Source: Candidatus Saganbacteria bacterium
Lineage (GTDB): Bacteria; Margulisbacteria; WOR-1; JAKLHX01
Direction of reading: 5' to 3'
Assembly (NCBI GenBank): GCA_026387835.1
Contig: JAPLKZ010000005.1
Coordinates: forward strand, 243,071-275,070
Length of the DNA stretch: 32,000 bases
Part shown: in pieces, positions 1 through 32,000 of the stretch
How the letters are laid out: each line of letters begins with the position of its first letter
How positions within the stretch are numbered: the first letter of the stretch is position 1
Program-made: the position numbers and the translations under genes
Notes under the pieces: model-generated
The model's database searches: none
Seen by the model: the letters and a program-made list of their open reading frames with translations, nothing else
What the model was told of the DNA's origin: nothing

Positions 1-1609
<1,609 letters not shown>

Positions 1610-1617
<8 letters not shown>

Positions 1618-2866
1618 ACTACTCATAAAAGGCGGCCCGCCGCTGCACGGCAGCGTTAAGATCAGCGGGGCAAAGAACTCCGCTCTGCCCATAATGGCCG
1701 CCTCACTTCTTTTAAACGGCGAATCCCATCTTACGAATATCCCTCTTTTAAATGATGTCGTTACGATGATAAGAGTGCTGCGCGTGCTCGGCCTCAGAGT
1801 GGAGTACAGCGAGCCCAACACCGTGCATGTATGGGTGAACGGCAAGATAAAACATGTCGCGCCTTACGAACTGGTCACAAAAATGAGAGCTTCTTTTTTT
1901 ATCATAGGTCCGATACTTGCGCGAATGGGACTGGCAAAAGTCCCTCTTCCCGGAGGATGCGCGATAGGTTTCAGGCCGGTCAATTATTATATAAAAGGCC
2001 TCGAGGCTCTGGGCGCAAGCATAGAAATGGAACACGGTTTTGTAATAGCGAAGGCAAAAAAACTTAAGGGCGCGAAAATATACCTGGATTTTCCTTCTGT
2101 CGGAGCTACGGAGAGCCTGATGATGGCGGCGACTTTAGCGGAAGGCAAAACGGTCATAGAGAACGCCGCGCAGGAGCCGGAGATAGGCGATCTTGCCATC
2201 TATCTTAAAAGATGCGGAGCTCTTATAGAAGGAGAGGGGACAGAGACGATAACGATAACGGGAGTGGAAAAACTGAAAGGCTGCGAGCATAAAATAATAC
2301 CTGACAGGATAGAAGCCGGCACTTTTCTCCTGCTGGGTTCGACGCCGAACAGCAGAGTAACAGTGGAAAATGTCATCCCGGACCACCTGATAGCGGTAAC
2401 GACTAAGCTGTCGGACTGCGGGGCCAGTATCAAGACCGAAGGCGGAAAGATGATCGTGAGCGGGCCTAAAAAGATAAAAGCCGTTAATTTTAAGACCCTT
2501 CCTTATCCGGGCTTCCCGACGGATATGCAGTCCCAGTTCACATCGCTTTTGTCCGTGGCGGACGGCACAAGCGTCATAAACGAGACGATATTCGAGAACA
2601 GGTTCATGCATGTTCAGGAGCTTAAAAGGATGGGCGCGGACATACAGATCGAAGGACACAGCGTGATAATAAACGGGGTGGACAAATTATCGGGAGCGCC
2701 GGTAAGGGCTTCCGATCTCCGTGCCGGAGCGGCCCTGACCATAGCCGGCCTGATCGCCGACGGCGAGACATTGATAGATGATATTGACAGGCACATAGAC
2801 AGGGGATATGAGAAATTCGCACAGAAATTAAAAGGACTGGGTGCTGATGTCCAGGAAATTGCGTAG
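1610..2866 (+). CDS. murA: UDP-N-acetylglucosamine 1-carboxyvinyltransferase
   Basis: The N-terminus is MRKLLIKGG.PL.G.V.ISGAKNSALP. The catalytic-loop Cys sits in PGGCAIGFRP. Length and pattern match MurA throughout. ATG 1610 overlaps the atpC stop; TTG 1598 in the ORF track is an alternative start. Confidence 0.95.
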
Positions 2867-3257
2867 AATAGCTGAATTGGTGGTAAAAGGGGAAGCGTTG
2901 CGAGCGGGCCTGCCCGCATTGCTACGCAAAGCGTTGCAGGCGGGCAGGGGGAAAGTCGAAATAACCTTTGTCGATGACGCTGTTATAAGAAGCCTGAACA
3001 GAAAGTTCAGGAAGATCGACAAAGCAACAGATGTCCTATCTTTTAATATGGACGATGAGGATATCCTGGGTGAGGTCGTAATATCAAAAGACACGGCTAA
3101 AAGGAACGCGGCAAGGTACGCGGTAAGTTATGAAAAAGAAACGGAGCGGCTTGTGATACACGGCACTCTCCATCTTTTAGGCTTCGGCCATGACAGGAAA
3201 TCTGATAGAATAGTGATGAGAAAGAAAGAAACATATTATGCCGAGAAAATTAGCTAG
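2847..3257 (+). CDS. ybeY: rRNA maturation endoribonuclease YbeY
   Basis: It has the zinc-binding motif HGTLHLLGFGHD (HGxLHLxGxxH) and is about 137 aa. It sits in the conserved ybeY-dgkA-CorC neighbourhood. GTG 2841 is an alternative start. Confidence 0.9.
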   Translation: MSRKLRRIAELVVKGEALRAGLPALLRKALQAGRGKVEITFVDDAVIRSLNRKFRKIDKATDVLSFNMDDEDILGEVVISKDTAKRNAARYAVSYEKETERLVIHGTLHLLGFGHDRKSDRIVMRKKETYYAEKIS

Positions 3258-3608
3258 AAGCATAACGTATGCACTCCGGGGCATAAGGCTCTCGTTCCGC
3301 TCGCAGAGGAACCTCAGTATCCATCTTTTTACCGGAAGTATCGCTTTCTTACTTGCCATAATCCTTCATATAAGTGTGATAGAGATGGTAGTAATACTGG
3401 TGGTCATCGGTTTGGTGATCGTGGCCGAGATGTTAAATACCGCCATGGAAGAGATCGTCAACTTGTTCACTTTGAGCCGCAAGATAAGGGCCATGGTGGC
3501 GAAGGATGTCGCCGCCGGAGCGGTGCTTGTGGCATGCAGCACTGCGGTAGTGGTCGGATGCATGATATTCCTTCACAGGATAGTGAATATCCTGCTGAGA
3601 GGCCGTTT

Positions 3609-3612
<4 letters not shown>
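3238..3612 (+). CDS. dgkA: diacylglycerol kinase / undecaprenol kinase family membrane protein
   Basis: The 124-aa protein has about three predicted TM helices and a DgkA-type N-terminus (SF..A..G.....R.QRN..IH) followed by EMLNTAMEEIVN. It overlaps the ybeY stop. Confidence 0.85.
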
Positions 3613-6525
<2,913 letters not shown>

Positions 6526-6688
6526 GGTACACACAGAGTGATCCTCCGACGCGTTCATTTTTAAAAATATAATGTACAAGAATCTCTTTTATATCTACGA
6601 TATTAATATGATTGATATAATGTGATAATTAAGATAAAGGAACGGTATCGGCTTATTCATTCAAAATCGCCCATAAAAGGCTTAAAAA

Positions 6689-7612
6689 ATGGTTGATATC
6701 AAAAAGATCATTGTTGGTGCAGAAGGACCCTGCAGCTCATGGATGCAGGGCTTTGACCCCAGTGACCGTAAAACCGGAAATACTATGTCTAAACTAATTA
6801 AAAAATATAATGACAAACACACGGACAGTAAGCTAGGGTTATCATTCACCAGAGACAATGCGACTGCCAGGTTCACGATCAGTAATTCGCGTTCAGTCAC
6901 AAAAGGAACAATGAACGACTTGTTTTCTTGCGAGGATTATTTTTTTTCATATCCAAAGATAGACGAAGAACGCGATCATAACGGAAACCTGCAAGGGTCC
7001 CTTGTTTTCAGCAACCCGAATAAAGATCAGAGAACCGGCAAGAGAATAATAAACGGGCAGGTCACTACAAAACTTATAGAGAGCTCTCCTGATTCGAAGA
7101 CAGCCAAGGAAATTCCTGTAGGCGCATGTTTTCTGGCTGAGTATAATAAAGAAACTACCGCTCTCCAGACAAGGTTCCTAGAAACATGCATAGCAGTGAC
7201 TTTTTACGAACCGGGTACAAAAACCGGGGTCCTCGCGCATTTCGACAGCCAGGAAAAAGCCAAAGAACTAAAAAATGTGATTAATACCCTTAAAAATAAA
7301 GGGATCGATCTTTCAAAAGTACAGGTCAGCATCATCGGAGGGGACGGGTCCGATCCATCTAACAGGACATTTATCGAGATCAGCAAGATCCTGGACGATG
7401 AAATGGTCCCGATCACCGAGACTAATATCGGGTTCCACGCCAGCCGGCCGTTCAATATAAATCTTGATCTGTCAAACGGGAAAATAACCAGCTATAAAGA
7501 AACGATCCAATATAAAAACGATCCATCTTACAATGAGAATTTCTTTAAAAAATTCGGGGATTTCACCGAAAGGAACAATTTGGTGATAATCGATGAACTG
7601 CCTGACATTTAG
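6689..7612 (+). CDS. hypothetical protein with C-terminal CheD-like (glutamine deamidase fold) domain
   Basis: This 307-aa ORF lies in an AT-richer gene flanked by AT-rich spacers. Residues about 170-300 follow the CheD pattern: LETCIAVTFYEPGTKTGVLAHF (compare LGSCVAV...D P..K.G..AH), then IIGGDG, then TNIGFHASRPFNINLDLSNGKI. The N-terminal 170 aa or so are unrecognised. ATG 6785 is an alternative start. Confidence 0.6.
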   Translation: MVDIKKIIVGAEGPCSSWMQGFDPSDRKTGNTMSKLIKKYNDKHTDSKLGLSFTRDNATARFTISNSRSVTKGTMNDLFSCEDYFFSYPKIDEERDHNGNLQGSLVFSNPNKDQRTGKRIINGQVTTKLIESSPDSKTAKEIPVGACFLAEYNKETTALQTRFLETCIAVTFYEPGTKTGVLAHFDSQEKAKELKNVINTLKNKGIDLSKVQVSIIGGDGSDPSNRTFIEISKILDDEMVPITETNIGFHASRPFNINLDLSNGKITSYKETIQYKNDPSYNENFFKKFGDFTERNNLVIIDELPDI

Positions 7613-7689
7613 GCGCCTGGTCGTACTATTAAATATATTTTGACAACCTGAACCCCTTCAATGCCTAAGTAAAACCCTCCAGAACAATA

Positions 7690-7718
7690 TTCACAACAGC
7701 TTCTTTGCAGTATATAAT
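7690..7718 (+). promoter_or_regulatory. sigma70-like promoter upstream of tRNA-Ser(CGA)
   Basis: TTCACA (7690-7695), a 17-nt spacer, then TATAAT (7713-7718). It lies about 55 nt upstream of the tRNA. A 7-bp hairpin (7737-7755) sits in the leader. Confidence 0.45.
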
Positions 7719-7772
7719 GGTAAGCGGAGGAGTGGCCCCCGATAGGGAATCGGGGCAGGCGAGTGGTTTAAT

Positions 7773-7860
7773 GGAGGGATGGCCGAGTGGTTGATGGCGG
7801 CGGTCTCGAAAACCGTTTCCCGATCTAATCGGGACGCAGGTTCGAATCCTGCTCCCTCCG
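7773..7860 (+). tRNA. tRNA-Ser(CGA)
   Basis: The manually folded cloverleaf has acceptor GGAGGGA/TCCCTCC, anticodon loop CT-CGA-AA, a long class II variable arm, T-loop GGTTCGAATCC and discriminator G. No CCA is encoded. Confidence 0.9.
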
Positions 7861-7881
7861 ATTTTTTATGGGAGGTCATTT

Positions 7882-8364
7882 ATGAAAGTATTGGTAGCCT
7901 ATTATTCGAGGGATGGTGCGACAAGGAAAGCGGCGGAAAGCATCGCGGGCATATTGAAATGCGATATCGAGGAGATAATCGACACCAGGAACAGGAAGGG
8001 CCTGTGGGGTTTCATGACCGGCGGTTTTGACGCGCAGTTCAAAAAACTGACAGTCATACAAGAGATGAAAAAAGATGCTTCGGCTTATGACCTGGTCGTG
8101 ATCGGGACACCTATATGGTCTTCGAAAATGGTCCCGGCAATAAGGACGTATATCATCCAGAACGTAAAAAAAATGAAAAACATAGCAATATTCTGCTGCT
8201 TCGGAGGATACGGAGATAAAAAAACTTTCAATGATATAGAAACACTGTGCGAGAAACGCGCGGCGTCAAAAGCATCGTTCAAGAGAAATGAAGTGAAGAC
8301 CGGCGAGTTCATCCAGAAGGCAAAAGAATTTGCGGGCGAGATACAGAACAGGGAGGCGATCTAA
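7882..8364 (+). CDS. flavodoxin-like protein
   Basis: The N-terminus MKVLVAYYSRDGATRKAAE matches the flavodoxin FMN-binding loop pattern. Later come DLVVIGTPIW and the size expected of a flavodoxin-like fold (160 aa). Confidence 0.85.
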   Translation: MKVLVAYYSRDGATRKAAESIAGILKCDIEEIIDTRNRKGLWGFMTGGFDAQFKKLTVIQEMKKDASAYDLVVIGTPIWSSKMVPAIRTYIIQNVKKMKNIAIFCCFGGYGDKKTFNDIETLCEKRAASKASFKRNEVKTGEFIQKAKEFAGEIQNREAI

Positions 8365-8535
8365 ATGAACAAGTTCACGATGATGAAGGCCGGCGGTCTT
8401 TTAACACTGGTATTGCTCGCATGCACGGCAATTATAGGATATCTCCATCTTGGAATTAAGCTGCATGTGATCTTTGCTATGCTGACACTGGTAGCTGCTT
8501 TATCGCACGTGTTTATTGTTATAAAGAAGGCTTGA
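8365..8535 (+). CDS. small hypothetical membrane protein (56 aa, two predicted TM helices)
   Basis: ATG 8365 lies 1 nt after the flavodoxin stop. The translation is MNKFTMMKAGGLLTLVLLACTAIIGYLHLGIKLHVIFAMLTLVAALSHVFIVIKKA. It falls below the ORF-track length cutoff and has no recognisable family. Confidence 0.4.
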   Translation: MNKFTMMKAGGLLTLVLLACTAIIGYLHLGIKLHVIFAMLTLVAALSHVFIVIKKA

Positions 8536-8603
8536 GTTTGAGTGTGAGTTTTGAGTGTTGAGTTTTTTACTCAAGACTAATTACTCAAACTTAGTACTTA
8601 AAT

Positions 8604-8690
8604 GGAGGGGTGGCCGAGTGGTTGAAGGCGCTCGCCTGGAAAGCGTGTTTACGTGAAAGCGTAACGTGGGTTCGAATCCCACCTCCTCCG
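8604..8690 (+). tRNA. tRNA-Ser(GGA)
   Basis: The cloverleaf has acceptor GGAGGGG/CTCCTCC (one G-U pair), anticodon loop CT-GGA-AA, a long variable arm, T-loop GGTTCGAATCC and discriminator G at 8690. The integrated element starts at its last three bases. Confidence 0.9.
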
Positions 8691-10127
8691 ATGATTGAGA
8701 TATTGAGCGTTTTTAAAAAGCGGCCGCCAGCCGATCCTAGAATCAAATTGTAATTTTTTGCCTTTCAAAATAAAGTTCGAGCCGATATTTTTTAGGAATG
8801 TAAGGATTTCTTCATAATTATTTGTGGCGATAAGATTTTTGGCTTGGCATCCGGATAAAATAATCTCTTTCATCGGTTCGAGCCAATTATTTCCCTTTTG
8901 TTCAAAATCCTTTATCTTTTGTTGTATGTCCAGCTTTTCGTTTAATAGGGCATTCTTTTTTACCTGATATGTTTCCGGGTCTATGCCTTCCCCCTCTATG
9001 AACAGATCAAGCAGTTTATCCATTTTTACTGCAATATCAGATTTCTTTTGTTGCAGATTTTGAACAAAAGATTTTGTTTCTGCTTGAGCAAGCTCTTTTT
9101 CGTTATTGAGGTCTATCAGCATTTTCTTCACCCAGTCATCAGGGATTATCGTTTTGCTGATAGCATCTTTCATCTGATCGATTATGGATTCCTGGCGCGT
9201 ATATTTCTCATCACACTTTTGCTTTTTCTTAGTGCAGCGATAATAGATATGGCCTTTTTGCTTTTCGGCGGTTATCATACAACCACAATTGCCGCATCGC
9301 ATCAGTCCAGAAAAAGCAAATTCATGTTTTCGTTTGCGCTTTTTCTTGCCTCTATTGGCCATTACTTGTTGAGCTTGCTCATATAGAGATTTGGAAATAA
9401 TTGGCTCGTGAGTTCCTTCGTGCATTTCTCCGTTATATCGGAATACTCCATAATAAAAAGGACTTTTTAACATGTGCTGGACACGGGCAGGAACGAGGAT
9501 ATATCCACGATAGCTTTTCATCCCGGCTCTTTCAAGGAATTGCTTTATTGAAAGCAATGTATAGTCACCGGTTGCATACAGCTCAAATGCCTTTCGTATT
9601 AGCGGAGCTTTTTCAGTATCAACTTCAATTCCTTTTGTCTTGTAATTGTTTAGATACCCCAATGGAGCAAATGCAGGCCAAATACCGTTACGCACTTTCT
9701 GCCGATGTCCTCGTTTTACATTCTCGCTTAGATTATCTATGTAATACTTGCTTTGGCCAAAGGCGATATTTAACATGAATTTTCCTTGAGGTGTAGAATC
9801 AAACCAGAAGGTCGGGAACTTGAGATCTTTCAGCCTGCCCGTGTCCAGCAAGTAAATAATTTTGCCTCCATCTATTGAATTGCGTGCTAATCTGTCCGGA
9901 TGCCAAGCCAAAACGCCACAAGCTTCACCTTTTTCAATCCGATCAAGCATTTCATTGAATATTTCTCTGCCGGGTTCTTTGGCAGTTTTTGCCTCGCAGA
10001 GCGAGGCGACGATTTCAAGTTTTTCTTTGGCGGCAAATTCTTTTAGCTCAACCAATTGTGCCTCAATGGATAATATCTGTCTTTCTTCCGAATCAGTTGA
10101 TTTCCGGGCATAAAGGAAATACTTCAT
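8649..10127 (-). CDS. large serine recombinase
   Basis: It has a resolvase-type N-terminal catalytic domain (FLYARKSTDSEERQILSIEAQ...WHPDRLARN), a recombinase domain and a zinc-ribbon (CGNCG...YYRCTKKKQKC), followed by a long helical C-terminal region. A GGAGG-rich RBS precedes ATG 10127. The last 14 codons are antisense to the tRNA-Ser(GGA) 3' half. Confidence 0.93.
   Translation of the reverse strand: MKYFLYARKSTDSEERQILSIEAQLVELKEFAAKEKLEIVASLCEAKTAKEPGREIFNEMLDRIEKGEACGVLAWHPDRLARNSIDGGKIIYLLDTGRLKDLKFPTFWFDSTPQGKFMLNIAFGQSKYYIDNLSENVKRGHRQKVRNGIWPAFAPLGYLNNYKTKGIEVDTEKAPLIRKAFELYATGDYTLLSIKQFLERAGMKSYRGYILVPARVQHMLKSPFYYGVFRYNGEMHEGTHEPIISKSLYEQAQQVMANRGKKKRKRKHEFAFSGLMRCGNCGCMITAEKQKGHIYYRCTKKKQKCDEKYTRQESIIDQMKDAISKTIIPDDWVKKMLIDLNNEKELAQAETKSFVQNLQQKKSDIAVKMDKLLDLFIEGEGIDPETYQVKKNALLNEKLDIQQKIKDFEQKGNNWLEPMKEIILSGCQAKNLIATNNYEEILTFLKNIGSNFILKGKKLQFDSRIGWRPLFKNAQYLNHRRRWDSNPRYAFT
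8688..8762. repeat. IR-A left copy (inverted repeat flanking the recombinase gene)
   Basis: The reverse complement of 10220-10287 matches this region. There are identical blocks of 14 nt and 29 nt (GTTTTTAAAAAGCGGCCGCCAGCCGATCC) plus 17 of 18 nt. They are interrupted by a 7-nt substituted patch and a 7-nt indel. Confidence 0.9.
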
Positions 10128-10157
10128 AATCCCTCCTCCTTTCAATATAGATATCGG

Positions 10158-10178
10158 TCAAAAAGCCCGCTTTTGGCC
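10158..10178. repeat. 21-nt inverted repeat P' (partner 10441-10461)
   Basis: TCAAAAAGCCCGCTTTTGGCC is the exact reverse complement of 10441-10461. It lies just upstream of the recombinase RBS, and its partner lies upstream of the XRE gene. It is hairpin-prone itself. Confidence 0.85.
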
Positions 10179-10219
10179 AGCTTCATTTGGAGTATTTATT
10201 GCTCCAAATGGAGCTGTAA

Positions 10220-10287
10220 GGCAAAAAATTCCAATTTGGATCGGCTGGCGGCCGCTTTTTAAAAACGGCGGAAATCTCAATCATCGG
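10220..10287. repeat. IR-A right copy (degenerate plus-orientation copy of the recombinase 3' end)
   Basis: See IR-A left. It is contiguous with IR-B left and shares the 4 nt TCGG (10284-10287) with it. Confidence 0.9.
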
Positions 10288-10395
10288 GAACTATATAAAA
10301 ATATCAGAACCGAGATGACCGCCGATCCTTAGGGCGGCGGTTGCCGCCGTCCAACCGCCGCCCCGTTCCCGCTGCTGGGCGACCTTTTCGGATTG
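10284..10395. repeat. IR-B left copy (112-nt inverted repeat)
   Basis: The reverse complement matches 14958-15069 at 110 of 112 positions by manual alignment. It contains a G+C-rich 12-bp stem (GGGCGGCGGTTG/CAACCGCCGCCC). Confidence 0.92.
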
Positions 10396-10440
10396 AAAAA
10401 CTGCCAAAGAACCCAAAAATATCGGCTCAAACTTTATTTT
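10396..10440 (+). pseudogene. internally deleted fragments of a second serine recombinase gene copy
   Basis: 10396-10414 is identical (19/19) to recombinase codons 47-52 (KTAKEP; reverse complement of 9972-9990). 10415-10440 matches 25 of 26 nt of codons 446-454 (KNIGSNFIL; reverse complement of 8767-8792). Both lie in the orientation opposite to the intact gene. Confidence 0.75.
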
Positions 10441-10461
10441 GGCCAAAAGCGGGCTTTTTGA
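10441..10461. repeat. 21-nt inverted repeat P (partner 10158-10178)
   Basis: GGCCAAAAGCGGGCTTTTTGA is the exact reverse complement of 10158-10178. Confidence 0.85.
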
Positions 10462-10539
10462 ATTCCGGATTGTCCCCGACCACCCACCCCTGAATAAATT
10501 GATAAATAACGCAATTATTGTTAGTATTATATTGAAAGG

Positions 10540-10560
10540 TAGCATATCAATAATATGCTA
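10540..10560. promoter_or_regulatory. palindrome upstream of the XRE gene (candidate operator)
   Basis: TAGCATA-N7-TATGCTA lies 17 nt upstream of ATG 10577. The preceding TATATTGAAAGG is shared with the region upstream of the recombinase gene. Confidence 0.35.
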
Positions 10561-10576
10561 TCAATTAAATGATATA

Positions 10577-10783
10577 ATGTCAATAAATAATAATATAGGA
10601 AAGAATATCAAACGTTTACGCACAAAATTAGGCTTCTCGCAAGAGACCTTGGCTGTAAAATCAGATGTAAAATACACGACTCTTACTAAGATTGAGAGTA
10701 ATGTTATAAAGAAACCCTCAGTATTGCTAATGGCAAAAATCGCAAATATATTAAATGTTCAAATTGAGGAGCTAATAAAATAA
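10577..10783 (+). CDS. XRE-family helix-turn-helix transcriptional regulator (68 aa)
   Basis: IGKNIKRLRTKLGFSQETLAVKSDVKYTTLTKIESNVIKKPSVLLMAKIANILNVQIEELI is a canonical HTH_3/XRE pattern. The ORF-track start at 10439 reads through the recombinase fragments and is unlikely to be real. Confidence 0.85.
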   Translation: MSINNNIGKNIKRLRTKLGFSQETLAVKSDVKYTTLTKIESNVIKKPSVLLMAKIANILNVQIEELIK

Positions 10784-10787
10784 CCAT

Positions 10788-11483
10788 ATGAAATATGAAT
10801 TGGAAATTTATAATAGAAATGTGCCTGATGAGCATCTTCTTGATGATTTAAAAGCAGTTGCTAAGAAATTAGGCAGGTCTTCTGTGACTCATGAGGAATA
10901 TAATAAAAATGGGAAGTATAATAGTACAACTTATATGCGAAGATTTGGTGGTTGGTTTAAATCGTTAGAAATGGCAGGGCTCCAAAAAACAAGAACGCCA
11001 GCTAATGTTTCCGAAGATGACTTGTTTAACAATATTGAAGAGATTTGGATAAAACTCGGCAGACAACCACGATATCAAGAAGTTAGAACCCCATTATCAA
11101 AATATTGTGCAGGAACATACGAAAACAGATTTGGAACATGGCGGAAGGCACTAGAAGCTTTCATAGATTATATTAATAAGGATCAAGATAAATGTTCAAA
11201 TGAAATATCTCAAAAAGAGATAAAATCCGGAGAGACTTCTAAATCTAATAAACACATAAAGATGACAAAAAGAGAAATATCGGATAGATTGCGTTTCCGG
11301 ATATTATTAAGAGATGGTTTTACGTGCAGAAAATGTGGCCGCAGTCCGCTGAAGAATCCAGGAATCGAATTGCATGTTGATCATATCCTTCCTTGGTCCA
11401 AAGGTGGCGAGACAACGATTGAGAATCTCGAGACGAAATGCGAAAAATGCAATCTGGGTAAAGGGAATGCATTTGATGTTTGA
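10788..11483 (+). CDS. HNH endonuclease with two N-terminal homing-endonuclease-associated repeats
   Basis: The motif Y..RFGxW..xLE.A occurs twice (YMRRFGGWFKSLEMAG and YENRFGTWRKALEAF). The C-terminal HNH motif is CRKCGR...HVDHILPWSKGGETTIENLETKCEKCN. Confidence 0.9.
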   Translation: MKYELEIYNRNVPDEHLLDDLKAVAKKLGRSSVTHEEYNKNGKYNSTTYMRRFGGWFKSLEMAGLQKTRTPANVSEDDLFNNIEEIWIKLGRQPRYQEVRTPLSKYCAGTYENRFGTWRKALEAFIDYINKDQDKCSNEISQKEIKSGETSKSNKHIKMTKREISDRLRFRILLRDGFTCRKCGRSPLKNPGIELHVDHILPWSKGGETTIENLETKCEKCNLGKGNAFDV

Positions 11484-11537
11484 TTCTTATATAGAAATGG
11501 GTAATGTCTTAGAGCAGTTAATAAGGATTGTAATAAC

Positions 11538-12449
11538 ATGGCAAATATAACATGCAAAGCGAATAATCTAAGCGGGAAAAGATGCAAAAGGAATCCTCTG
11601 AAATCTGGGTTTTGTCCAACTCATGACCCGGAAATATTAAATAAAAAAGAAGAACAGAAGAAGGCTGATGAAAAAAAGCGACAAAAAATAGATGAATTAT
11701 TATCTATTGTCACAAAAACATGTAAGGCAAATGGTTGGGGCTGGGAAGTTGATGCATTTGATGATAATGATTTTTCTTCAGCCATTGTTAATGTTCATAA
11801 ATATGTTTCAGGTCAAGACATTTCAGCATTGTTTCACATTAATATATCAAAAGACAATATTCAGTATAGGATTGAGAAAACATCATTTTACGGATACGGC
11901 GTTGAGGCATTAATGAGTTCAATATCAAGTGCATTTGAAAGAAAAGGATTTGTTAGTCCAAAATCACTAGGAGGTGAACCAAATAAAAAGAATTCCTTAT
12001 TAGATGTTTTGCCGATAATATTTGAACGATTTCATGTTGTGGCAACGCAGCTGTCAAATCGTTATAATAAGAGACCTACATTGACAATTTCTGATGAATA
12101 TGACGTACAGGATCTTTTACATGCTCTCCTTCGAGTTCATTTTACCGATGTTAGGCCAGAGGAGTATACTCCCAGTTATGCGGGATCATCTTCAAGAATA
12201 GATTTCCTTCTCAAAGATGAGAAGACGCTTCTTGAGGTTAAATATGCAACAACTTCCTTAAAGGACAAAGCGATTGGAGAACAGTTAATAATAGATGTTG
12301 AGAAGTATAAAAGACACACCGATTGTGAAAACTTGTTTTGTTTCATATATAATCCAGGTTTTTCTATTAAGAATCCAAGCGGGCTAGAAAAAGATTTGTC
12401 AGGAAAAAATGGTAATATTAATGTTAAAGTATTCGTTTACCCAAAATAA
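11538..12449 (+). CDS. hypothetical protein with Cys/His-rich N-terminus and C-terminal PD-(D/E)xK-like nuclease motif
   Basis: The C-terminal SRIDFLLKDEKTLLEVKY fits the D...(E/D)xK core of Hjc/YraN-like nucleases, preceded by an acidic PEE. The N-terminal CKANNLSGKRCKRNPLKSGFCPTH could bind metal. The family is not recognised with certainty. Confidence 0.6.
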   Translation: MANITCKANNLSGKRCKRNPLKSGFCPTHDPEILNKKEEQKKADEKKRQKIDELLSIVTKTCKANGWGWEVDAFDDNDFSSAIVNVHKYVSGQDISALFHINISKDNIQYRIEKTSFYGYGVEALMSSISSAFERKGFVSPKSLGGEPNKKNSLLDVLPIIFERFHVVATQLSNRYNKRPTLTISDEYDVQDLLHALLRVHFTDVRPEEYTPSYAGSSSRIDFLLKDEKTLLEVKYATTSLKDKAIGEQLIIDVEKYKRHTDCENLFCFIYNPGFSIKNPSGLEKDLSGKNGNINVKVFVYPK

Positions 12450-12457
12450 AATAGAAA

Positions 12458-12515
12458 CTAAAAGAATTTGCCGCCAAAGCTCTTGGCGTTTCAATAGAGG
12501 AGTTAATGAAATAGC
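12458..12515 (+). repeat. cassette junction repeat R1 (22-nt core plus XRE-tail remnant)
   Basis: 12458-12479 CTAAAAGAATTTGCCGCCAAAG is identical to the reverse complement of 10025-10046 inside the recombinase gene. The remainder reads ALGVSIEELMK-stop, resembling the tail of the XRE gene. ATG of the next gene is at 12516. Confidence 0.85.
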
Positions 12516-13346
12516 ATGAAAAATAAAACACTCGCAATTTTCGGTATAGGAACGTATATCTTATCTGTCTTGTTGTCTGCTACAGATTCGGGAGGCAATT
12601 CTGTTGCGCCAATTACATTAATCTCAATATCGGGAATAGCAACCGCGGTATTTATCATTATGGCGATAGTCCGCCTCTGGAAGGAAGAAAAAGGCGCATC
12701 AATAACACTTGCATCTTCGGCTATTATTCTTTTTATATTGTCAGTAGTTCAGGGTTTTGCCTCACCTTCGTACGGAAGTCCACTCATCATTATGTTAAAC
12801 ATAACCAAAGTATTTTATTTCATCGCATTTATTTGGACGATAATAGTACTTTATAGAAGTAAAGTAATTAATTCGCACATGATTACCAAAATAGATAATT
12901 ATCACTTAAACCAACCCGTAAATGAAGCGCCGGATTTGAAGGAATACACAGCCGAAGAATATCAAATGTTTGAGATGGCTGGATATAAAAGGATATCTGA
13001 AAATGAAAAAATCTTTAGAGGCGGAATTGTTAAATTCGCTTATATTCCGTGGGGCGAAACAACTATCGGAACTATAGATAATAAAATCTACAAAATATCG
13101 TTACAATTAATCACCCAAAACGAGATCTTAGCAAAAGAAGTGTTTAAAACCACCCTCAATTACTTAATAGAACAAATGGACAAATATAGTGAACATCCAT
13201 TTCTATCTAATAAATATATTTGGGATGCACCTGAGGGGAATATCATTTATGAGCAAATAAATAGATTTAATCAGCATTGCATAAACATTTTTATTACTTC
13301 AAGCTCTATAAGAGATCAAGTGAAGAATTATATTTCAAAACACTAG
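12516..13346 (+). CDS. hypothetical membrane protein (N-terminal multi-TM region, C-terminal soluble domain)
   Basis: The 276-aa ORF has hydrophobic helices in the first 110 aa or so and no recognisable motifs. It starts directly after R1. Confidence 0.6.
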   Translation: MKNKTLAIFGIGTYILSVLLSATDSGGNSVAPITLISISGIATAVFIIMAIVRLWKEEKGASITLASSAIILFILSVVQGFASPSYGSPLIIMLNITKVFYFIAFIWTIIVLYRSKVINSHMITKIDNYHLNQPVNEAPDLKEYTAEEYQMFEMAGYKRISENEKIFRGGIVKFAYIPWGETTIGTIDNKIYKISLQLITQNEILAKEVFKTTLNYLIEQMDKYSEHPFLSNKYIWDAPEGNIIYEQINRFNQHCINIFITSSSIRDQVKNYISKH

Positions 13347-13357
13347 GGGGAAAATAT

Positions 13358-13885
13358 ATGATTATTAAAGTTATTGTTGAAATCATTTTAGGATTTATTT
13401 TGTTGGGAGTTAGTTCTGCTTTTTGGAATTGTGTTAAATCTCCGAAATTCTTAGCGAATGTGCTGGGTGATTATGACGAATTAAAAAGGTTTTTCCATCA
13501 TCTAGGGAAAGAAAATATTAAACACGAAAGTGAAGTTGTTGATCCGAAAATTGGATTTTCGGCAAATATCGTTTTATGGATTAAAGCGAGCCTATCGGCG
13601 CTGGACAAAACACGCAACATGTTGCTGGTTGTAATAATAGGAATCTTTATCGGAAGTTATTTTCTAGGAAATATTTTCCTCTTAATCAATGCTGTTTTAT
13701 TCTTTATAATGGCTTTCCCAAGCATTTCTGCTGCTGCTAAAAATAATATAATTACTGATATTCATACGATAATGCTTAATGTCTACAAATGGAACAAAGT
13801 AAATCATGCTGAATGTGAGAGGTTTTGTAACTTAGAGCAGCCAAGGATTATGAAAAATATTTATAGAGTAGTAACTGAAGAATAA
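13358..13885 (+). CDS. hypothetical membrane protein (175 aa)
   Basis: ATG 13358 is preceded by the RBS AGGGGG. Several hydrophobic helices are present. The ORF-track start at 13277 overlaps the previous gene and is unlikely to be real. Confidence 0.55.
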   Translation: MIIKVIVEIILGFILLGVSSAFWNCVKSPKFLANVLGDYDELKRFFHHLGKENIKHESEVVDPKIGFSANIVLWIKASLSALDKTRNMLLVVIIGIFIGSYFLGNIFLLINAVLFFIMAFPSISAAAKNNIITDIHTIMLNVYKWNKVNHAECERFCNLEQPRIMKNIYRVVTEE

Positions 13886-13942
13886 AAGGATTTGCCGCCA
13901 AAGCGTAGGGCGTTTCAATTGGAGATTTAATAAAATAAATTT
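13882..13942 (+). repeat. cassette junction repeat R2 (core plus decayed XRE-tail remnant)
   Basis: ATAAAAGGATTTGCCGCCAAAG has two mismatches to the core. It is followed by a tail reading A-stop-GVSIGDLIK-stop. I align it with R1 at roughly 80% identity by eye. The TAA of the upstream gene lies inside the core. ATG of the next gene is at 13943. Confidence 0.8.
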
Positions 13943-14926
13943 ATGTCATTATTTAAGAAAAAATTAACCGAGCAAGAAGCCGCCTCTCATTTTGTCCTTT
14001 ATATTACAAAAGAGGCACAAAGTGCATGGCCTGCCATTTATAAAAGTCTTCAAGATTCTTTTAAAGATAAATTTGTTGTAGAAGACGAAACAATGGCAGC
14101 ATTTGATTTGGCTCTTGCCGCAATCGCCCAAGATTTACAGGCGGTAAATAATTTATTTCCAAAAGACCAAGCAGAAAGAATTGAAAAATGGGTTTTAAAA
14201 TGCATTAATACTGAAGATTGGGGCGAATATGCGGTTGGCGAAGTGAAAAAATATGGGGAAAGATTTCAAAAGGATATTCAAAATATCAATGCCGGTGGCG
14301 ATCCTTTGAGCGCCATCCCAACTCGCTTACTCCAGCAATGGCTAGGAAAAAATATTCAAGGCTTTGATGTAGAAATGAACGGAAAGAAAACCGGAATTAT
14401 AAGCCCCTTTCTTCTTATGATGGTTTCCAGTATGCTTGCCGCCTTTCTTGGAACTTGGAAAAAACTAAAGGATGATTTTAATCTTGTTGAGGGCGACATA
14501 CCTTTTGATGAAAAACCAAGTGGCTTGAAAGATTATGTACCCGAGCCGGATGAAAAAAAGCCTAACGGAACTATTCAATATTATGATGAAAACGGGAACC
14601 TAAAAGAGAAATGGTTGCCACCGGAACAAATAAATGAACTTTTAAAGAAAGACGGCGCAAAGCGACTTTATAAAGTACTCGTTAAGGGACATTGGGACGG
14701 TGTTAAGGAAGCCCTTTGGGAACTTTCTGATGATACTGCTCAAAAATATGTTGATGAAAATGGTTATGCTTATGCAATTTGCACTTACGACACAGGAGAA
14801 TTAAAATATTACTTTATTTCAAGAAGATTATGGGAGAAACAAGAGCAAATGGGAAAAATCTTGATGGATCAAAATTTATCACCGGAACAACAGCAAGAAG
14901 CAGTTAGAAAATTAATGGATGACTAA
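13943..14926 (+). CDS. hypothetical protein (327 aa)
   Basis: This is a long ORF with an ATG start directly after R2. It has no recognisable domain. Its TAA stop lies inside the R3 core. Confidence 0.6.
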   Translation: MSLFKKKLTEQEAASHFVLYITKEAQSAWPAIYKSLQDSFKDKFVVEDETMAAFDLALAAIAQDLQAVNNLFPKDQAERIEKWVLKCINTEDWGEYAVGEVKKYGERFQKDIQNINAGGDPLSAIPTRLLQQWLGKNIQGFDVEMNGKKTGIISPFLLMMVSSMLAAFLGTWKKLKDDFNLVEGDIPFDEKPSGLKDYVPEPDEKKPNGTIQYYDENGNLKEKWLPPEQINELLKKDGAKRLYKVLVKGHWDGVKEALWELSDDTAQKYVDENGYAYAICTYDTGELKYYFISRRLWEKQEQMGKILMDQNLSPEQQQEAVRKLMDD

Positions 14927-14957
14927 AATTTCCGCCAAAGAAAAACTTGAAATCGTC
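14923..14957 (+). repeat. junction repeat R3 (fragment of recombinase codons 28-40, plus orientation)
   Basis: CTAAAATTTCCGCCAAAGAAAAACTTGAAATCGTC matches the reverse complement of 10008-10046 apart from two small deletions (4 nt in total). It abuts IR-B right. Confidence 0.8.
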
Positions 14958-15069
14958 CAATCCGAAAAGGTCGCCCAGCAGCGGGAACGGGGCGGCGGTT
15001 GGATGGCGGCAACCGCCGCCCTAAGGATCGGCGGTCAGCTCGGTTCTGATATTTTTATATAGTTCCCGA
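14958..15069. repeat. IR-B right copy (112-nt inverted repeat; right terminus of the element)
   Basis: It matches the reverse complement of 10284-10395 at 110 of 112 positions and ends in CCGA at 15066-15069. Confidence 0.92.
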
Positions 15070-15070
15070 A

Positions 15071-16219
15071 TTATTTCTTCCGCAGCACCCACATCATCTC
15101 TTTCACTCTTATATTCCTGTTCCTAAGGTTCCTTGACCCTCGGTAAGTATTATATTCGCTTGACATAAGCTTCCATTTTCCGTGTTTGGACAGGATGGAC
15201 TTGAAAGTCTTAACGGGGATTATCCCTTCATCATTGTAAGAGATAACGATGAATTTAGCTCTGGTGTTTTTCAGAAGTTGGTCCATTGCCTCTTCGGCAA
15301 GATGCCTTTTGTTATAAACGGACTTGTTCCAATCCCGCGTGATCCCGCTGACGCCGTCCTGGATATAAAAGTTTTTATAGTCATTTATAAGGTTCAGCAT
15401 GAAATAGTTTGACCCGTAAGGATGCTGGTTATAGGGCGGGTCAAGATAGACAAGATCGAACTCCGGAAGATTTGTGTCTTTAACAAGCCGATTAATATCT
15501 TTTTTTAGTACAACGACCTTACACTCGATATCAGAGAATACCGGCACTTCAAGGGTTATTTCCTTTTTTATCCTTGAGAGGGCATTCTCGCCTTTGCCTC
15601 CGAAATGGCCGATGCCGTTCTTCTTGTGGAACCCTTTGAAGACGCCGGAAGTGTTCGTGTGTATAGATGCTTCCACCAGAAGCGATGCAAGACAGAAGAC
15701 GCGGTATTTTTCGGGAACGTCTTTGTCGATGAGTTTCCTAATATTATCGATGACCTGAGCGTTCTTGCTCGTATAAAAAACCCGCTCTCCGGATTTAATA
15801 TCCATATCATCCTTTGGCGAATAATTGAGGCTGATGAAACCTGGCTTATTTATGGATAATTTACGATCATTTAGAATGTCTATGTAATATTCAAGCTTTT
15901 TAACATTTATCTCTGATCTGTTTGCAAGATAACATCTGTTTAGCGTAAAACTGTAATTCTCAAGGTCATTGGCATACAGGACCTTTGCGTAATATTTCAA
16001 AAGCCTCGAAACTGAGCCGCTTCCCGCGAAACCGTCAAGGATAACAAGTTTTTCTTTGTTAAGTATTTTCTTAACTTTAGCAAACCCCTTATTAAGAAAG
16101 GAAAGGAGCGACCTTTTATTGCCGAGATAAGTTATCAGCTGAGAAGAAAAATATGGGGCATCTAAGTCAAGGTATTCCGGGGCATTGCCGGAAAATAAAG
16201 ATCGTTGTATGTGTGCCAT
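15071..16219 (-). CDS. N6-adenine DNA methyltransferase, alpha group (D12/Dam-like class)
   Basis: It has a YLGNKR-type N-terminal motif, motif I DGFAGSGS, a long intervening region, then motif IV DPPY (VYLDPPYN). It is 382 aa. Its stop codon lies 1 nt from the right end of the element. Confidence 0.9.
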   Translation of the reverse strand: MAHIQRSLFSGNAPEYLDLDAPYFSSQLITYLGNKRSLLSFLNKGFAKVKKILNKEKLVILDGFAGSGSVSRLLKYYAKVLYANDLENYSFTLNRCYLANRSEINVKKLEYYIDILNDRKLSINKPGFISLNYSPKDDMDIKSGERVFYTSKNAQVIDNIRKLIDKDVPEKYRVFCLASLLVEASIHTNTSGVFKGFHKKNGIGHFGGKGENALSRIKKEITLEVPVFSDIECKVVVLKKDINRLVKDTNLPEFDLVYLDPPYNQHPYGSNYFMLNLINDYKNFYIQDGVSGITRDWNKSVYNKRHLAEEAMDQLLKNTRAKFIVISYNDEGIIPVKTFKSILSKHGKWKLMSSEYNTYRGSRNLRNRNIRVKEMMWVLRKK

Positions 16220-16308
16220 TAACTATGGGGTAATTTTAACATATAAATCTTTAACTGAAAAATACTTGCCATTTTTCCGATATATGTTATTATAATGCCA
16301 AATAATCA

Positions 16309-16794
16309 ATGAGAAAGATCTCCAAAACAAAAGCAATTGCATTTGTAATTTTGTGTTATCTGCTGGCTTTGCCGGCATTATCTGTCCCTGTATTTTTAGA
16401 CGCCGGATTGAACGCGGGGAACTCCTCAGACGGCTCTATATCCGGCAAGAAGAATGCATGGTCCAGCAAATCGGGAAAAGATATGGTGTTCTGGATAAAG
16501 GTCCAGCCCGGATCCGATCTTGAAGAAGGTGAAATCAGATATCAGTTCATGCTTGACATGACGGCTCCCGATAAAGAAATGGTTCTTTCAGAAGGCCCTT
16601 ATAATTTCGATAACGGCGGGGAAGGCAGGATATTCAAGAATACCTGGTATTTTGCGAACGCCAGGACGATCAATTTTCCGACGCCCGAAGTGTACGGTAC
16701 CTGGGAGGTCGGCTTCAGTCTGCGGAACAAAAACACCGGAGAAGTGATAAAGGCAAAGACATTCAACTTCGAGTTCATCGACTCGACAAAGTAA
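16309..16794 (+). CDS. secreted hypothetical protein (paralog of 16814..17581)
   Basis: It has an N-terminal signal-like hydrophobic segment. It shares a pattern with the next gene: W...MVFW.K..P.SD......RY...........M.EGP..FD..G...IFK.T.YF.NA.T...P....G.W...F......E...AKT.NFE. Confidence 0.65.
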   Translation: MRKISKTKAIAFVILCYLLALPALSVPVFLDAGLNAGNSSDGSISGKKNAWSSKSGKDMVFWIKVQPGSDLEEGEIRYQFMLDMTAPDKEMVLSEGPYNFDNGGEGRIFKNTWYFANARTINFPTPEVYGTWEVGFSLRNKNTGEVIKAKTFNFEFIDSTK

Positions 16795-16813
16795 AAGAAA
16801 AGGAGAAAAAGGA

Positions 16814-17581
16814 ATGAAGAAGACAGTGCTTGCGGCGGCGGTACTTATTATGACGGCGGCATGTGTTTTTGCCGCGCCGGAGTTGAAGGACCTGGGGGTG
16901 AGCGCGGGGAGTTTTACGGAGAACAAAGTACTGGAAACGAAGACAGTGTGGATGTCCCAGCCTGAACAGTGGATGGTGTTCTGGGGCAAGATCGAGCCGA
17001 AATCGGATTATGACGGTGATTCCCCGAGATATTACGGCAAGATAGAGTTCATTTCTCCGGACAACACGCTCAAGATGACGGAAGGGCCGATCGCTTTTGA
17101 CCCTGACGGGACCGCAAAAATATTTAAGACAACATCATATTTTATAAATGCAAAAACGCCTGAGGTGCCGAAGCCTTTTGTATTCGGAAGGTGGACAGCG
17201 AATTTCTACATGTTTGACGAGAGGAATTCAGAGACGGTCCTTGCAAAGACCGCAAATTTCGAACTGATGGAGATGAGGCCAGTAGCCCCGGCAGTCACTA
17301 CGCCGGAAGCCGTTTCACCGAAGCCCAGCACTACGGTCGTACCAGTTACACCTGGCATAATGGCGACAGTAGAACCGTCGGCTGTAGGGACCTTTCCGAC
17401 GCCTGAGGTGAAGTCTGGAGCGGACAAGGCAAATGAAGAAGAAGTAAAAAAGTTAAAAGCCGAGCTTGACGAAATAAAAAAGCTGCTCGAAAAAAAGAAC
17501 GAAAGACCGGCAAGAAAAGCAAGGCCAAAGCCGGCGCAAAAAAAAGCCCCTGTAATACAAAAGACAAAAAGCACGATCTGA
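16814..17581 (+). CDS. secreted hypothetical protein with Pro/Thr-rich linker and Lys-rich coiled C-terminus (paralog of 16309..16794)
   Basis: It has the signal peptide MKKTVLAAAVLIMTAACVFA and the same core domain as the preceding gene. Next come PVAPAVTTPEAVSPKPSTTVVPVTP and EEVKKLKAELDEIKKLLEKK, then a basic tail. Confidence 0.7.
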   Translation: MKKTVLAAAVLIMTAACVFAAPELKDLGVSAGSFTENKVLETKTVWMSQPEQWMVFWGKIEPKSDYDGDSPRYYGKIEFISPDNTLKMTEGPIAFDPDGTAKIFKTTSYFINAKTPEVPKPFVFGRWTANFYMFDERNSETVLAKTANFELMEMRPVAPAVTTPEAVSPKPSTTVVPVTPGIMATVEPSAVGTFPTPEVKSGADKANEEEVKKLKAELDEIKKLLEKKNERPARKARPKPAQKKAPVIQKTKSTI

Positions 17582-17638
17582 ATAAAACCGCCGTCTTTAA
17601 TTGCACGCCAAACGATTTTTTGTTAGCATAAGATTGAT

Positions 17639-19108
17639 ATGCAGATAAACCTCGCCGGATACAATATCGATGCTGAAGTTCTGGAAGAGCTGAAAAAAGG
17701 GCCCGTCCAAAGGCAGGATGTCACGCCCGAGACGATCTCGGCCGCTTACGCGAGGATCAGCCGCGATCCGAGGCCGATCGACGAACTGCGCAAAGCCGCA
17801 AGGCAGGAGGTTGAAAAGGCCAGGAAGTCGAACAGCAGCATCATATTCAAAATGGGACATCACTCTGTGGCCGAGCACGCCGTATTCAATTTTGATCTGA
17901 TCGCCATATCGCGCCTCGCCGTGGAACACCTGGAGCATTTCAGGCTCTGTTCCTTCACGGAAAAATCCCAGAGATATATAACCCTTGAAGATGATTTTGT
18001 GGTCCCGGAAGAAATAAAAGGTTCAAAAGCTGAAGGGATCTTTGTTTCAACGATAAAGGAACAGAACAGGCTGTACCACCGGCTGAACGAAAAATTGCAG
18101 GCCTATGTCCTGAAGAAACACGCTGTCCTGGCAAAGGACCCGAAGAACGGAGTCCTTCTTGAAGGCTGGGCCAAAGAGGACGCGAGGTACGTGACAGCTC
18201 TTGCGACACAGGCGCAGCTGGGCCTCACGGTGAACGCCAGGAACCTTGAGCTCATGTTCAGGCGTTTCGCGTCGCAGCCCCTCTCAGAGATAAAAGAAAT
18301 ATCGAAAAAGATGTACGGGCTTGCGGCAAAGATAGCGCCTTCCATTATCTTATTTACGGAAGCGAATGAATTTGACGCAAAAACTTACCAGGAAATTAAA
18401 TCCAAAATAAATTCAAAAATCAAAATTCATCATTCAAAACAACCTGAAGTCAGGTTGATCGATCATACGAAAGATGCCGATGATGTTTTGGTGGCGAGCC
18501 TGATGTTCGCAGTGAGCGGAGAGGATTTTGAAAGCTGCGAAAAGAAGGTCAAAAAAATGTCCTTGGCAGAAAAAGAGCTTATTGTTAAAACCTCCGGCAA
18601 ATACATGCAGTTCTATGATACGGTACTCCGCGAGTTCGAGAACATCGATGTGACATTTGAAGTAATGCTGTCATCATCCTGTTTTGCGCAGCTTAAACGG
18701 CACAGGATGGCGACGATAATAACACAGCCGTATGATATCTCTCTCGGTGTGACAGTGCCGCCGTCGATAGACGAAATCGGCATGAAAAAAGCCTTTATGG
18801 AGATCATTGCAAGAACGGAAAAAGCTTATGAGATCGTCATGAAGACAAACTCTGCCGCAGCTCCTTACGTATTGACGAATGCTCACAGGAGAAGGGTCCT
18901 GTTCAAATGCAATGCCAGGGAACTGTATCATCTGTCCAGGCTTCGGGAGGACAGCCACGCGCAGTGGGACATCTGCAATATCTCAAGGATAATGAGCGAA
19001 GAAACTAAAAAGGTCATGCCTTTTGCGATGATGTTCATCGGGGGGAAGGACGGATATCCCGGGATCTATAAAAAGATATTTGGTGAATATCCGAAGGTGA
19101 TGGGGTGA
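17639..19108 (+). CDS. thyX: FAD-dependent thymidylate synthase ThyX, tandem two-domain form
   Basis: Domain 1 has HHSVAEHAVFNF...SR and EHFRLCSFTEKSQRY (SQRY is kept; RHR is degenerate). Domain 2 has QLKRHRMATIITQPY (RHR is kept; SQRY is degenerate) and the typical C-terminal NARELYHLSRLR....AQW. At 489 aa it is about twice the usual ThyX length. Confidence 0.88.
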   Translation: MQINLAGYNIDAEVLEELKKGPVQRQDVTPETISAAYARISRDPRPIDELRKAARQEVEKARKSNSSIIFKMGHHSVAEHAVFNFDLIAISRLAVEHLEHFRLCSFTEKSQRYITLEDDFVVPEEIKGSKAEGIFVSTIKEQNRLYHRLNEKLQAYVLKKHAVLAKDPKNGVLLEGWAKEDARYVTALATQAQLGLTVNARNLELMFRRFASQPLSEIKEISKKMYGLAAKIAPSIILFTEANEFDAKTYQEIKSKINSKIKIHHSKQPEVRLIDHTKDADDVLVASLMFAVSGEDFESCEKKVKKMSLAEKELIVKTSGKYMQFYDTVLREFENIDVTFEVMLSSSCFAQLKRHRMATIITQPYDISLGVTVPPSIDEIGMKKAFMEIIARTEKAYEIVMKTNSAAAPYVLTNAHRRRVLFKCNARELYHLSRLREDSHAQWDICNISRIMSEETKKVMPFAMMFIGGKDGYPGIYKKIFGEYPKVMG

Positions 19109-19122
19109 GGGCAGGGAAAAAC

Positions 19123-19986
19123 ATGCTTAAAAGAATTTTGCTGTTAATTTTAGCGGGAGCTCTTATTTTTCAACCATCATTTGCCGCCGGCAGGTTCTCC
19201 GGCCTTGAAGGCAAGTTGAGGTCTATCGCATATAAGAACTACGGCAGGCAGGTGTTCCGCGGATACTTGATCGGTGTATCGTTCATCGATGTCAATACAA
19301 AAAGGGCCGTCTCGGTGAACGGGAGCAGGCCTTTTCCCGCGGCATCCATAATAAAACTGCCGGTGATGGCATGCTTGTTCTCCATGTCCGACCGTAAGCA
19401 GATAAATTTGGGGGAGCACATCTATTTTTCGGATGAAGACAAGCTTCCCGGTGCCGGGATACTGCGGTGGCTGCAGCCGAACAGGTATACGCTATGGAAT
19501 TACTGCAGGATGATGATATCTCTTTCCGATAATACGGCGACAAGGATCATCATAGGAAGGATAGGCAGAAAAGCCGTGAACAGGTACTGCAGGAAGACAG
19601 GACTTTATAAGACCTATTTGTTGAATGCGAATCCTCTCACTGAACCTCCGGACAGGACGGTTAACATCACGACCCCTAATGATATCGCAAAATTGCTGCT
19701 GAGGATACAGAAAGGGGCGGGCTTTACTTCTTCGTCGAGAAAGGACATGCTTTCGTTCATGTTCAGCCAGAAGTACAGGTTCGGCATTCCGTTCGTTTTG
19801 CCAAAGGGCTTTAAATGCGCCAACAAGACCGGCAATATTTCTAACGTCCTCCATGACTGCGCTGTCGTGTACGCCCCGCGCGGCAAATATGTCCTCTGCG
19901 TTTTTACGAAAGGTTTCAGGCATGACCGGAGCGCGAGGGTGGTGATAAACAAGGTCTCGGCAGCCGTGGCGGGTTATTATAAATAA
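19123..19986 (+). CDS. class A beta-lactamase-like serine hydrolase (secreted)
   Basis: It has a signal peptide, SxxK (ASIIK), SDN (SLSDNTAT) and KTG (NKTGN) motifs in the canonical order. GTG 19105 is an alternative start. Confidence 0.85.
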   Translation: MLKRILLLILAGALIFQPSFAAGRFSGLEGKLRSIAYKNYGRQVFRGYLIGVSFIDVNTKRAVSVNGSRPFPAASIIKLPVMACLFSMSDRKQINLGEHIYFSDEDKLPGAGILRWLQPNRYTLWNYCRMMISLSDNTATRIIIGRIGRKAVNRYCRKTGLYKTYLLNANPLTEPPDRTVNITTPNDIAKLLLRIQKGAGFTSSSRKDMLSFMFSQKYRFGIPFVLPKGFKCANKTGNISNVLHDCAVVYAPRGKYVLCVFTKGFRHDRSARVVINKVSAAVAGYYK

Positions 19987-20107
19987 AATAAGTTATAATT
20001 ATTATATGAGATTAAAGATCATCCCGATATCTTTGGTGATAGCGGTCACGCTTTTTGCTGGGTTATTACAACTTTAAAAAAGCGTCAAAAAAGATTTTCC
20101 CGTCACA

Positions 20108-20680
20108 TTGGAAGGCAGTGTCCTTCAGTTCGCGTCGAAATACCTCACCCAGGATTGTATGGTTATATCAAAATCAAAACATCTTATTTATTACTGCAAT
20201 AATGGTTTTATCGTGCGTAATGTGTCATGGAAAGGTTTCGACCTGAAATTCCCGGCGCCAATTGCTATCGGCATGGGCGGCAGGTATGAGACACCGGCAG
20301 GGGAGTATTATATCTGCCAGAAAAATGCGGACAGCCGCTTCACGCTTTTTCTGGGACTGAGCTGGCCGAACATCGCGGATGCCAATAAGGCGGTAGAGTT
20401 GGGGTCCAGGTTGAGCGCTTCCGATTACAGGAGGATCGTGGCAGCTAATATTTTGAGGGCCCAGCCGCCCTGGGACACCCCGCTGGGCGGGACATACGGG
20501 ATCCACGGTGCGCCTACATATATGAAATATGCCATCGACAGGATGGAGAAGAAAGATCCGGACCTTATTTATGTAACAAAAAGAGACAATACAAGAGGAT
20601 GCGTGGCAGTGGAGCACCGCTACCTGAAATTTCTATTTGCCAATGTCGATGAAGGCACCCCGGTGCTGATAGTAAATTAA
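20108..20680 (+). CDS. L,D-transpeptidase (YkuD) catalytic domain protein; upstream signal anchor separated by an in-frame TAA
   Basis: The motifs are YGIHGAP...TRGCVAV...GTPVLIV (the catalytic His/Cys pattern). The start shown is TTG 20108. ATG 20006 encodes a signal anchor in the same frame but is cut off by TAA at 20075-20077. Confidence 0.8.
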   Translation: MEGSVLQFASKYLTQDCMVISKSKHLIYYCNNGFIVRNVSWKGFDLKFPAPIAIGMGGRYETPAGEYYICQKNADSRFTLFLGLSWPNIADANKAVELGSRLSASDYRRIVAANILRAQPPWDTPLGGTYGIHGAPTYMKYAIDRMEKKDPDLIYVTKRDNTRGCVAVEHRYLKFLFANVDEGTPVLIVN

Positions 20681-20737
20681 ACCTGTGCAAGGAATGCGAT
20701 TTCTTCTATTCCTGCTGGGGAGAGTCCGAATACCCGG

Positions 20738-21982
20738 CTACTTCTTCAGCTTGAAAAGCGTCTCCACATCACCAAAGGCCTCAAAGGTCTCCTTGTTCAC
20801 GTAAACGATGACCTTTTTGGTCTTTATCCATTCCCCTTCCTTTTCTATATGGACGTTGCCTGTCATCGTGATCGTCTCTTTATTGTCGTCATAAAAAGCG
20901 TGGTCCGCCTTTGCGTTCTTTCCTTTTTGGATAACAAATACTTTACCGTCCGCTGTCGCATTGCCGTTCCTTGTCGAGACTTTCAGGCTGTCGCAGTTCA
21001 AAAGAACCCCTTCGCTCATTATTTTTTTTGCTTCCGTATTCCTGATCTTGAGGACGGTCCGTTCTTTAAGAATGTGGCCGCCTTTTTTGATGAAAGCCCT
21101 GACATTTTTTATAAGTGTCGCCGTCTGTTCTACGTCGTCAAATGAAAGCGCGTCCGACGAGGCGATCTTGCTTTTCTGCGTCAGTTCTACATGGCCGTTC
21201 ATCAGGCCGCTGTAATCTTTTGTCGAGAAAGAGAGATCATCGGACTTGATATCGGTCATCACCGCCTTCTTTTTTACGCGGACCCTCACTTTATTGTAAG
21301 CCTTAAGCGTATCCTGTCTGAAATAGCTTTCCATCGTTGTCGCACCTATTGTATAGTCGCCGGCCTTTATGTGCGGGCCGGATGTCATAGTGCCGATGTT
21401 CTTTTTATGGTTTATGTCGATGTGTCCGGTCGTAGCGGTGTATTTCCTGTCAAAGACCCGCACATCATCGGCATTCGACCTTTTCTGGGGTGAGGAATAC
21501 CAGAGATAAGACGCCAGGACCTTCGTGAATCCTTTTGAAGGTTCTTTCAGGACCTCGGTGGTGCTGGCATGCGCCACATCGATGCTTGCTTCCAGAGGCT
21601 GCGGCTCCGCGGTTGATGAGAAGGCCTCTATCCTGCTGTTGTAATTCGTGACGATGACCCTTTTTGCCCGCAAGTCTTTTATTATCAGCCTTCCTTTTTT
21701 GAATACATTTCCTTTGTCGACGTCCTCGAATTCGATGATGTCCTGGCCTCTGTTGGCGGAAAGCCTTTTTGAAGATATTTCCCAGTTTTTTTTGCCGTCC
21801 TCAAAACCGGTGACGCTTATATTGTCAGCGTGCAAAACTTTTTCTTTCCTCACGTCGGAAAGAAGCCTTATGTCGGGCACGATGATATAAAGCAGTGCCA
21901 GGCCGGCCGTGAAAGCGACGGCAGTAAATATAACTGATCTTTTACTGTCCAGACCTTCAAAAAAACGGCGCATTTTTATCAT
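20738..21982 (-). CDS. OstA/LptA/LptC-like beta-jellyroll repeat protein with N-terminal membrane anchor
   Basis: It has an N-terminal TM helix. OstA-type segments recur (for example ADHAFYDDNKETITMTGNVHIEKEG.WI). The functional assignment to LPS transport is tentative. Confidence 0.55.
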   Translation of the reverse strand: MIKMRRFFEGLDSKRSVIFTAVAFTAGLALLYIIVPDIRLLSDVRKEKVLHADNISVTGFEDGKKNWEISSKRLSANRGQDIIEFEDVDKGNVFKKGRLIIKDLRAKRVIVTNYNSRIEAFSSTAEPQPLEASIDVAHASTTEVLKEPSKGFTKVLASYLWYSSPQKRSNADDVRVFDRKYTATTGHIDINHKKNIGTMTSGPHIKAGDYTIGATTMESYFRQDTLKAYNKVRVRVKKKAVMTDIKSDDLSFSTKDYSGLMNGHVELTQKSKIASSDALSFDDVEQTATLIKNVRAFIKKGGHILKERTVLKIRNTEAKKIMSEGVLLNCDSLKVSTRNGNATADGKVFVIQKGKNAKADHAFYDDNKETITMTGNVHIEKEGEWIKTKKVIVYVNKETFEAFGDVETLFKLKK

Positions 21983-22001
21983 AGAAAAAAGGATACCATA
22001 A

Positions 22002-23195
<1,194 letters not shown>

Positions 23196-23246
23196 TGTAG
23201 GGGCGGGGTGATCTCCGCCCGGGCCCGGGAAAAAGAACTAAAAATG

Positions 23247-23281
23247 CCCCGCACTTTGGCACAAAGTGCGGGGTTCATTTT
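23247..23281 (+). terminator. rho-independent terminator-like hairpin after gap
   Basis: An 11-bp perfect stem CCCCGCACTTT/AAAGTGCGGGG has a 5-nt loop and is followed by TTCATTTT. It lies between gap and pgk, so it may act as a partial terminator or attenuator. Confidence 0.55.
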
Positions 23282-23298
23282 CAGAAGGAGGATAAAAG

Positions 23299-24489
23299 AT
23301 GAAGAAATGCATTTCTGACCTGAAAGATAGTGAACTGAACGGCAAGAGAGTGCTTGTAAGGGTCGATTTCAATGTGCCGCAGGATAAAGCGGGCAATATT
23401 ACGGACGACAGGAGGATAAGAGAATCGCTCCCGACGATAAAATATCTTATAGATAAAGGATCAAAAGTGATCCTCGTCTCCCATCTCGGCAGGCCCAGCG
23501 GTGTGACACAGGAGCTGAGGATGAACCCCATAGCAAAAAGGCTCGAGGAACTGCTGGGGAAGAAAGTCCTGAAACTAGATGACTGCATCGGAGAAGAGGT
23601 CGAGGATGCCGTTTCAAAGATGAATAACGGCGACGTGACGCTGCTCGAAAACGTGAGGTTCTATAAAGAAGAAGAGGCGAACGATGAGAACTTCTCCAAA
23701 AAACTTGCCGCTTTGGCCGATGTCTATGTCAACGACGCGTTCGGTACGGCTCACAGGGCCCACGCTTCAACTGAAGGTGTCGCTCATATCCTTCCGGGAG
23801 TCTGCGGGTTTCTGATCAGAAAAGAGCTTGAGTTCCTCGGCGGCGCGCTTACAAACCCGAAGAAACCGTTCGTCGCTATAATCGGCGGAGCTAAAGTCTC
23901 ATCAAAAATAACCGTCATAAAGAACCTGGCTCAGAAGGTGGATACTCTGGTGATCGGAGGCGGGATGATATTTACTTTCATGAAGACCCAGGGTTTTGAG
24001 ATAGGAAAATCTCTGGTCGAAACAAAATTCCTTGACCAGGCAAAGGTAATATGGTCGCAGCTGAAAGGGATGCCGAATTTGAAGCTGATAGTCCCTGTAG
24101 ACCATGTGGTGGTCGCCGAGTTGAAAGCAGACGCGCCGTCAAAAGTCGTGCCAAATGATGGTATCCCCGCCGACATGCTTGGCGTCGATATAGGACCCGA
24201 GACGATAAAACTGATAAAAGATGAGATCAAAAATGCCGGGACCGTGGTCTGGAACGGACCTATGGGCGTTTTTGAGATAGATAAGTTCGCAAAGGGTACC
24301 AACGAGGTCGCAAGAGCGCTTGCCGATTCAAAAGCCGTGACCATAGTTGGGGGAGGAGATTCCGCGGCGGCGGTAGAAAAAGCGGGCGTCGCCGATAAGA
24401 TAACACATATATCCACCGGCGGCGGAGCTTCGCTGGAATTTCTGGAGGGCAAAATACTTCCGGGCATCGCGATACTGCAGGACAAGTAA
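23299..24489 (+). CDS. pgk: phosphoglycerate kinase
   Basis: It has [12 protein letters not shown] at the N-terminus, [12 protein letters not shown] and GGGDSAAAV...[13 protein letters not shown]. An RBS GGAGG lies upstream. Confidence 0.97.
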
Positions 24490-24490
24490 A

Positions 24491-25000
24491 ATGGCGAACA
24501 CAAAAACGCTGGTAGTGATCAAACCGGACGGTATAAAAAAGTCCCTGACAGGGAACATTCTTTCCCGTCTTTCCGAGACAAAACTGCGTATCATAGGAGC
24601 AAAGGTCCTTCATGTGACGAGGGAGCTTGCCGAAAAGCATTACGCGCACCTGAAGGACAAGCCGTTCTTTAAGAGCGTTGTCGACTATATATGCGGCGAT
24701 GTTTATGACGAGCCTTACAGGAGGGTCCTTGCCCTGGTTTATACCGGGCCGGACGCGGTAAAAAAAGTAAGGCAGCTTGCGGGCGTCACAAATCCTGAAG
24801 AAGCCGATGCCTCTTCGATAAGAGGCCAGTACGGCAGGATCACTTCAAAAGGCATATTTGAAAATGTTCTCCACTGCTCGGCAACTCCCGAAGAGGCGGA
24901 AGTCGAGATTAAACTTTGGTTTGATCCGGATGAAATTGTAGAAGCCATATATCCTACAGAGACGATCGAAACCAAAGTTAAAAAAAGATCCTGGAAGTAG
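24491..25000 (+). CDS. ndk: nucleoside diphosphate kinase
   Basis: It has TLVVIKPDG, YAHLKDKPFF and IRGQYG...N.LHCS (the active-site His context). It is slightly longer than typical Ndk. It starts 1 nt after the pgk stop. Confidence 0.92.
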   Translation: MANTKTLVVIKPDGIKKSLTGNILSRLSETKLRIIGAKVLHVTRELAEKHYAHLKDKPFFKSVVDYICGDVYDEPYRRVLALVYTGPDAVKKVRQLAGVTNPEEADASSIRGQYGRITSKGIFENVLHCSATPEEAEVEIKLWFDPDEIVEAIYPTETIETKVKKRSWK

Positions 25001-25008
25001 TAAAGCAA

Positions 25009-25079
25009 GGGCCTATGGTTCAGTGGTAGAACACGGCGTTCGCAACGCCGAGACCTGAGTTCGACTCTCAGTAGGTCCA
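25009..25079 (+). tRNA. tRNA-Ala(CGC)
   Basis: The cloverleaf has acceptor GGGCCTA/TAGGTCC including the G3:U70 alanine identity pair, anticodon stem CGGCG/CGCCG with loop TT-CGC-AA, and T-arm CTGAG-TTCGACT-CTCAG. No CCA is encoded. Confidence 0.9.
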
Positions 25080-25178
25080 TTAATATTTTTCTGCGAACTA
25101 ACATTATCAGACAATGACAAAACCTGGAAGTGCTACAACTTCGCGGTTTACGGGGGATTTAAGAAGGCAGGTTACCGG

Positions 25179-25382
25179 CTAGATCAAACCTTTGAACGGG
25201 TTGCCGATGAACGCGACGATGATGACCTGGACGCCGTAAAGGATGAGGCTCCACGCCACCGATGAGATGATCCATGACTTTGTCCCTGACTCGCCGAGCC
25301 ATCTCAGTATCCACACTCCGAGCGCAATGAGAGCGATGCCTGATACAATGCCGGTGAAGATAGCCATGGATATATTGTACAT
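25179..25382 (-). CDS. small hypothetical membrane protein (about 67 aa, two TM helices)
   Basis: The hydrophobic ORF reads MYNISMAIFTGIVSGIALIALGVWIL...WIISSVAWSLILYGVQVIIVAFIG. ATG 25382 is preferred over the TTG at 25394. Confidence 0.5.
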   Translation of the reverse strand: MYNISMAIFTGIVSGIALIALGVWILRWLGESGTKSWIISSVAWSLILYGVQVIIVAFIGNPFKGLI

Positions 25383-25518
25383 CAGAAAAGACAAAATATA
25401 TCGTGAAAAATAATGTGAAATTTATTAAAAAGGCACACGATATAATTATAAGGTCAAAAACCGGCAGATCAAAGCTGTTGTCGGTTGTGATCCCAATAAA
25501 GACAGAAGGAGAAAAGTA

Positions 25519-26067
25519 ATGAGCGGAATTAATGGCGGAAGTTTAGCGGTCCCGGTTACAGCCGATGAATACAAAAGACTGTCAGCCCTCAAAAAAGAAG
25601 GATCTGCAAGAAACACGGAAGTCGGGTCTGCAGGTTTTGGAGAAAGGCCAGTAATCTTGCTGGCTGCAGCGCAGCCGGTCGCATCAGCCCCGTCGCCGCA
25701 GTCGGCACCGGACACTTCGGAACAGAAAAAAATAAAAGGGTTGATCGATGTATTTAAAAGCCGTAACTACGTTTGGATCCAAGAAGCAGTCGAAGCTTTG
25801 CAAAAAATCGGAAGTCCTGCAATCCCGGCCATTGTCGAAGCGCTGAAAGACAATGAATGGATCGTTCGATATCACGCCGCCTATACACTAGGTGAATTTG
25901 GCGATAAACAGGCAGTCCCGGATCTCGTGAAAGCATTGAACGATAGTGAAAGCCTTGTTCGCCTGTCTGCACAACAAGCAATCGAAAAGATAAAAAAAGC
26001 ACAAACTCAACCTGTTGCAAAACCCGGCACCATACCGCTCGAAAAGCCTGCGGGGGTCAAGAAATAG
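25519..26067 (+). CDS. HEAT-repeat (PBS lyase-like) protein
   Basis: The C-terminal half carries repeated A.PALV.AL.D....VR..AA.ALG.IG units (AIPAIVEALKDNEWIVRYHAAYTLGEFGDKQAVPDLVKALNDSESLVRLSA). The N-terminal half is low-complexity. Confidence 0.75.
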   Translation: MSGINGGSLAVPVTADEYKRLSALKKEGSARNTEVGSAGFGERPVILLAAAQPVASAPSPQSAPDTSEQKKIKGLIDVFKSRNYVWIQEAVEALQKIGSPAIPAIVEALKDNEWIVRYHAAYTLGEFGDKQAVPDLVKALNDSESLVRLSAQQAIEKIKKAQTQPVAKPGTIPLEKPAGVKK

Positions 26068-26256
26068 GCAGATAAGTCACTTTATAGCTCCTTGAACGAG
26101 ACATAGTTGACTACAGGGACATCCCAGTCGGTGATCTGCCCGATAGATCAGAAAAGACAAAATCCGAAATTCGAATATCGGATGTTTCGCGCATACCCTC
26201 CAATGTGTTAAATAATCCGGAACATTTTTACTTATTGGTGGAGACGGCTAGATCCT

Positions 26257-27543
26257 TCAGCATTCCTCGGGAGGTGTCGTTATCTCCGAAGCTTCAAGGA
26301 TCCCCTTTTCTACATAGATGGGCCTTATTACTTTCCTGATATGCGGCAGGCGTACGTAAAACAGCGCTGATGCAATGAGGCACATGATCCCGTTTATCAT
26401 GACCGCGGTCGGTGCTCCAAGATTGTGGGCGAGCGTCCCGGCGATTATGCTTCCGAACGGCGCCATTCCTAGAAAAGCCATCGAATAGAGGCTCATGATC
26501 CTTCCTCTCTTGTTGTCAGAGACGATAGTCTGCAGCACAGTGTTGCTTCCTGCGATCTGCGTCAGCATCCCGAACCCCACGACAGGCATCAGTATGAGCG
26601 ACAAGATATAAATCTTAGATAGTGAGAACAGGATCAACCCCGCGCCAAAGAGGGCTGTGCCGAAGTTCATCAACTTATTGAGTCCGACGACGCTTTTGCG
26701 CGAGGCAAGGAACAGACCTCCTGCAAGGGCTCCCATTCCCGCTCCGGACATCAGGAAACCGAGTGTCTGAGGCCCTCCGTGAAGGATGTTCTTCGCGAAA
26801 ATAGGCATCAGTATCGCATACGACATCCCTGCAAGGCTCACCATGCTGATGAGCAGGATTATGTCCCTTATCGCCTCATTATGATAGGCGTAAGACAGGC
26901 CATCTTTGAATTCCCTGAAGAAAGGCTTTGCCACTCTCTTTTCCTCAGTGGCCGTGATCTTCATCATCATCAGTGATATTATAACGGCGACATAGCTTAC
27001 TGCATTGATAAGAAAACAGTAACCTTCACCGAACATCGCGATCAGCACTCCCGCGACAGCAGGTCCGATGAGTCTCGCGCTGTTAACCATTGATGAGTTA
27101 AGCGCTATCGCATTTCCCAGGTCCTCTCTTTTGACCATCTTGACCACGAAGGACTGTCTTGCCGGCATGTCGATCGAGTTAACGAGCCCAAGGACCGCTC
27201 CCAGTAAATAAAGGTGCCAGACCTCGATCCTGCCTGAAAGTACAAGAGATGCAAGCGCAAGCGCCTGAAAAAGGGAGATGGTCTGAGTGATGATGAGGAC
27301 CTTCTGCTTATCCCACCTGTCGACCATCACTCCCGCGAAAGGCGCAATGATGAACGCCGGTATCTGGCTTGAGAACGCCACGGCTCCGAGGACAAAAGCT
27401 GAGTTCGTCATCCTATACGCCAGCCAGCCCACCGCGACGGCCTGCATCCATGTCCCGATCAGCGATATGCTCTGGCCCGCAAAAAACAAACGGTAGTTGC
27501 GGTTCTTCAGTGCGCGGAATATGTTCGCAAAAGATCCATTCAT
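26257..27543 (-). CDS. MFS transporter (MFS_3 / EntS-like pattern)
   Basis: It has about 12 hydrophobic helices. The N-terminal NRNYRLFFAGQSISLIGTWMQAVAVGWL is typical of this MFS subgroup. Confidence 0.88.
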   Translation of the reverse strand: MNGSFANIFRALKNRNYRLFFAGQSISLIGTWMQAVAVGWLAYRMTNSAFVLGAVAFSSQIPAFIIAPFAGVMVDRWDKQKVLIITQTISLFQALALASLVLSGRIEVWHLYLLGAVLGLVNSIDMPARQSFVVKMVKREDLGNAIALNSSMVNSARLIGPAVAGVLIAMFGEGYCFLINAVSYVAVIISLMMMKITATEEKRVAKPFFREFKDGLSYAYHNEAIRDIILLISMVSLAGMSYAILMPIFAKNILHGGPQTLGFLMSGAGMGALAGGLFLASRKSVVGLNKLMNFGTALFGAGLILFSLSKIYILSLILMPVVGFGMLTQIAGSNTVLQTIVSDNKRGRIMSLYSMAFLGMAPFGSIIAGTLAHNLGAPTAVMINGIMCLIASALFYVRLPHIRKVIRPIYVEKGILEASEITTPPEEC

Positions 27544-27625
27544 GACTAATTTTATTATATCATCAGCGGTGCGTCATCAAAGAACTTCCGGTCGGCGTCC
27601 GAATAAACGACGAAGACGATCTTAA

Positions 27626-28339
27626 CTACCTGCAGTAAAGGTCGTTCTCTATCCTGTTCAACAGATCTGTGCGGTCATCGCTGACGGACATGTTGGTGAT
27701 GCCTCCGATCGCCTGCATCACGGTGGTCACATCCTTCATCGATGATTCCGCGTCCTTGAACTGATGGTCGCGCGGTATGTAGTACACAAAGACGATGGTC
27801 GGCAGTCCGGCGGCACTGATCGCGTTACGCGTCGTTGTGACCTCTCCGGAAGAAGTCACGATCTCAAAATCCGGAAAAGGCCGGCCGTAGACCGCGGAGA
27901 TCATGGTCAGGTCCATTTTCTTGCCGGTCCTGTCACCTGAAGTCCTCCCGTTCTCGACAACAGCCTTAAGCGCCTCACCCATATTTTCGATATCTCCGAG
28001 TATCCGGTTATCCTCGAATTTGGTATCCCTCATCAGAAAGCATTCGAAAGCGCCGAAGCCGTTCCTGTCAAGAAGGACCGCTTCATCCTGGCGCAGACCT
28101 TTCTTATTGATCCAGTCCGCAAGAAATGCCGGTTTTCCCCCGGCTTTATTTGTGTCCCAATTGAGTTCCGGGGTGTAATAGAACTTGATGTCCTGGAACT
28201 TCGATTCATTAAAAGTCGGGTTTTTAGGGCCCAGATTGATGGCGACGACATTCTTCGGGGCGTAGGGCATTGCAGCGAAAGAGACCGCGGACAGCACGGC
28301 GGCAAATATGACGGCTGACACGAACAGGTGTTTTTTCAT
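27626..28339 (-). CDS. secreted hypothetical protein
   Basis: It has the signal peptide MKKHLFVSAVIFAAVLSAVSFA. The ORF is 237 aa with no confident family assignment. Confidence 0.6.
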   Translation of the reverse strand: MKKHLFVSAVIFAAVLSAVSFAAMPYAPKNVVAINLGPKNPTFNESKFQDIKFYYTPELNWDTNKAGGKPAFLADWINKKGLRQDEAVLLDRNGFGAFECFLMRDTKFEDNRILGDIENMGEALKAVVENGRTSGDRTGKKMDLTMISAVYGRPFPDFEIVTSSGEVTTTRNAISAAGLPTIVFVYYIPRDHQFKDAESSMKDVTTVMQAIGGITNMSVSDDRTDLLNRIENDLYCR

Positions 28340-28468
28340 TTTCTTTTCTCCTTTAATACCACATAATACACTTTATTTTAGTATAATTTCAAGGGCGGGG
28401 GGAAATATTAAACTTTATCTTGCATTTTTCCATTGACAACGAGTGCCGGAATGATAAAATATCTATAA

Positions 28469-29326
28469 ATGAAAAAACTGATCGCATTAATACTGGCGGC
28501 ATCTTTAATAGCAAACTTTACTGTAGCTTCTGTTTCAGCAGCGAAGAAAAAAGCCCCGAGAAAGCCGGGGAAGAGGATCGTCAGGACCGTGAAGAATAAA
28601 AAGGCCGTGAAGAATAAAAAACCCGCGAAGAAGACAAAAGCTGCAAAGAAGACGAAAGCCGCAAAGAAGACAAAAGCCGCAAAGAAGACAAAGGTCACGA
28701 AGAAAGCAAAAGCCGCGAAGAAAAAGATAACAGCAAAAGCTGCGAAGATAAAGAAAGCCGCAAAGAAGCCGGCTTTAAAGCCGACACTAAAAAAAGCTCC
28801 GGCAACACCGTGGGTGCCGCCGTTACCTGAAAAAGTAACTCCTGCCCGGGTATCAACTGCAGCGGCAATTCCGGTTGTCCCGTCACCATGGGGCTTGACC
28901 ATAGGGGCTAACTTTGGCGTGTCCGCGGGTCTTACGGCTGCATCGGCAGTGTTAGATTATCCGCTCACAAGATTTATCCGGGGTGCGAAGGTGAGGTTAG
29001 GCGGAGATTATCTCACGGGAGCCAGCGGAAAGGATACCGACCTGAAGATAGCCACGCTGAAATTAGGCGGCATTTACGCGCTCGATATGCTCAAAATGCA
29101 GGACGTGCCGGTCGACTGGTACATCGGGGGCGGGATAATCGTGCCTCTGAAGGTCAGCGGCGGAAGGACCGGTTCATACGGCCTTGAAGCTTATATCGGC
29201 GCTAACATCGCGGTATTTGATATTGGCGCCTTTAATGCGCAGTTTGGATACTCTGCAATAAAATATGGCGGTGCTAGTGCAGCAAAAGGCGGCATAGCGA
29301 CGATCGGATACGCGTACACGTTCTGA
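28469..29326 (+). CDS. outer-membrane beta-barrel candidate with lysine-rich (AAKKTK)n N-terminal region
   Basis: It has the signal peptide MKKLIALILAASLIANFTVASVSA. About 90 aa follow of Lys/Ala repeats. The C-terminal 150 aa or so have an alternating Gly/aromatic pattern ending IGYAYTF (an OMP-type terminal Phe). Confidence 0.7.
   Translation: MKKLIALILAASLIANFTVASVSAAKKKAPRKPGKRIVRTVKNKKAVKNKKPAKKTKAAKKTKAAKKTKAAKKTKVTKKAKAAKKKITAKAAKIKKAAKKPALKPTLKKAPATPWVPPLPEKVTPARVSTAAAIPVVPSPWGLTIGANFGVSAGLTAASAVLDYPLTRFIRGAKVRLGGDYLTGASGKDTDLKIATLKLGGIYALDMLKMQDVPVDWYIGGGIIVPLKVSGGRTGSYGLEAYIGANIAVFDIGAFNAQFGYSAIKYGGASAAKGGIATIGYAYTF
28589..28696 (+). repeat. coding 18-nt tandem repeats (2 + 4 units)
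   Basis: GTGAAGAATAAAAAGGCC occurs twice (28589-28624), followed by four copies of GCRAAGAAGACRAARGYY (28625-28696). These encode VKNKKA/P and AKKTKA units. Confidence 0.85.
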
Positions 29327-29342
29327 CCGGTTAAAATAAACC

Positions 29343-29398
29343 CCCCTGTCACTTCGTGACATCCCTGCCTGCCGGCAGGCAGGTCTCCTTGTCAGGGG
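29343..29398 (+). terminator. nested G+C-rich hairpin cluster downstream of the OMP gene
   Basis: CCCCTG...CAGGGG (29343-29348 and 29393-29398) encloses GTCAC-TTC-GTGAC and a perfect 20-nt palindrome CCTGCCTGCCGGCAGGCAGG (29364-29383). There is no clear U-tract, so terminator function is uncertain. Confidence 0.35.
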
Positions 29399-29520
29399 AG
29401 AACTAAAATTTGGATTTCTATTTTCCCTGCCCAAGATCAAAATCGAGTGAAATTTATAAAAAATACCATCGATACTCTTTCAGCCGATGACGATCCGGAT
29501 ATTAAAGGGAGAAAATAAAA

Positions 29521-30774
29521 ATGCAGACAACTAGGACTTCTTTTGCAGCAGCGTTAAGGACGAGCAGCAGGATCGATGTCGCCGCCAGGATAACTTCGGC
29601 AAGACTTTATTCACCTAATGGTGATTATTGGAGATCCCGTGCCAGTATTCCGGGAGCTGTCCGTGCATTAAATGAAAAAATAATAGATAAGAAAATGGTC
29701 GCGGCTATATTTGCTGATGACAAAATGCCCGTTGCCAGGGCTGCGGATATATTAGCTAGAGTAGAAATGGCTGCGGGAATTTTGGCTGATGTCAAAATGT
29801 CTATTAGCAGGGCTGCGGGTATATTAACTGATGACAAAATGCCTTTAGAGAAAGCTGCGGGTATATTAACTGATGACAAAATGCCTTTAGAGAAAGCTGC
29901 GGGTATATTAGCTGATGACGGTATATTAACTGATGACAAAATGCCTTTAGAGAAAGCTGCGGGTATATTAGCTGATGACAAAATAGATTTAATGAAAGTT
30001 GCGGCTATATTTGCTGATGACAAAATGCCCGTTGCCAGGGCTGCAGGAATATTTGCTGATGGCAAAATGCCTGTTGCCAGGGTTGCGGGAATATTAGCTT
30101 ATCTCAAAATACCTGCAAGCAGGGCTGCGGGTATATTAGCTGATGACAAAATGCCTGCTAGCAGGGCTGCGGGAATATTAGCGCATGATCTTATTAATCC
30201 TTGGAGGGCTGCGGGTATATTAACTGATGACAAAATGCCTGTTGCCAGGGTTGCAGGAATATTAGCTGATTACAAAATGCCTGTTGCCAGGGCTGCGGAT
30301 ATATTAGCTGATGACAAAATATCTTTAGAGAAGGCTGCGGGTATATTAGCTGATGATAAAATGAGTCTTTGCAGGGCTGCGGATATATTAGCTGATTACA
30401 AAATGCCTGTTGCCAGGGCTGCGGATATATTAGCTGATGACAAAATATCTTTAGAGAAGGCTGCGGGTATATTAGCGCATGATCTTATTAATCTTTGGAA
30501 GGCTGCGGGGATATTGGCTGACGGGAAAATGCCTTTAGATAGGGCCGTGAGAATATTAGCATGTGATCTTATTAATGTTCAGAAAGCTGCGGGTATATTA
30601 GGTGGCGGCATAATGCCTATTACCAGGGCCGCGGATATATTAGCCGATGAAAAAATCTCTTTAGATAAGGTTGCAGGCATAATCGGGGAAATGCCGGACG
30701 TAAACGCAATTTACATCTTAGCTGAAATGGGAGACGAACTCGTAAGACGAATTATTGAGAAGATAGGAAAATAA
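29521..30774 (+). CDS. tandem-repeat protein: about 23 copies of a 14-aa unit (AAGILADDKMPxxR) between unique N- and C-termini
   Basis: The 417-aa ORF is preceded by the RBS AGGGAG. The period is 42 nt and in frame throughout. Its N-terminal 50 aa or so are conserved with the next gene. Confidence 0.8.
   Translation: MQTTRTSFAAALRTSSRIDVAARITSARLYSPNGDYWRSRASIPGAVRALNEKIIDKKMVAAIFADDKMPVARAADILARVEMAAGILADVKMSISRAAGILTDDKMPLEKAAGILTDDKMPLEKAAGILADDGILTDDKMPLEKAAGILADDKIDLMKVAAIFADDKMPVARAAGIFADGKMPVARVAGILAYLKIPASRAAGILADDKMPASRAAGILAHDLINPWRAAGILTDDKMPVARVAGILADYKMPVARAADILADDKISLEKAAGILADDKMSLCRAADILADYKMPVARAADILADDKISLEKAAGILAHDLINLWKAAGILADGKMPLDRAVRILACDLINVQKAAGILGGGIMPITRAADILADEKISLDKVAGIIGEMPDVNAIYILAEMGDELVRRIIEKIGK
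29692..30690 (+). repeat. 42-nt coding tandem repeat array
   Basis: Units of GCTGCGGGTATATTARCTGATGACAAAATGCCTNNNNNNARR recur. Two consecutive perfect 42-nt copies span 29812-29895, and a third near-perfect unit carrying an 18-nt internal duplication extends to 29955. A 90-nt perfect duplication links 30261-30350 and 30387-30476. Confidence 0.9.
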
Positions 30775-30775
30775 A

Positions 30776-32000
30776 ATGCAGACAGCAAGACCTTTTTTTG
30801 CGGCGGCGGTAAAAACAAGCAGGGCCGATATTACAACAAGGATAGCTTCAGCAAGACTAACATCCCCAGGTAATTACTGGAGGTCCCGTGCCAGTATCCC
30901 TGAAGCGGTCCTCGTGCTCGGCAATGAAAAGACGGATTTAGGAACGGTCGTGCGCATATTCGCCGATTACAAAATGCCTGTCGGCAGGGCTGCGGGAATG
31001 CTGGCCGGAATGCACAGGGCTGCTGAAATATTAGCTGACACAGGAATGCCTGCGCTCAGGTCTGCGGAAATATTAAAATGTTTTACTTTTGATGCCGGCA
31101 CGGCTTCGTGGATATTTGCCGATAAAAAAATGTCTATAAGCAGAGCTGCGGCTATATTGGCTGAAAGGACGATAACTTCAGATAAGGCCGCAGAAATACT
31201 TGCTGATGGAAGAATGCCTTTAGATAAAGTTGCGGGAATATTTGCCGATATCAATATGACCGGAAGCCGGGCCGCAATTATTCTGGCAGATGAAAAAATG
31301 CCCCCAGTCCGGGTTGCGAGGATATTAGCGCACGATCTTATTGAGCCCAGGAAGGCCGCTGATATATTATCTGAAAATACAATAGGAATAGTAAAAATTG
31401 AGGCAATATTTGCCGATGAAAGCCTGCCTTTAGAGAAAGCTGCAGTCATTTTAAATGATGACAGGTTGACTGTAGAGAAAGTCGCTGCGACTTTAAATAA
31501 CGGCAAAATGCCTCTCAGCAGGGCCGCGGGTATTTTAAATGACGGCAAAATGACCGTTGCCAGAGCGGTTTCAATAGTAGTACATAACAATATGGATGAG
31601 AGAAGAATCGAGACAATATTTGCTGATGACAGAATGCTGCCGGACAGGGCCGCTGCAATATTGGCTGATGAAAAAACAACCGCTCATAAGGTCATGAGAA
31701 TATTAGCCTTTGAAAAAATGCCTGCAAGCAGGGCCGCGGCAATATTAACTGATGACATAATGTTCCCGTGCAGGGCTGCAGCAGTATTTGCCGATGAAAA
31801 AATGCCGGCCCGCAGGGTTTTGAATATACTGGCTGATGACAAGGTCTCAGTAAGTAGGGCTGCGGCAATATTGGCTGATGAAAAGATGCTTGCAAGCAGA
31901 ATCGCGGATATATTTGCGCAAGTAATCAATATCGACTATCAAACTGCCAGCCCGCTCAGGGTCACTTATGACAAAACAATGCCTTTAGAAAAGGCCGCGG
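30776..32000 (+). CDS. paralogous tandem-repeat protein (3' end off-window)
   Basis: It is absent from the ORF track because no stop falls within the window. ATG 30776 lies 1 nt after the previous stop. My manual translation stays open to position 32000. It reads MQTARPFFAAAVKTSRADITTRIASARLTSPGNYWRSRASIPEAV..., followed by more diverged 14-aa units (AAAILADEKMPxxR). Confidence 0.78.
   Translation, partial: MQTARPFFAAAVKTSRADITTRIASARLTSPGNYWRSRASIPEAVLVLGNEKTDLGTVVRIFADYKMPVGRAAGMLAGMHRAAEILADTGMPALRSAEILKCFTFDAGTASWIFADKKMSISRAAAILAERTITSDKAAEILADGRMPLDKVAGIFADINMTGSRAAIILADEKMPPVRVARILAHDLIEPRKAADILSENTIGIVKIEAIFADESLPLEKAAVILNDDRLTVEKVAATLNNGKMPLSRAAGILNDGKMTVARAVSIVVHNNMDERRIETIFADDRMLPDRAAAILADEKTTAHKVMRILAFEKMPASRAAAILTDDIMFPCRAAAVFADEKMPARRVLNILADDKVSVSRAAAILADEKMLASRIADIFAQVINIDYQTASPLRVTYDKTMPLEKAA

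Follow-up and report, generated by a model that had tools for sequence, protein, structure and literature searches.

Positions 8688–15069 of the window, the 32,000-nt stretch of Candidatus Saganbacteria DNA analyzed in this study, are read as an integrated element driven by a large serine recombinase (LSR). This reading takes the family layout and the mechanism proposed below together and is held with moderate confidence. The element appears to carry inside itself a complete inverted copy of its predicted attP. About 165 related loci were compared, and they constitute a widespread family of small LSR integrative elements (about 2.5–10 kb) without description in the searched literature. The original prediction that the layout is unfamiliar among described LSR elements was thus consistent with the literature searches, which found neither the family nor the layout.

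Structure of the element

The LSR gene segment between inverted copies of a is named G, and the cargo segment between inverted copies of b is named C. J2 is the internal site a/b-bar, T is the tRNA, and F is the tRNA-distal flank. The features were as follows.

8603–8691, plus strand: tRNA-Ser(GGA) (ARAGORN; Rfam tRNA match of 57.6 bits at 8604–8690)
8649–10127, minus strand: LSR gene, 492 aa (Pfam Resolvase, Recombinase, Zn_ribbon_recom)
8688–8691: left crossover core CCGA (attL), identical to 15066–15069 and complementary to 10284–10287 (sequence)
8688–8767: outer IR-A copy (a-bar), minus strand coding for the recombinase C-terminal tail (repeats I2, I6 and alignment)
8766–8792 and 10415–10441: x-bar and x (repeat I4, 27 nt at 96%)
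9972–9990 and 10396–10414: v (repeat finder)
9972–10046, minus strand: v, 17-nt palindrome and z inside the recombinase gene, codons ~28–52 (repeats I3, I7, I9)
10008–10039 and 14926–14957: z (repeat I3, 32 nt at 94%)
10158–10179 and 10440–10461: y-bar and y (repeat I8, 22 nt at 100%)
10215–10395: J2 (a 10215–10287, TCGG core 10284–10287, b-bar 10284–10395)
10396–10461, plus strand: cargo module, inner left end, with v, x and y (recombinase-derived pieces)
10499–10583: divergent promoter-like sites around the palindrome TAGCATATCAATAATATGCTA (10540–10560) (consensus scan and sequence)
10577–10783, plus strand: XRE-type HTH gene, first in the cargo (Pfam HTH_3, E = 1.6e-13)
10788–11483, plus strand: HNH endonuclease with HNH repeats (Pfam, PADLOC)
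11538–12449, plus strand: DpnII/MboI-type nuclease-domain protein (Pfam, PADLOC)
12458–12513, plus strand: hybrid remnant, 5' part of z fused to the HTH gene 3' end (D1, D2, I7, I9)
12516–13346, 13358–13885 and 13943–14926, plus strand: three cargo ORFs
13883–13937: second copy of the z/HTH hybrid remnant (comparison with the HTH 3' ends of L105 and L081)
14926–14957, plus strand: copy of z adjoining the outer IR-B (repeat I3)
14958–15069: outer IR-B copy (b), P-type half-site with GGTTCTGA 23 nt from the junction (repeat I1)
15066–15069: right crossover core CCGA (attR), within the outer IR-B
15070–16219, minus strand: attB right flank, D12-class N6-adenine DNA methyltransferase gene (ORF 15071–16219)

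The island (6.4 kb) was placed between the 3' end of tRNA-Ser(GGA), which forms the left, specific half of attB, and the methyltransferase stop codon (15071–15073), one base past the right core. From the spans of the tRNA, the crossover core includes the discriminator and the last acceptor bases. The G+C content was 47–50% outside and 32–40% within these boundaries. The repeats, the core sequences and the G+C shift supported the proposed limits at the CCGA cores, and excision at these limits would leave an intact tRNA adjoining the methyltransferase gene, as predicted.

The recombinase had been assigned to the large serine recombinases, and the Pfam domains and the invariance of R8, S10 and four Cys in the family alignment supported this. 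It distantly matched the A118 integrase. The reading frame crosses attL into the antisense tRNA and ends in HRRRWDSNPRYAFT before the stop.

The IR-B arms (10284–10395 and 14958–15069) were 112 nt long and 98% complementary by the repeat finder, as predicted; a repeat of this length and identity cannot have arisen by chance. IR-A was a real repeat, weaker than the original prediction implied: its arms were 50 nt at 90% (8688–8737 and 10238–10287) and 24 nt at 92% (8744–8767 and 10215–10238) by the repeat finder, and the alignment gave about 80 nt in all, interrupted by a 7-nt indel and five clustered mismatches. Put together at CCGA/TCGG, the two element ends made up the internal block in inverted orientation. 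The internal copies were contiguous and overlapped by TCGG (10284–10287), with CCGA at both termini, and J2 was a full inverted copy of b/a-bar, the junction expected on excision. On all these points, including a predicted circle junction that would duplicate the internal block in inverted form, the prediction was supported.

The short repeats z, x, y and v had been missed earlier. The x-bar copy codes for IGSNF, contains the T-loop-like AAAGTTCGAGCC, and is kept in relatives. The y-bar copy lies directly upstream of the recombinase start codon and is conserved in the upstream alignment. Inside the recombinase gene, v, the 17-nt palindrome and z each have a copy in the cargo module, and synonymous-site conservation was raised across 9972–10046. 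The position of z next to the outer b was the same in at least 10 relatives and in the Logan contig L184, and the position of x and similar details varied among subfamilies.

The region 10499–10583 is a weak candidate for the control region of both the plus-strand HTH/cargo operon and the minus-strand recombinase, with promoters assigned by consensus matches only. The sole promoter-like site found for the recombinase by the consensus scan sits in the cargo segment. In 23 of 54 loci, the cargo began with an HTH gene. The three cargo ORFs had no family match in Pfam or PADLOC. The z/HTH hybrid remnants may mark seams between accreted modules, and the window cargo looks as if accreted from three of them. 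No replication gene, including rolling-circle or ssDNA types, was found in the window or among 109 surveyed cargo proteins. Family cargo was variable and often comprised restriction-modification or defence genes.

Site geometry and conservation in the family

The LSR 3' end lay antisense to the tRNA, adjoining the tRNA 3' end, in 118 of the about 165 loci, an IR-A pair flanked the LSR gene in 120, and an IR-B pair with its far copy at the distal cargo end was present in 54. In these 54 loci, the A and B copies were contiguous in J2 and overlapped by 3–11 bp, equal to the tRNA end. The repeats were 45–330 bp long, and J2 and the outer copies showed 170–460 bp of perfect identity in relatives. 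The hosts came from many phyla: Patescibacteria, Margulisbacteria, Omnitrophota, Ignavibacteriota, Marinimicrobia and others, many of them uncultivated.

An assembly chimera would account for the inverted repeats only with negligible probability. The repeats exceed the k-mer size, and many relatives' contigs break inside J2; however, more than 50 independent assemblies share the layout, megabase contigs included (0.77 and 1.8 Mb for L014 and L030), and Logan assemblies of 13 sequencing runs independently reproduced both outer junctions of the window element.

The modal distance from GTTCGRA to the junction was 23 nt in b (69/92) and 18 nt in the tRNA (59/76). The motif in b is T-loop-like, and the real T-loop in the tRNA lies 5 nt nearer the crossover. 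The attP and attB sites of LSRs follow a 5-bp offset rule (PMC11722253), so the spacing points to true attP geometry in J2. The b-profile search matched 93 J2 and 51 far-b sites and zero true tRNAs. The core of b covaried with the target tRNA end, and F showed no conservation. The recognizable recombinase motif was confined to the B half, and no clear dyad partner of GTTCGRA was found in the a-bar half. The attP would be b/a-bar, and attB would be specified essentially by the tRNA half.

The internal copy might instead be a relic without function, left by a past inverted duplication of the attP region and homogenized by gene conversion. Identity reaching far past any plausible binding site, the subfamily differences in the position of x and other details, and the persistence of J2-less derivatives (L081 and L007 types) fit this explanation. 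It is considered improbable: J2 with exact motif spacing was kept where the recombinases are only ~50% identical, and the J2-less derivatives have damaged recombinase genes. Moreover, an inverted repeat of such length carries a cost and tends to rearrange, which makes it unlikely that more than 50 lineages would have kept it neutrally.

Rearranged relatives and the probable unity of the element

About 66 informative loci had the standard orientation, against one intact flipped locus and five lineages of flipped-form deletion derivatives. The flipped-form loci included L105; L007, L018, L025 and L106, in which LSR codon 29 is fused to the cargo at z; and L081–85, where P0038 is an LSR::HTH fusion and b follows 4.1 kb downstream. 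Tandem arrays with b1/a2 junctions were found in L022, L113, L014 and L156. In L048, the LSR segment stands alone, without b, between two different convergent tRNA-Ser genes, and its repeats are only 78% identical. These relatives indicate that recombination does take place at the internal site and the repeats. The intact isomers L105, L135 and L134 are possibly mis-phased because a plus b is longer than short reads. A canonical LSR does not use attL, attR or a second attP as the partner of attP. By these rules, LSR-driven inversion is unexpected, and host homologous recombination may be responsible instead.

The original prediction had offered a TIR-like unit nested in an older element as an alternative. 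A related reading is two neighbouring mobile units with J2 as their seam: G, an autonomous recombinase transposon, would have perfect terminal inverted repeats and the circle joint a/a-bar, and C, a non-autonomous cargo element, inverted repeats of its own and the joint b/b-bar. Each segment does have its own inverted repeats, G occurs alone between two tRNAs in L048, a foreign b adjoins G in L156 and L014, and the window cargo is seemingly an accretion of three modules. Inverted sites, however, are unable to excise the segment between them, G was always beside the tRNA and C always distal, and the b profile found no C-only insertion beside a tRNA. The motif at attP spacing is in b and not in the a half, and the sole promoter-like site for the recombinase is within C, so the two segments look like one unit. 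The two-unit reading is therefore considered unlikely, and the nested unit was partly supported, by the repeats and L048.

The similarity to the yeast 2-micron FLP/FRT system, also raised earlier, concerns a circle split into two unique segments by two inverted sites, here a recombinase half and a cargo half. In a corresponding flip system, recombinase inversion of a replicating circle would produce isomers and amplify the copy number. Flipped-configuration derivatives were found, and another LSR has been observed to form an attP-attP tetramer (PMC11722253). This explanation is nevertheless very unlikely. FLP is a tyrosine recombinase, and its plasmid replicates autonomously, exists as equimolar isomers and undergoes amplification; none of this was found here: the enzyme is a serine recombinase, a replication gene was lacking, integration was tRNA-adjacent in most loci, and one orientation dominated. 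Neither the circular junction nor the empty site of the window element, both sought as proposed, was seen in the Logan assemblies of the 13 runs. One relative, L004, looked circular; its J2 contains an N-gap, and the circularity may be an artefact of the graph. The two-inverted-site architecture therefore held, the flip-and-amplify part did not, and the likeness is purely architectural.

Pairing of the inverted copies in a single-stranded circle to give a double-stranded attP, as in CTX phage, is highly improbable. The mechanism requires two inverted site copies, and perfect complementarity of 170–460 nt would give a very stable stem. The copies are, however, at least 1.5 kb apart, no gene for such replication was found, and the family is almost absent from viral contigs. 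Serine recombinases cleave both strands of both partners, and by this mechanism cleavage of a folded single strand would leave hairpin-capped chromosome ends.

In the integrated-element reading preferred here, the circle would integrate via the copy at which the recombinase gene and the cargo operon meet tail-to-tail, so both transcription units would stay intact. The second copy would remain a competent attP within the head-to-head control region, as L048 and the tandem arrays suggest, and its recombination with another tRNA could cause segment loss. Exchange across the inverted repeats would occasionally flip C relative to G, and the flipped form would decay by deletion between short repeats that are now direct.

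Comparison with known systems and possible role of J2

The element resembles the large serine integrases (A118/LI, SPbeta, Bxb1, phiC31) in its catalytic, recombinase and zinc-ribbon domains with a coiled-coil insert, its short crossover core without long direct repeats, and an outer DNA motif 5 bp nearer the center in attB than in attP. It differs in that identity to any phage integrase is below 30% and viral contigs almost lack the family, attB sites are tRNA gene 3' ends with apparently one-sided specification, the gene extends across attP, the element retains internally a second attP copy in inverted orientation, and no RDF candidate was identified.

Tn4451/Tn4453 (TnpX) and Tn5397 (TndX) are LSR transposons with loose joint-like targets and without long inverted repeats. 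They share the LSR-driven circular intermediate, the dinucleotide-level core and the coupling of the circle joint to recombinase expression; unlike the present family, they have no tRNA-end targeting and no internal joint copy. Islands of tyrosine integrases likewise insert at tRNA 3' ends, carry a tRNA-end mimic and form tandem arrays at one tRNA, but their enzyme is of the tyrosine type and their insertion leaves the 3' part of the tRNA directly repeated. In the present family, the mimic (b) is distal, shifted in motif spacing and duplicated in inverted orientation. Hin/Gin segments, such as the H segment with hin, also hold the recombinase gene between inverted crossover sites. Their enzymes are small invertases that act on 26-bp sites with a Fis enhancer, and either orientation is common, whereas the present LSR elements are integrative, with 45–330 bp repeats and one dominant orientation.

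In Tn3/gamma-delta, the res site lies between divergent tnpA and tnpR. The likeness is a serine-recombinase site in a head-to-head control region between the recombinase gene and another operon; the differences are that small resolvases act there on directly repeated res sites in cointegrates, and that here the site is an inverted copy of the integration site with putative regulation. Autoregulation needs no perfect identity of 170–460 bp, and the window IR-A pair has already decayed to ~90%; speculatively, gene conversion may hold the two site copies identical. Because of the comparable position of res, the best guess is that J2 is kept as a recombinase-binding site in the leader/control region of the recombinase gene, where binding would give res-like autoregulation and activity as a second attP would be a side effect.

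Repeats, boundaries and recombinase of the element

The repeat search was run on window positions 8000–16000. The IR-B pair (10284–10395 and 14958–15069), which bounds the cargo segment C, was 112 nt long and 98% complementary. The IR-A pair, which bounds segment G with the gene for the large serine recombinase (LSR), joined 8688–8737 to 10238–10287 over 50 nt at 90% and, in the alignment, resumed at 8744–8767 and 10215–10238 beyond a 7-nt indel. The inner copies, a and b-bar, were contiguous and had TCGG (10284–10287) in common, and CCGA terminated both outer copies, a-bar and b. Repeat search, sequence and alignment therefore confirmed the original prediction of two inverted repeat pairs meeting at a CCGA/TCGG core; the inverted pairing of IR-A was real, but this pair was more decayed than had been implied.

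The left core lay within the final bases of tRNA-Ser(GGA), and the right core was one base short of the methyltransferase stop codon, on the opposite strand. G+C was 32–40% between the cores versus 47–50% outside. The same core was found in attL (the tRNA half T joined to a-bar), attR (b joined to the tRNA-distal flank F) and the internal site J2 (a joined to b-bar), and exchange at this short core relates attL, attR and attP to one another. A tRNA-Ser(CGA) gene at 7772–7861, 750 bp upstream and in the same orientation, was unoccupied; relatives of the recombinase use tRNA-Ser(CGA) elsewhere. The orphan-looking D12-class N6-adenine methyltransferase at 15071–16219 (PADLOC MTase_II, E = 6.5e-111) lay just outside the island and had an intermediate G+C of 42%. 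No partner nuclease was visible for it outside the island, and two nuclease-domain genes lay inside. The genes of the element, which comes from a Candidatus Saganbacteria MAG, were as follows.

10127–8649, minus strand: LSR gene, 492 aa, with Resolvase, Recombinase and Zn_ribbon_recom domains (Pfam)
Cargo, plus strand: XRE-type HTH protein
Cargo, plus strand: HNH endonuclease
Cargo, plus strand: protein with a DpnII/MboI-type nuclease domain
Cargo, plus strand: three ORFs without a family match

The recombinase had an N-terminal resolvase-type catalytic domain (PF00239, E = 2e-19), a recombinase domain (PF07508, E = 6e-17) and a zinc beta-ribbon (PF13408, E = 1e-9). R8, K9 and S10, the serine nucleophile, were invariant among 28 aligned homologues, and C278, C281, C298 and C305 were invariant in the homologue alignment. 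Homologues with 50–75% identity occurred in many phyla. Identity to any phage integrase was below 30%, with only a distant match to the C-terminal region of A118 integrase. The scan of viral contigs for the recombinase family gave only four weak matches, so the family is not phage-borne; an exact-protein look-up of the window recombinase returned no matching record. The reading frame ran over attL and ended in ...WDSNPR..., the translated antisense T-arm, and many homologues likewise ended in ...NWRRGRDSNPR.

Other serine recombinase systems were considered and rejected. Hin and Gin invertases are small enzymes that carry an HTH at the C terminus and act at short hix/gix sites, whereas the window enzyme is a 492-aa LSR and the repeats are 45–330 bp. 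Serine transposons of the IS607 or TnpX type use many loose targets and have ends without long inverted repeats, in contrast to the long inverted repeats and tRNA 3' end targets (118 of 166 loci) of this family.

Layout and cargo among related loci

Related loci were fetched from genomes (80), from metagenomes (80) and for one variant protein (5), and each was analyzed by self-BLAST and ARAGORN. An antisense tRNA gene directly 3' of the LSR gene was found in 118 of 166 loci, and the target tRNAs were Ser (at least four anticodons), Gln, Ala, Trp, Glu, Val, Leu, Arg, Tyr, His, Asp and Asn. The IR-A pair was present in 120 loci, between the 3' end of the LSR gene and a copy 50–150 nt upstream of its start codon; the median length was 90 nt, and 56 pairs were 100% identical. 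The IR-B pair was present in 54 loci, between the block adjoining the upstream A copy and a copy 0.6–8 kb further away, with lengths of 44–330 nt and at least 98% identity in 40. The copies within J2 overlapped by 3–11 bp, this overlap (CCGCCA, for example) being the very end of the tRNA, and the attL/attR/attP relation held in 54 loci. Most loci without a B pair merely lacked upstream sequence, and 31 contigs ended less than 180 nt past the A copy.

The same layout with perfect repeats was found in contigs of 0.77 and 1.8 Mb (L014 and L030), which we infer from size and names to be long-read assemblies, and both an assembly chimera and a one-off arrangement were thereby ruled out. Repeat identities ranged from 78 to 100% across loci, a range that fits copies identical in the active element and decaying once inserted. 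Their identity is most simply explained by gene conversion of one copy by the other.

DNA methylases, restriction enzymes and SMODS, along with assorted genes, made up most of the cargo of relatives (109 proteins). Neither these proteins nor the window cargo included a replication family. Domain and PADLOC searches of the window proteins recognized no candidate directionality factor (RDF), and tRNAs were the sole Rfam matches, with no RNA family in the repeats.

The cargo module also carried short copies of LSR sequence, with v, x and y beside b-bar and z beside the far b. In another subfamily, x belongs to a longer IR-A, and J2 is there a plain inverted duplicate of b joined to a-bar and x-bar; by comparison, the placement seen in the subfamily of the window looks secondary. 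A single simple rearrangement failed to explain the short repeats x, v, y and z, whose placement differs among subfamilies. Two 55-nt direct repeats between cargo genes (12458–12513 and 13883–13937) combined the 5' part of z (LKEFAAK) with the 3' end of an XRE HTH gene (ALGVSIEELMK*). These hybrids suggest that the window cargo consists of three modules fused by deletions.

Synonymous-site conservation, normalized for codon degeneracy, was elevated not only at z, v and x but in other regions as well, and is not decisive. Codons 319–333, 241–255, 205–216 and 349–363 (window about 9128–9170, 9362–9406, 9479–9514 and 9038–9082) reached 1.5–2.2 times the gene average among 126 homologues, as high as or higher than the repeat segments, and no repeat partner was found for them. 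A 26-nt inverted repeat lay within the recombinase gene (8837–8862 and 9888–9913; codons about 72–80, AWHPD, and about 422–430), and several relatives had a comparable one (for example gene positions 723–748 and 965–992). In a Kiritimatiellia relative (L026, 261–479 and 3927–5123), the recombinase gene was split by a 3.4-kb insertion after about codon 72. Three independent Logan contigs (L170, L173 and L174) all ended at about window position 10002, within the 17-nt palindrome that separates v from z in the recombinase gene.

Free forms, inversion isomers and recombination products

The predicted empty site of the window element is ...CCTCCTCCGA joined to ATTATTTCTTCC, and the predicted circle junction is ...TATAGTTCCCGA joined to TGATTGAGATATTGAG. 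Neither was seen in searches with the flanking proteins and with Logan contigs from 13 runs. One flanking protein, the flavodoxin neighbor, had no close relative (best 59%). The contigs from these independent Logan assemblies of the host population showed the integrated standard form only. A check for circular contigs among relatives found a terminal overlap in L004 only, with an N-gap in J2.

About 66 informative loci had the standard orientation versus one intact flipped locus, and the flipped form was otherwise present only as deletion derivatives. The two inversion isomers were thus not both abundant, as they are for a 2-micron-type plasmid. A flip and amplification cycle like that of the yeast 2-micron plasmid, to which the original prediction likened a circle with two inverted sites, was not supported, given this orientation bias, the lack of a replication gene, the near absence from viral contigs and the purely integrated form in the 13 runs. 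Moreover, FLP of 2-micron is a tyrosine recombinase, whereas the window enzyme is a serine recombinase. A CTX-like single-strand folded attP and hairpin-telomere schemes were rejected on mechanism and for lack of replication genes.

Traces of recombination at J2 and the repeats were found in several loci. In L048, the LSR segment lay between two different convergent tRNA-Ser genes, each with its CCA end joined to an a copy, and b was absent. Its a copies were only 78% identical to each other, so this is not a phasing error, and its simplest reading is recombination of attP (J2) with a second attB, with the cargo deleted. Tandem arrays with the far b of one element adjoining a of another were found in L022, L113, L014 and L156. 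Derivatives of a configuration with G and C co-directional existed, and L105 was intact. The cargo was joined at z to LSR codon 29 in L007, L018, L025 and L106, with the first 28 codons and J2 lost. An LSR::HTH fusion in L081–85 was joined at x, with a tRNA gene upstream in the same direction and b 4.1 kb downstream. Such deletions would be the expected product of x and z once inversion made them direct repeats.

The combined length of a and b exceeds that of short reads, so the intact isomers L105, L135 and L134 and the circular-looking L004 may be mis-phased; the deletion derivatives and L048 cannot be. At its two ends, the contig of L134 (1–11566) carried perfect inverted copies of the recombinase segment, 2,071 bp each, around 7.4 kb, and both junctions were of the circle type (x a joined to b-bar). 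This palindrome probably arose as the assembler walked through the repeats, or as a repeat-phasing artefact, and could also reflect mixed isomers. A second, different tRNA-Ser(GCT) was found on the LSR::HTH fusion contig L081 (10887–12690), beside a degraded recombinase unit in standard orientation with IR-A copies of 147 nt, perfect.

Attachment-site geometry and the predicted internal inverted attP

A T-loop-like GTTCGRA motif in b most often started 23 nt from the A arm (mode, 69 of 92 loci), and the real T-loop in the tRNA most often started 18 nt away (mode, 59 of 76 loci). For LSRs, the motif of the second DNA-binding (zinc-ribbon) domain is 5 bp nearer the center in attB than in attP (PMC11722253). 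The spacings of 18 and 23 nt matched this rule, for the left halves only. A search with a profile built on b matched 93 J2 copies and 51 far copies and no true tRNAs, and the final bases of b co-varied with the target tRNA's 3' end. Dyad-symmetric half-sites were sought in attP and attB and not found: flank F showed no conservation, and a-bar had no clear inverted GTTCGRA.

The att sites thus look one-sided. From the sequences, attP would be b joined to a-bar, and attB would be set by the tRNA half alone; J2, the inverted copy of that junction, would then be a complete attP kept in inverted orientation. That the whole system is one-sided, with the universal T-loop and acceptor end of tRNAs as the sole specific half of attB and the shifted mimic b as the sole specific half of attP, is a reading we consider rather unlikely. 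If only left halves mattered, attL would remain attB-like, and attR and J2 would remain attP-like. A single reaction would then account for integration and excision as well as for segment inversion and tandem capture, and a directionality factor would not be needed. Through its conserved internal inverted attP, each island would be a two-segment device, complete in itself, that the recombinase could flip.

J2 sits where the LSR gene and the HTH/cargo operon are arranged head-to-head, and the integrating copy would sit where they meet tail-to-tail. The position of J2 resembles that of the res site between tnpA and tnpR in Tn3-type transposons. In a consensus scan, the sole promoter-like site on the LSR strand was beyond J2, so that J2, if this site is real, would be transcribed as the leader of the LSR gene. 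Autoregulation through recombinase binding at J2 is a guess by analogy. Beside this promoter-like site lay the perfect palindrome TAGCATATCAATAATATGCTA (10540–10560), which promoter-like sites of the two strands overlap and which probably serves the adjacent HTH protein as an operator. Relatives had similar AT-rich palindromes at the corresponding place.

The window element has the enzyme of an LSR system and its attL/attR/attP logic. The original prediction did not recognize its layout among described LSR elements, and a literature search likewise found neither a described LSR element with an internal inverted attP nor an LSR family reading the tRNA T-loop. The element is a widespread LSR integrative element with a conserved architectural feature, the internal inverted attP, which is outside the textbook integrase life cycle. 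Whether this feature serves autoregulation, acts as a second attP or works as a flip device bears on the strictness of the rule that attP recombines with attB only. Serine integrases are prized in genome engineering for their short sites and one-way reaction. A large natural clade that recognizes conserved tRNA 3' ends by a T-loop motif (in tRNAs for Ser, Gln, Ala, Trp, Val, Leu and others) would give recombinases with near-universal genomic landing sites, and in this motif the spacing rule for attP and attB can be read straight from natural sequence. Among Patescibacteria and further uncultivated lineages, in which mobile elements are little known, the family seems to be a common carrier of defence and restriction-modification genes.

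What the first reader, a model, noticed from the sequence alone, without database searches (positions are those of the whole stretch)
10025..14957. Cargo genes are arranged as cassettes separated by a junction repeat whose 22-nt core also lies inside the recombinase gene
CTAAAAGAATTTGCCGCCAAAG occurs at four places. It is at 12458-12479 (exact), at 13882-13903 (2 mismatches) and at 14923-14940 (small deletions). The fourth copy is on the opposite strand at 10025-10046, inside the recombinase ORF (codons 28-34, LKEFAAK). In R1 and R2 the core is followed by 33-39 nt that read as the C-terminal tail of an XRE protein (FAAKALGVSIEELMK-stop; R2 carries an internal stop). That tail resembles the end of the intact XRE gene (…IANILNVQIEELIK-stop, 10730-10783). 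The next gene's ATG follows within 1-6 nt, the same spacing as XRE to HNH. In R2 and R3 the TAA of the upstream cargo gene sits inside the core (cTAAaag). So three cargo modules (HNH plus PD-(D/E)xK; two membrane proteins; the 327-aa protein) each sit behind a complete or vestigial XRE 3' end, bounded by the same core. This looks like stepwise module capture at a defined site, conceptually like integron or recombinase-associated immunity-gene arrays, but next to a serine recombinase. Because the copy in the recombinase gene is inverted relative to the others, recombination between them would invert the intervening DNA. It would also truncate the recombinase after codon 34 (predicted …LKEFAAK-ALGVSIEELMK-stop), a possible self-limiting switch.
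Basis: partly seen in the sequence, partly recalled or inferred. Interest (0 to 1): 0.8.

Follow-up and report, generated by a model that had tools for sequence, protein, structure and literature searches.

The report
Serine-recombinase island carrying defence-gene cassettes
The repeated 22-base "core" is real; it is the conserved end-piece of exchangeable defence-gene units on a widespread mobile island that a large serine recombinase inserts at the end of a serine tRNA gene, and the two internal copies are most likely scars where neighbouring units fused.

Summary
In detail: four core copies, none expected by chance. Window 8,692-15,069 is a low-GC island inserted at the 3' end of tRNA-Ser(gga). 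It belongs to a large-serine-recombinase (LSR) family with over 500 relatives, mostly Patescibacteria. The layout is fixed: tRNA | recombinase unit between ~87-nt inverted repeats (Y) | cargo unit between ~110-nt inverted repeats (T). The cargo unit starts with exact copies of three recombinase-unit segments (B, c, d), a promoter and an XRE gene. It ends with segment A, which is recombinase codons 28-40 and includes the core, set against T. T carries a tRNA-like motif 5 nt farther from the junction than in the tRNA (15/15 loci), the geometry known for LSR attP versus attB. Integration therefore happens at the tRNA end, not at the core. Cargo is mostly restriction-modification and other defence genes, and it turns over while the chassis stays 88-95% identical across phyla. 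"Core + XRE-tail" joints recur in other genomes with different genes on either side. I read them as fusion scars (short homology GCCAAAG), not LSR crossover sites. Recombinase genes truncated exactly at the core exist in five relatives.

The parts
8603..8691 (+). tRNA-Ser(gga); its 3' end is the left arm of the integration target (attB). The attL junction is at 8691|8692 (cctcctCCG|ATGATTGAG).
   Evidence: ARAGORN and Rfam tRNA at 57.6 bits. In nearly every locus scanned (55 loci in all) a convergent tRNA, mostly tRNA-Ser, abuts the recombinase 3' end. Junction comparison.
8688..8767 (-). Y: the last ~80 nt of the recombinase reading frame, with a terminator-like hairpin. It is one arm of the inverted repeat around the recombinase unit and the P' side of attL.
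   Evidence: I2 50 nt 90%, I6 24 nt 92%. Terminator-like site 8733-8721 on the - strand. A Y pair was found in 43 of 56 loci with at least 200 nt upstream, mostly 98-100% identical.
8766..8792 (-). Segment c (recombinase 3' coding region), copied at 10415-10441.
   Evidence: I4, 27 nt, 96%. The equivalent pair is present in 32 of 43 loci.
8652..10127 (-). Large serine recombinase gene, 492 aa from ATG 10127. The catalytic-serine motif YARKSTDSEERQ is present.
   Evidence: Pfam Resolvase 2e-19, Recombinase 6e-17, Zn_ribbon_recom 1e-9. Nearest NCBIfam models are XisF, CcrB and CcrA, far below their cut-offs. 534 relatives in GTDB genomes.
9972..9990 (-). Segment B (recombinase codons ~46-52), copied at 10396-10414.
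   Evidence: I10, 19 nt, 100%. 20-nt 100% pairs in many loci.
9991..10007 (-). hp: a 17-nt palindrome, GCCTCGC-TCT-GCGAGGC, inside the recombinase gene (codons ASLCEA). It sits exactly where the cargo unit's copies of A and B are separated by repeat T.
   Evidence: Read. Across 42 distinct sequences, 97.3% of cells are paired and 3 of 7 pairs show compensatory changes (14 cells). 0 of 500 shuffles scored as high, and slid controls gave 23-50%.
10008..10046 (-).
   Evidence: I3, I7, I9. This is the peak of third-codon-position conservation in the gene: 0.92 at codons 33-40 (0.79-0.92 across codons 25-56) against a typical 0.5-0.7. The DNA is nearly invariant across loci whose proteins are 54-76% identical.
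10158..10179 (-). Segment d, just upstream of the recombinase ribosome-binding site; copied at 10440-10461.
   Evidence: I8, 22 nt, 100%. Equivalent pair in 24 of 43 loci.
10215..10287 (+). Y': the inverted copy of Y upstream of the recombinase gene. With T' it forms an internal, inverted copy of the attP-like junction (agttcCCG|ATGATTGAG read on the - strand).
   Evidence: I2, I6. Junction alignment.
10284..10395 (-). T' (proximal copy of the 112-nt repeat). It comprises a GC-rich hairpin plus a tRNA-3'-end-like tip (GGTTCTGAT...TTCCCG).
   Evidence: I1, 98%. A T pair was found in 28 of 37 loci with at least 2 kb upstream. Terminator-like site. The GTTC motif lies 5 nt farther from the junction than in the tRNA in 15 of 15 loci; in the window the distances are 27 and 22 nt, read.
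10396..10461 (+). B'-c'-d': a contiguous tile of exact copies of recombinase-unit segments B, c and d at the start of the cargo unit.
   Evidence: I10, I4, I8. The same tiling is seen in about 20 loci.
10499..10560 (+). Cargo-operon promoter (TTGATA-17-TAGTAT) and a palindromic operator-like site, TAGCATAT...ATATGCTA (10540-10560).
   Evidence: The same arrangement is present upstream of the XRE genes of L050 and L018.
10577..10783 (+). XRE-family regulator, the first gene of the cargo unit.
   Evidence: Pfam HTH_3 1.6e-13. A 65-84 aa ORF occupies the same first position in 23 of 28 units.
10788..12449 (+). Module 1 cargo: an HNH nuclease with HNH_repeat (10788-11483) and a DpnII/MboI-type restriction endonuclease (11538-12449).
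   Evidence: Pfam HNH_repeat 3.6e-30, HNH 3.4e-13, DpnII-MboI 2.2e-52.
12458..12513 (+). R1 joint: the core (12458-12479) fused to the last 11 codons of an XRE gene (ALGVSIEELMK*). The tail carries the Shine-Dalgarno GAGGAG of the next gene.
   Evidence: D2. 90% identity to the L050 XRE 3' end. The same kind of joint occurs in L111-L115.
12516..13885 (+). Module 2 cargo: a 276-aa protein and a 175-aa predicted membrane protein.
   Evidence: ORFs. No significant Pfam match: only a sub-threshold PspB hit for the 276-aa protein and none for the 175-aa protein. The exact 276-aa protein is on record from a Candidatus Saganbacteria MAG.
13882..13937 (+). R2 joint: the core with 2 mismatches fused to a decayed XRE tail (A*GVSIGDLIK*).
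   Evidence: D2, 82% to R1.
13943..14926 (+). Module 3 cargo: a 327-aa protein of unknown function.
   Evidence: No Pfam or NCBIfam match. The whole XRE-to-327-aa block is colinear in independent Logan assemblies.
14923..14957 (+).
   Evidence: I3. Among the 21 loci where both A' and the distal T were detected, A' lies 0-4 nt from the inner end of T in 17 (sequences).
14958..15069 (+). T (distal copy): the cargo-operon terminator hairpin plus the P arm. The attR junction is at 15069|15070 (agttcCCG|AATTATTTC).
   Evidence: I1. Terminator-like site 15024-15047. Junctions. Logan contigs join the methyltransferase gene, T and A' as in the window.

Best explanation
Window 8,692-15,069 is a genomic island integrated at the 3' end of tRNA-Ser(gga) by its own large serine recombinase. 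It belongs to a widespread, apparently undescribed family with a fixed two-unit chassis.

Unit 1 is the recombinase gene between inverted repeats Y'/Y. Unit 2 is a cargo operon between inverted repeats T'/T. The cargo operon always opens with copies of recombinase-unit segments B, c and d, a promoter and an XRE regulator. It always closes with a copy of segment A (recombinase codons 28-40), whose first 16-22 nt are the 'core'.

The attachment sites are at the tRNA end. attL is tRNA|Y', attR is T|chromosome, and a complete attP-like T|Y' junction sits inverted between the two units. New islands integrate repeatedly at the same tRNA, older recombinase units decay, and cargo units pile up. The cargo between XRE and A' is exchanged rapidly and consists mostly of defence genes.

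R1 and R2 are joints left when three such cargo units were fused. Everything from the middle of one unit's A' (...GCCGCCAAAG) to the matching GCCAAAG in the next unit's XRE gene (codons A-K-A-L-G-V) was deleted. The lost part included the near-palindromic junction, T then inverted T, that separates tandem units. The XRE tail survives because it holds the next gene's ribosome-binding site.

What is shown: the architecture, the site geometry, cargo turnover, tandem arrays, and recurrence of the joints. What is inferred: the deletion mechanism, and that the recombinase acts at T|Y' and the tRNA end.
For: - **Conserved chassis.** The repeat pairs and tiled copies appear in dozens of loci from many phyla.
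- **tRNA target.** A tRNA, mostly tRNA-Ser, abuts the recombinase 3' end in nearly all loci.
- **Shared junctions.** All three junction types break at ..CCG(CCA). The T tip co-varies with the target tRNA; L063 targets tRNA-Tyr and has GCACCA.
- **attP/attB geometry.** The GTTC motif is exactly 5 nt farther from the junction in T than in the tRNA in 15 of 15 loci. This matches the published attP/attB zinc-ribbon motif shift (PMC3783163).
- **Chassis moves, cargo turns over.** The chassis is 88-95% identical between unrelated genomes while cargo and flanks are unrelated. One such pair (94% over ~2.1 kb) is a Patescibacteria MAG and Schleiferia thermophila DSM 21410.
- **Minimal unit.** L050 has the order T'-B-c-d-promoter-XRE-one gene-A'-T.
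- **Defence cargo.** Units carry restriction-modification types I-III, HNH, Mrr, AAA_15/21 and ThsA.
- **Tandem islands.** L001 and L011 hold tandem islands with a collapsed older recombinase unit.
- **Variable breakpoints.** The L036 internal joint keeps two thirds of the XRE gene and more of A', so breakpoints vary.
- **Foreign tails.** The window's XRE tails resemble foreign XRE genes more than its own.
- **Shared short homology.** XRE genes carry ..ATTGCCAAAGCG.. where A' has GCCGCCAAAGAA.
- **Less-perfect repeats here.** The window's T pair (98%) and Y pair (82-92%) are less perfect than the 100% common elsewhere, as expected if its arms come from different islands.
Against: - The same core|ALGV breakpoint recurs in at least four lineages with different tail alleles. 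This needs either a strong microhomology preference or a site-specific process.
- Small insertions in A' in other loci also fall right after GCCGCCAAAG, so this position may be special.
- No unfused ancestor of the window's modules 2 and 3 was found.
- No empty site, circular form or read-level evidence of integration was available for this strain.
- The model does not explain three things: why A, B, c and d are kept identical to the recombinase unit, why A-hp-B is conserved at synonymous sites, and why an inverted attP copy is kept.
Confidence: 0.6

Rival explanations
1. The core is itself an active crossover site. Cassettes of the form [XRE tail-genes-core] are excised and inserted by site-specific recombination between cores, integron-like. 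Recombination with the inverted core in the recombinase gene flips the DNA and switches the recombinase off.
For: Joints with an identical breakpoint recur with different genes on both sides. L112 and L115 share the XRE gene, the joint and the last cassette but differ in the first cassette, and L113 has two joints. Breakpoints cluster after GCCGCCAAAG. The core and its surroundings are conserved at synonymous sites in the recombinase gene. Recombinase genes truncated at the core were found in five relatives, four of them with a co-directional cargo gene upstream.
Against: Copies share only 16-22 nt. The left flank is arbitrary, the right flank is either the A tail or the unrelated XRE tail, and there is no dyad symmetry. 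An LSR needs about 40-50 bp with two half-sites (PMC3783163). The LSR attP/attB signature is found elsewhere. L036 has a joint at another breakpoint. In the GTDB sample, most units with an identifiable A' have a single, terminal core. None of the intact loci with an identifiable A' has a flipped unit. The truncated loci have lost their inverted-repeat pairs, one (L052) has an in-frame stop, and L018 lacks the reciprocal product.
Confidence: 0.15
2. The copies of A, B, c and d, and the palindrome hp, are binding or architectural sites. They could be accessory or enhancer-like sites, or autoregulatory operators for the recombinase or a host protein. They would tie the ends of the cargo unit to the recombinase gene, and the internal joints R1 and R2 would be incidental. 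This complements the best explanation rather than excluding it.
For: The four segments are kept 96-100% identical to their counterparts in many loci and co-vary with them. Examples are the L020 variant AAACTGAAAATCGC and the L060/L061 variant ATTGTT. Synonymous-site conservation peaks at A-hp-B. hp shows compensatory substitutions. From my own knowledge: the Fis-bound recombinational enhancer of Hin, Gin and Cin lies inside the 5' coding region of the invertase gene.
Against: The more distant subfamily (about 52% identity) keeps both inverted-repeat pairs but has no hp, and no copies of A, B, c or d were detected for it, so these are not essential to the basic system. No protein-binding data exist. 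Short inverted repeats can also be homogenised by gene conversion.
Confidence: 0.2
3. The repeats are assembly artefacts of a metagenome-assembled genome, such as chimeric joins at repeats.
For: The window comes from a MAG. Contigs of this family often break next to the repeats.
Against: The same architecture is present in an isolate genome (Schleiferia thermophila DSM 21410, L004), in a record titled as a complete genome (AP024682.1, L074), and in dozens of independent assemblies. Logan contigs from more than ten runs reproduce the window's joins, including methyltransferase-T-A'.
Confidence: 0.02

Closest known systems
Staphylococcal cassette chromosome (SCC/SCCmec) composite islands moved by Ccr large serine recombinases
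   Same: A large serine recombinase integrates an element at the 3' end of one conserved gene. Elements pile up in tandem at that site. Recombinase-less cassettes sit next to recombinase-bearing ones. Cargo is enriched in anti-phage defence (PMC11470126). The window's recombinase gives its best NCBIfam hits to XisF, CcrB and CcrA.
   Different: The target is a tRNA 3' end, not rlmH. The recombinase scores far below the Ccr cut-offs. This family has long, usually near-perfect inverted repeats around each unit, an internal inverted attP copy, copies of recombinase-gene segments at the cargo-unit ends, and an XRE gene leading each unit. To my knowledge none of these is described for SCC.
Phage-type large serine integrases (Listeria A118/LI, phiC31, Bxb1) and their attP/attB sites
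   Same: The domain set is the same: Resolvase, Recombinase and zinc ribbon. A sequence motif lies 5 bp closer to the crossover in the host site than in the element site (compared with PMC3783163). Hybrid junctions share a few bases at the crossover.
   Different: The family is almost absent from viral contigs, with one 46% hit. The element keeps a second, inverted attP-like copy. The probable central dinucleotide for tRNA-Ser targets is the palindromic CG, which would give no polarity; this is an inference.
Integrons (IntI tyrosine recombinase, attI, attC)
   Same: There are arrays of short promoter-less gene cassettes separated by a recurring junction element, transcribed away from the recombinase gene, with fast cassette turnover.
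   Different: The recombinase is a serine enzyme, not a tyrosine one. The junction is a chimera of two chassis parts rather than a folded attC. No attI equivalent was identified. Each unit has its own promoter and regulator.
SSV-type archaeal integrases, whose attP lies inside the integrase gene
   Same: A functional DNA element lies inside the recombinase coding sequence. The cargo unit looks like a recombinase gene opened at that point, with B...c at one end and A at the other. The review PMC8371274 surfaced; the description of SSV rests on my own knowledge.
   Different: Those are tyrosine recombinases, and integration there splits the active gene at a tRNA target. Here the active gene is intact. 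The break point abuts the inner ends of repeat T, not the crossover, and half of hp is not retained at either junction.
Controller (C) protein-regulated restriction-modification operons
   Same: A small XRE/HTH_3 gene with a palindromic operator sits immediately upstream of a restriction endonuclease gene.
   Different: Here the XRE gene leads cargo of many unrelated kinds and is part of the mobile chassis.

Membership tests
Large serine recombinase (LSR) | N-terminal resolvase catalytic domain with a serine nucleophile, plus a recombinase domain and a zinc-ribbon domain | tested here: met
   Pfam PF00239 2e-19, PF07508 6e-17 and PF13408 1e-9, all above gathering scores. The motif YARKSTDSEERQ is present at residues 5-16.
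LSR attP x attB integration system | Element and host sites share a motif that lies 5 bp closer to the crossover in attB than in attP | tested here: met
   The GTTC motif is 5 nt farther from the shared junction block in T than in the tRNA in 15 of 15 loci. In the window the distances are 27 and 22 nt. The rule is from PMC3783163.
LSR attP x attB integration system | Hybrid attL and attR flank the element; an empty attB and a circular attP exist in relatives | tested here: inconclusive
   Junction logic fits: tRNA|Y', T|outside, and an intact T|Y' copy. No empty site or proven circle was found. L010 has a 51-nt terminal direct repeat that might indicate a circle. All Logan contigs of this strain are occupied.
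LSR attP x attB integration system | Recombination activity of the enzyme on these sites | not testable with these tools
   Needs expression or purification of the recombinase and substrate assays.
Integron | IntI tyrosine recombinase | tested here: not met
   The only recombinase in the island is a serine recombinase.
Integron | attC sites: imperfect palindromes of about 60-120 nt closing each cassette | tested here: not met
   The joints are the 16-22-nt core plus 33-nt XRE coding tails. Only a 4-6-bp inverted repeat (CGCCAA..TTGGCG) is present.
SCC-type cassette chromosome | Ccr-family recombinase | tested here: not met
   CcrB 82.9 bits against a cut-off of 900; CcrA 76.4 against 700.
SCC-type cassette chromosome | Tandem accumulation of recombinase-bearing and recombinase-less cassettes at one chromosomal site | tested here: met
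   L001 and L011 hold tandem islands, and L001 has a collapsed older recombinase unit.
Site-specific DNA inversion switch (Hin/Gin/Cin, shufflons, invertons) | Inverted repeats flank a segment found in both orientations in populations or relatives | tested here: not met
   Inverted repeats are present. In every intact-recombinase locus where an end segment A' could be identified, the unit has the same orientation (A' inverted relative to the recombinase). Only degenerate loci with a truncated recombinase show the other orientation. No read-level data were available.
C-protein-controlled restriction-modification system | Small HTH regulator with an operator upstream of the R gene, plus a cognate methyltransferase | tested here: inconclusive
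   The XRE gene, a palindrome and a DpnII-type REase are in the island. The only candidate methyltransferase (D12 class, 15071-16219) lies just outside attR on the other strand.

The most novel reading that the evidence does not exclude
The family is a two-component, self-templating cassette platform run by a large serine recombinase. Each unit carries an uninterrupted copy of the junction that circularising the other unit's interior would create: c|d in the cargo unit, A-hp-B in the recombinase gene. The island also keeps a spare, inverted attP. A linear or single-stranded copy (Y'...T) could then fold, Y' on Y and T' on T, so that its two ends meet on the internal copy and rebuild a double-stranded attP. 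Cargo units and the recombinase unit could be excised, loaded or exchanged separately. The ultraconserved intragenic A-hp-B element would couple recombinase integrity to cassette rearrangement. If so, this would be a serine-recombinase counterpart of the integron, adapted to transfer between distant phyla.
Probability: 0.12. Interest if true: 0.85.

Novelty: new variant of a known kind. Interest (0 to 1): 0.66.

Why it matters
- **A widespread vehicle for defence genes.** It defines a cross-phylum carrier for restriction-modification and other defence genes in Patescibacteria and neighbours. These lineages largely lack CRISPR, and their mobile elements are poorly known.
- **Ready-made attachment-site pairs.** It offers many natural LSR attP/attB pairs that target tRNA 3' ends, which could be useful for genome engineering.
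- **Unexplained design features.** An ultraconserved palindrome-bearing DNA element sits inside the recombinase gene. Exact copies of recombinase-unit segments sit at the cargo ends. An inverted spare attP is retained. Together these hint at a regulatory or mechanistic layer not described for serine integrases.

Tried and rejected
- **Exact-protein look-up of the recombinase:** not on record.
- **Rfam scan of 8400-15300:** only the tRNA matched; nothing for T, Y or hp.
- **Literature searches:** five searches found no description of this architecture.
- **Viral contigs:** a single distant hit, so this is not a typical prophage integrase.
- **Logan contigs of the same strain:** I looked for an empty site or a flipped state. 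All agree with the window. Contig breaks at the repeats and at A-hp-B are explained by k-mer sharing, not by rearrangement.
- **Metagenome scan for the window-specific T sequence:** 0 hits.
- **Homologues of the 276-aa cargo protein:** I hoped to find module 2 as an independent unit. The two homologues of its C-terminal half whose contigs I examined lie in ordinary chromosomal contexts.
- **hp as the LSR crossover:** rejected, because neither A'|T nor T'|B' keeps half of hp.
- **T as chromosomal target DNA:** rejected, because T is homologous across unrelated genomes and travels with the chassis.
- **A, hp and B as two half-sites of an LSR site:** rejected, because there is no dyad symmetry. 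The shared GCCAAAG reflects repeated Ala-Lys codons.
- **A single event producing the truncated loci:** a direct A x A' inversion alone does not explain L018. It needs a second deletion, since the chromosome abuts the T tip directly.
- **An RNA antisense role for A', B', c' and d':** rejected, because the cargo-strand copies have the same sense as the recombinase mRNA.

Full report
**Observation**

The 22-nt core is exact at 10025-10046 (- strand) and at 12458-12479 (+). It has 2 mismatches at 13882-13903. Shuffled sequence gave no match. The gapped fourth copy is longer than reported: 14926-14957 matches recombinase nt 10008-10039 at 94%. R1 and R2 are 82% identical over 55 nt. They read as the last 11 codons of an XRE gene. 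The R1 tail matches the XRE 3' end of another island (L050) at 90% and the R2 tail at 87%, against 68% and 74% to the window's own XRE end.

The repeat search shows a nested set of inverted repeats:
- A 112-nt pair, here called T (10284-10395 / 14958-15069, 98%), brackets all the cargo.
- An ~80-nt pair, Y (8688-8767 / 10215-10287), brackets the recombinase gene.
- A contiguous tile at 10396-10461 consists of exact copies of three separate recombinase-unit segments. These are B (9972-9990, coding), c (8766-8792, 3' coding) and d (10158-10179, just upstream of the ribosome-binding site).

In the recombinase gene, A and B are separated only by a 17-nt palindrome, hp (9991-10007). In the cargo unit, A' abuts the inner end of the distal T and B' abuts the inner end of the proximal T. 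Conversely, c and d are contiguous in the cargo unit but lie at opposite ends of the recombinase unit.

The recombinase 3' end overlaps tRNA-Ser(gga) 8603-8691. The stretch from 8.7 to 15.1 kb has 32-40% GC, against 45-50% in most of the rest of the window.

**Genes**

The recombinase has Resolvase, Recombinase and zinc-ribbon domains. It is nearest to XisF, CcrB and CcrA but far below their family cut-offs. The cargo comprises:
- an XRE regulator;
- an HNH nuclease;
- a DpnII/MboI-type restriction endonuclease;
- three proteins without significant family matches.

A D12-class adenine methyltransferase lies just outside the distal T. The exact 276-aa cargo protein is on record from a Candidatus Saganbacteria MAG.

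**The architecture is a family trait**

A scan of GTDB genomes found 534 relatives among the first 600 candidates. They are mostly Patescibacteria, but also Thermodesulfovibrio, Nitrospira, Omnitrophota, Schleiferia and others. Self-comparison of the 80 loci kept shows the same layout again and again.

Counts:

| Feature | Found in | Loci considered |
|---|---|---|
| Y pair | 43 of 56 | at least 200 nt upstream |
| T pair | 28 of 37 | at least 2 kb upstream |
| A' copy | 24 of 37 | at least 2 kb upstream |

Where both A' and the distal T were detected (21 loci), A' lies 0-4 nt from the inner end of T in 17. The repeat pairs are mostly 98-100% identical within a locus but differ between loci.

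A more distant subfamily (~52% identity) keeps two longer repeat pairs (134 nt and 225-314 nt). It has no hp, and no copies of A, B, c or d were detected for it.

The recombinase 3' end abuts a convergent tRNA gene in nearly every locus scanned. It is mostly tRNA-Ser of any anticodon, sometimes Trp, Tyr, Gln or Arg.

**Where integration happens**

Three junction types were aligned in 16 loci: tRNA 3' end|Y', proximal T|Y', and distal T|outside. All break at ..CCG(CCA). The T tip follows the target; L063 targets tRNA-Tyr, and both it and its T end in GCACCA.

T carries a T-loop-like GGTTCGAAT motif. It lies exactly 5 nt farther from the junction than the real T-loop does in the tRNA, in 15 of 15 loci. 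In the window the distances are 27 and 22 nt.

This is the published hallmark of serine-integrase sites: the zinc-ribbon motif is shifted 5 bp toward the centre in attB relative to attP (PMC3783163). I therefore assign:
- attL = tRNA|Y' at 8691|8692;
- attR = T|chromosome at 15069|15070;
- an intact attP-like T|Y' junction, inverted, between the two units at 10284-10287.

The crossover is probably the two bases before CCA. That is CG for tRNA-Ser, a palindromic pair that would give no polarity. This last point is inference.

T and Y also hold terminator-like hairpins for the cargo operon and the recombinase gene. In a circular form the two transcription units would converge on one T.Y' module and diverge from the other.

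**Cargo units are exchangeable**

The minimal unit (L050) reads T'-B-c-d-promoter/operator-XRE-one methyltransferase gene-TAA-core/A-T. In 23 of 28 units the first ORF is a 65-84-aa protein in the XRE position, followed 1-5 nt later by tightly packed genes that end at A'.

Pairs of loci from unrelated genomes share 2.0-2.2 kb of chassis at 88-95% identity, but share neither cargo nor chromosomal flanks. L001 (a Patescibacteria MAG) and L004 (the isolate Schleiferia thermophila DSM 21410) are 94% identical over about 2.1 kb.

The 54 cargo proteins scanned are rich in defence functions:
- type I, II and III restriction-modification components;
- TdeIII, Eco57I and Mrr nucleases;
- HNH nucleases;
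- AAA_15/AAA_21 ATPases;
- a ThsA Macro domain, HD domains and SWI2/SNF2 helicases.

**Islands pile up and decay**

In L011, one island abuts the T tip of a second island that sits at the tRNA. This is as expected if a newcomer integrates at the same tRNA and pushes the older island outward.

L001 is a tandem array. Between two cargo units lies T1 | a collapsed Y'~Y remnant | inverted T2. That is an older recombinase unit reduced to its hairpin. The next XRE gene there has lost its promoter and first codons.

**What R1 and R2 are**

Internal cores are uncommon among the GTDB loci. The window has two, L036 has one, and L074 has a further decayed XRE fragment.

The L036 joint reads: gene stop, then the core, then two small hairpins, then GAAAAACTTGAAAT, fused to XRE codon 25 onward. 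The fused XRE part is a direct repeat of that unit's own XRE gene. Its breakpoints differ from the window's.

A metagenome scan for the window-type joint (core followed by codons A-L-G-V) found five more contigs. Each reads: cargo stop, core, 11-codon XRE tail (ALGVPMEDLVK*, ALGVKPRDLIS* and others), next gene.
- L112 and L115 carry the full chassis. They share the XRE gene, the joint and the last cassette, but have different genes between XRE and the joint.
- L113 has two joints 960 nt apart with other genes between them.

XRE genes read ..ATTGCCAAAGCGTTAGG.. where A' reads GCCGCCAAAGAAAAAC, so the two share GCCAAAG. The XRE tail also holds the Shine-Dalgarno sequence of the next gene.

I therefore read the joints as fusions of adjacent units. 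The deletion runs from mid-A' to the matching heptamer in the next XRE gene. It removes the near-palindromic junction (T then inverted T) between tandem units. From my own knowledge, long palindromes are deletion-prone between flanking short repeats. Selection then keeps the ribosome-binding site.

A site-specific exchange at the core is not excluded, but it fits an LSR poorly. Only 16-22 nt are shared, there is no dyad symmetry, the left flanks are arbitrary, and there are two unrelated right flanks.

**The copy inside the recombinase gene**

The DNA of codons 25-56 is the most conserved part of the gene at third codon positions: 0.92 at codons 33-40 (0.79-0.92 across codons 25-56), against a typical 0.5-0.7. 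It is almost invariant across loci whose proteins are 54-76% identical.

The palindrome hp keeps pairing through compensatory changes (GCTTCGC/GCGAAGC, GCTTCCT/AGGAAGC, GCCTCCT/AGGAGGC). Of all cells, 97.3% are paired, 3 of 7 pairs show double changes, and 0 of 500 shuffles scored as high.

A' co-varies with the A of its own locus. The identity between the recombinase gene and the cargo-unit ends is therefore maintained, either by function or by gene conversion. I cannot say which.

Five relatives have recombinase genes that begin at the core (L018, L034, L038, L048, L052). Four have a co-directional cargo gene directly upstream; L038 has too little upstream sequence to tell. In L018, L052 and L048 the order is inverted T-B-c-d-(XRE)-cargo-A-hp-B-recombinase body. 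That is the product expected from flipping the cargo unit and then deleting between direct repeats, or from an A x A' inversion followed by a T-T deletion.

These loci have lost their repeat pairs, and L052 has an in-frame stop. They look like dead ends, not one state of a reversible switch. Every intact locus with an identifiable A' has the unit in the same orientation.

**Comparison with known systems**

The nearest working analogue is the SCC/SCCmec composite island. There, Ccr serine recombinases integrate elements at one gene's 3' end and mobilise tandem, recombinase-less, defence-rich cassettes (PMC11470126). Membership fails on the recombinase family.

The site geometry matches phage-type serine integrases, but the family is nearly absent from viral contigs.

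The integron analogy holds only at the level of arrays and turnover.

The five literature searches I ran found no description of the double inverted repeats, the inverted spare attP, or the recombinase-segment copies.

**Limits**

No read-level data, empty site or proven circle were available. L010, a 4.6-kb contig with a 51-nt terminal direct repeat, may be a circle. The reason for the inverted attP copy and for the conserved A, B, c, d and hp elements remains unexplained. The fold-back or 'self-splinting' idea and the accessory-site idea are hypotheses only.

**Verdict**

It is wrong about the capture site, and a reversible switch is not shown. The finding opens onto a widespread island family with unusual, apparently undescribed design features. 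Interest 0.66; a new variant of a known kind.

Noticed in passing
window 15071-16219 (- strand) and 11538-12449 (+ strand): A D12-class N6-adenine methyltransferase ends 1 nt outside the island's attR junction. The only restriction enzyme of matching type, DpnII/MboI-like, lies inside the island. The R and M genes of a possible GATC system are therefore split by the island boundary. The methyltransferase region also has lowish GC (0.42), so it may be a remnant of an older element at the same tRNA.
   Followed up: partly
window 7772-7861: A second tRNA-Ser (cga) lies 740 nt upstream of the occupied tRNA-Ser(gga), in the same orientation. Its 3' end is similar (..CTCCCTCCG|ATTTTTT) and it is apparently unoccupied. 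It is a potential second target for the island's internal attP copy.
   Followed up: no
window 8837-8862/9888-9913, 8879-8894/9393-9408, 9475-9491/9834-9850: Three nested intragenic inverted repeats of 16-26 nt lie inside the recombinase gene. Two of them (8837-8862/9888-9913 and 8879-8894/9393-9408) have arms in further stretches of raised synonymous-site conservation (codons 241-256 and 409-456). This may indicate long-range structure in the recombinase mRNA or DNA.
   Followed up: partly
window 29684-30665 and beyond, to about 31900: A long array of 42-nt (14-codon) tandem repeats, about 18 copies at 71-88% identity with higher-order periods of 102 and 144 nt. It is presumably a repetitive protein and is unrelated to the island.
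   Followed up: partly
L010 (JAOAFZ010000010.1), 1-51 and 4586-4636: This 4.6-kb contig holds a recombinase unit plus a cargo unit and has a 51-nt terminal direct repeat, as a circular molecule would. After Y comes a second T-like tip rather than a tRNA.
   Followed up: partly
L001 4143-4217 and 792-860; L004 ~4750-4826; L013 ~8360-8430; L041 ~5530-5600; L021, L024, L030, L074, L023: In many loci the terminal A' copy is split right after GCCGCCAA(A)G by a ~37-42-nt insert of two small hairpins. One hairpin type has the stem CAATCCG/CGGATTA, the same as the inner ends of repeat T, as if a T-bounded unit had collapsed there. Its origin is unknown.
   Followed up: partly
L001 (BPJC01000001.1) vs L004 (NZ_QPJS01000004.1): The recombinase unit plus chassis is 94% identical over about 2.1 kb between a Patescibacteria MAG and the cultured Bacteroidota isolate Schleiferia thermophila DSM 21410. 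This suggests recent cross-phylum transfer and offers a cultivable host for experiments.
   Followed up: partly
window 12516-13346: The 276-aa cargo protein looks like a fusion. Its C-terminal half matches ~154-aa proteins; the two such homologues whose contigs were examined sit in ordinary chromosomal contexts. Its N-terminal half matches the start of ~339-aa proteins.
   Followed up: partly

Follow-up and report, generated by a model that had tools for sequence, protein, structure and literature searches.

Two adjacent genes at the 3' end of the 32,000-nucleotide stretch of DNA analysed here (the window) are real, old tandem paralogs in the chromosome of a Candidatus Margulisiibacteriota bacterium that has not been cultured. 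Our main reading, to which we assign a probability of about one half, is that their proteins are α-solenoids built from a variant of the MgtE_N/FliG helical repeat and form a non-enzymatic scaffold pair that is probably cytoplasmic. The Margulisbacteria are an uncultured sister phylum of Cyanobacteria, and within them the gene pair is lineage-restricted and rapidly remodelled. The two genes, from now on referred to as gene 1 and gene 2, and the features in and around them are listed in Table 1.

Table 1. Coordinates of the paralogous repeat genes and associated features, counted from the first nucleotide of the window.
Feature	Coordinates	Strand	Basis and remarks
Stable stem-loop 3' of the OMP-like gene and 5' of gene 1	29342..29398	+	RNA fold -30.5 kcal/mol, z = -3.75 versus shuffles
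AAGGGAG, Shine-Dalgarno-like	29505..29511	+	Sequence; 9 nt 5' of the gene 1 ATG
Gene 1, complete CDS	29521..30774	+	ORF of 417 aa, ending in TAA
Gene 1 N-terminal module, aa 1-56	29521..29688	+	Alignment; charge; AlphaFold; dN/dS
Gene 1 repeat array, aa 60-397	29698..30711	+	Unit table; DSSP of model; TRF; identity matrix
Gene 1 C-terminal cap (YILAEMGDELVRRIIEKIGK)	30712..30771	+	Longer helices 393-402 and 405-415 in the model, predicted to close the solenoid
AGGA, weak Shine-Dalgarno	30765..30768	+	Sequence; within the end of gene 1, 7 nt 5' of the gene 2 ATG
Gene 2, CDS running past the window end	30776..32000	+	Translation; at least 408 aa
Gene 2 N-terminal module, aa 1-54	30776..30937	+	Alignment; pI 10.8
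Gene 2 repeat array, colinear with that of gene 1 (24 or more diverged units)	30947..31999	+	Unit table; alignment

An earlier note on this DNA, made from the sequence alone, had placed two adjacent paralogs at 29521-32000, and both reading frames are indeed found there on the plus strand, their products being 47% identical in the alignment. Merely five open codons lie upstream of the gene 1 ATG. The stop codon of gene 1 and the start codon of gene 2 are 1 base apart, which suggests that the two genes are probably translationally coupled. Between the paralogs, dN/dS is 0.37 at a saturated dS of ~1.1, and differences at first, second and third codon positions number 124, 123 and 191, third positions being the most changed; this points to purifying selection in the plus frame. 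Constraint is tighter in the N-terminal module (dN/dS = 0.22) than in the repeats. Codon usage of the pair is atypical (GC3 0.38 versus 0.61 in housekeeping genes). These data bear on the idea of a minisatellite, a non-coding tandem repeat of DNA whose long reading frames are accidents of a stop-free unit. In keeping with it, the antisense strand also contains ORFs of 146 and 207 aa inside the repeats and the collections searched contain no identical or closely similar protein. However, beyond the substitution pattern just described, each of the two ORFs has an ATG and a Shine-Dalgarno-like sequence, both carry a non-repetitive N-terminal module, gene 2 has no stop over at least 408 codons despite units that are just 53% identical in DNA, and the unit recurs at the protein level in 49 distant proteins. 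The minisatellite explanation is already close to refuted.

The period of the arrays is seen in residue autocorrelation at lag 14, which reaches 0.42 in gene 1 and 0.26 in gene 2, other lags giving ~0.02-0.14, and in the output of Tandem Repeats Finder (period 42 nt, 17.8 copies, score 533). Gene 1 consists of 24 units, 22 of them 14 aa long, one of 10 aa and one of 20 aa, the last stemming from an 18-nt partial duplication. Both the short 10-aa second unit and a unit with the motif AHDLIxP are common to genes 1 and 2, the 10-aa unit standing at the same position in both. Within the gene 1 unit, I4 is invariant and A1, A2, L5, A6, D7, K9 and R/K14 are nearly fixed, with variation at positions 3, 8, 12 and 13; position 8 is mostly D or E. 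The pattern in gene 2 is alike but looser. The unit table agrees with the earlier description of units in which a scaffold is kept fixed and a few positions vary. The proposal that gene 1 expanded recently and that gene 2 is more diverged is likewise borne out, mean nucleotide identity among units being 72% in gene 1 and 53% in gene 2. Several unit pairs of gene 1 are 100% identical, and an exact 60-nt duplicate as well as exact 42-nt duplicates are present; the unit identity matrix of gene 2 indicates no recent unit turnover. Remodelling of the gene 1 array appears to continue, and would proceed by in-frame unit duplication or conversion.

The suggestion that structure prediction be used to look for a solenoid was followed up, and AlphaFold2 does predict an α-solenoid (mean pLDDT 81, pTM 0.73, pLDDT > 90 over residues 180-400); one of the five models scored 43.8. 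According to DSSP, the model has exactly one 9-residue helix per 14 aa, the helix being made up of positions 12-14 and 1-6 and the 5-residue loop of positions 7-11 (DDKMP). A ten-unit fragment, modelled as a single sequence for a comparison with the MgtE N domain at matching size, gave the same helix-loop pattern as the full model at low confidence (pLDDT 53). Confidence in the models is not robust, given this value and the one low-scoring model of the five. We infer from the models that the units stack into an α-solenoid to which each would contribute one helix (x-x-R/K-A-A-x-I-L-A) and one loop (D-x-K-M-P). In overall layout, each protein would run from the N-terminal module through the array to a helical cap at the C-terminus. 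Based on the model and on helix geometry, A1, A2, I4, L5, M10 and a hydrophobic residue at position 12 would form the core, P11 would begin each helix and D7 would terminate it, and positions 13, 3 and 8 would line up as an exposed variable stripe. Foldseek searches with the model returned solely ARM, HEAT and importin-type α-solenoids, with 4c0p (E = 1e-4) and 4rv1 (E = 4e-4) among the top matches. TM-scores were 0.14-0.35 and rmsd values > 12 Å, and because no TM-score exceeds 0.35, no solved structure has this overall geometry. ARM and HEAT proteins (importin-α, β-catenin, transportin, designed ARM) share the α-solenoid class, but have two to three helices per ~40-aa unit instead of one helix per 14 aa, and no ARM or HEAT Pfam model matches genes 1 or 2. 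The units of ARM, HEAT, TPR, PUF, PPR and TALE proteins have 33-45 residues, and a regular α-solenoid with a unit of 14 residues and one helix is unusually short.

Tandem helical units on a conserved scaffold with a few variable surface positions, here predicted to lie on one exposed stripe, are also what TALE, PUF and PPR proteins have, and the earlier note had likened the arrays to such a recognition code. The two proteins would then be modular readers of nucleic acids in which one or two variable residues per unit specify one base. We regard this as very improbable, and the comparison did not hold up in detail. A small alphabet is found in gene 1 only, where it is explained by unit variants that co-vary as duplicated blocks; gene 2 has 11 residue types at position 3, 10 at position 13 and 10-11 across positions 3, 8 and 13. 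When the units of the two paralogs are aligned, the residues at variable positions show no conservation (permutation p = 0.13). Further, the repeat regions are acidic or neutral (net charge -8 in gene 1 and 0 in gene 2), whereas TALE, PUF and PPR proteins combine basic surfaces and a small residue code with units of 33-36 aa and two or three helices, and no TALE, PUF or PPR Pfam model matches even at E ≤ 10.

Searches of Pfam, NCBIfam and PDB sequences gave no significant match for either protein, and no other domain, including CBS, MgtE transmembrane and FliG domains, was detected in them with Pfam and NCBIfam. Exhaustive phmmer analysis of gene 2 against 1.84 billion representatives, by comparison, identified 49 matches at E < 1e-3, with E-values down to 1e-14, all confined to the repeat part and nearly all dominated by a 14- or 28-residue period. 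A profile of the units in the window detects these relatives with full-sequence E-values down to 1e-36, as calculated within the hit set. The relatives share the period and a skeleton, [KR]-A-A-x-I-[LF]-x-[DN]-x-x-[LM]-[ST]-x-x, and the units of genes 1 and 2 fit it with significant profile similarity when proline is allowed in the loop ([KR]-A-A-x-I-[LF]-x-D/N-x-x-[LM]-[PST]-x-x). Judged by these sequence comparisons, the two proteins are part of a set of 14-residue-repeat proteins that is sparse and without a name; no database name for the relatives refers to the repeat itself. The set includes SAR202/Chloroflexota surface proteins annotated as 'PGF-pre-PGF domain-containing', Dehalococcoidia giants annotated as 'BNR-4 repeat-containing', and virus-like proteins with C-termini that are lectin-like (Laminin_G_3, F5/8 type C) or Gly-rich. 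The nearest relative, P0009, has an 'MP' variant of the loop and a C-terminal tail similar to the gene 1 cap. Identity with the set is 22-40% and restricted to the repeat region, and the N-terminal module is found in none of its members. Their arrays are mostly joined to CARDB, PGF-pre-PGF, BNR_4, Laminin_G_3 or F5/8 type C domains, whereas in genes 1 and 2 the array has no such partner domain.

It is through these relatives that the repeat can be connected to a described family. Measured against the gathering score of the Pfam MgtE_N model (PF03448; 25.9 bits), gene 1 falls short, matching at 12.2 bits (E = 0.27) over residues 377-414 at the C-terminal cap only, and gene 2 does not match even at E ≤ 10. 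Five relatives exceed it (P0003, 47.6 bits; P0004, 37.2; P0029, 29.6; P0042, 55.7; P0049, 41.5), and P0042 also matches FliG_M with 38.8 bits, so that proteins with the 14-aa unit pass the gathering scores of both PF03448 and PF14841. In two of them the MgtE_N stretch overlaps the stretch matched by gene 2: residues 431-500 within 337-518 of P0003 (gene 2 match E = 3.9e-14) and residues 60-135 within 17-148 of P0029 (E = 7.5e-7). Likeness between low-complexity periodic sequences can inflate apparent homology. Direct comparison with hhalign of the unit profile, termed A2, and four PDB MgtE N domains gave a probability of 16.7%, two loop residues being deleted per unit, and hmmsearch with the same profile against PDB sequences found nothing at E ≤ 10. 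The unit is best read, on this transitive sequence evidence, as a 14-residue variant of the single-helix MgtE_N/FliG repeat with its 12-residue period. The earlier view that no known repeat family applies is thus retained for the two proteins themselves, which lack a significant match, and must be modified for the unit, since several proteins that share it pass the MgtE_N threshold; in the HMM searches with the unit that had been proposed, its profile recovered relatives within the hit set obtained with gene 2 and found nothing in the PDB, and the link to MgtE_N is transitive only.

The nearest described counterparts are the intracellular N domain of MgtE (PF03448; PDB 2YVY/2YVX, 8GPS, 8GPV and 2OUX) and the related ARM-like motifs of FliG (PF14841, PF14842). 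Like the predicted solenoid, MgtE N and FliG consist of successive single short helices with tight turns between them. The solved MgtE N domains are made of 12-aa units of the form P-x-x-x-A-x-x-[LIF]-x-x-[LM], and the unit described here is similar to them in that a Pro or Ser opens the helix and is followed by small residues, a hydrophobic pair ([IV][LF]) and a Leu or Met in the turn; the MgtE sequence KAAEVLSHLSPEEQ resembles the unit RAAGILADDKMPLE. It differs in its period (14 versus ~12), the loop being two residues longer, and in its regularity, with ~24 highly regular units versus ~10 irregular ones. Genes 1 and 2 also lack the CBS, transporter and FliG domains of MgtE and FliG. The MgtE N domain is a right-handed bundle or superhelix of ten helices (PMC3604715).

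Neither gene 1 nor the unit profile A2 retrieved any relative in word-indexed searches, and exact look-up of gene 1 returned no record. The two-protein alignment, used for pattern scans of contigs from genomes, metagenomes and viruses, found no relatives, and tblastn with gene 2 or P0010 as query had no match in phage genomes. PADLOC detected nothing, PHROGs gave just summed weak matches to families of unknown function, and no paper on a 14-residue-repeat solenoid was found in the literature. There is no close relative in any collection searched. A search based on the neighbouring MFS_3 gene returned 80 loci from many phyla (≤ 56% identity), none of which is syntenic or contains the repeat. 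Relatives found via PyrG (matches at 79-92% identity, nearly all of those with an organism name belonging to Margulisiibacteriota) are syntenic with the upstream part of the window. Synteny extends from atpD to PGK in L087 and from atpD to the beta-lactamase gene in L088, the stretches covered ending ~5 kb and ~10 kb, respectively, before the position that corresponds to the repeat genes.

The N-terminal modules of the two proteins align from residue 1 and have the motif YWRSRASIP as an invariant element. The earlier note had described a module common to both genes and without a signal peptide, and this was found to be correct, neither a Sec nor a Tat signal being present; a lipoprotein signal, a membrane segment and a known C-terminal sorting domain are likewise missing from genes 1 and 2 as judged by sequence and family searches. 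In gene 1 the module is rich in Ser, Thr, Arg and Ala (pI 11.2), and AlphaFold assigns pLDDT < 50 to residues 1-41, which would fit a module of ~55 aa that is probably disordered in both proteins. A degenerate DNA scan of metagenome contigs for YWRSRASIP[G/E/D]A gave a single match, a chance occurrence in a non-coding frame. An apparent 'DYWR' likeness in the N-termini of P0010 and P0015 did not hold up in an HMM comparison.

Upstream of the pair, genes encode proteins with signal-peptide-like N-termini and no family match, the one directly preceding gene 1 including a polycationic (KKTKAA)n tract. The stem-loop between that gene and gene 1 holds the perfect 20-nt palindrome CCTGCCTGCCGGCAGGCAGG at 29364-29383 and is probably a terminator or insulator, in which case genes 1 and 2 would be their own transcription unit. 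A simple terminator scan did not call it, no T-run following the hairpin. Rfam has nothing within 27.5-32 kb.

We hypothesize that the two proteins are non-enzymatic binding or scaffold proteins, probably acting as a pair, in which the N-terminal peptide would act as a motif for docking or targeting and the surface of the solenoid as a platform for interactions. The MgtE_N/FliG-type domains characterised so far are cytoplasmic, and since genes 1 and 2 also lack an export signal, a cytoplasmic location appears most likely for both proteins. It should be noted that the distant proteins in which this 14-aa unit recurs are of surface or virus-like type, and that conservation from residue 1 also fits an N-terminal secretion signal, two observations that point away from the cytoplasm.

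An exported role is one alternative. The proteins would be surface-associated and of varying length, of a contingency or adhesin type, with a non-classical secretion signal at the N-terminus and an array that serves as stalk or binding surface and whose unit number is changed by recombination. The exact 42-nt and 60-nt duplicates of gene 1 and its in-frame 18-nt partial duplication are typical of fast-evolving arrays, and the disordered, basic, Ser/Thr-rich N-terminus conserved from residue 1, the atypical GC3, the adjoining genes for signal-peptide proteins and the company of PGF-pre-PGF/CARDB surface proteins of SAR202 and of virus-like proteins ending in lectin-like domains all speak for export. 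Still, we consider it unlikely, if worth keeping in mind: neither protein has a Sec, Tat or lipoprotein signal, a membrane anchor or a known C-terminal sorting domain, no secretion-system gene is encoded in the 32-kb window, the strong hairpin lies between gene 1 and the upstream gene for an exported protein, and gene 2 is without recent unit turnover. A surface or secreted role had earlier been proposed from the neighbouring genes; their signal-peptide-like N-termini agree with it, while the intervening hairpin and the missing export signal do not, and the case from neighbourhood is weak.

A different function could be imagined for the loops. N-domain acidic residues of the Mg2+-sensing transporter MgtE bind Mg2+ at domain interfaces (PMC3604715), and with a nearly fixed D7 in each loop and D or E as the usual residue at position 8, the D-D/E pairs might form a ridge for Mg2+, Ca2+ or possibly the Lys-rich tract encoded directly upstream, the net charge of -8 in the gene 1 repeats being consistent with such binding. 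This reading is quite doubtful. Each unit also has K9 and R/K14, which makes it near neutral, the net charge of the gene 2 repeats is 0, and the upstream protein carries a signal peptide that genes 1 and 2 lack, so that different compartments are expected for the suggested partners.

To our knowledge, neither a curated model nor a solved structure exists for the 14-residue unit. Going beyond a variant of the MgtE_N/FliG repeat, the one-helix solenoid could be a distinct, undescribed class, the shortest-period regular α-solenoid, acting as an evolvable heteromeric binder whose N-terminal peptide (MQT..R..FAAA...YWRSRASIP) is a new targeting or export signal in Margulisbacteria. We think this rather doubtful; if true, the specificity of a heteromer of the gene 1 and gene 2 proteins would be reshaped by unit duplication. 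The practical impact will be modest until a function or partner is found. Defining the unit would, however, name parts of surface proteins of SAR202, an abundant group of marine Chloroflexi, and parts of probable archaeal-virus proteins, tie such proteins to the MgtE/FliG helical repeat, and provide a compact scaffold for protein design.

The end of the window (29521-32000) is filled by two plus-strand open reading frames, gene 1 and gene 2, each encoding an N-terminal module followed by a 14-residue repeat array. AAGGGAG is located 9 nt 5' of the gene 1 ATG. Only five further codons are open upstream of this ATG, so the N-termini are well defined. Gene 2 starts one base past the gene 1 stop codon, with AGGA located 7 nt upstream. 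Across 380 aligned codons, the two genes differ 124, 123 and 191 times at codon positions one to three, with a dS of about 1.14, a dN of 0.42 and a dN/dS of 0.37. Based on this ratio and the third-position excess, a minisatellite was rejected, and the substitution pattern argues that both are genes. Constraint is stronger on the N-terminal module, which is free of repeats (dN/dS 0.22). Antisense open reading frames of 146 and 207 aa in the repeat region are by-products of the stop-poor repeat. Rfam yielded no match in the gene-pair region. The stem-loop upstream of gene 1 contains a perfect 20-nt palindrome (CCTGCCTGCCGGCAGGCAGG), is not followed by a T-run and might either act as a terminator or bind a protein; given its location, the pair probably forms its own transcription unit.

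Features of the window discussed in the text
Feature	Position	Strand	Description
Low-GC island	8649-16219		GC 0.32-0.42 vs about 0.48 elsewhere
ThyX homologue	17639-19108	+	489 aa; two matched Thy1 stretches (Pfam)
Small HEAT-repeat protein	25519-26067	+	PBS-lyase-type HEAT repeats; weak CpcE/CpcF/NblB similarity
Upstream polycationic protein	28469-29326	+	Signal peptide, long Lys-rich (KKTKAA)n tract, C-terminal ~150 aa
Stem-loop	29342-29398		Between upstream gene and gene 1; -30.5 kcal/mol, z = -3.75
Gene 1	29521-30774	+	ORF, 417 aa, TAA stop
Gene 2	30776 to beyond window end	+	ORF, at least 408 aa

Each protein contains about 24 units. The earlier note had described adjacent paralogs built from a 14-residue tandem repeat, which was confirmed by lag-14 residue autocorrelation (gene 1, 0.42; gene 2, 0.26; about 0.02-0.14 at other lags), TRF (42-nt period, 17.8 copies) and the colinear alignment of the two proteins. 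The gene 1 consensus unit is A-A-G-I-L-A-D-D-K-M-P-x-x-R (positions 1-14), with I4 invariant, A1, A2, L5, A6, D7, K9 and R/K14 nearly fixed and variation found at positions 3, 8, 12 and 13, while gene 2 units follow the same pattern more loosely. In both proteins, moreover, the second unit has only 10 residues and an 'AHDLIxP' unit stands at the corresponding position; together with the colinear alignment, this shows that the array predates the gene duplication. Unit-to-unit nucleotide identity in gene 1 averages 72%, with some pairs 100% identical, and this gene further contains a 60-nt stretch that is duplicated exactly and a partial duplication of 18 nt that results in one 20-aa unit. The corresponding values for gene 2 are a mean of 53% and a maximum of 76%, in agreement with the proposed recent expansion of gene 1 and stronger divergence of gene 2. 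Gene 1, but not gene 2, is thus undergoing remodelling through duplication or conversion of units.

AlphaFold2 modelling from a two-sequence alignment resulted in a solenoid-like arrangement (mean pLDDT 81, above 90 over residues 180-400; pTM 0.73; one of five models scored 43.8), in which each unit consists of one 9-residue helix (positions 12-14 and 1-6) and a 5-residue loop (positions 7-11, DDKMP). Longer helices cap the C-terminus and residues 1-41 have a pLDDT below 50. A ten-unit fragment modelled alone showed the same helix-loop pattern at a pLDDT of only 53. Based on helix geometry, positions 1, 2, 5 and 12 would form the core on one helix face, with I4 nearby, and positions 13 and 3 would be exposed on the opposite face. 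In Foldseek searches of the PDB and of viral models, the matches were all generic solenoids of the ARM, HEAT, importin or ankyrin type, none with a TM-score above 0.35.

The variable positions had been likened to the recognition logic of TALE, PUF or PPR repeats. However, the small set of alternatives in gene 1 results from unit duplication or conversion, the VAR, LEK and INxW variants being copies of few unit types, and in gene 2 positions 3, 8 and 13 are occupied by 10-11 kinds of residue. As, in addition, residues at the variable positions agree no better between aligned units of the two paralogs than between shuffled pairs (p = 0.13) and the net charge of the repeats is -8 (gene 1) and 0 (gene 2), a TALE-like nucleic-acid code is unlikely.

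No close relatives were found in any collection searched: there is no identical protein on record, word-indexed searches gave no match, genome, metagenome and viral contigs as well as phage genomes contain no relative, and no further copy is present in the window or in 1.27 Mb of fetched loci. An exhaustive phmmer search with gene 2 against 1.84 billion representatives identified 49 proteins at E < 1e-3 (best 1.4e-14), all matching the repeat part only. The N-terminal module had no detectable relative by exhaustive search, HMM test or motif scan. Nearly all 49 proteins have a 14- or 28-residue period, and their unit, [KR]-A-A-x-I-[LF]-x-[DN]-x-x-[LM]-[ST]-x-x, is recognised by the profile of the window's units. 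They include SAR202/Chloroflexota 'PGF-pre-PGF domain-containing' proteins, which have a membrane anchor and carry CARDB domains, very large 'BNR-4 repeat-containing' proteins of Dehalococcoidia, proteins with a Laminin_G_3, F5/8 type C or Gly-rich domain at the C-terminus, and small bacterial proteins whose 'MP' loop resembles that of the window's repeats. Among the latter, P0009 has a similar C-terminal cap, and P0026 and P0043 adjoin smpB. The order smpB, acyltransferase and irregular 'MP'-type helical-repeat protein is found in two unrelated samples (L082, 2011-4423; L084, 3230-4582), and L082 has a second, paralog-like repeat protein after it, an arrangement reminiscent of the tandem pair in the window. 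One of the relatives ending in a lectin-like or Gly-rich domain, P0066 (P0006 cluster; L089, 21-1664), has the 14-residue unit and is encoded on a contig of same-strand ORFans that also carries an archaeal-type PriL primase large subunit; this contig is probably an archaeal virus. Several related proteins have C-termini that are lectin-like (Laminin_G_3, F5/8 type C) or rich in Gly, suggesting a fibre-stalk role for the repeat there.

MgtE_N (PF03448, gathering score 25.9 bits) is the only curated family recurring on the repeat region of these relatives, with 47.6 bits in P0003, 37.2 in P0004, 29.6 in P0029, 55.7 in P0042 and 41.5 in P0049; P0042 also matches FliG_M (38.8 bits), and in P0003 and P0029 the MgtE_N stretch overlaps that matching gene 2. 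Solved MgtE N domains (2YVY, 8GPS, 8GPV, 2OUX) are built from 12-residue single-helix units, for example PKEYKAEVFSHL / DPDFQEETIRSI / GSDEVSEILNAM, apparently the same design as that of the window's unit, whose loop is two residues longer. The MgtE N domain is described as forming a right-handed bundle of ten helices, with acidic residues that bind Mg2+ at the CBS-domain interface (PMC3604715). It is possible that the D-D/E pairs in the loops of the window's repeats likewise bind cations, or polycations. Direct tests were weak: gene 1 reached 12.2 bits against PF03448, below the gathering score, and gene 2 did not match; the unit profile found no match among PDB sequences, and hhalign against MgtE N domains gave a probability of 17%, deleting two residues per unit. 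Because of this, the window proteins are classified outside PF03448, as a putative novel variant with ties to the MgtE_N/FliG helical repeat. The claim that the repeat cannot be assigned to a known family therefore holds for the window proteins themselves, but not for their distant 14-residue relatives, several of which pass the MgtE_N threshold.

The window PyrG has matches of up to 92% identity; named matches at 79% and below are almost all from Candidatus Margulisiibacteriota or Saganbacteria, with single Omnitrophota or 'bacterium' entries. Although several related contigs (PyrG 79-92%) are in the collection, the exhaustive search found no gene 2 orthologue, so the pair is either restricted to a narrow lineage or lost from short-read assemblies through its repeats. 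L087 (1-16147) is syntenic from atpD to PGK and ends about 5 kb before the position matching the repeat genes. On the basis of this synteny and the PyrG similarity (79-92%), the window is assigned to Candidatus Margulisiibacteriota. GC3 is 0.38 in the repeat genes compared with 0.61 in the window's housekeeping genes, and TTA accounts for 60% and 7% of Leu codons, respectively; in the housekeeping genes, ATA represents 49% of Ile and AGG 58% of Arg codons.

The low-GC island encodes a serine recombinase, an HNH endonuclease with HNH_repeat, a DpnII/MboI-type restriction enzyme, three ORFans and a D12 adenine methyltransferase. In L087, the methyltransferase alone occupies this position, suggesting a mobile element inserted beside it or a restriction-modification cassette rebuilt there. 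The ThyX homologue may be internally duplicated or fused; its relatives are similar in length (469 aa in L087; 483 aa in L088, of whose 45-kb contig the first 17 kb were compared). The small HEAT-repeat protein, with its weak CpcE/CpcF/NblB similarity, shows no sequence relationship to the 14-residue repeat genes and occurs here in a sister lineage of Cyanobacteria that is not photosynthetic. The C-terminal part of the upstream polycationic protein resembles a small beta-barrel ending in YAYTF, and the protein has no match among Pfam, NCBIfam, PHROG or PADLOC families; for an outer-membrane-like protein, such a polycationic tract is unusual.

An exported, length-variable surface protein would fit the continuing turnover of gene 1 units, the conservation from residue 1 and the fact that distant relatives are surface or virus-like proteins. 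However, neither protein has a Sec, Tat or lipoprotein signal, membrane segment or known sorting domain, and no secretion system is visible in the window. The MgtE_N and FliG domains that have been characterised act as interaction modules in the cytoplasm. Together with what is known of diderm bacteria, these observations favour a cytoplasmic location. The constrained N-terminal peptide, predicted to be disordered, looks like a docking or targeting motif. Retention of both colinear paralogs, probable translational coupling and purifying selection suggest that the two proteins work together. We conclude that the observation in the earlier note is correct, that its interpretation is partly supported, and that this orphan gene pair probably represents a new variant, with a 14-residue unit, of an already known type of helical repeat.
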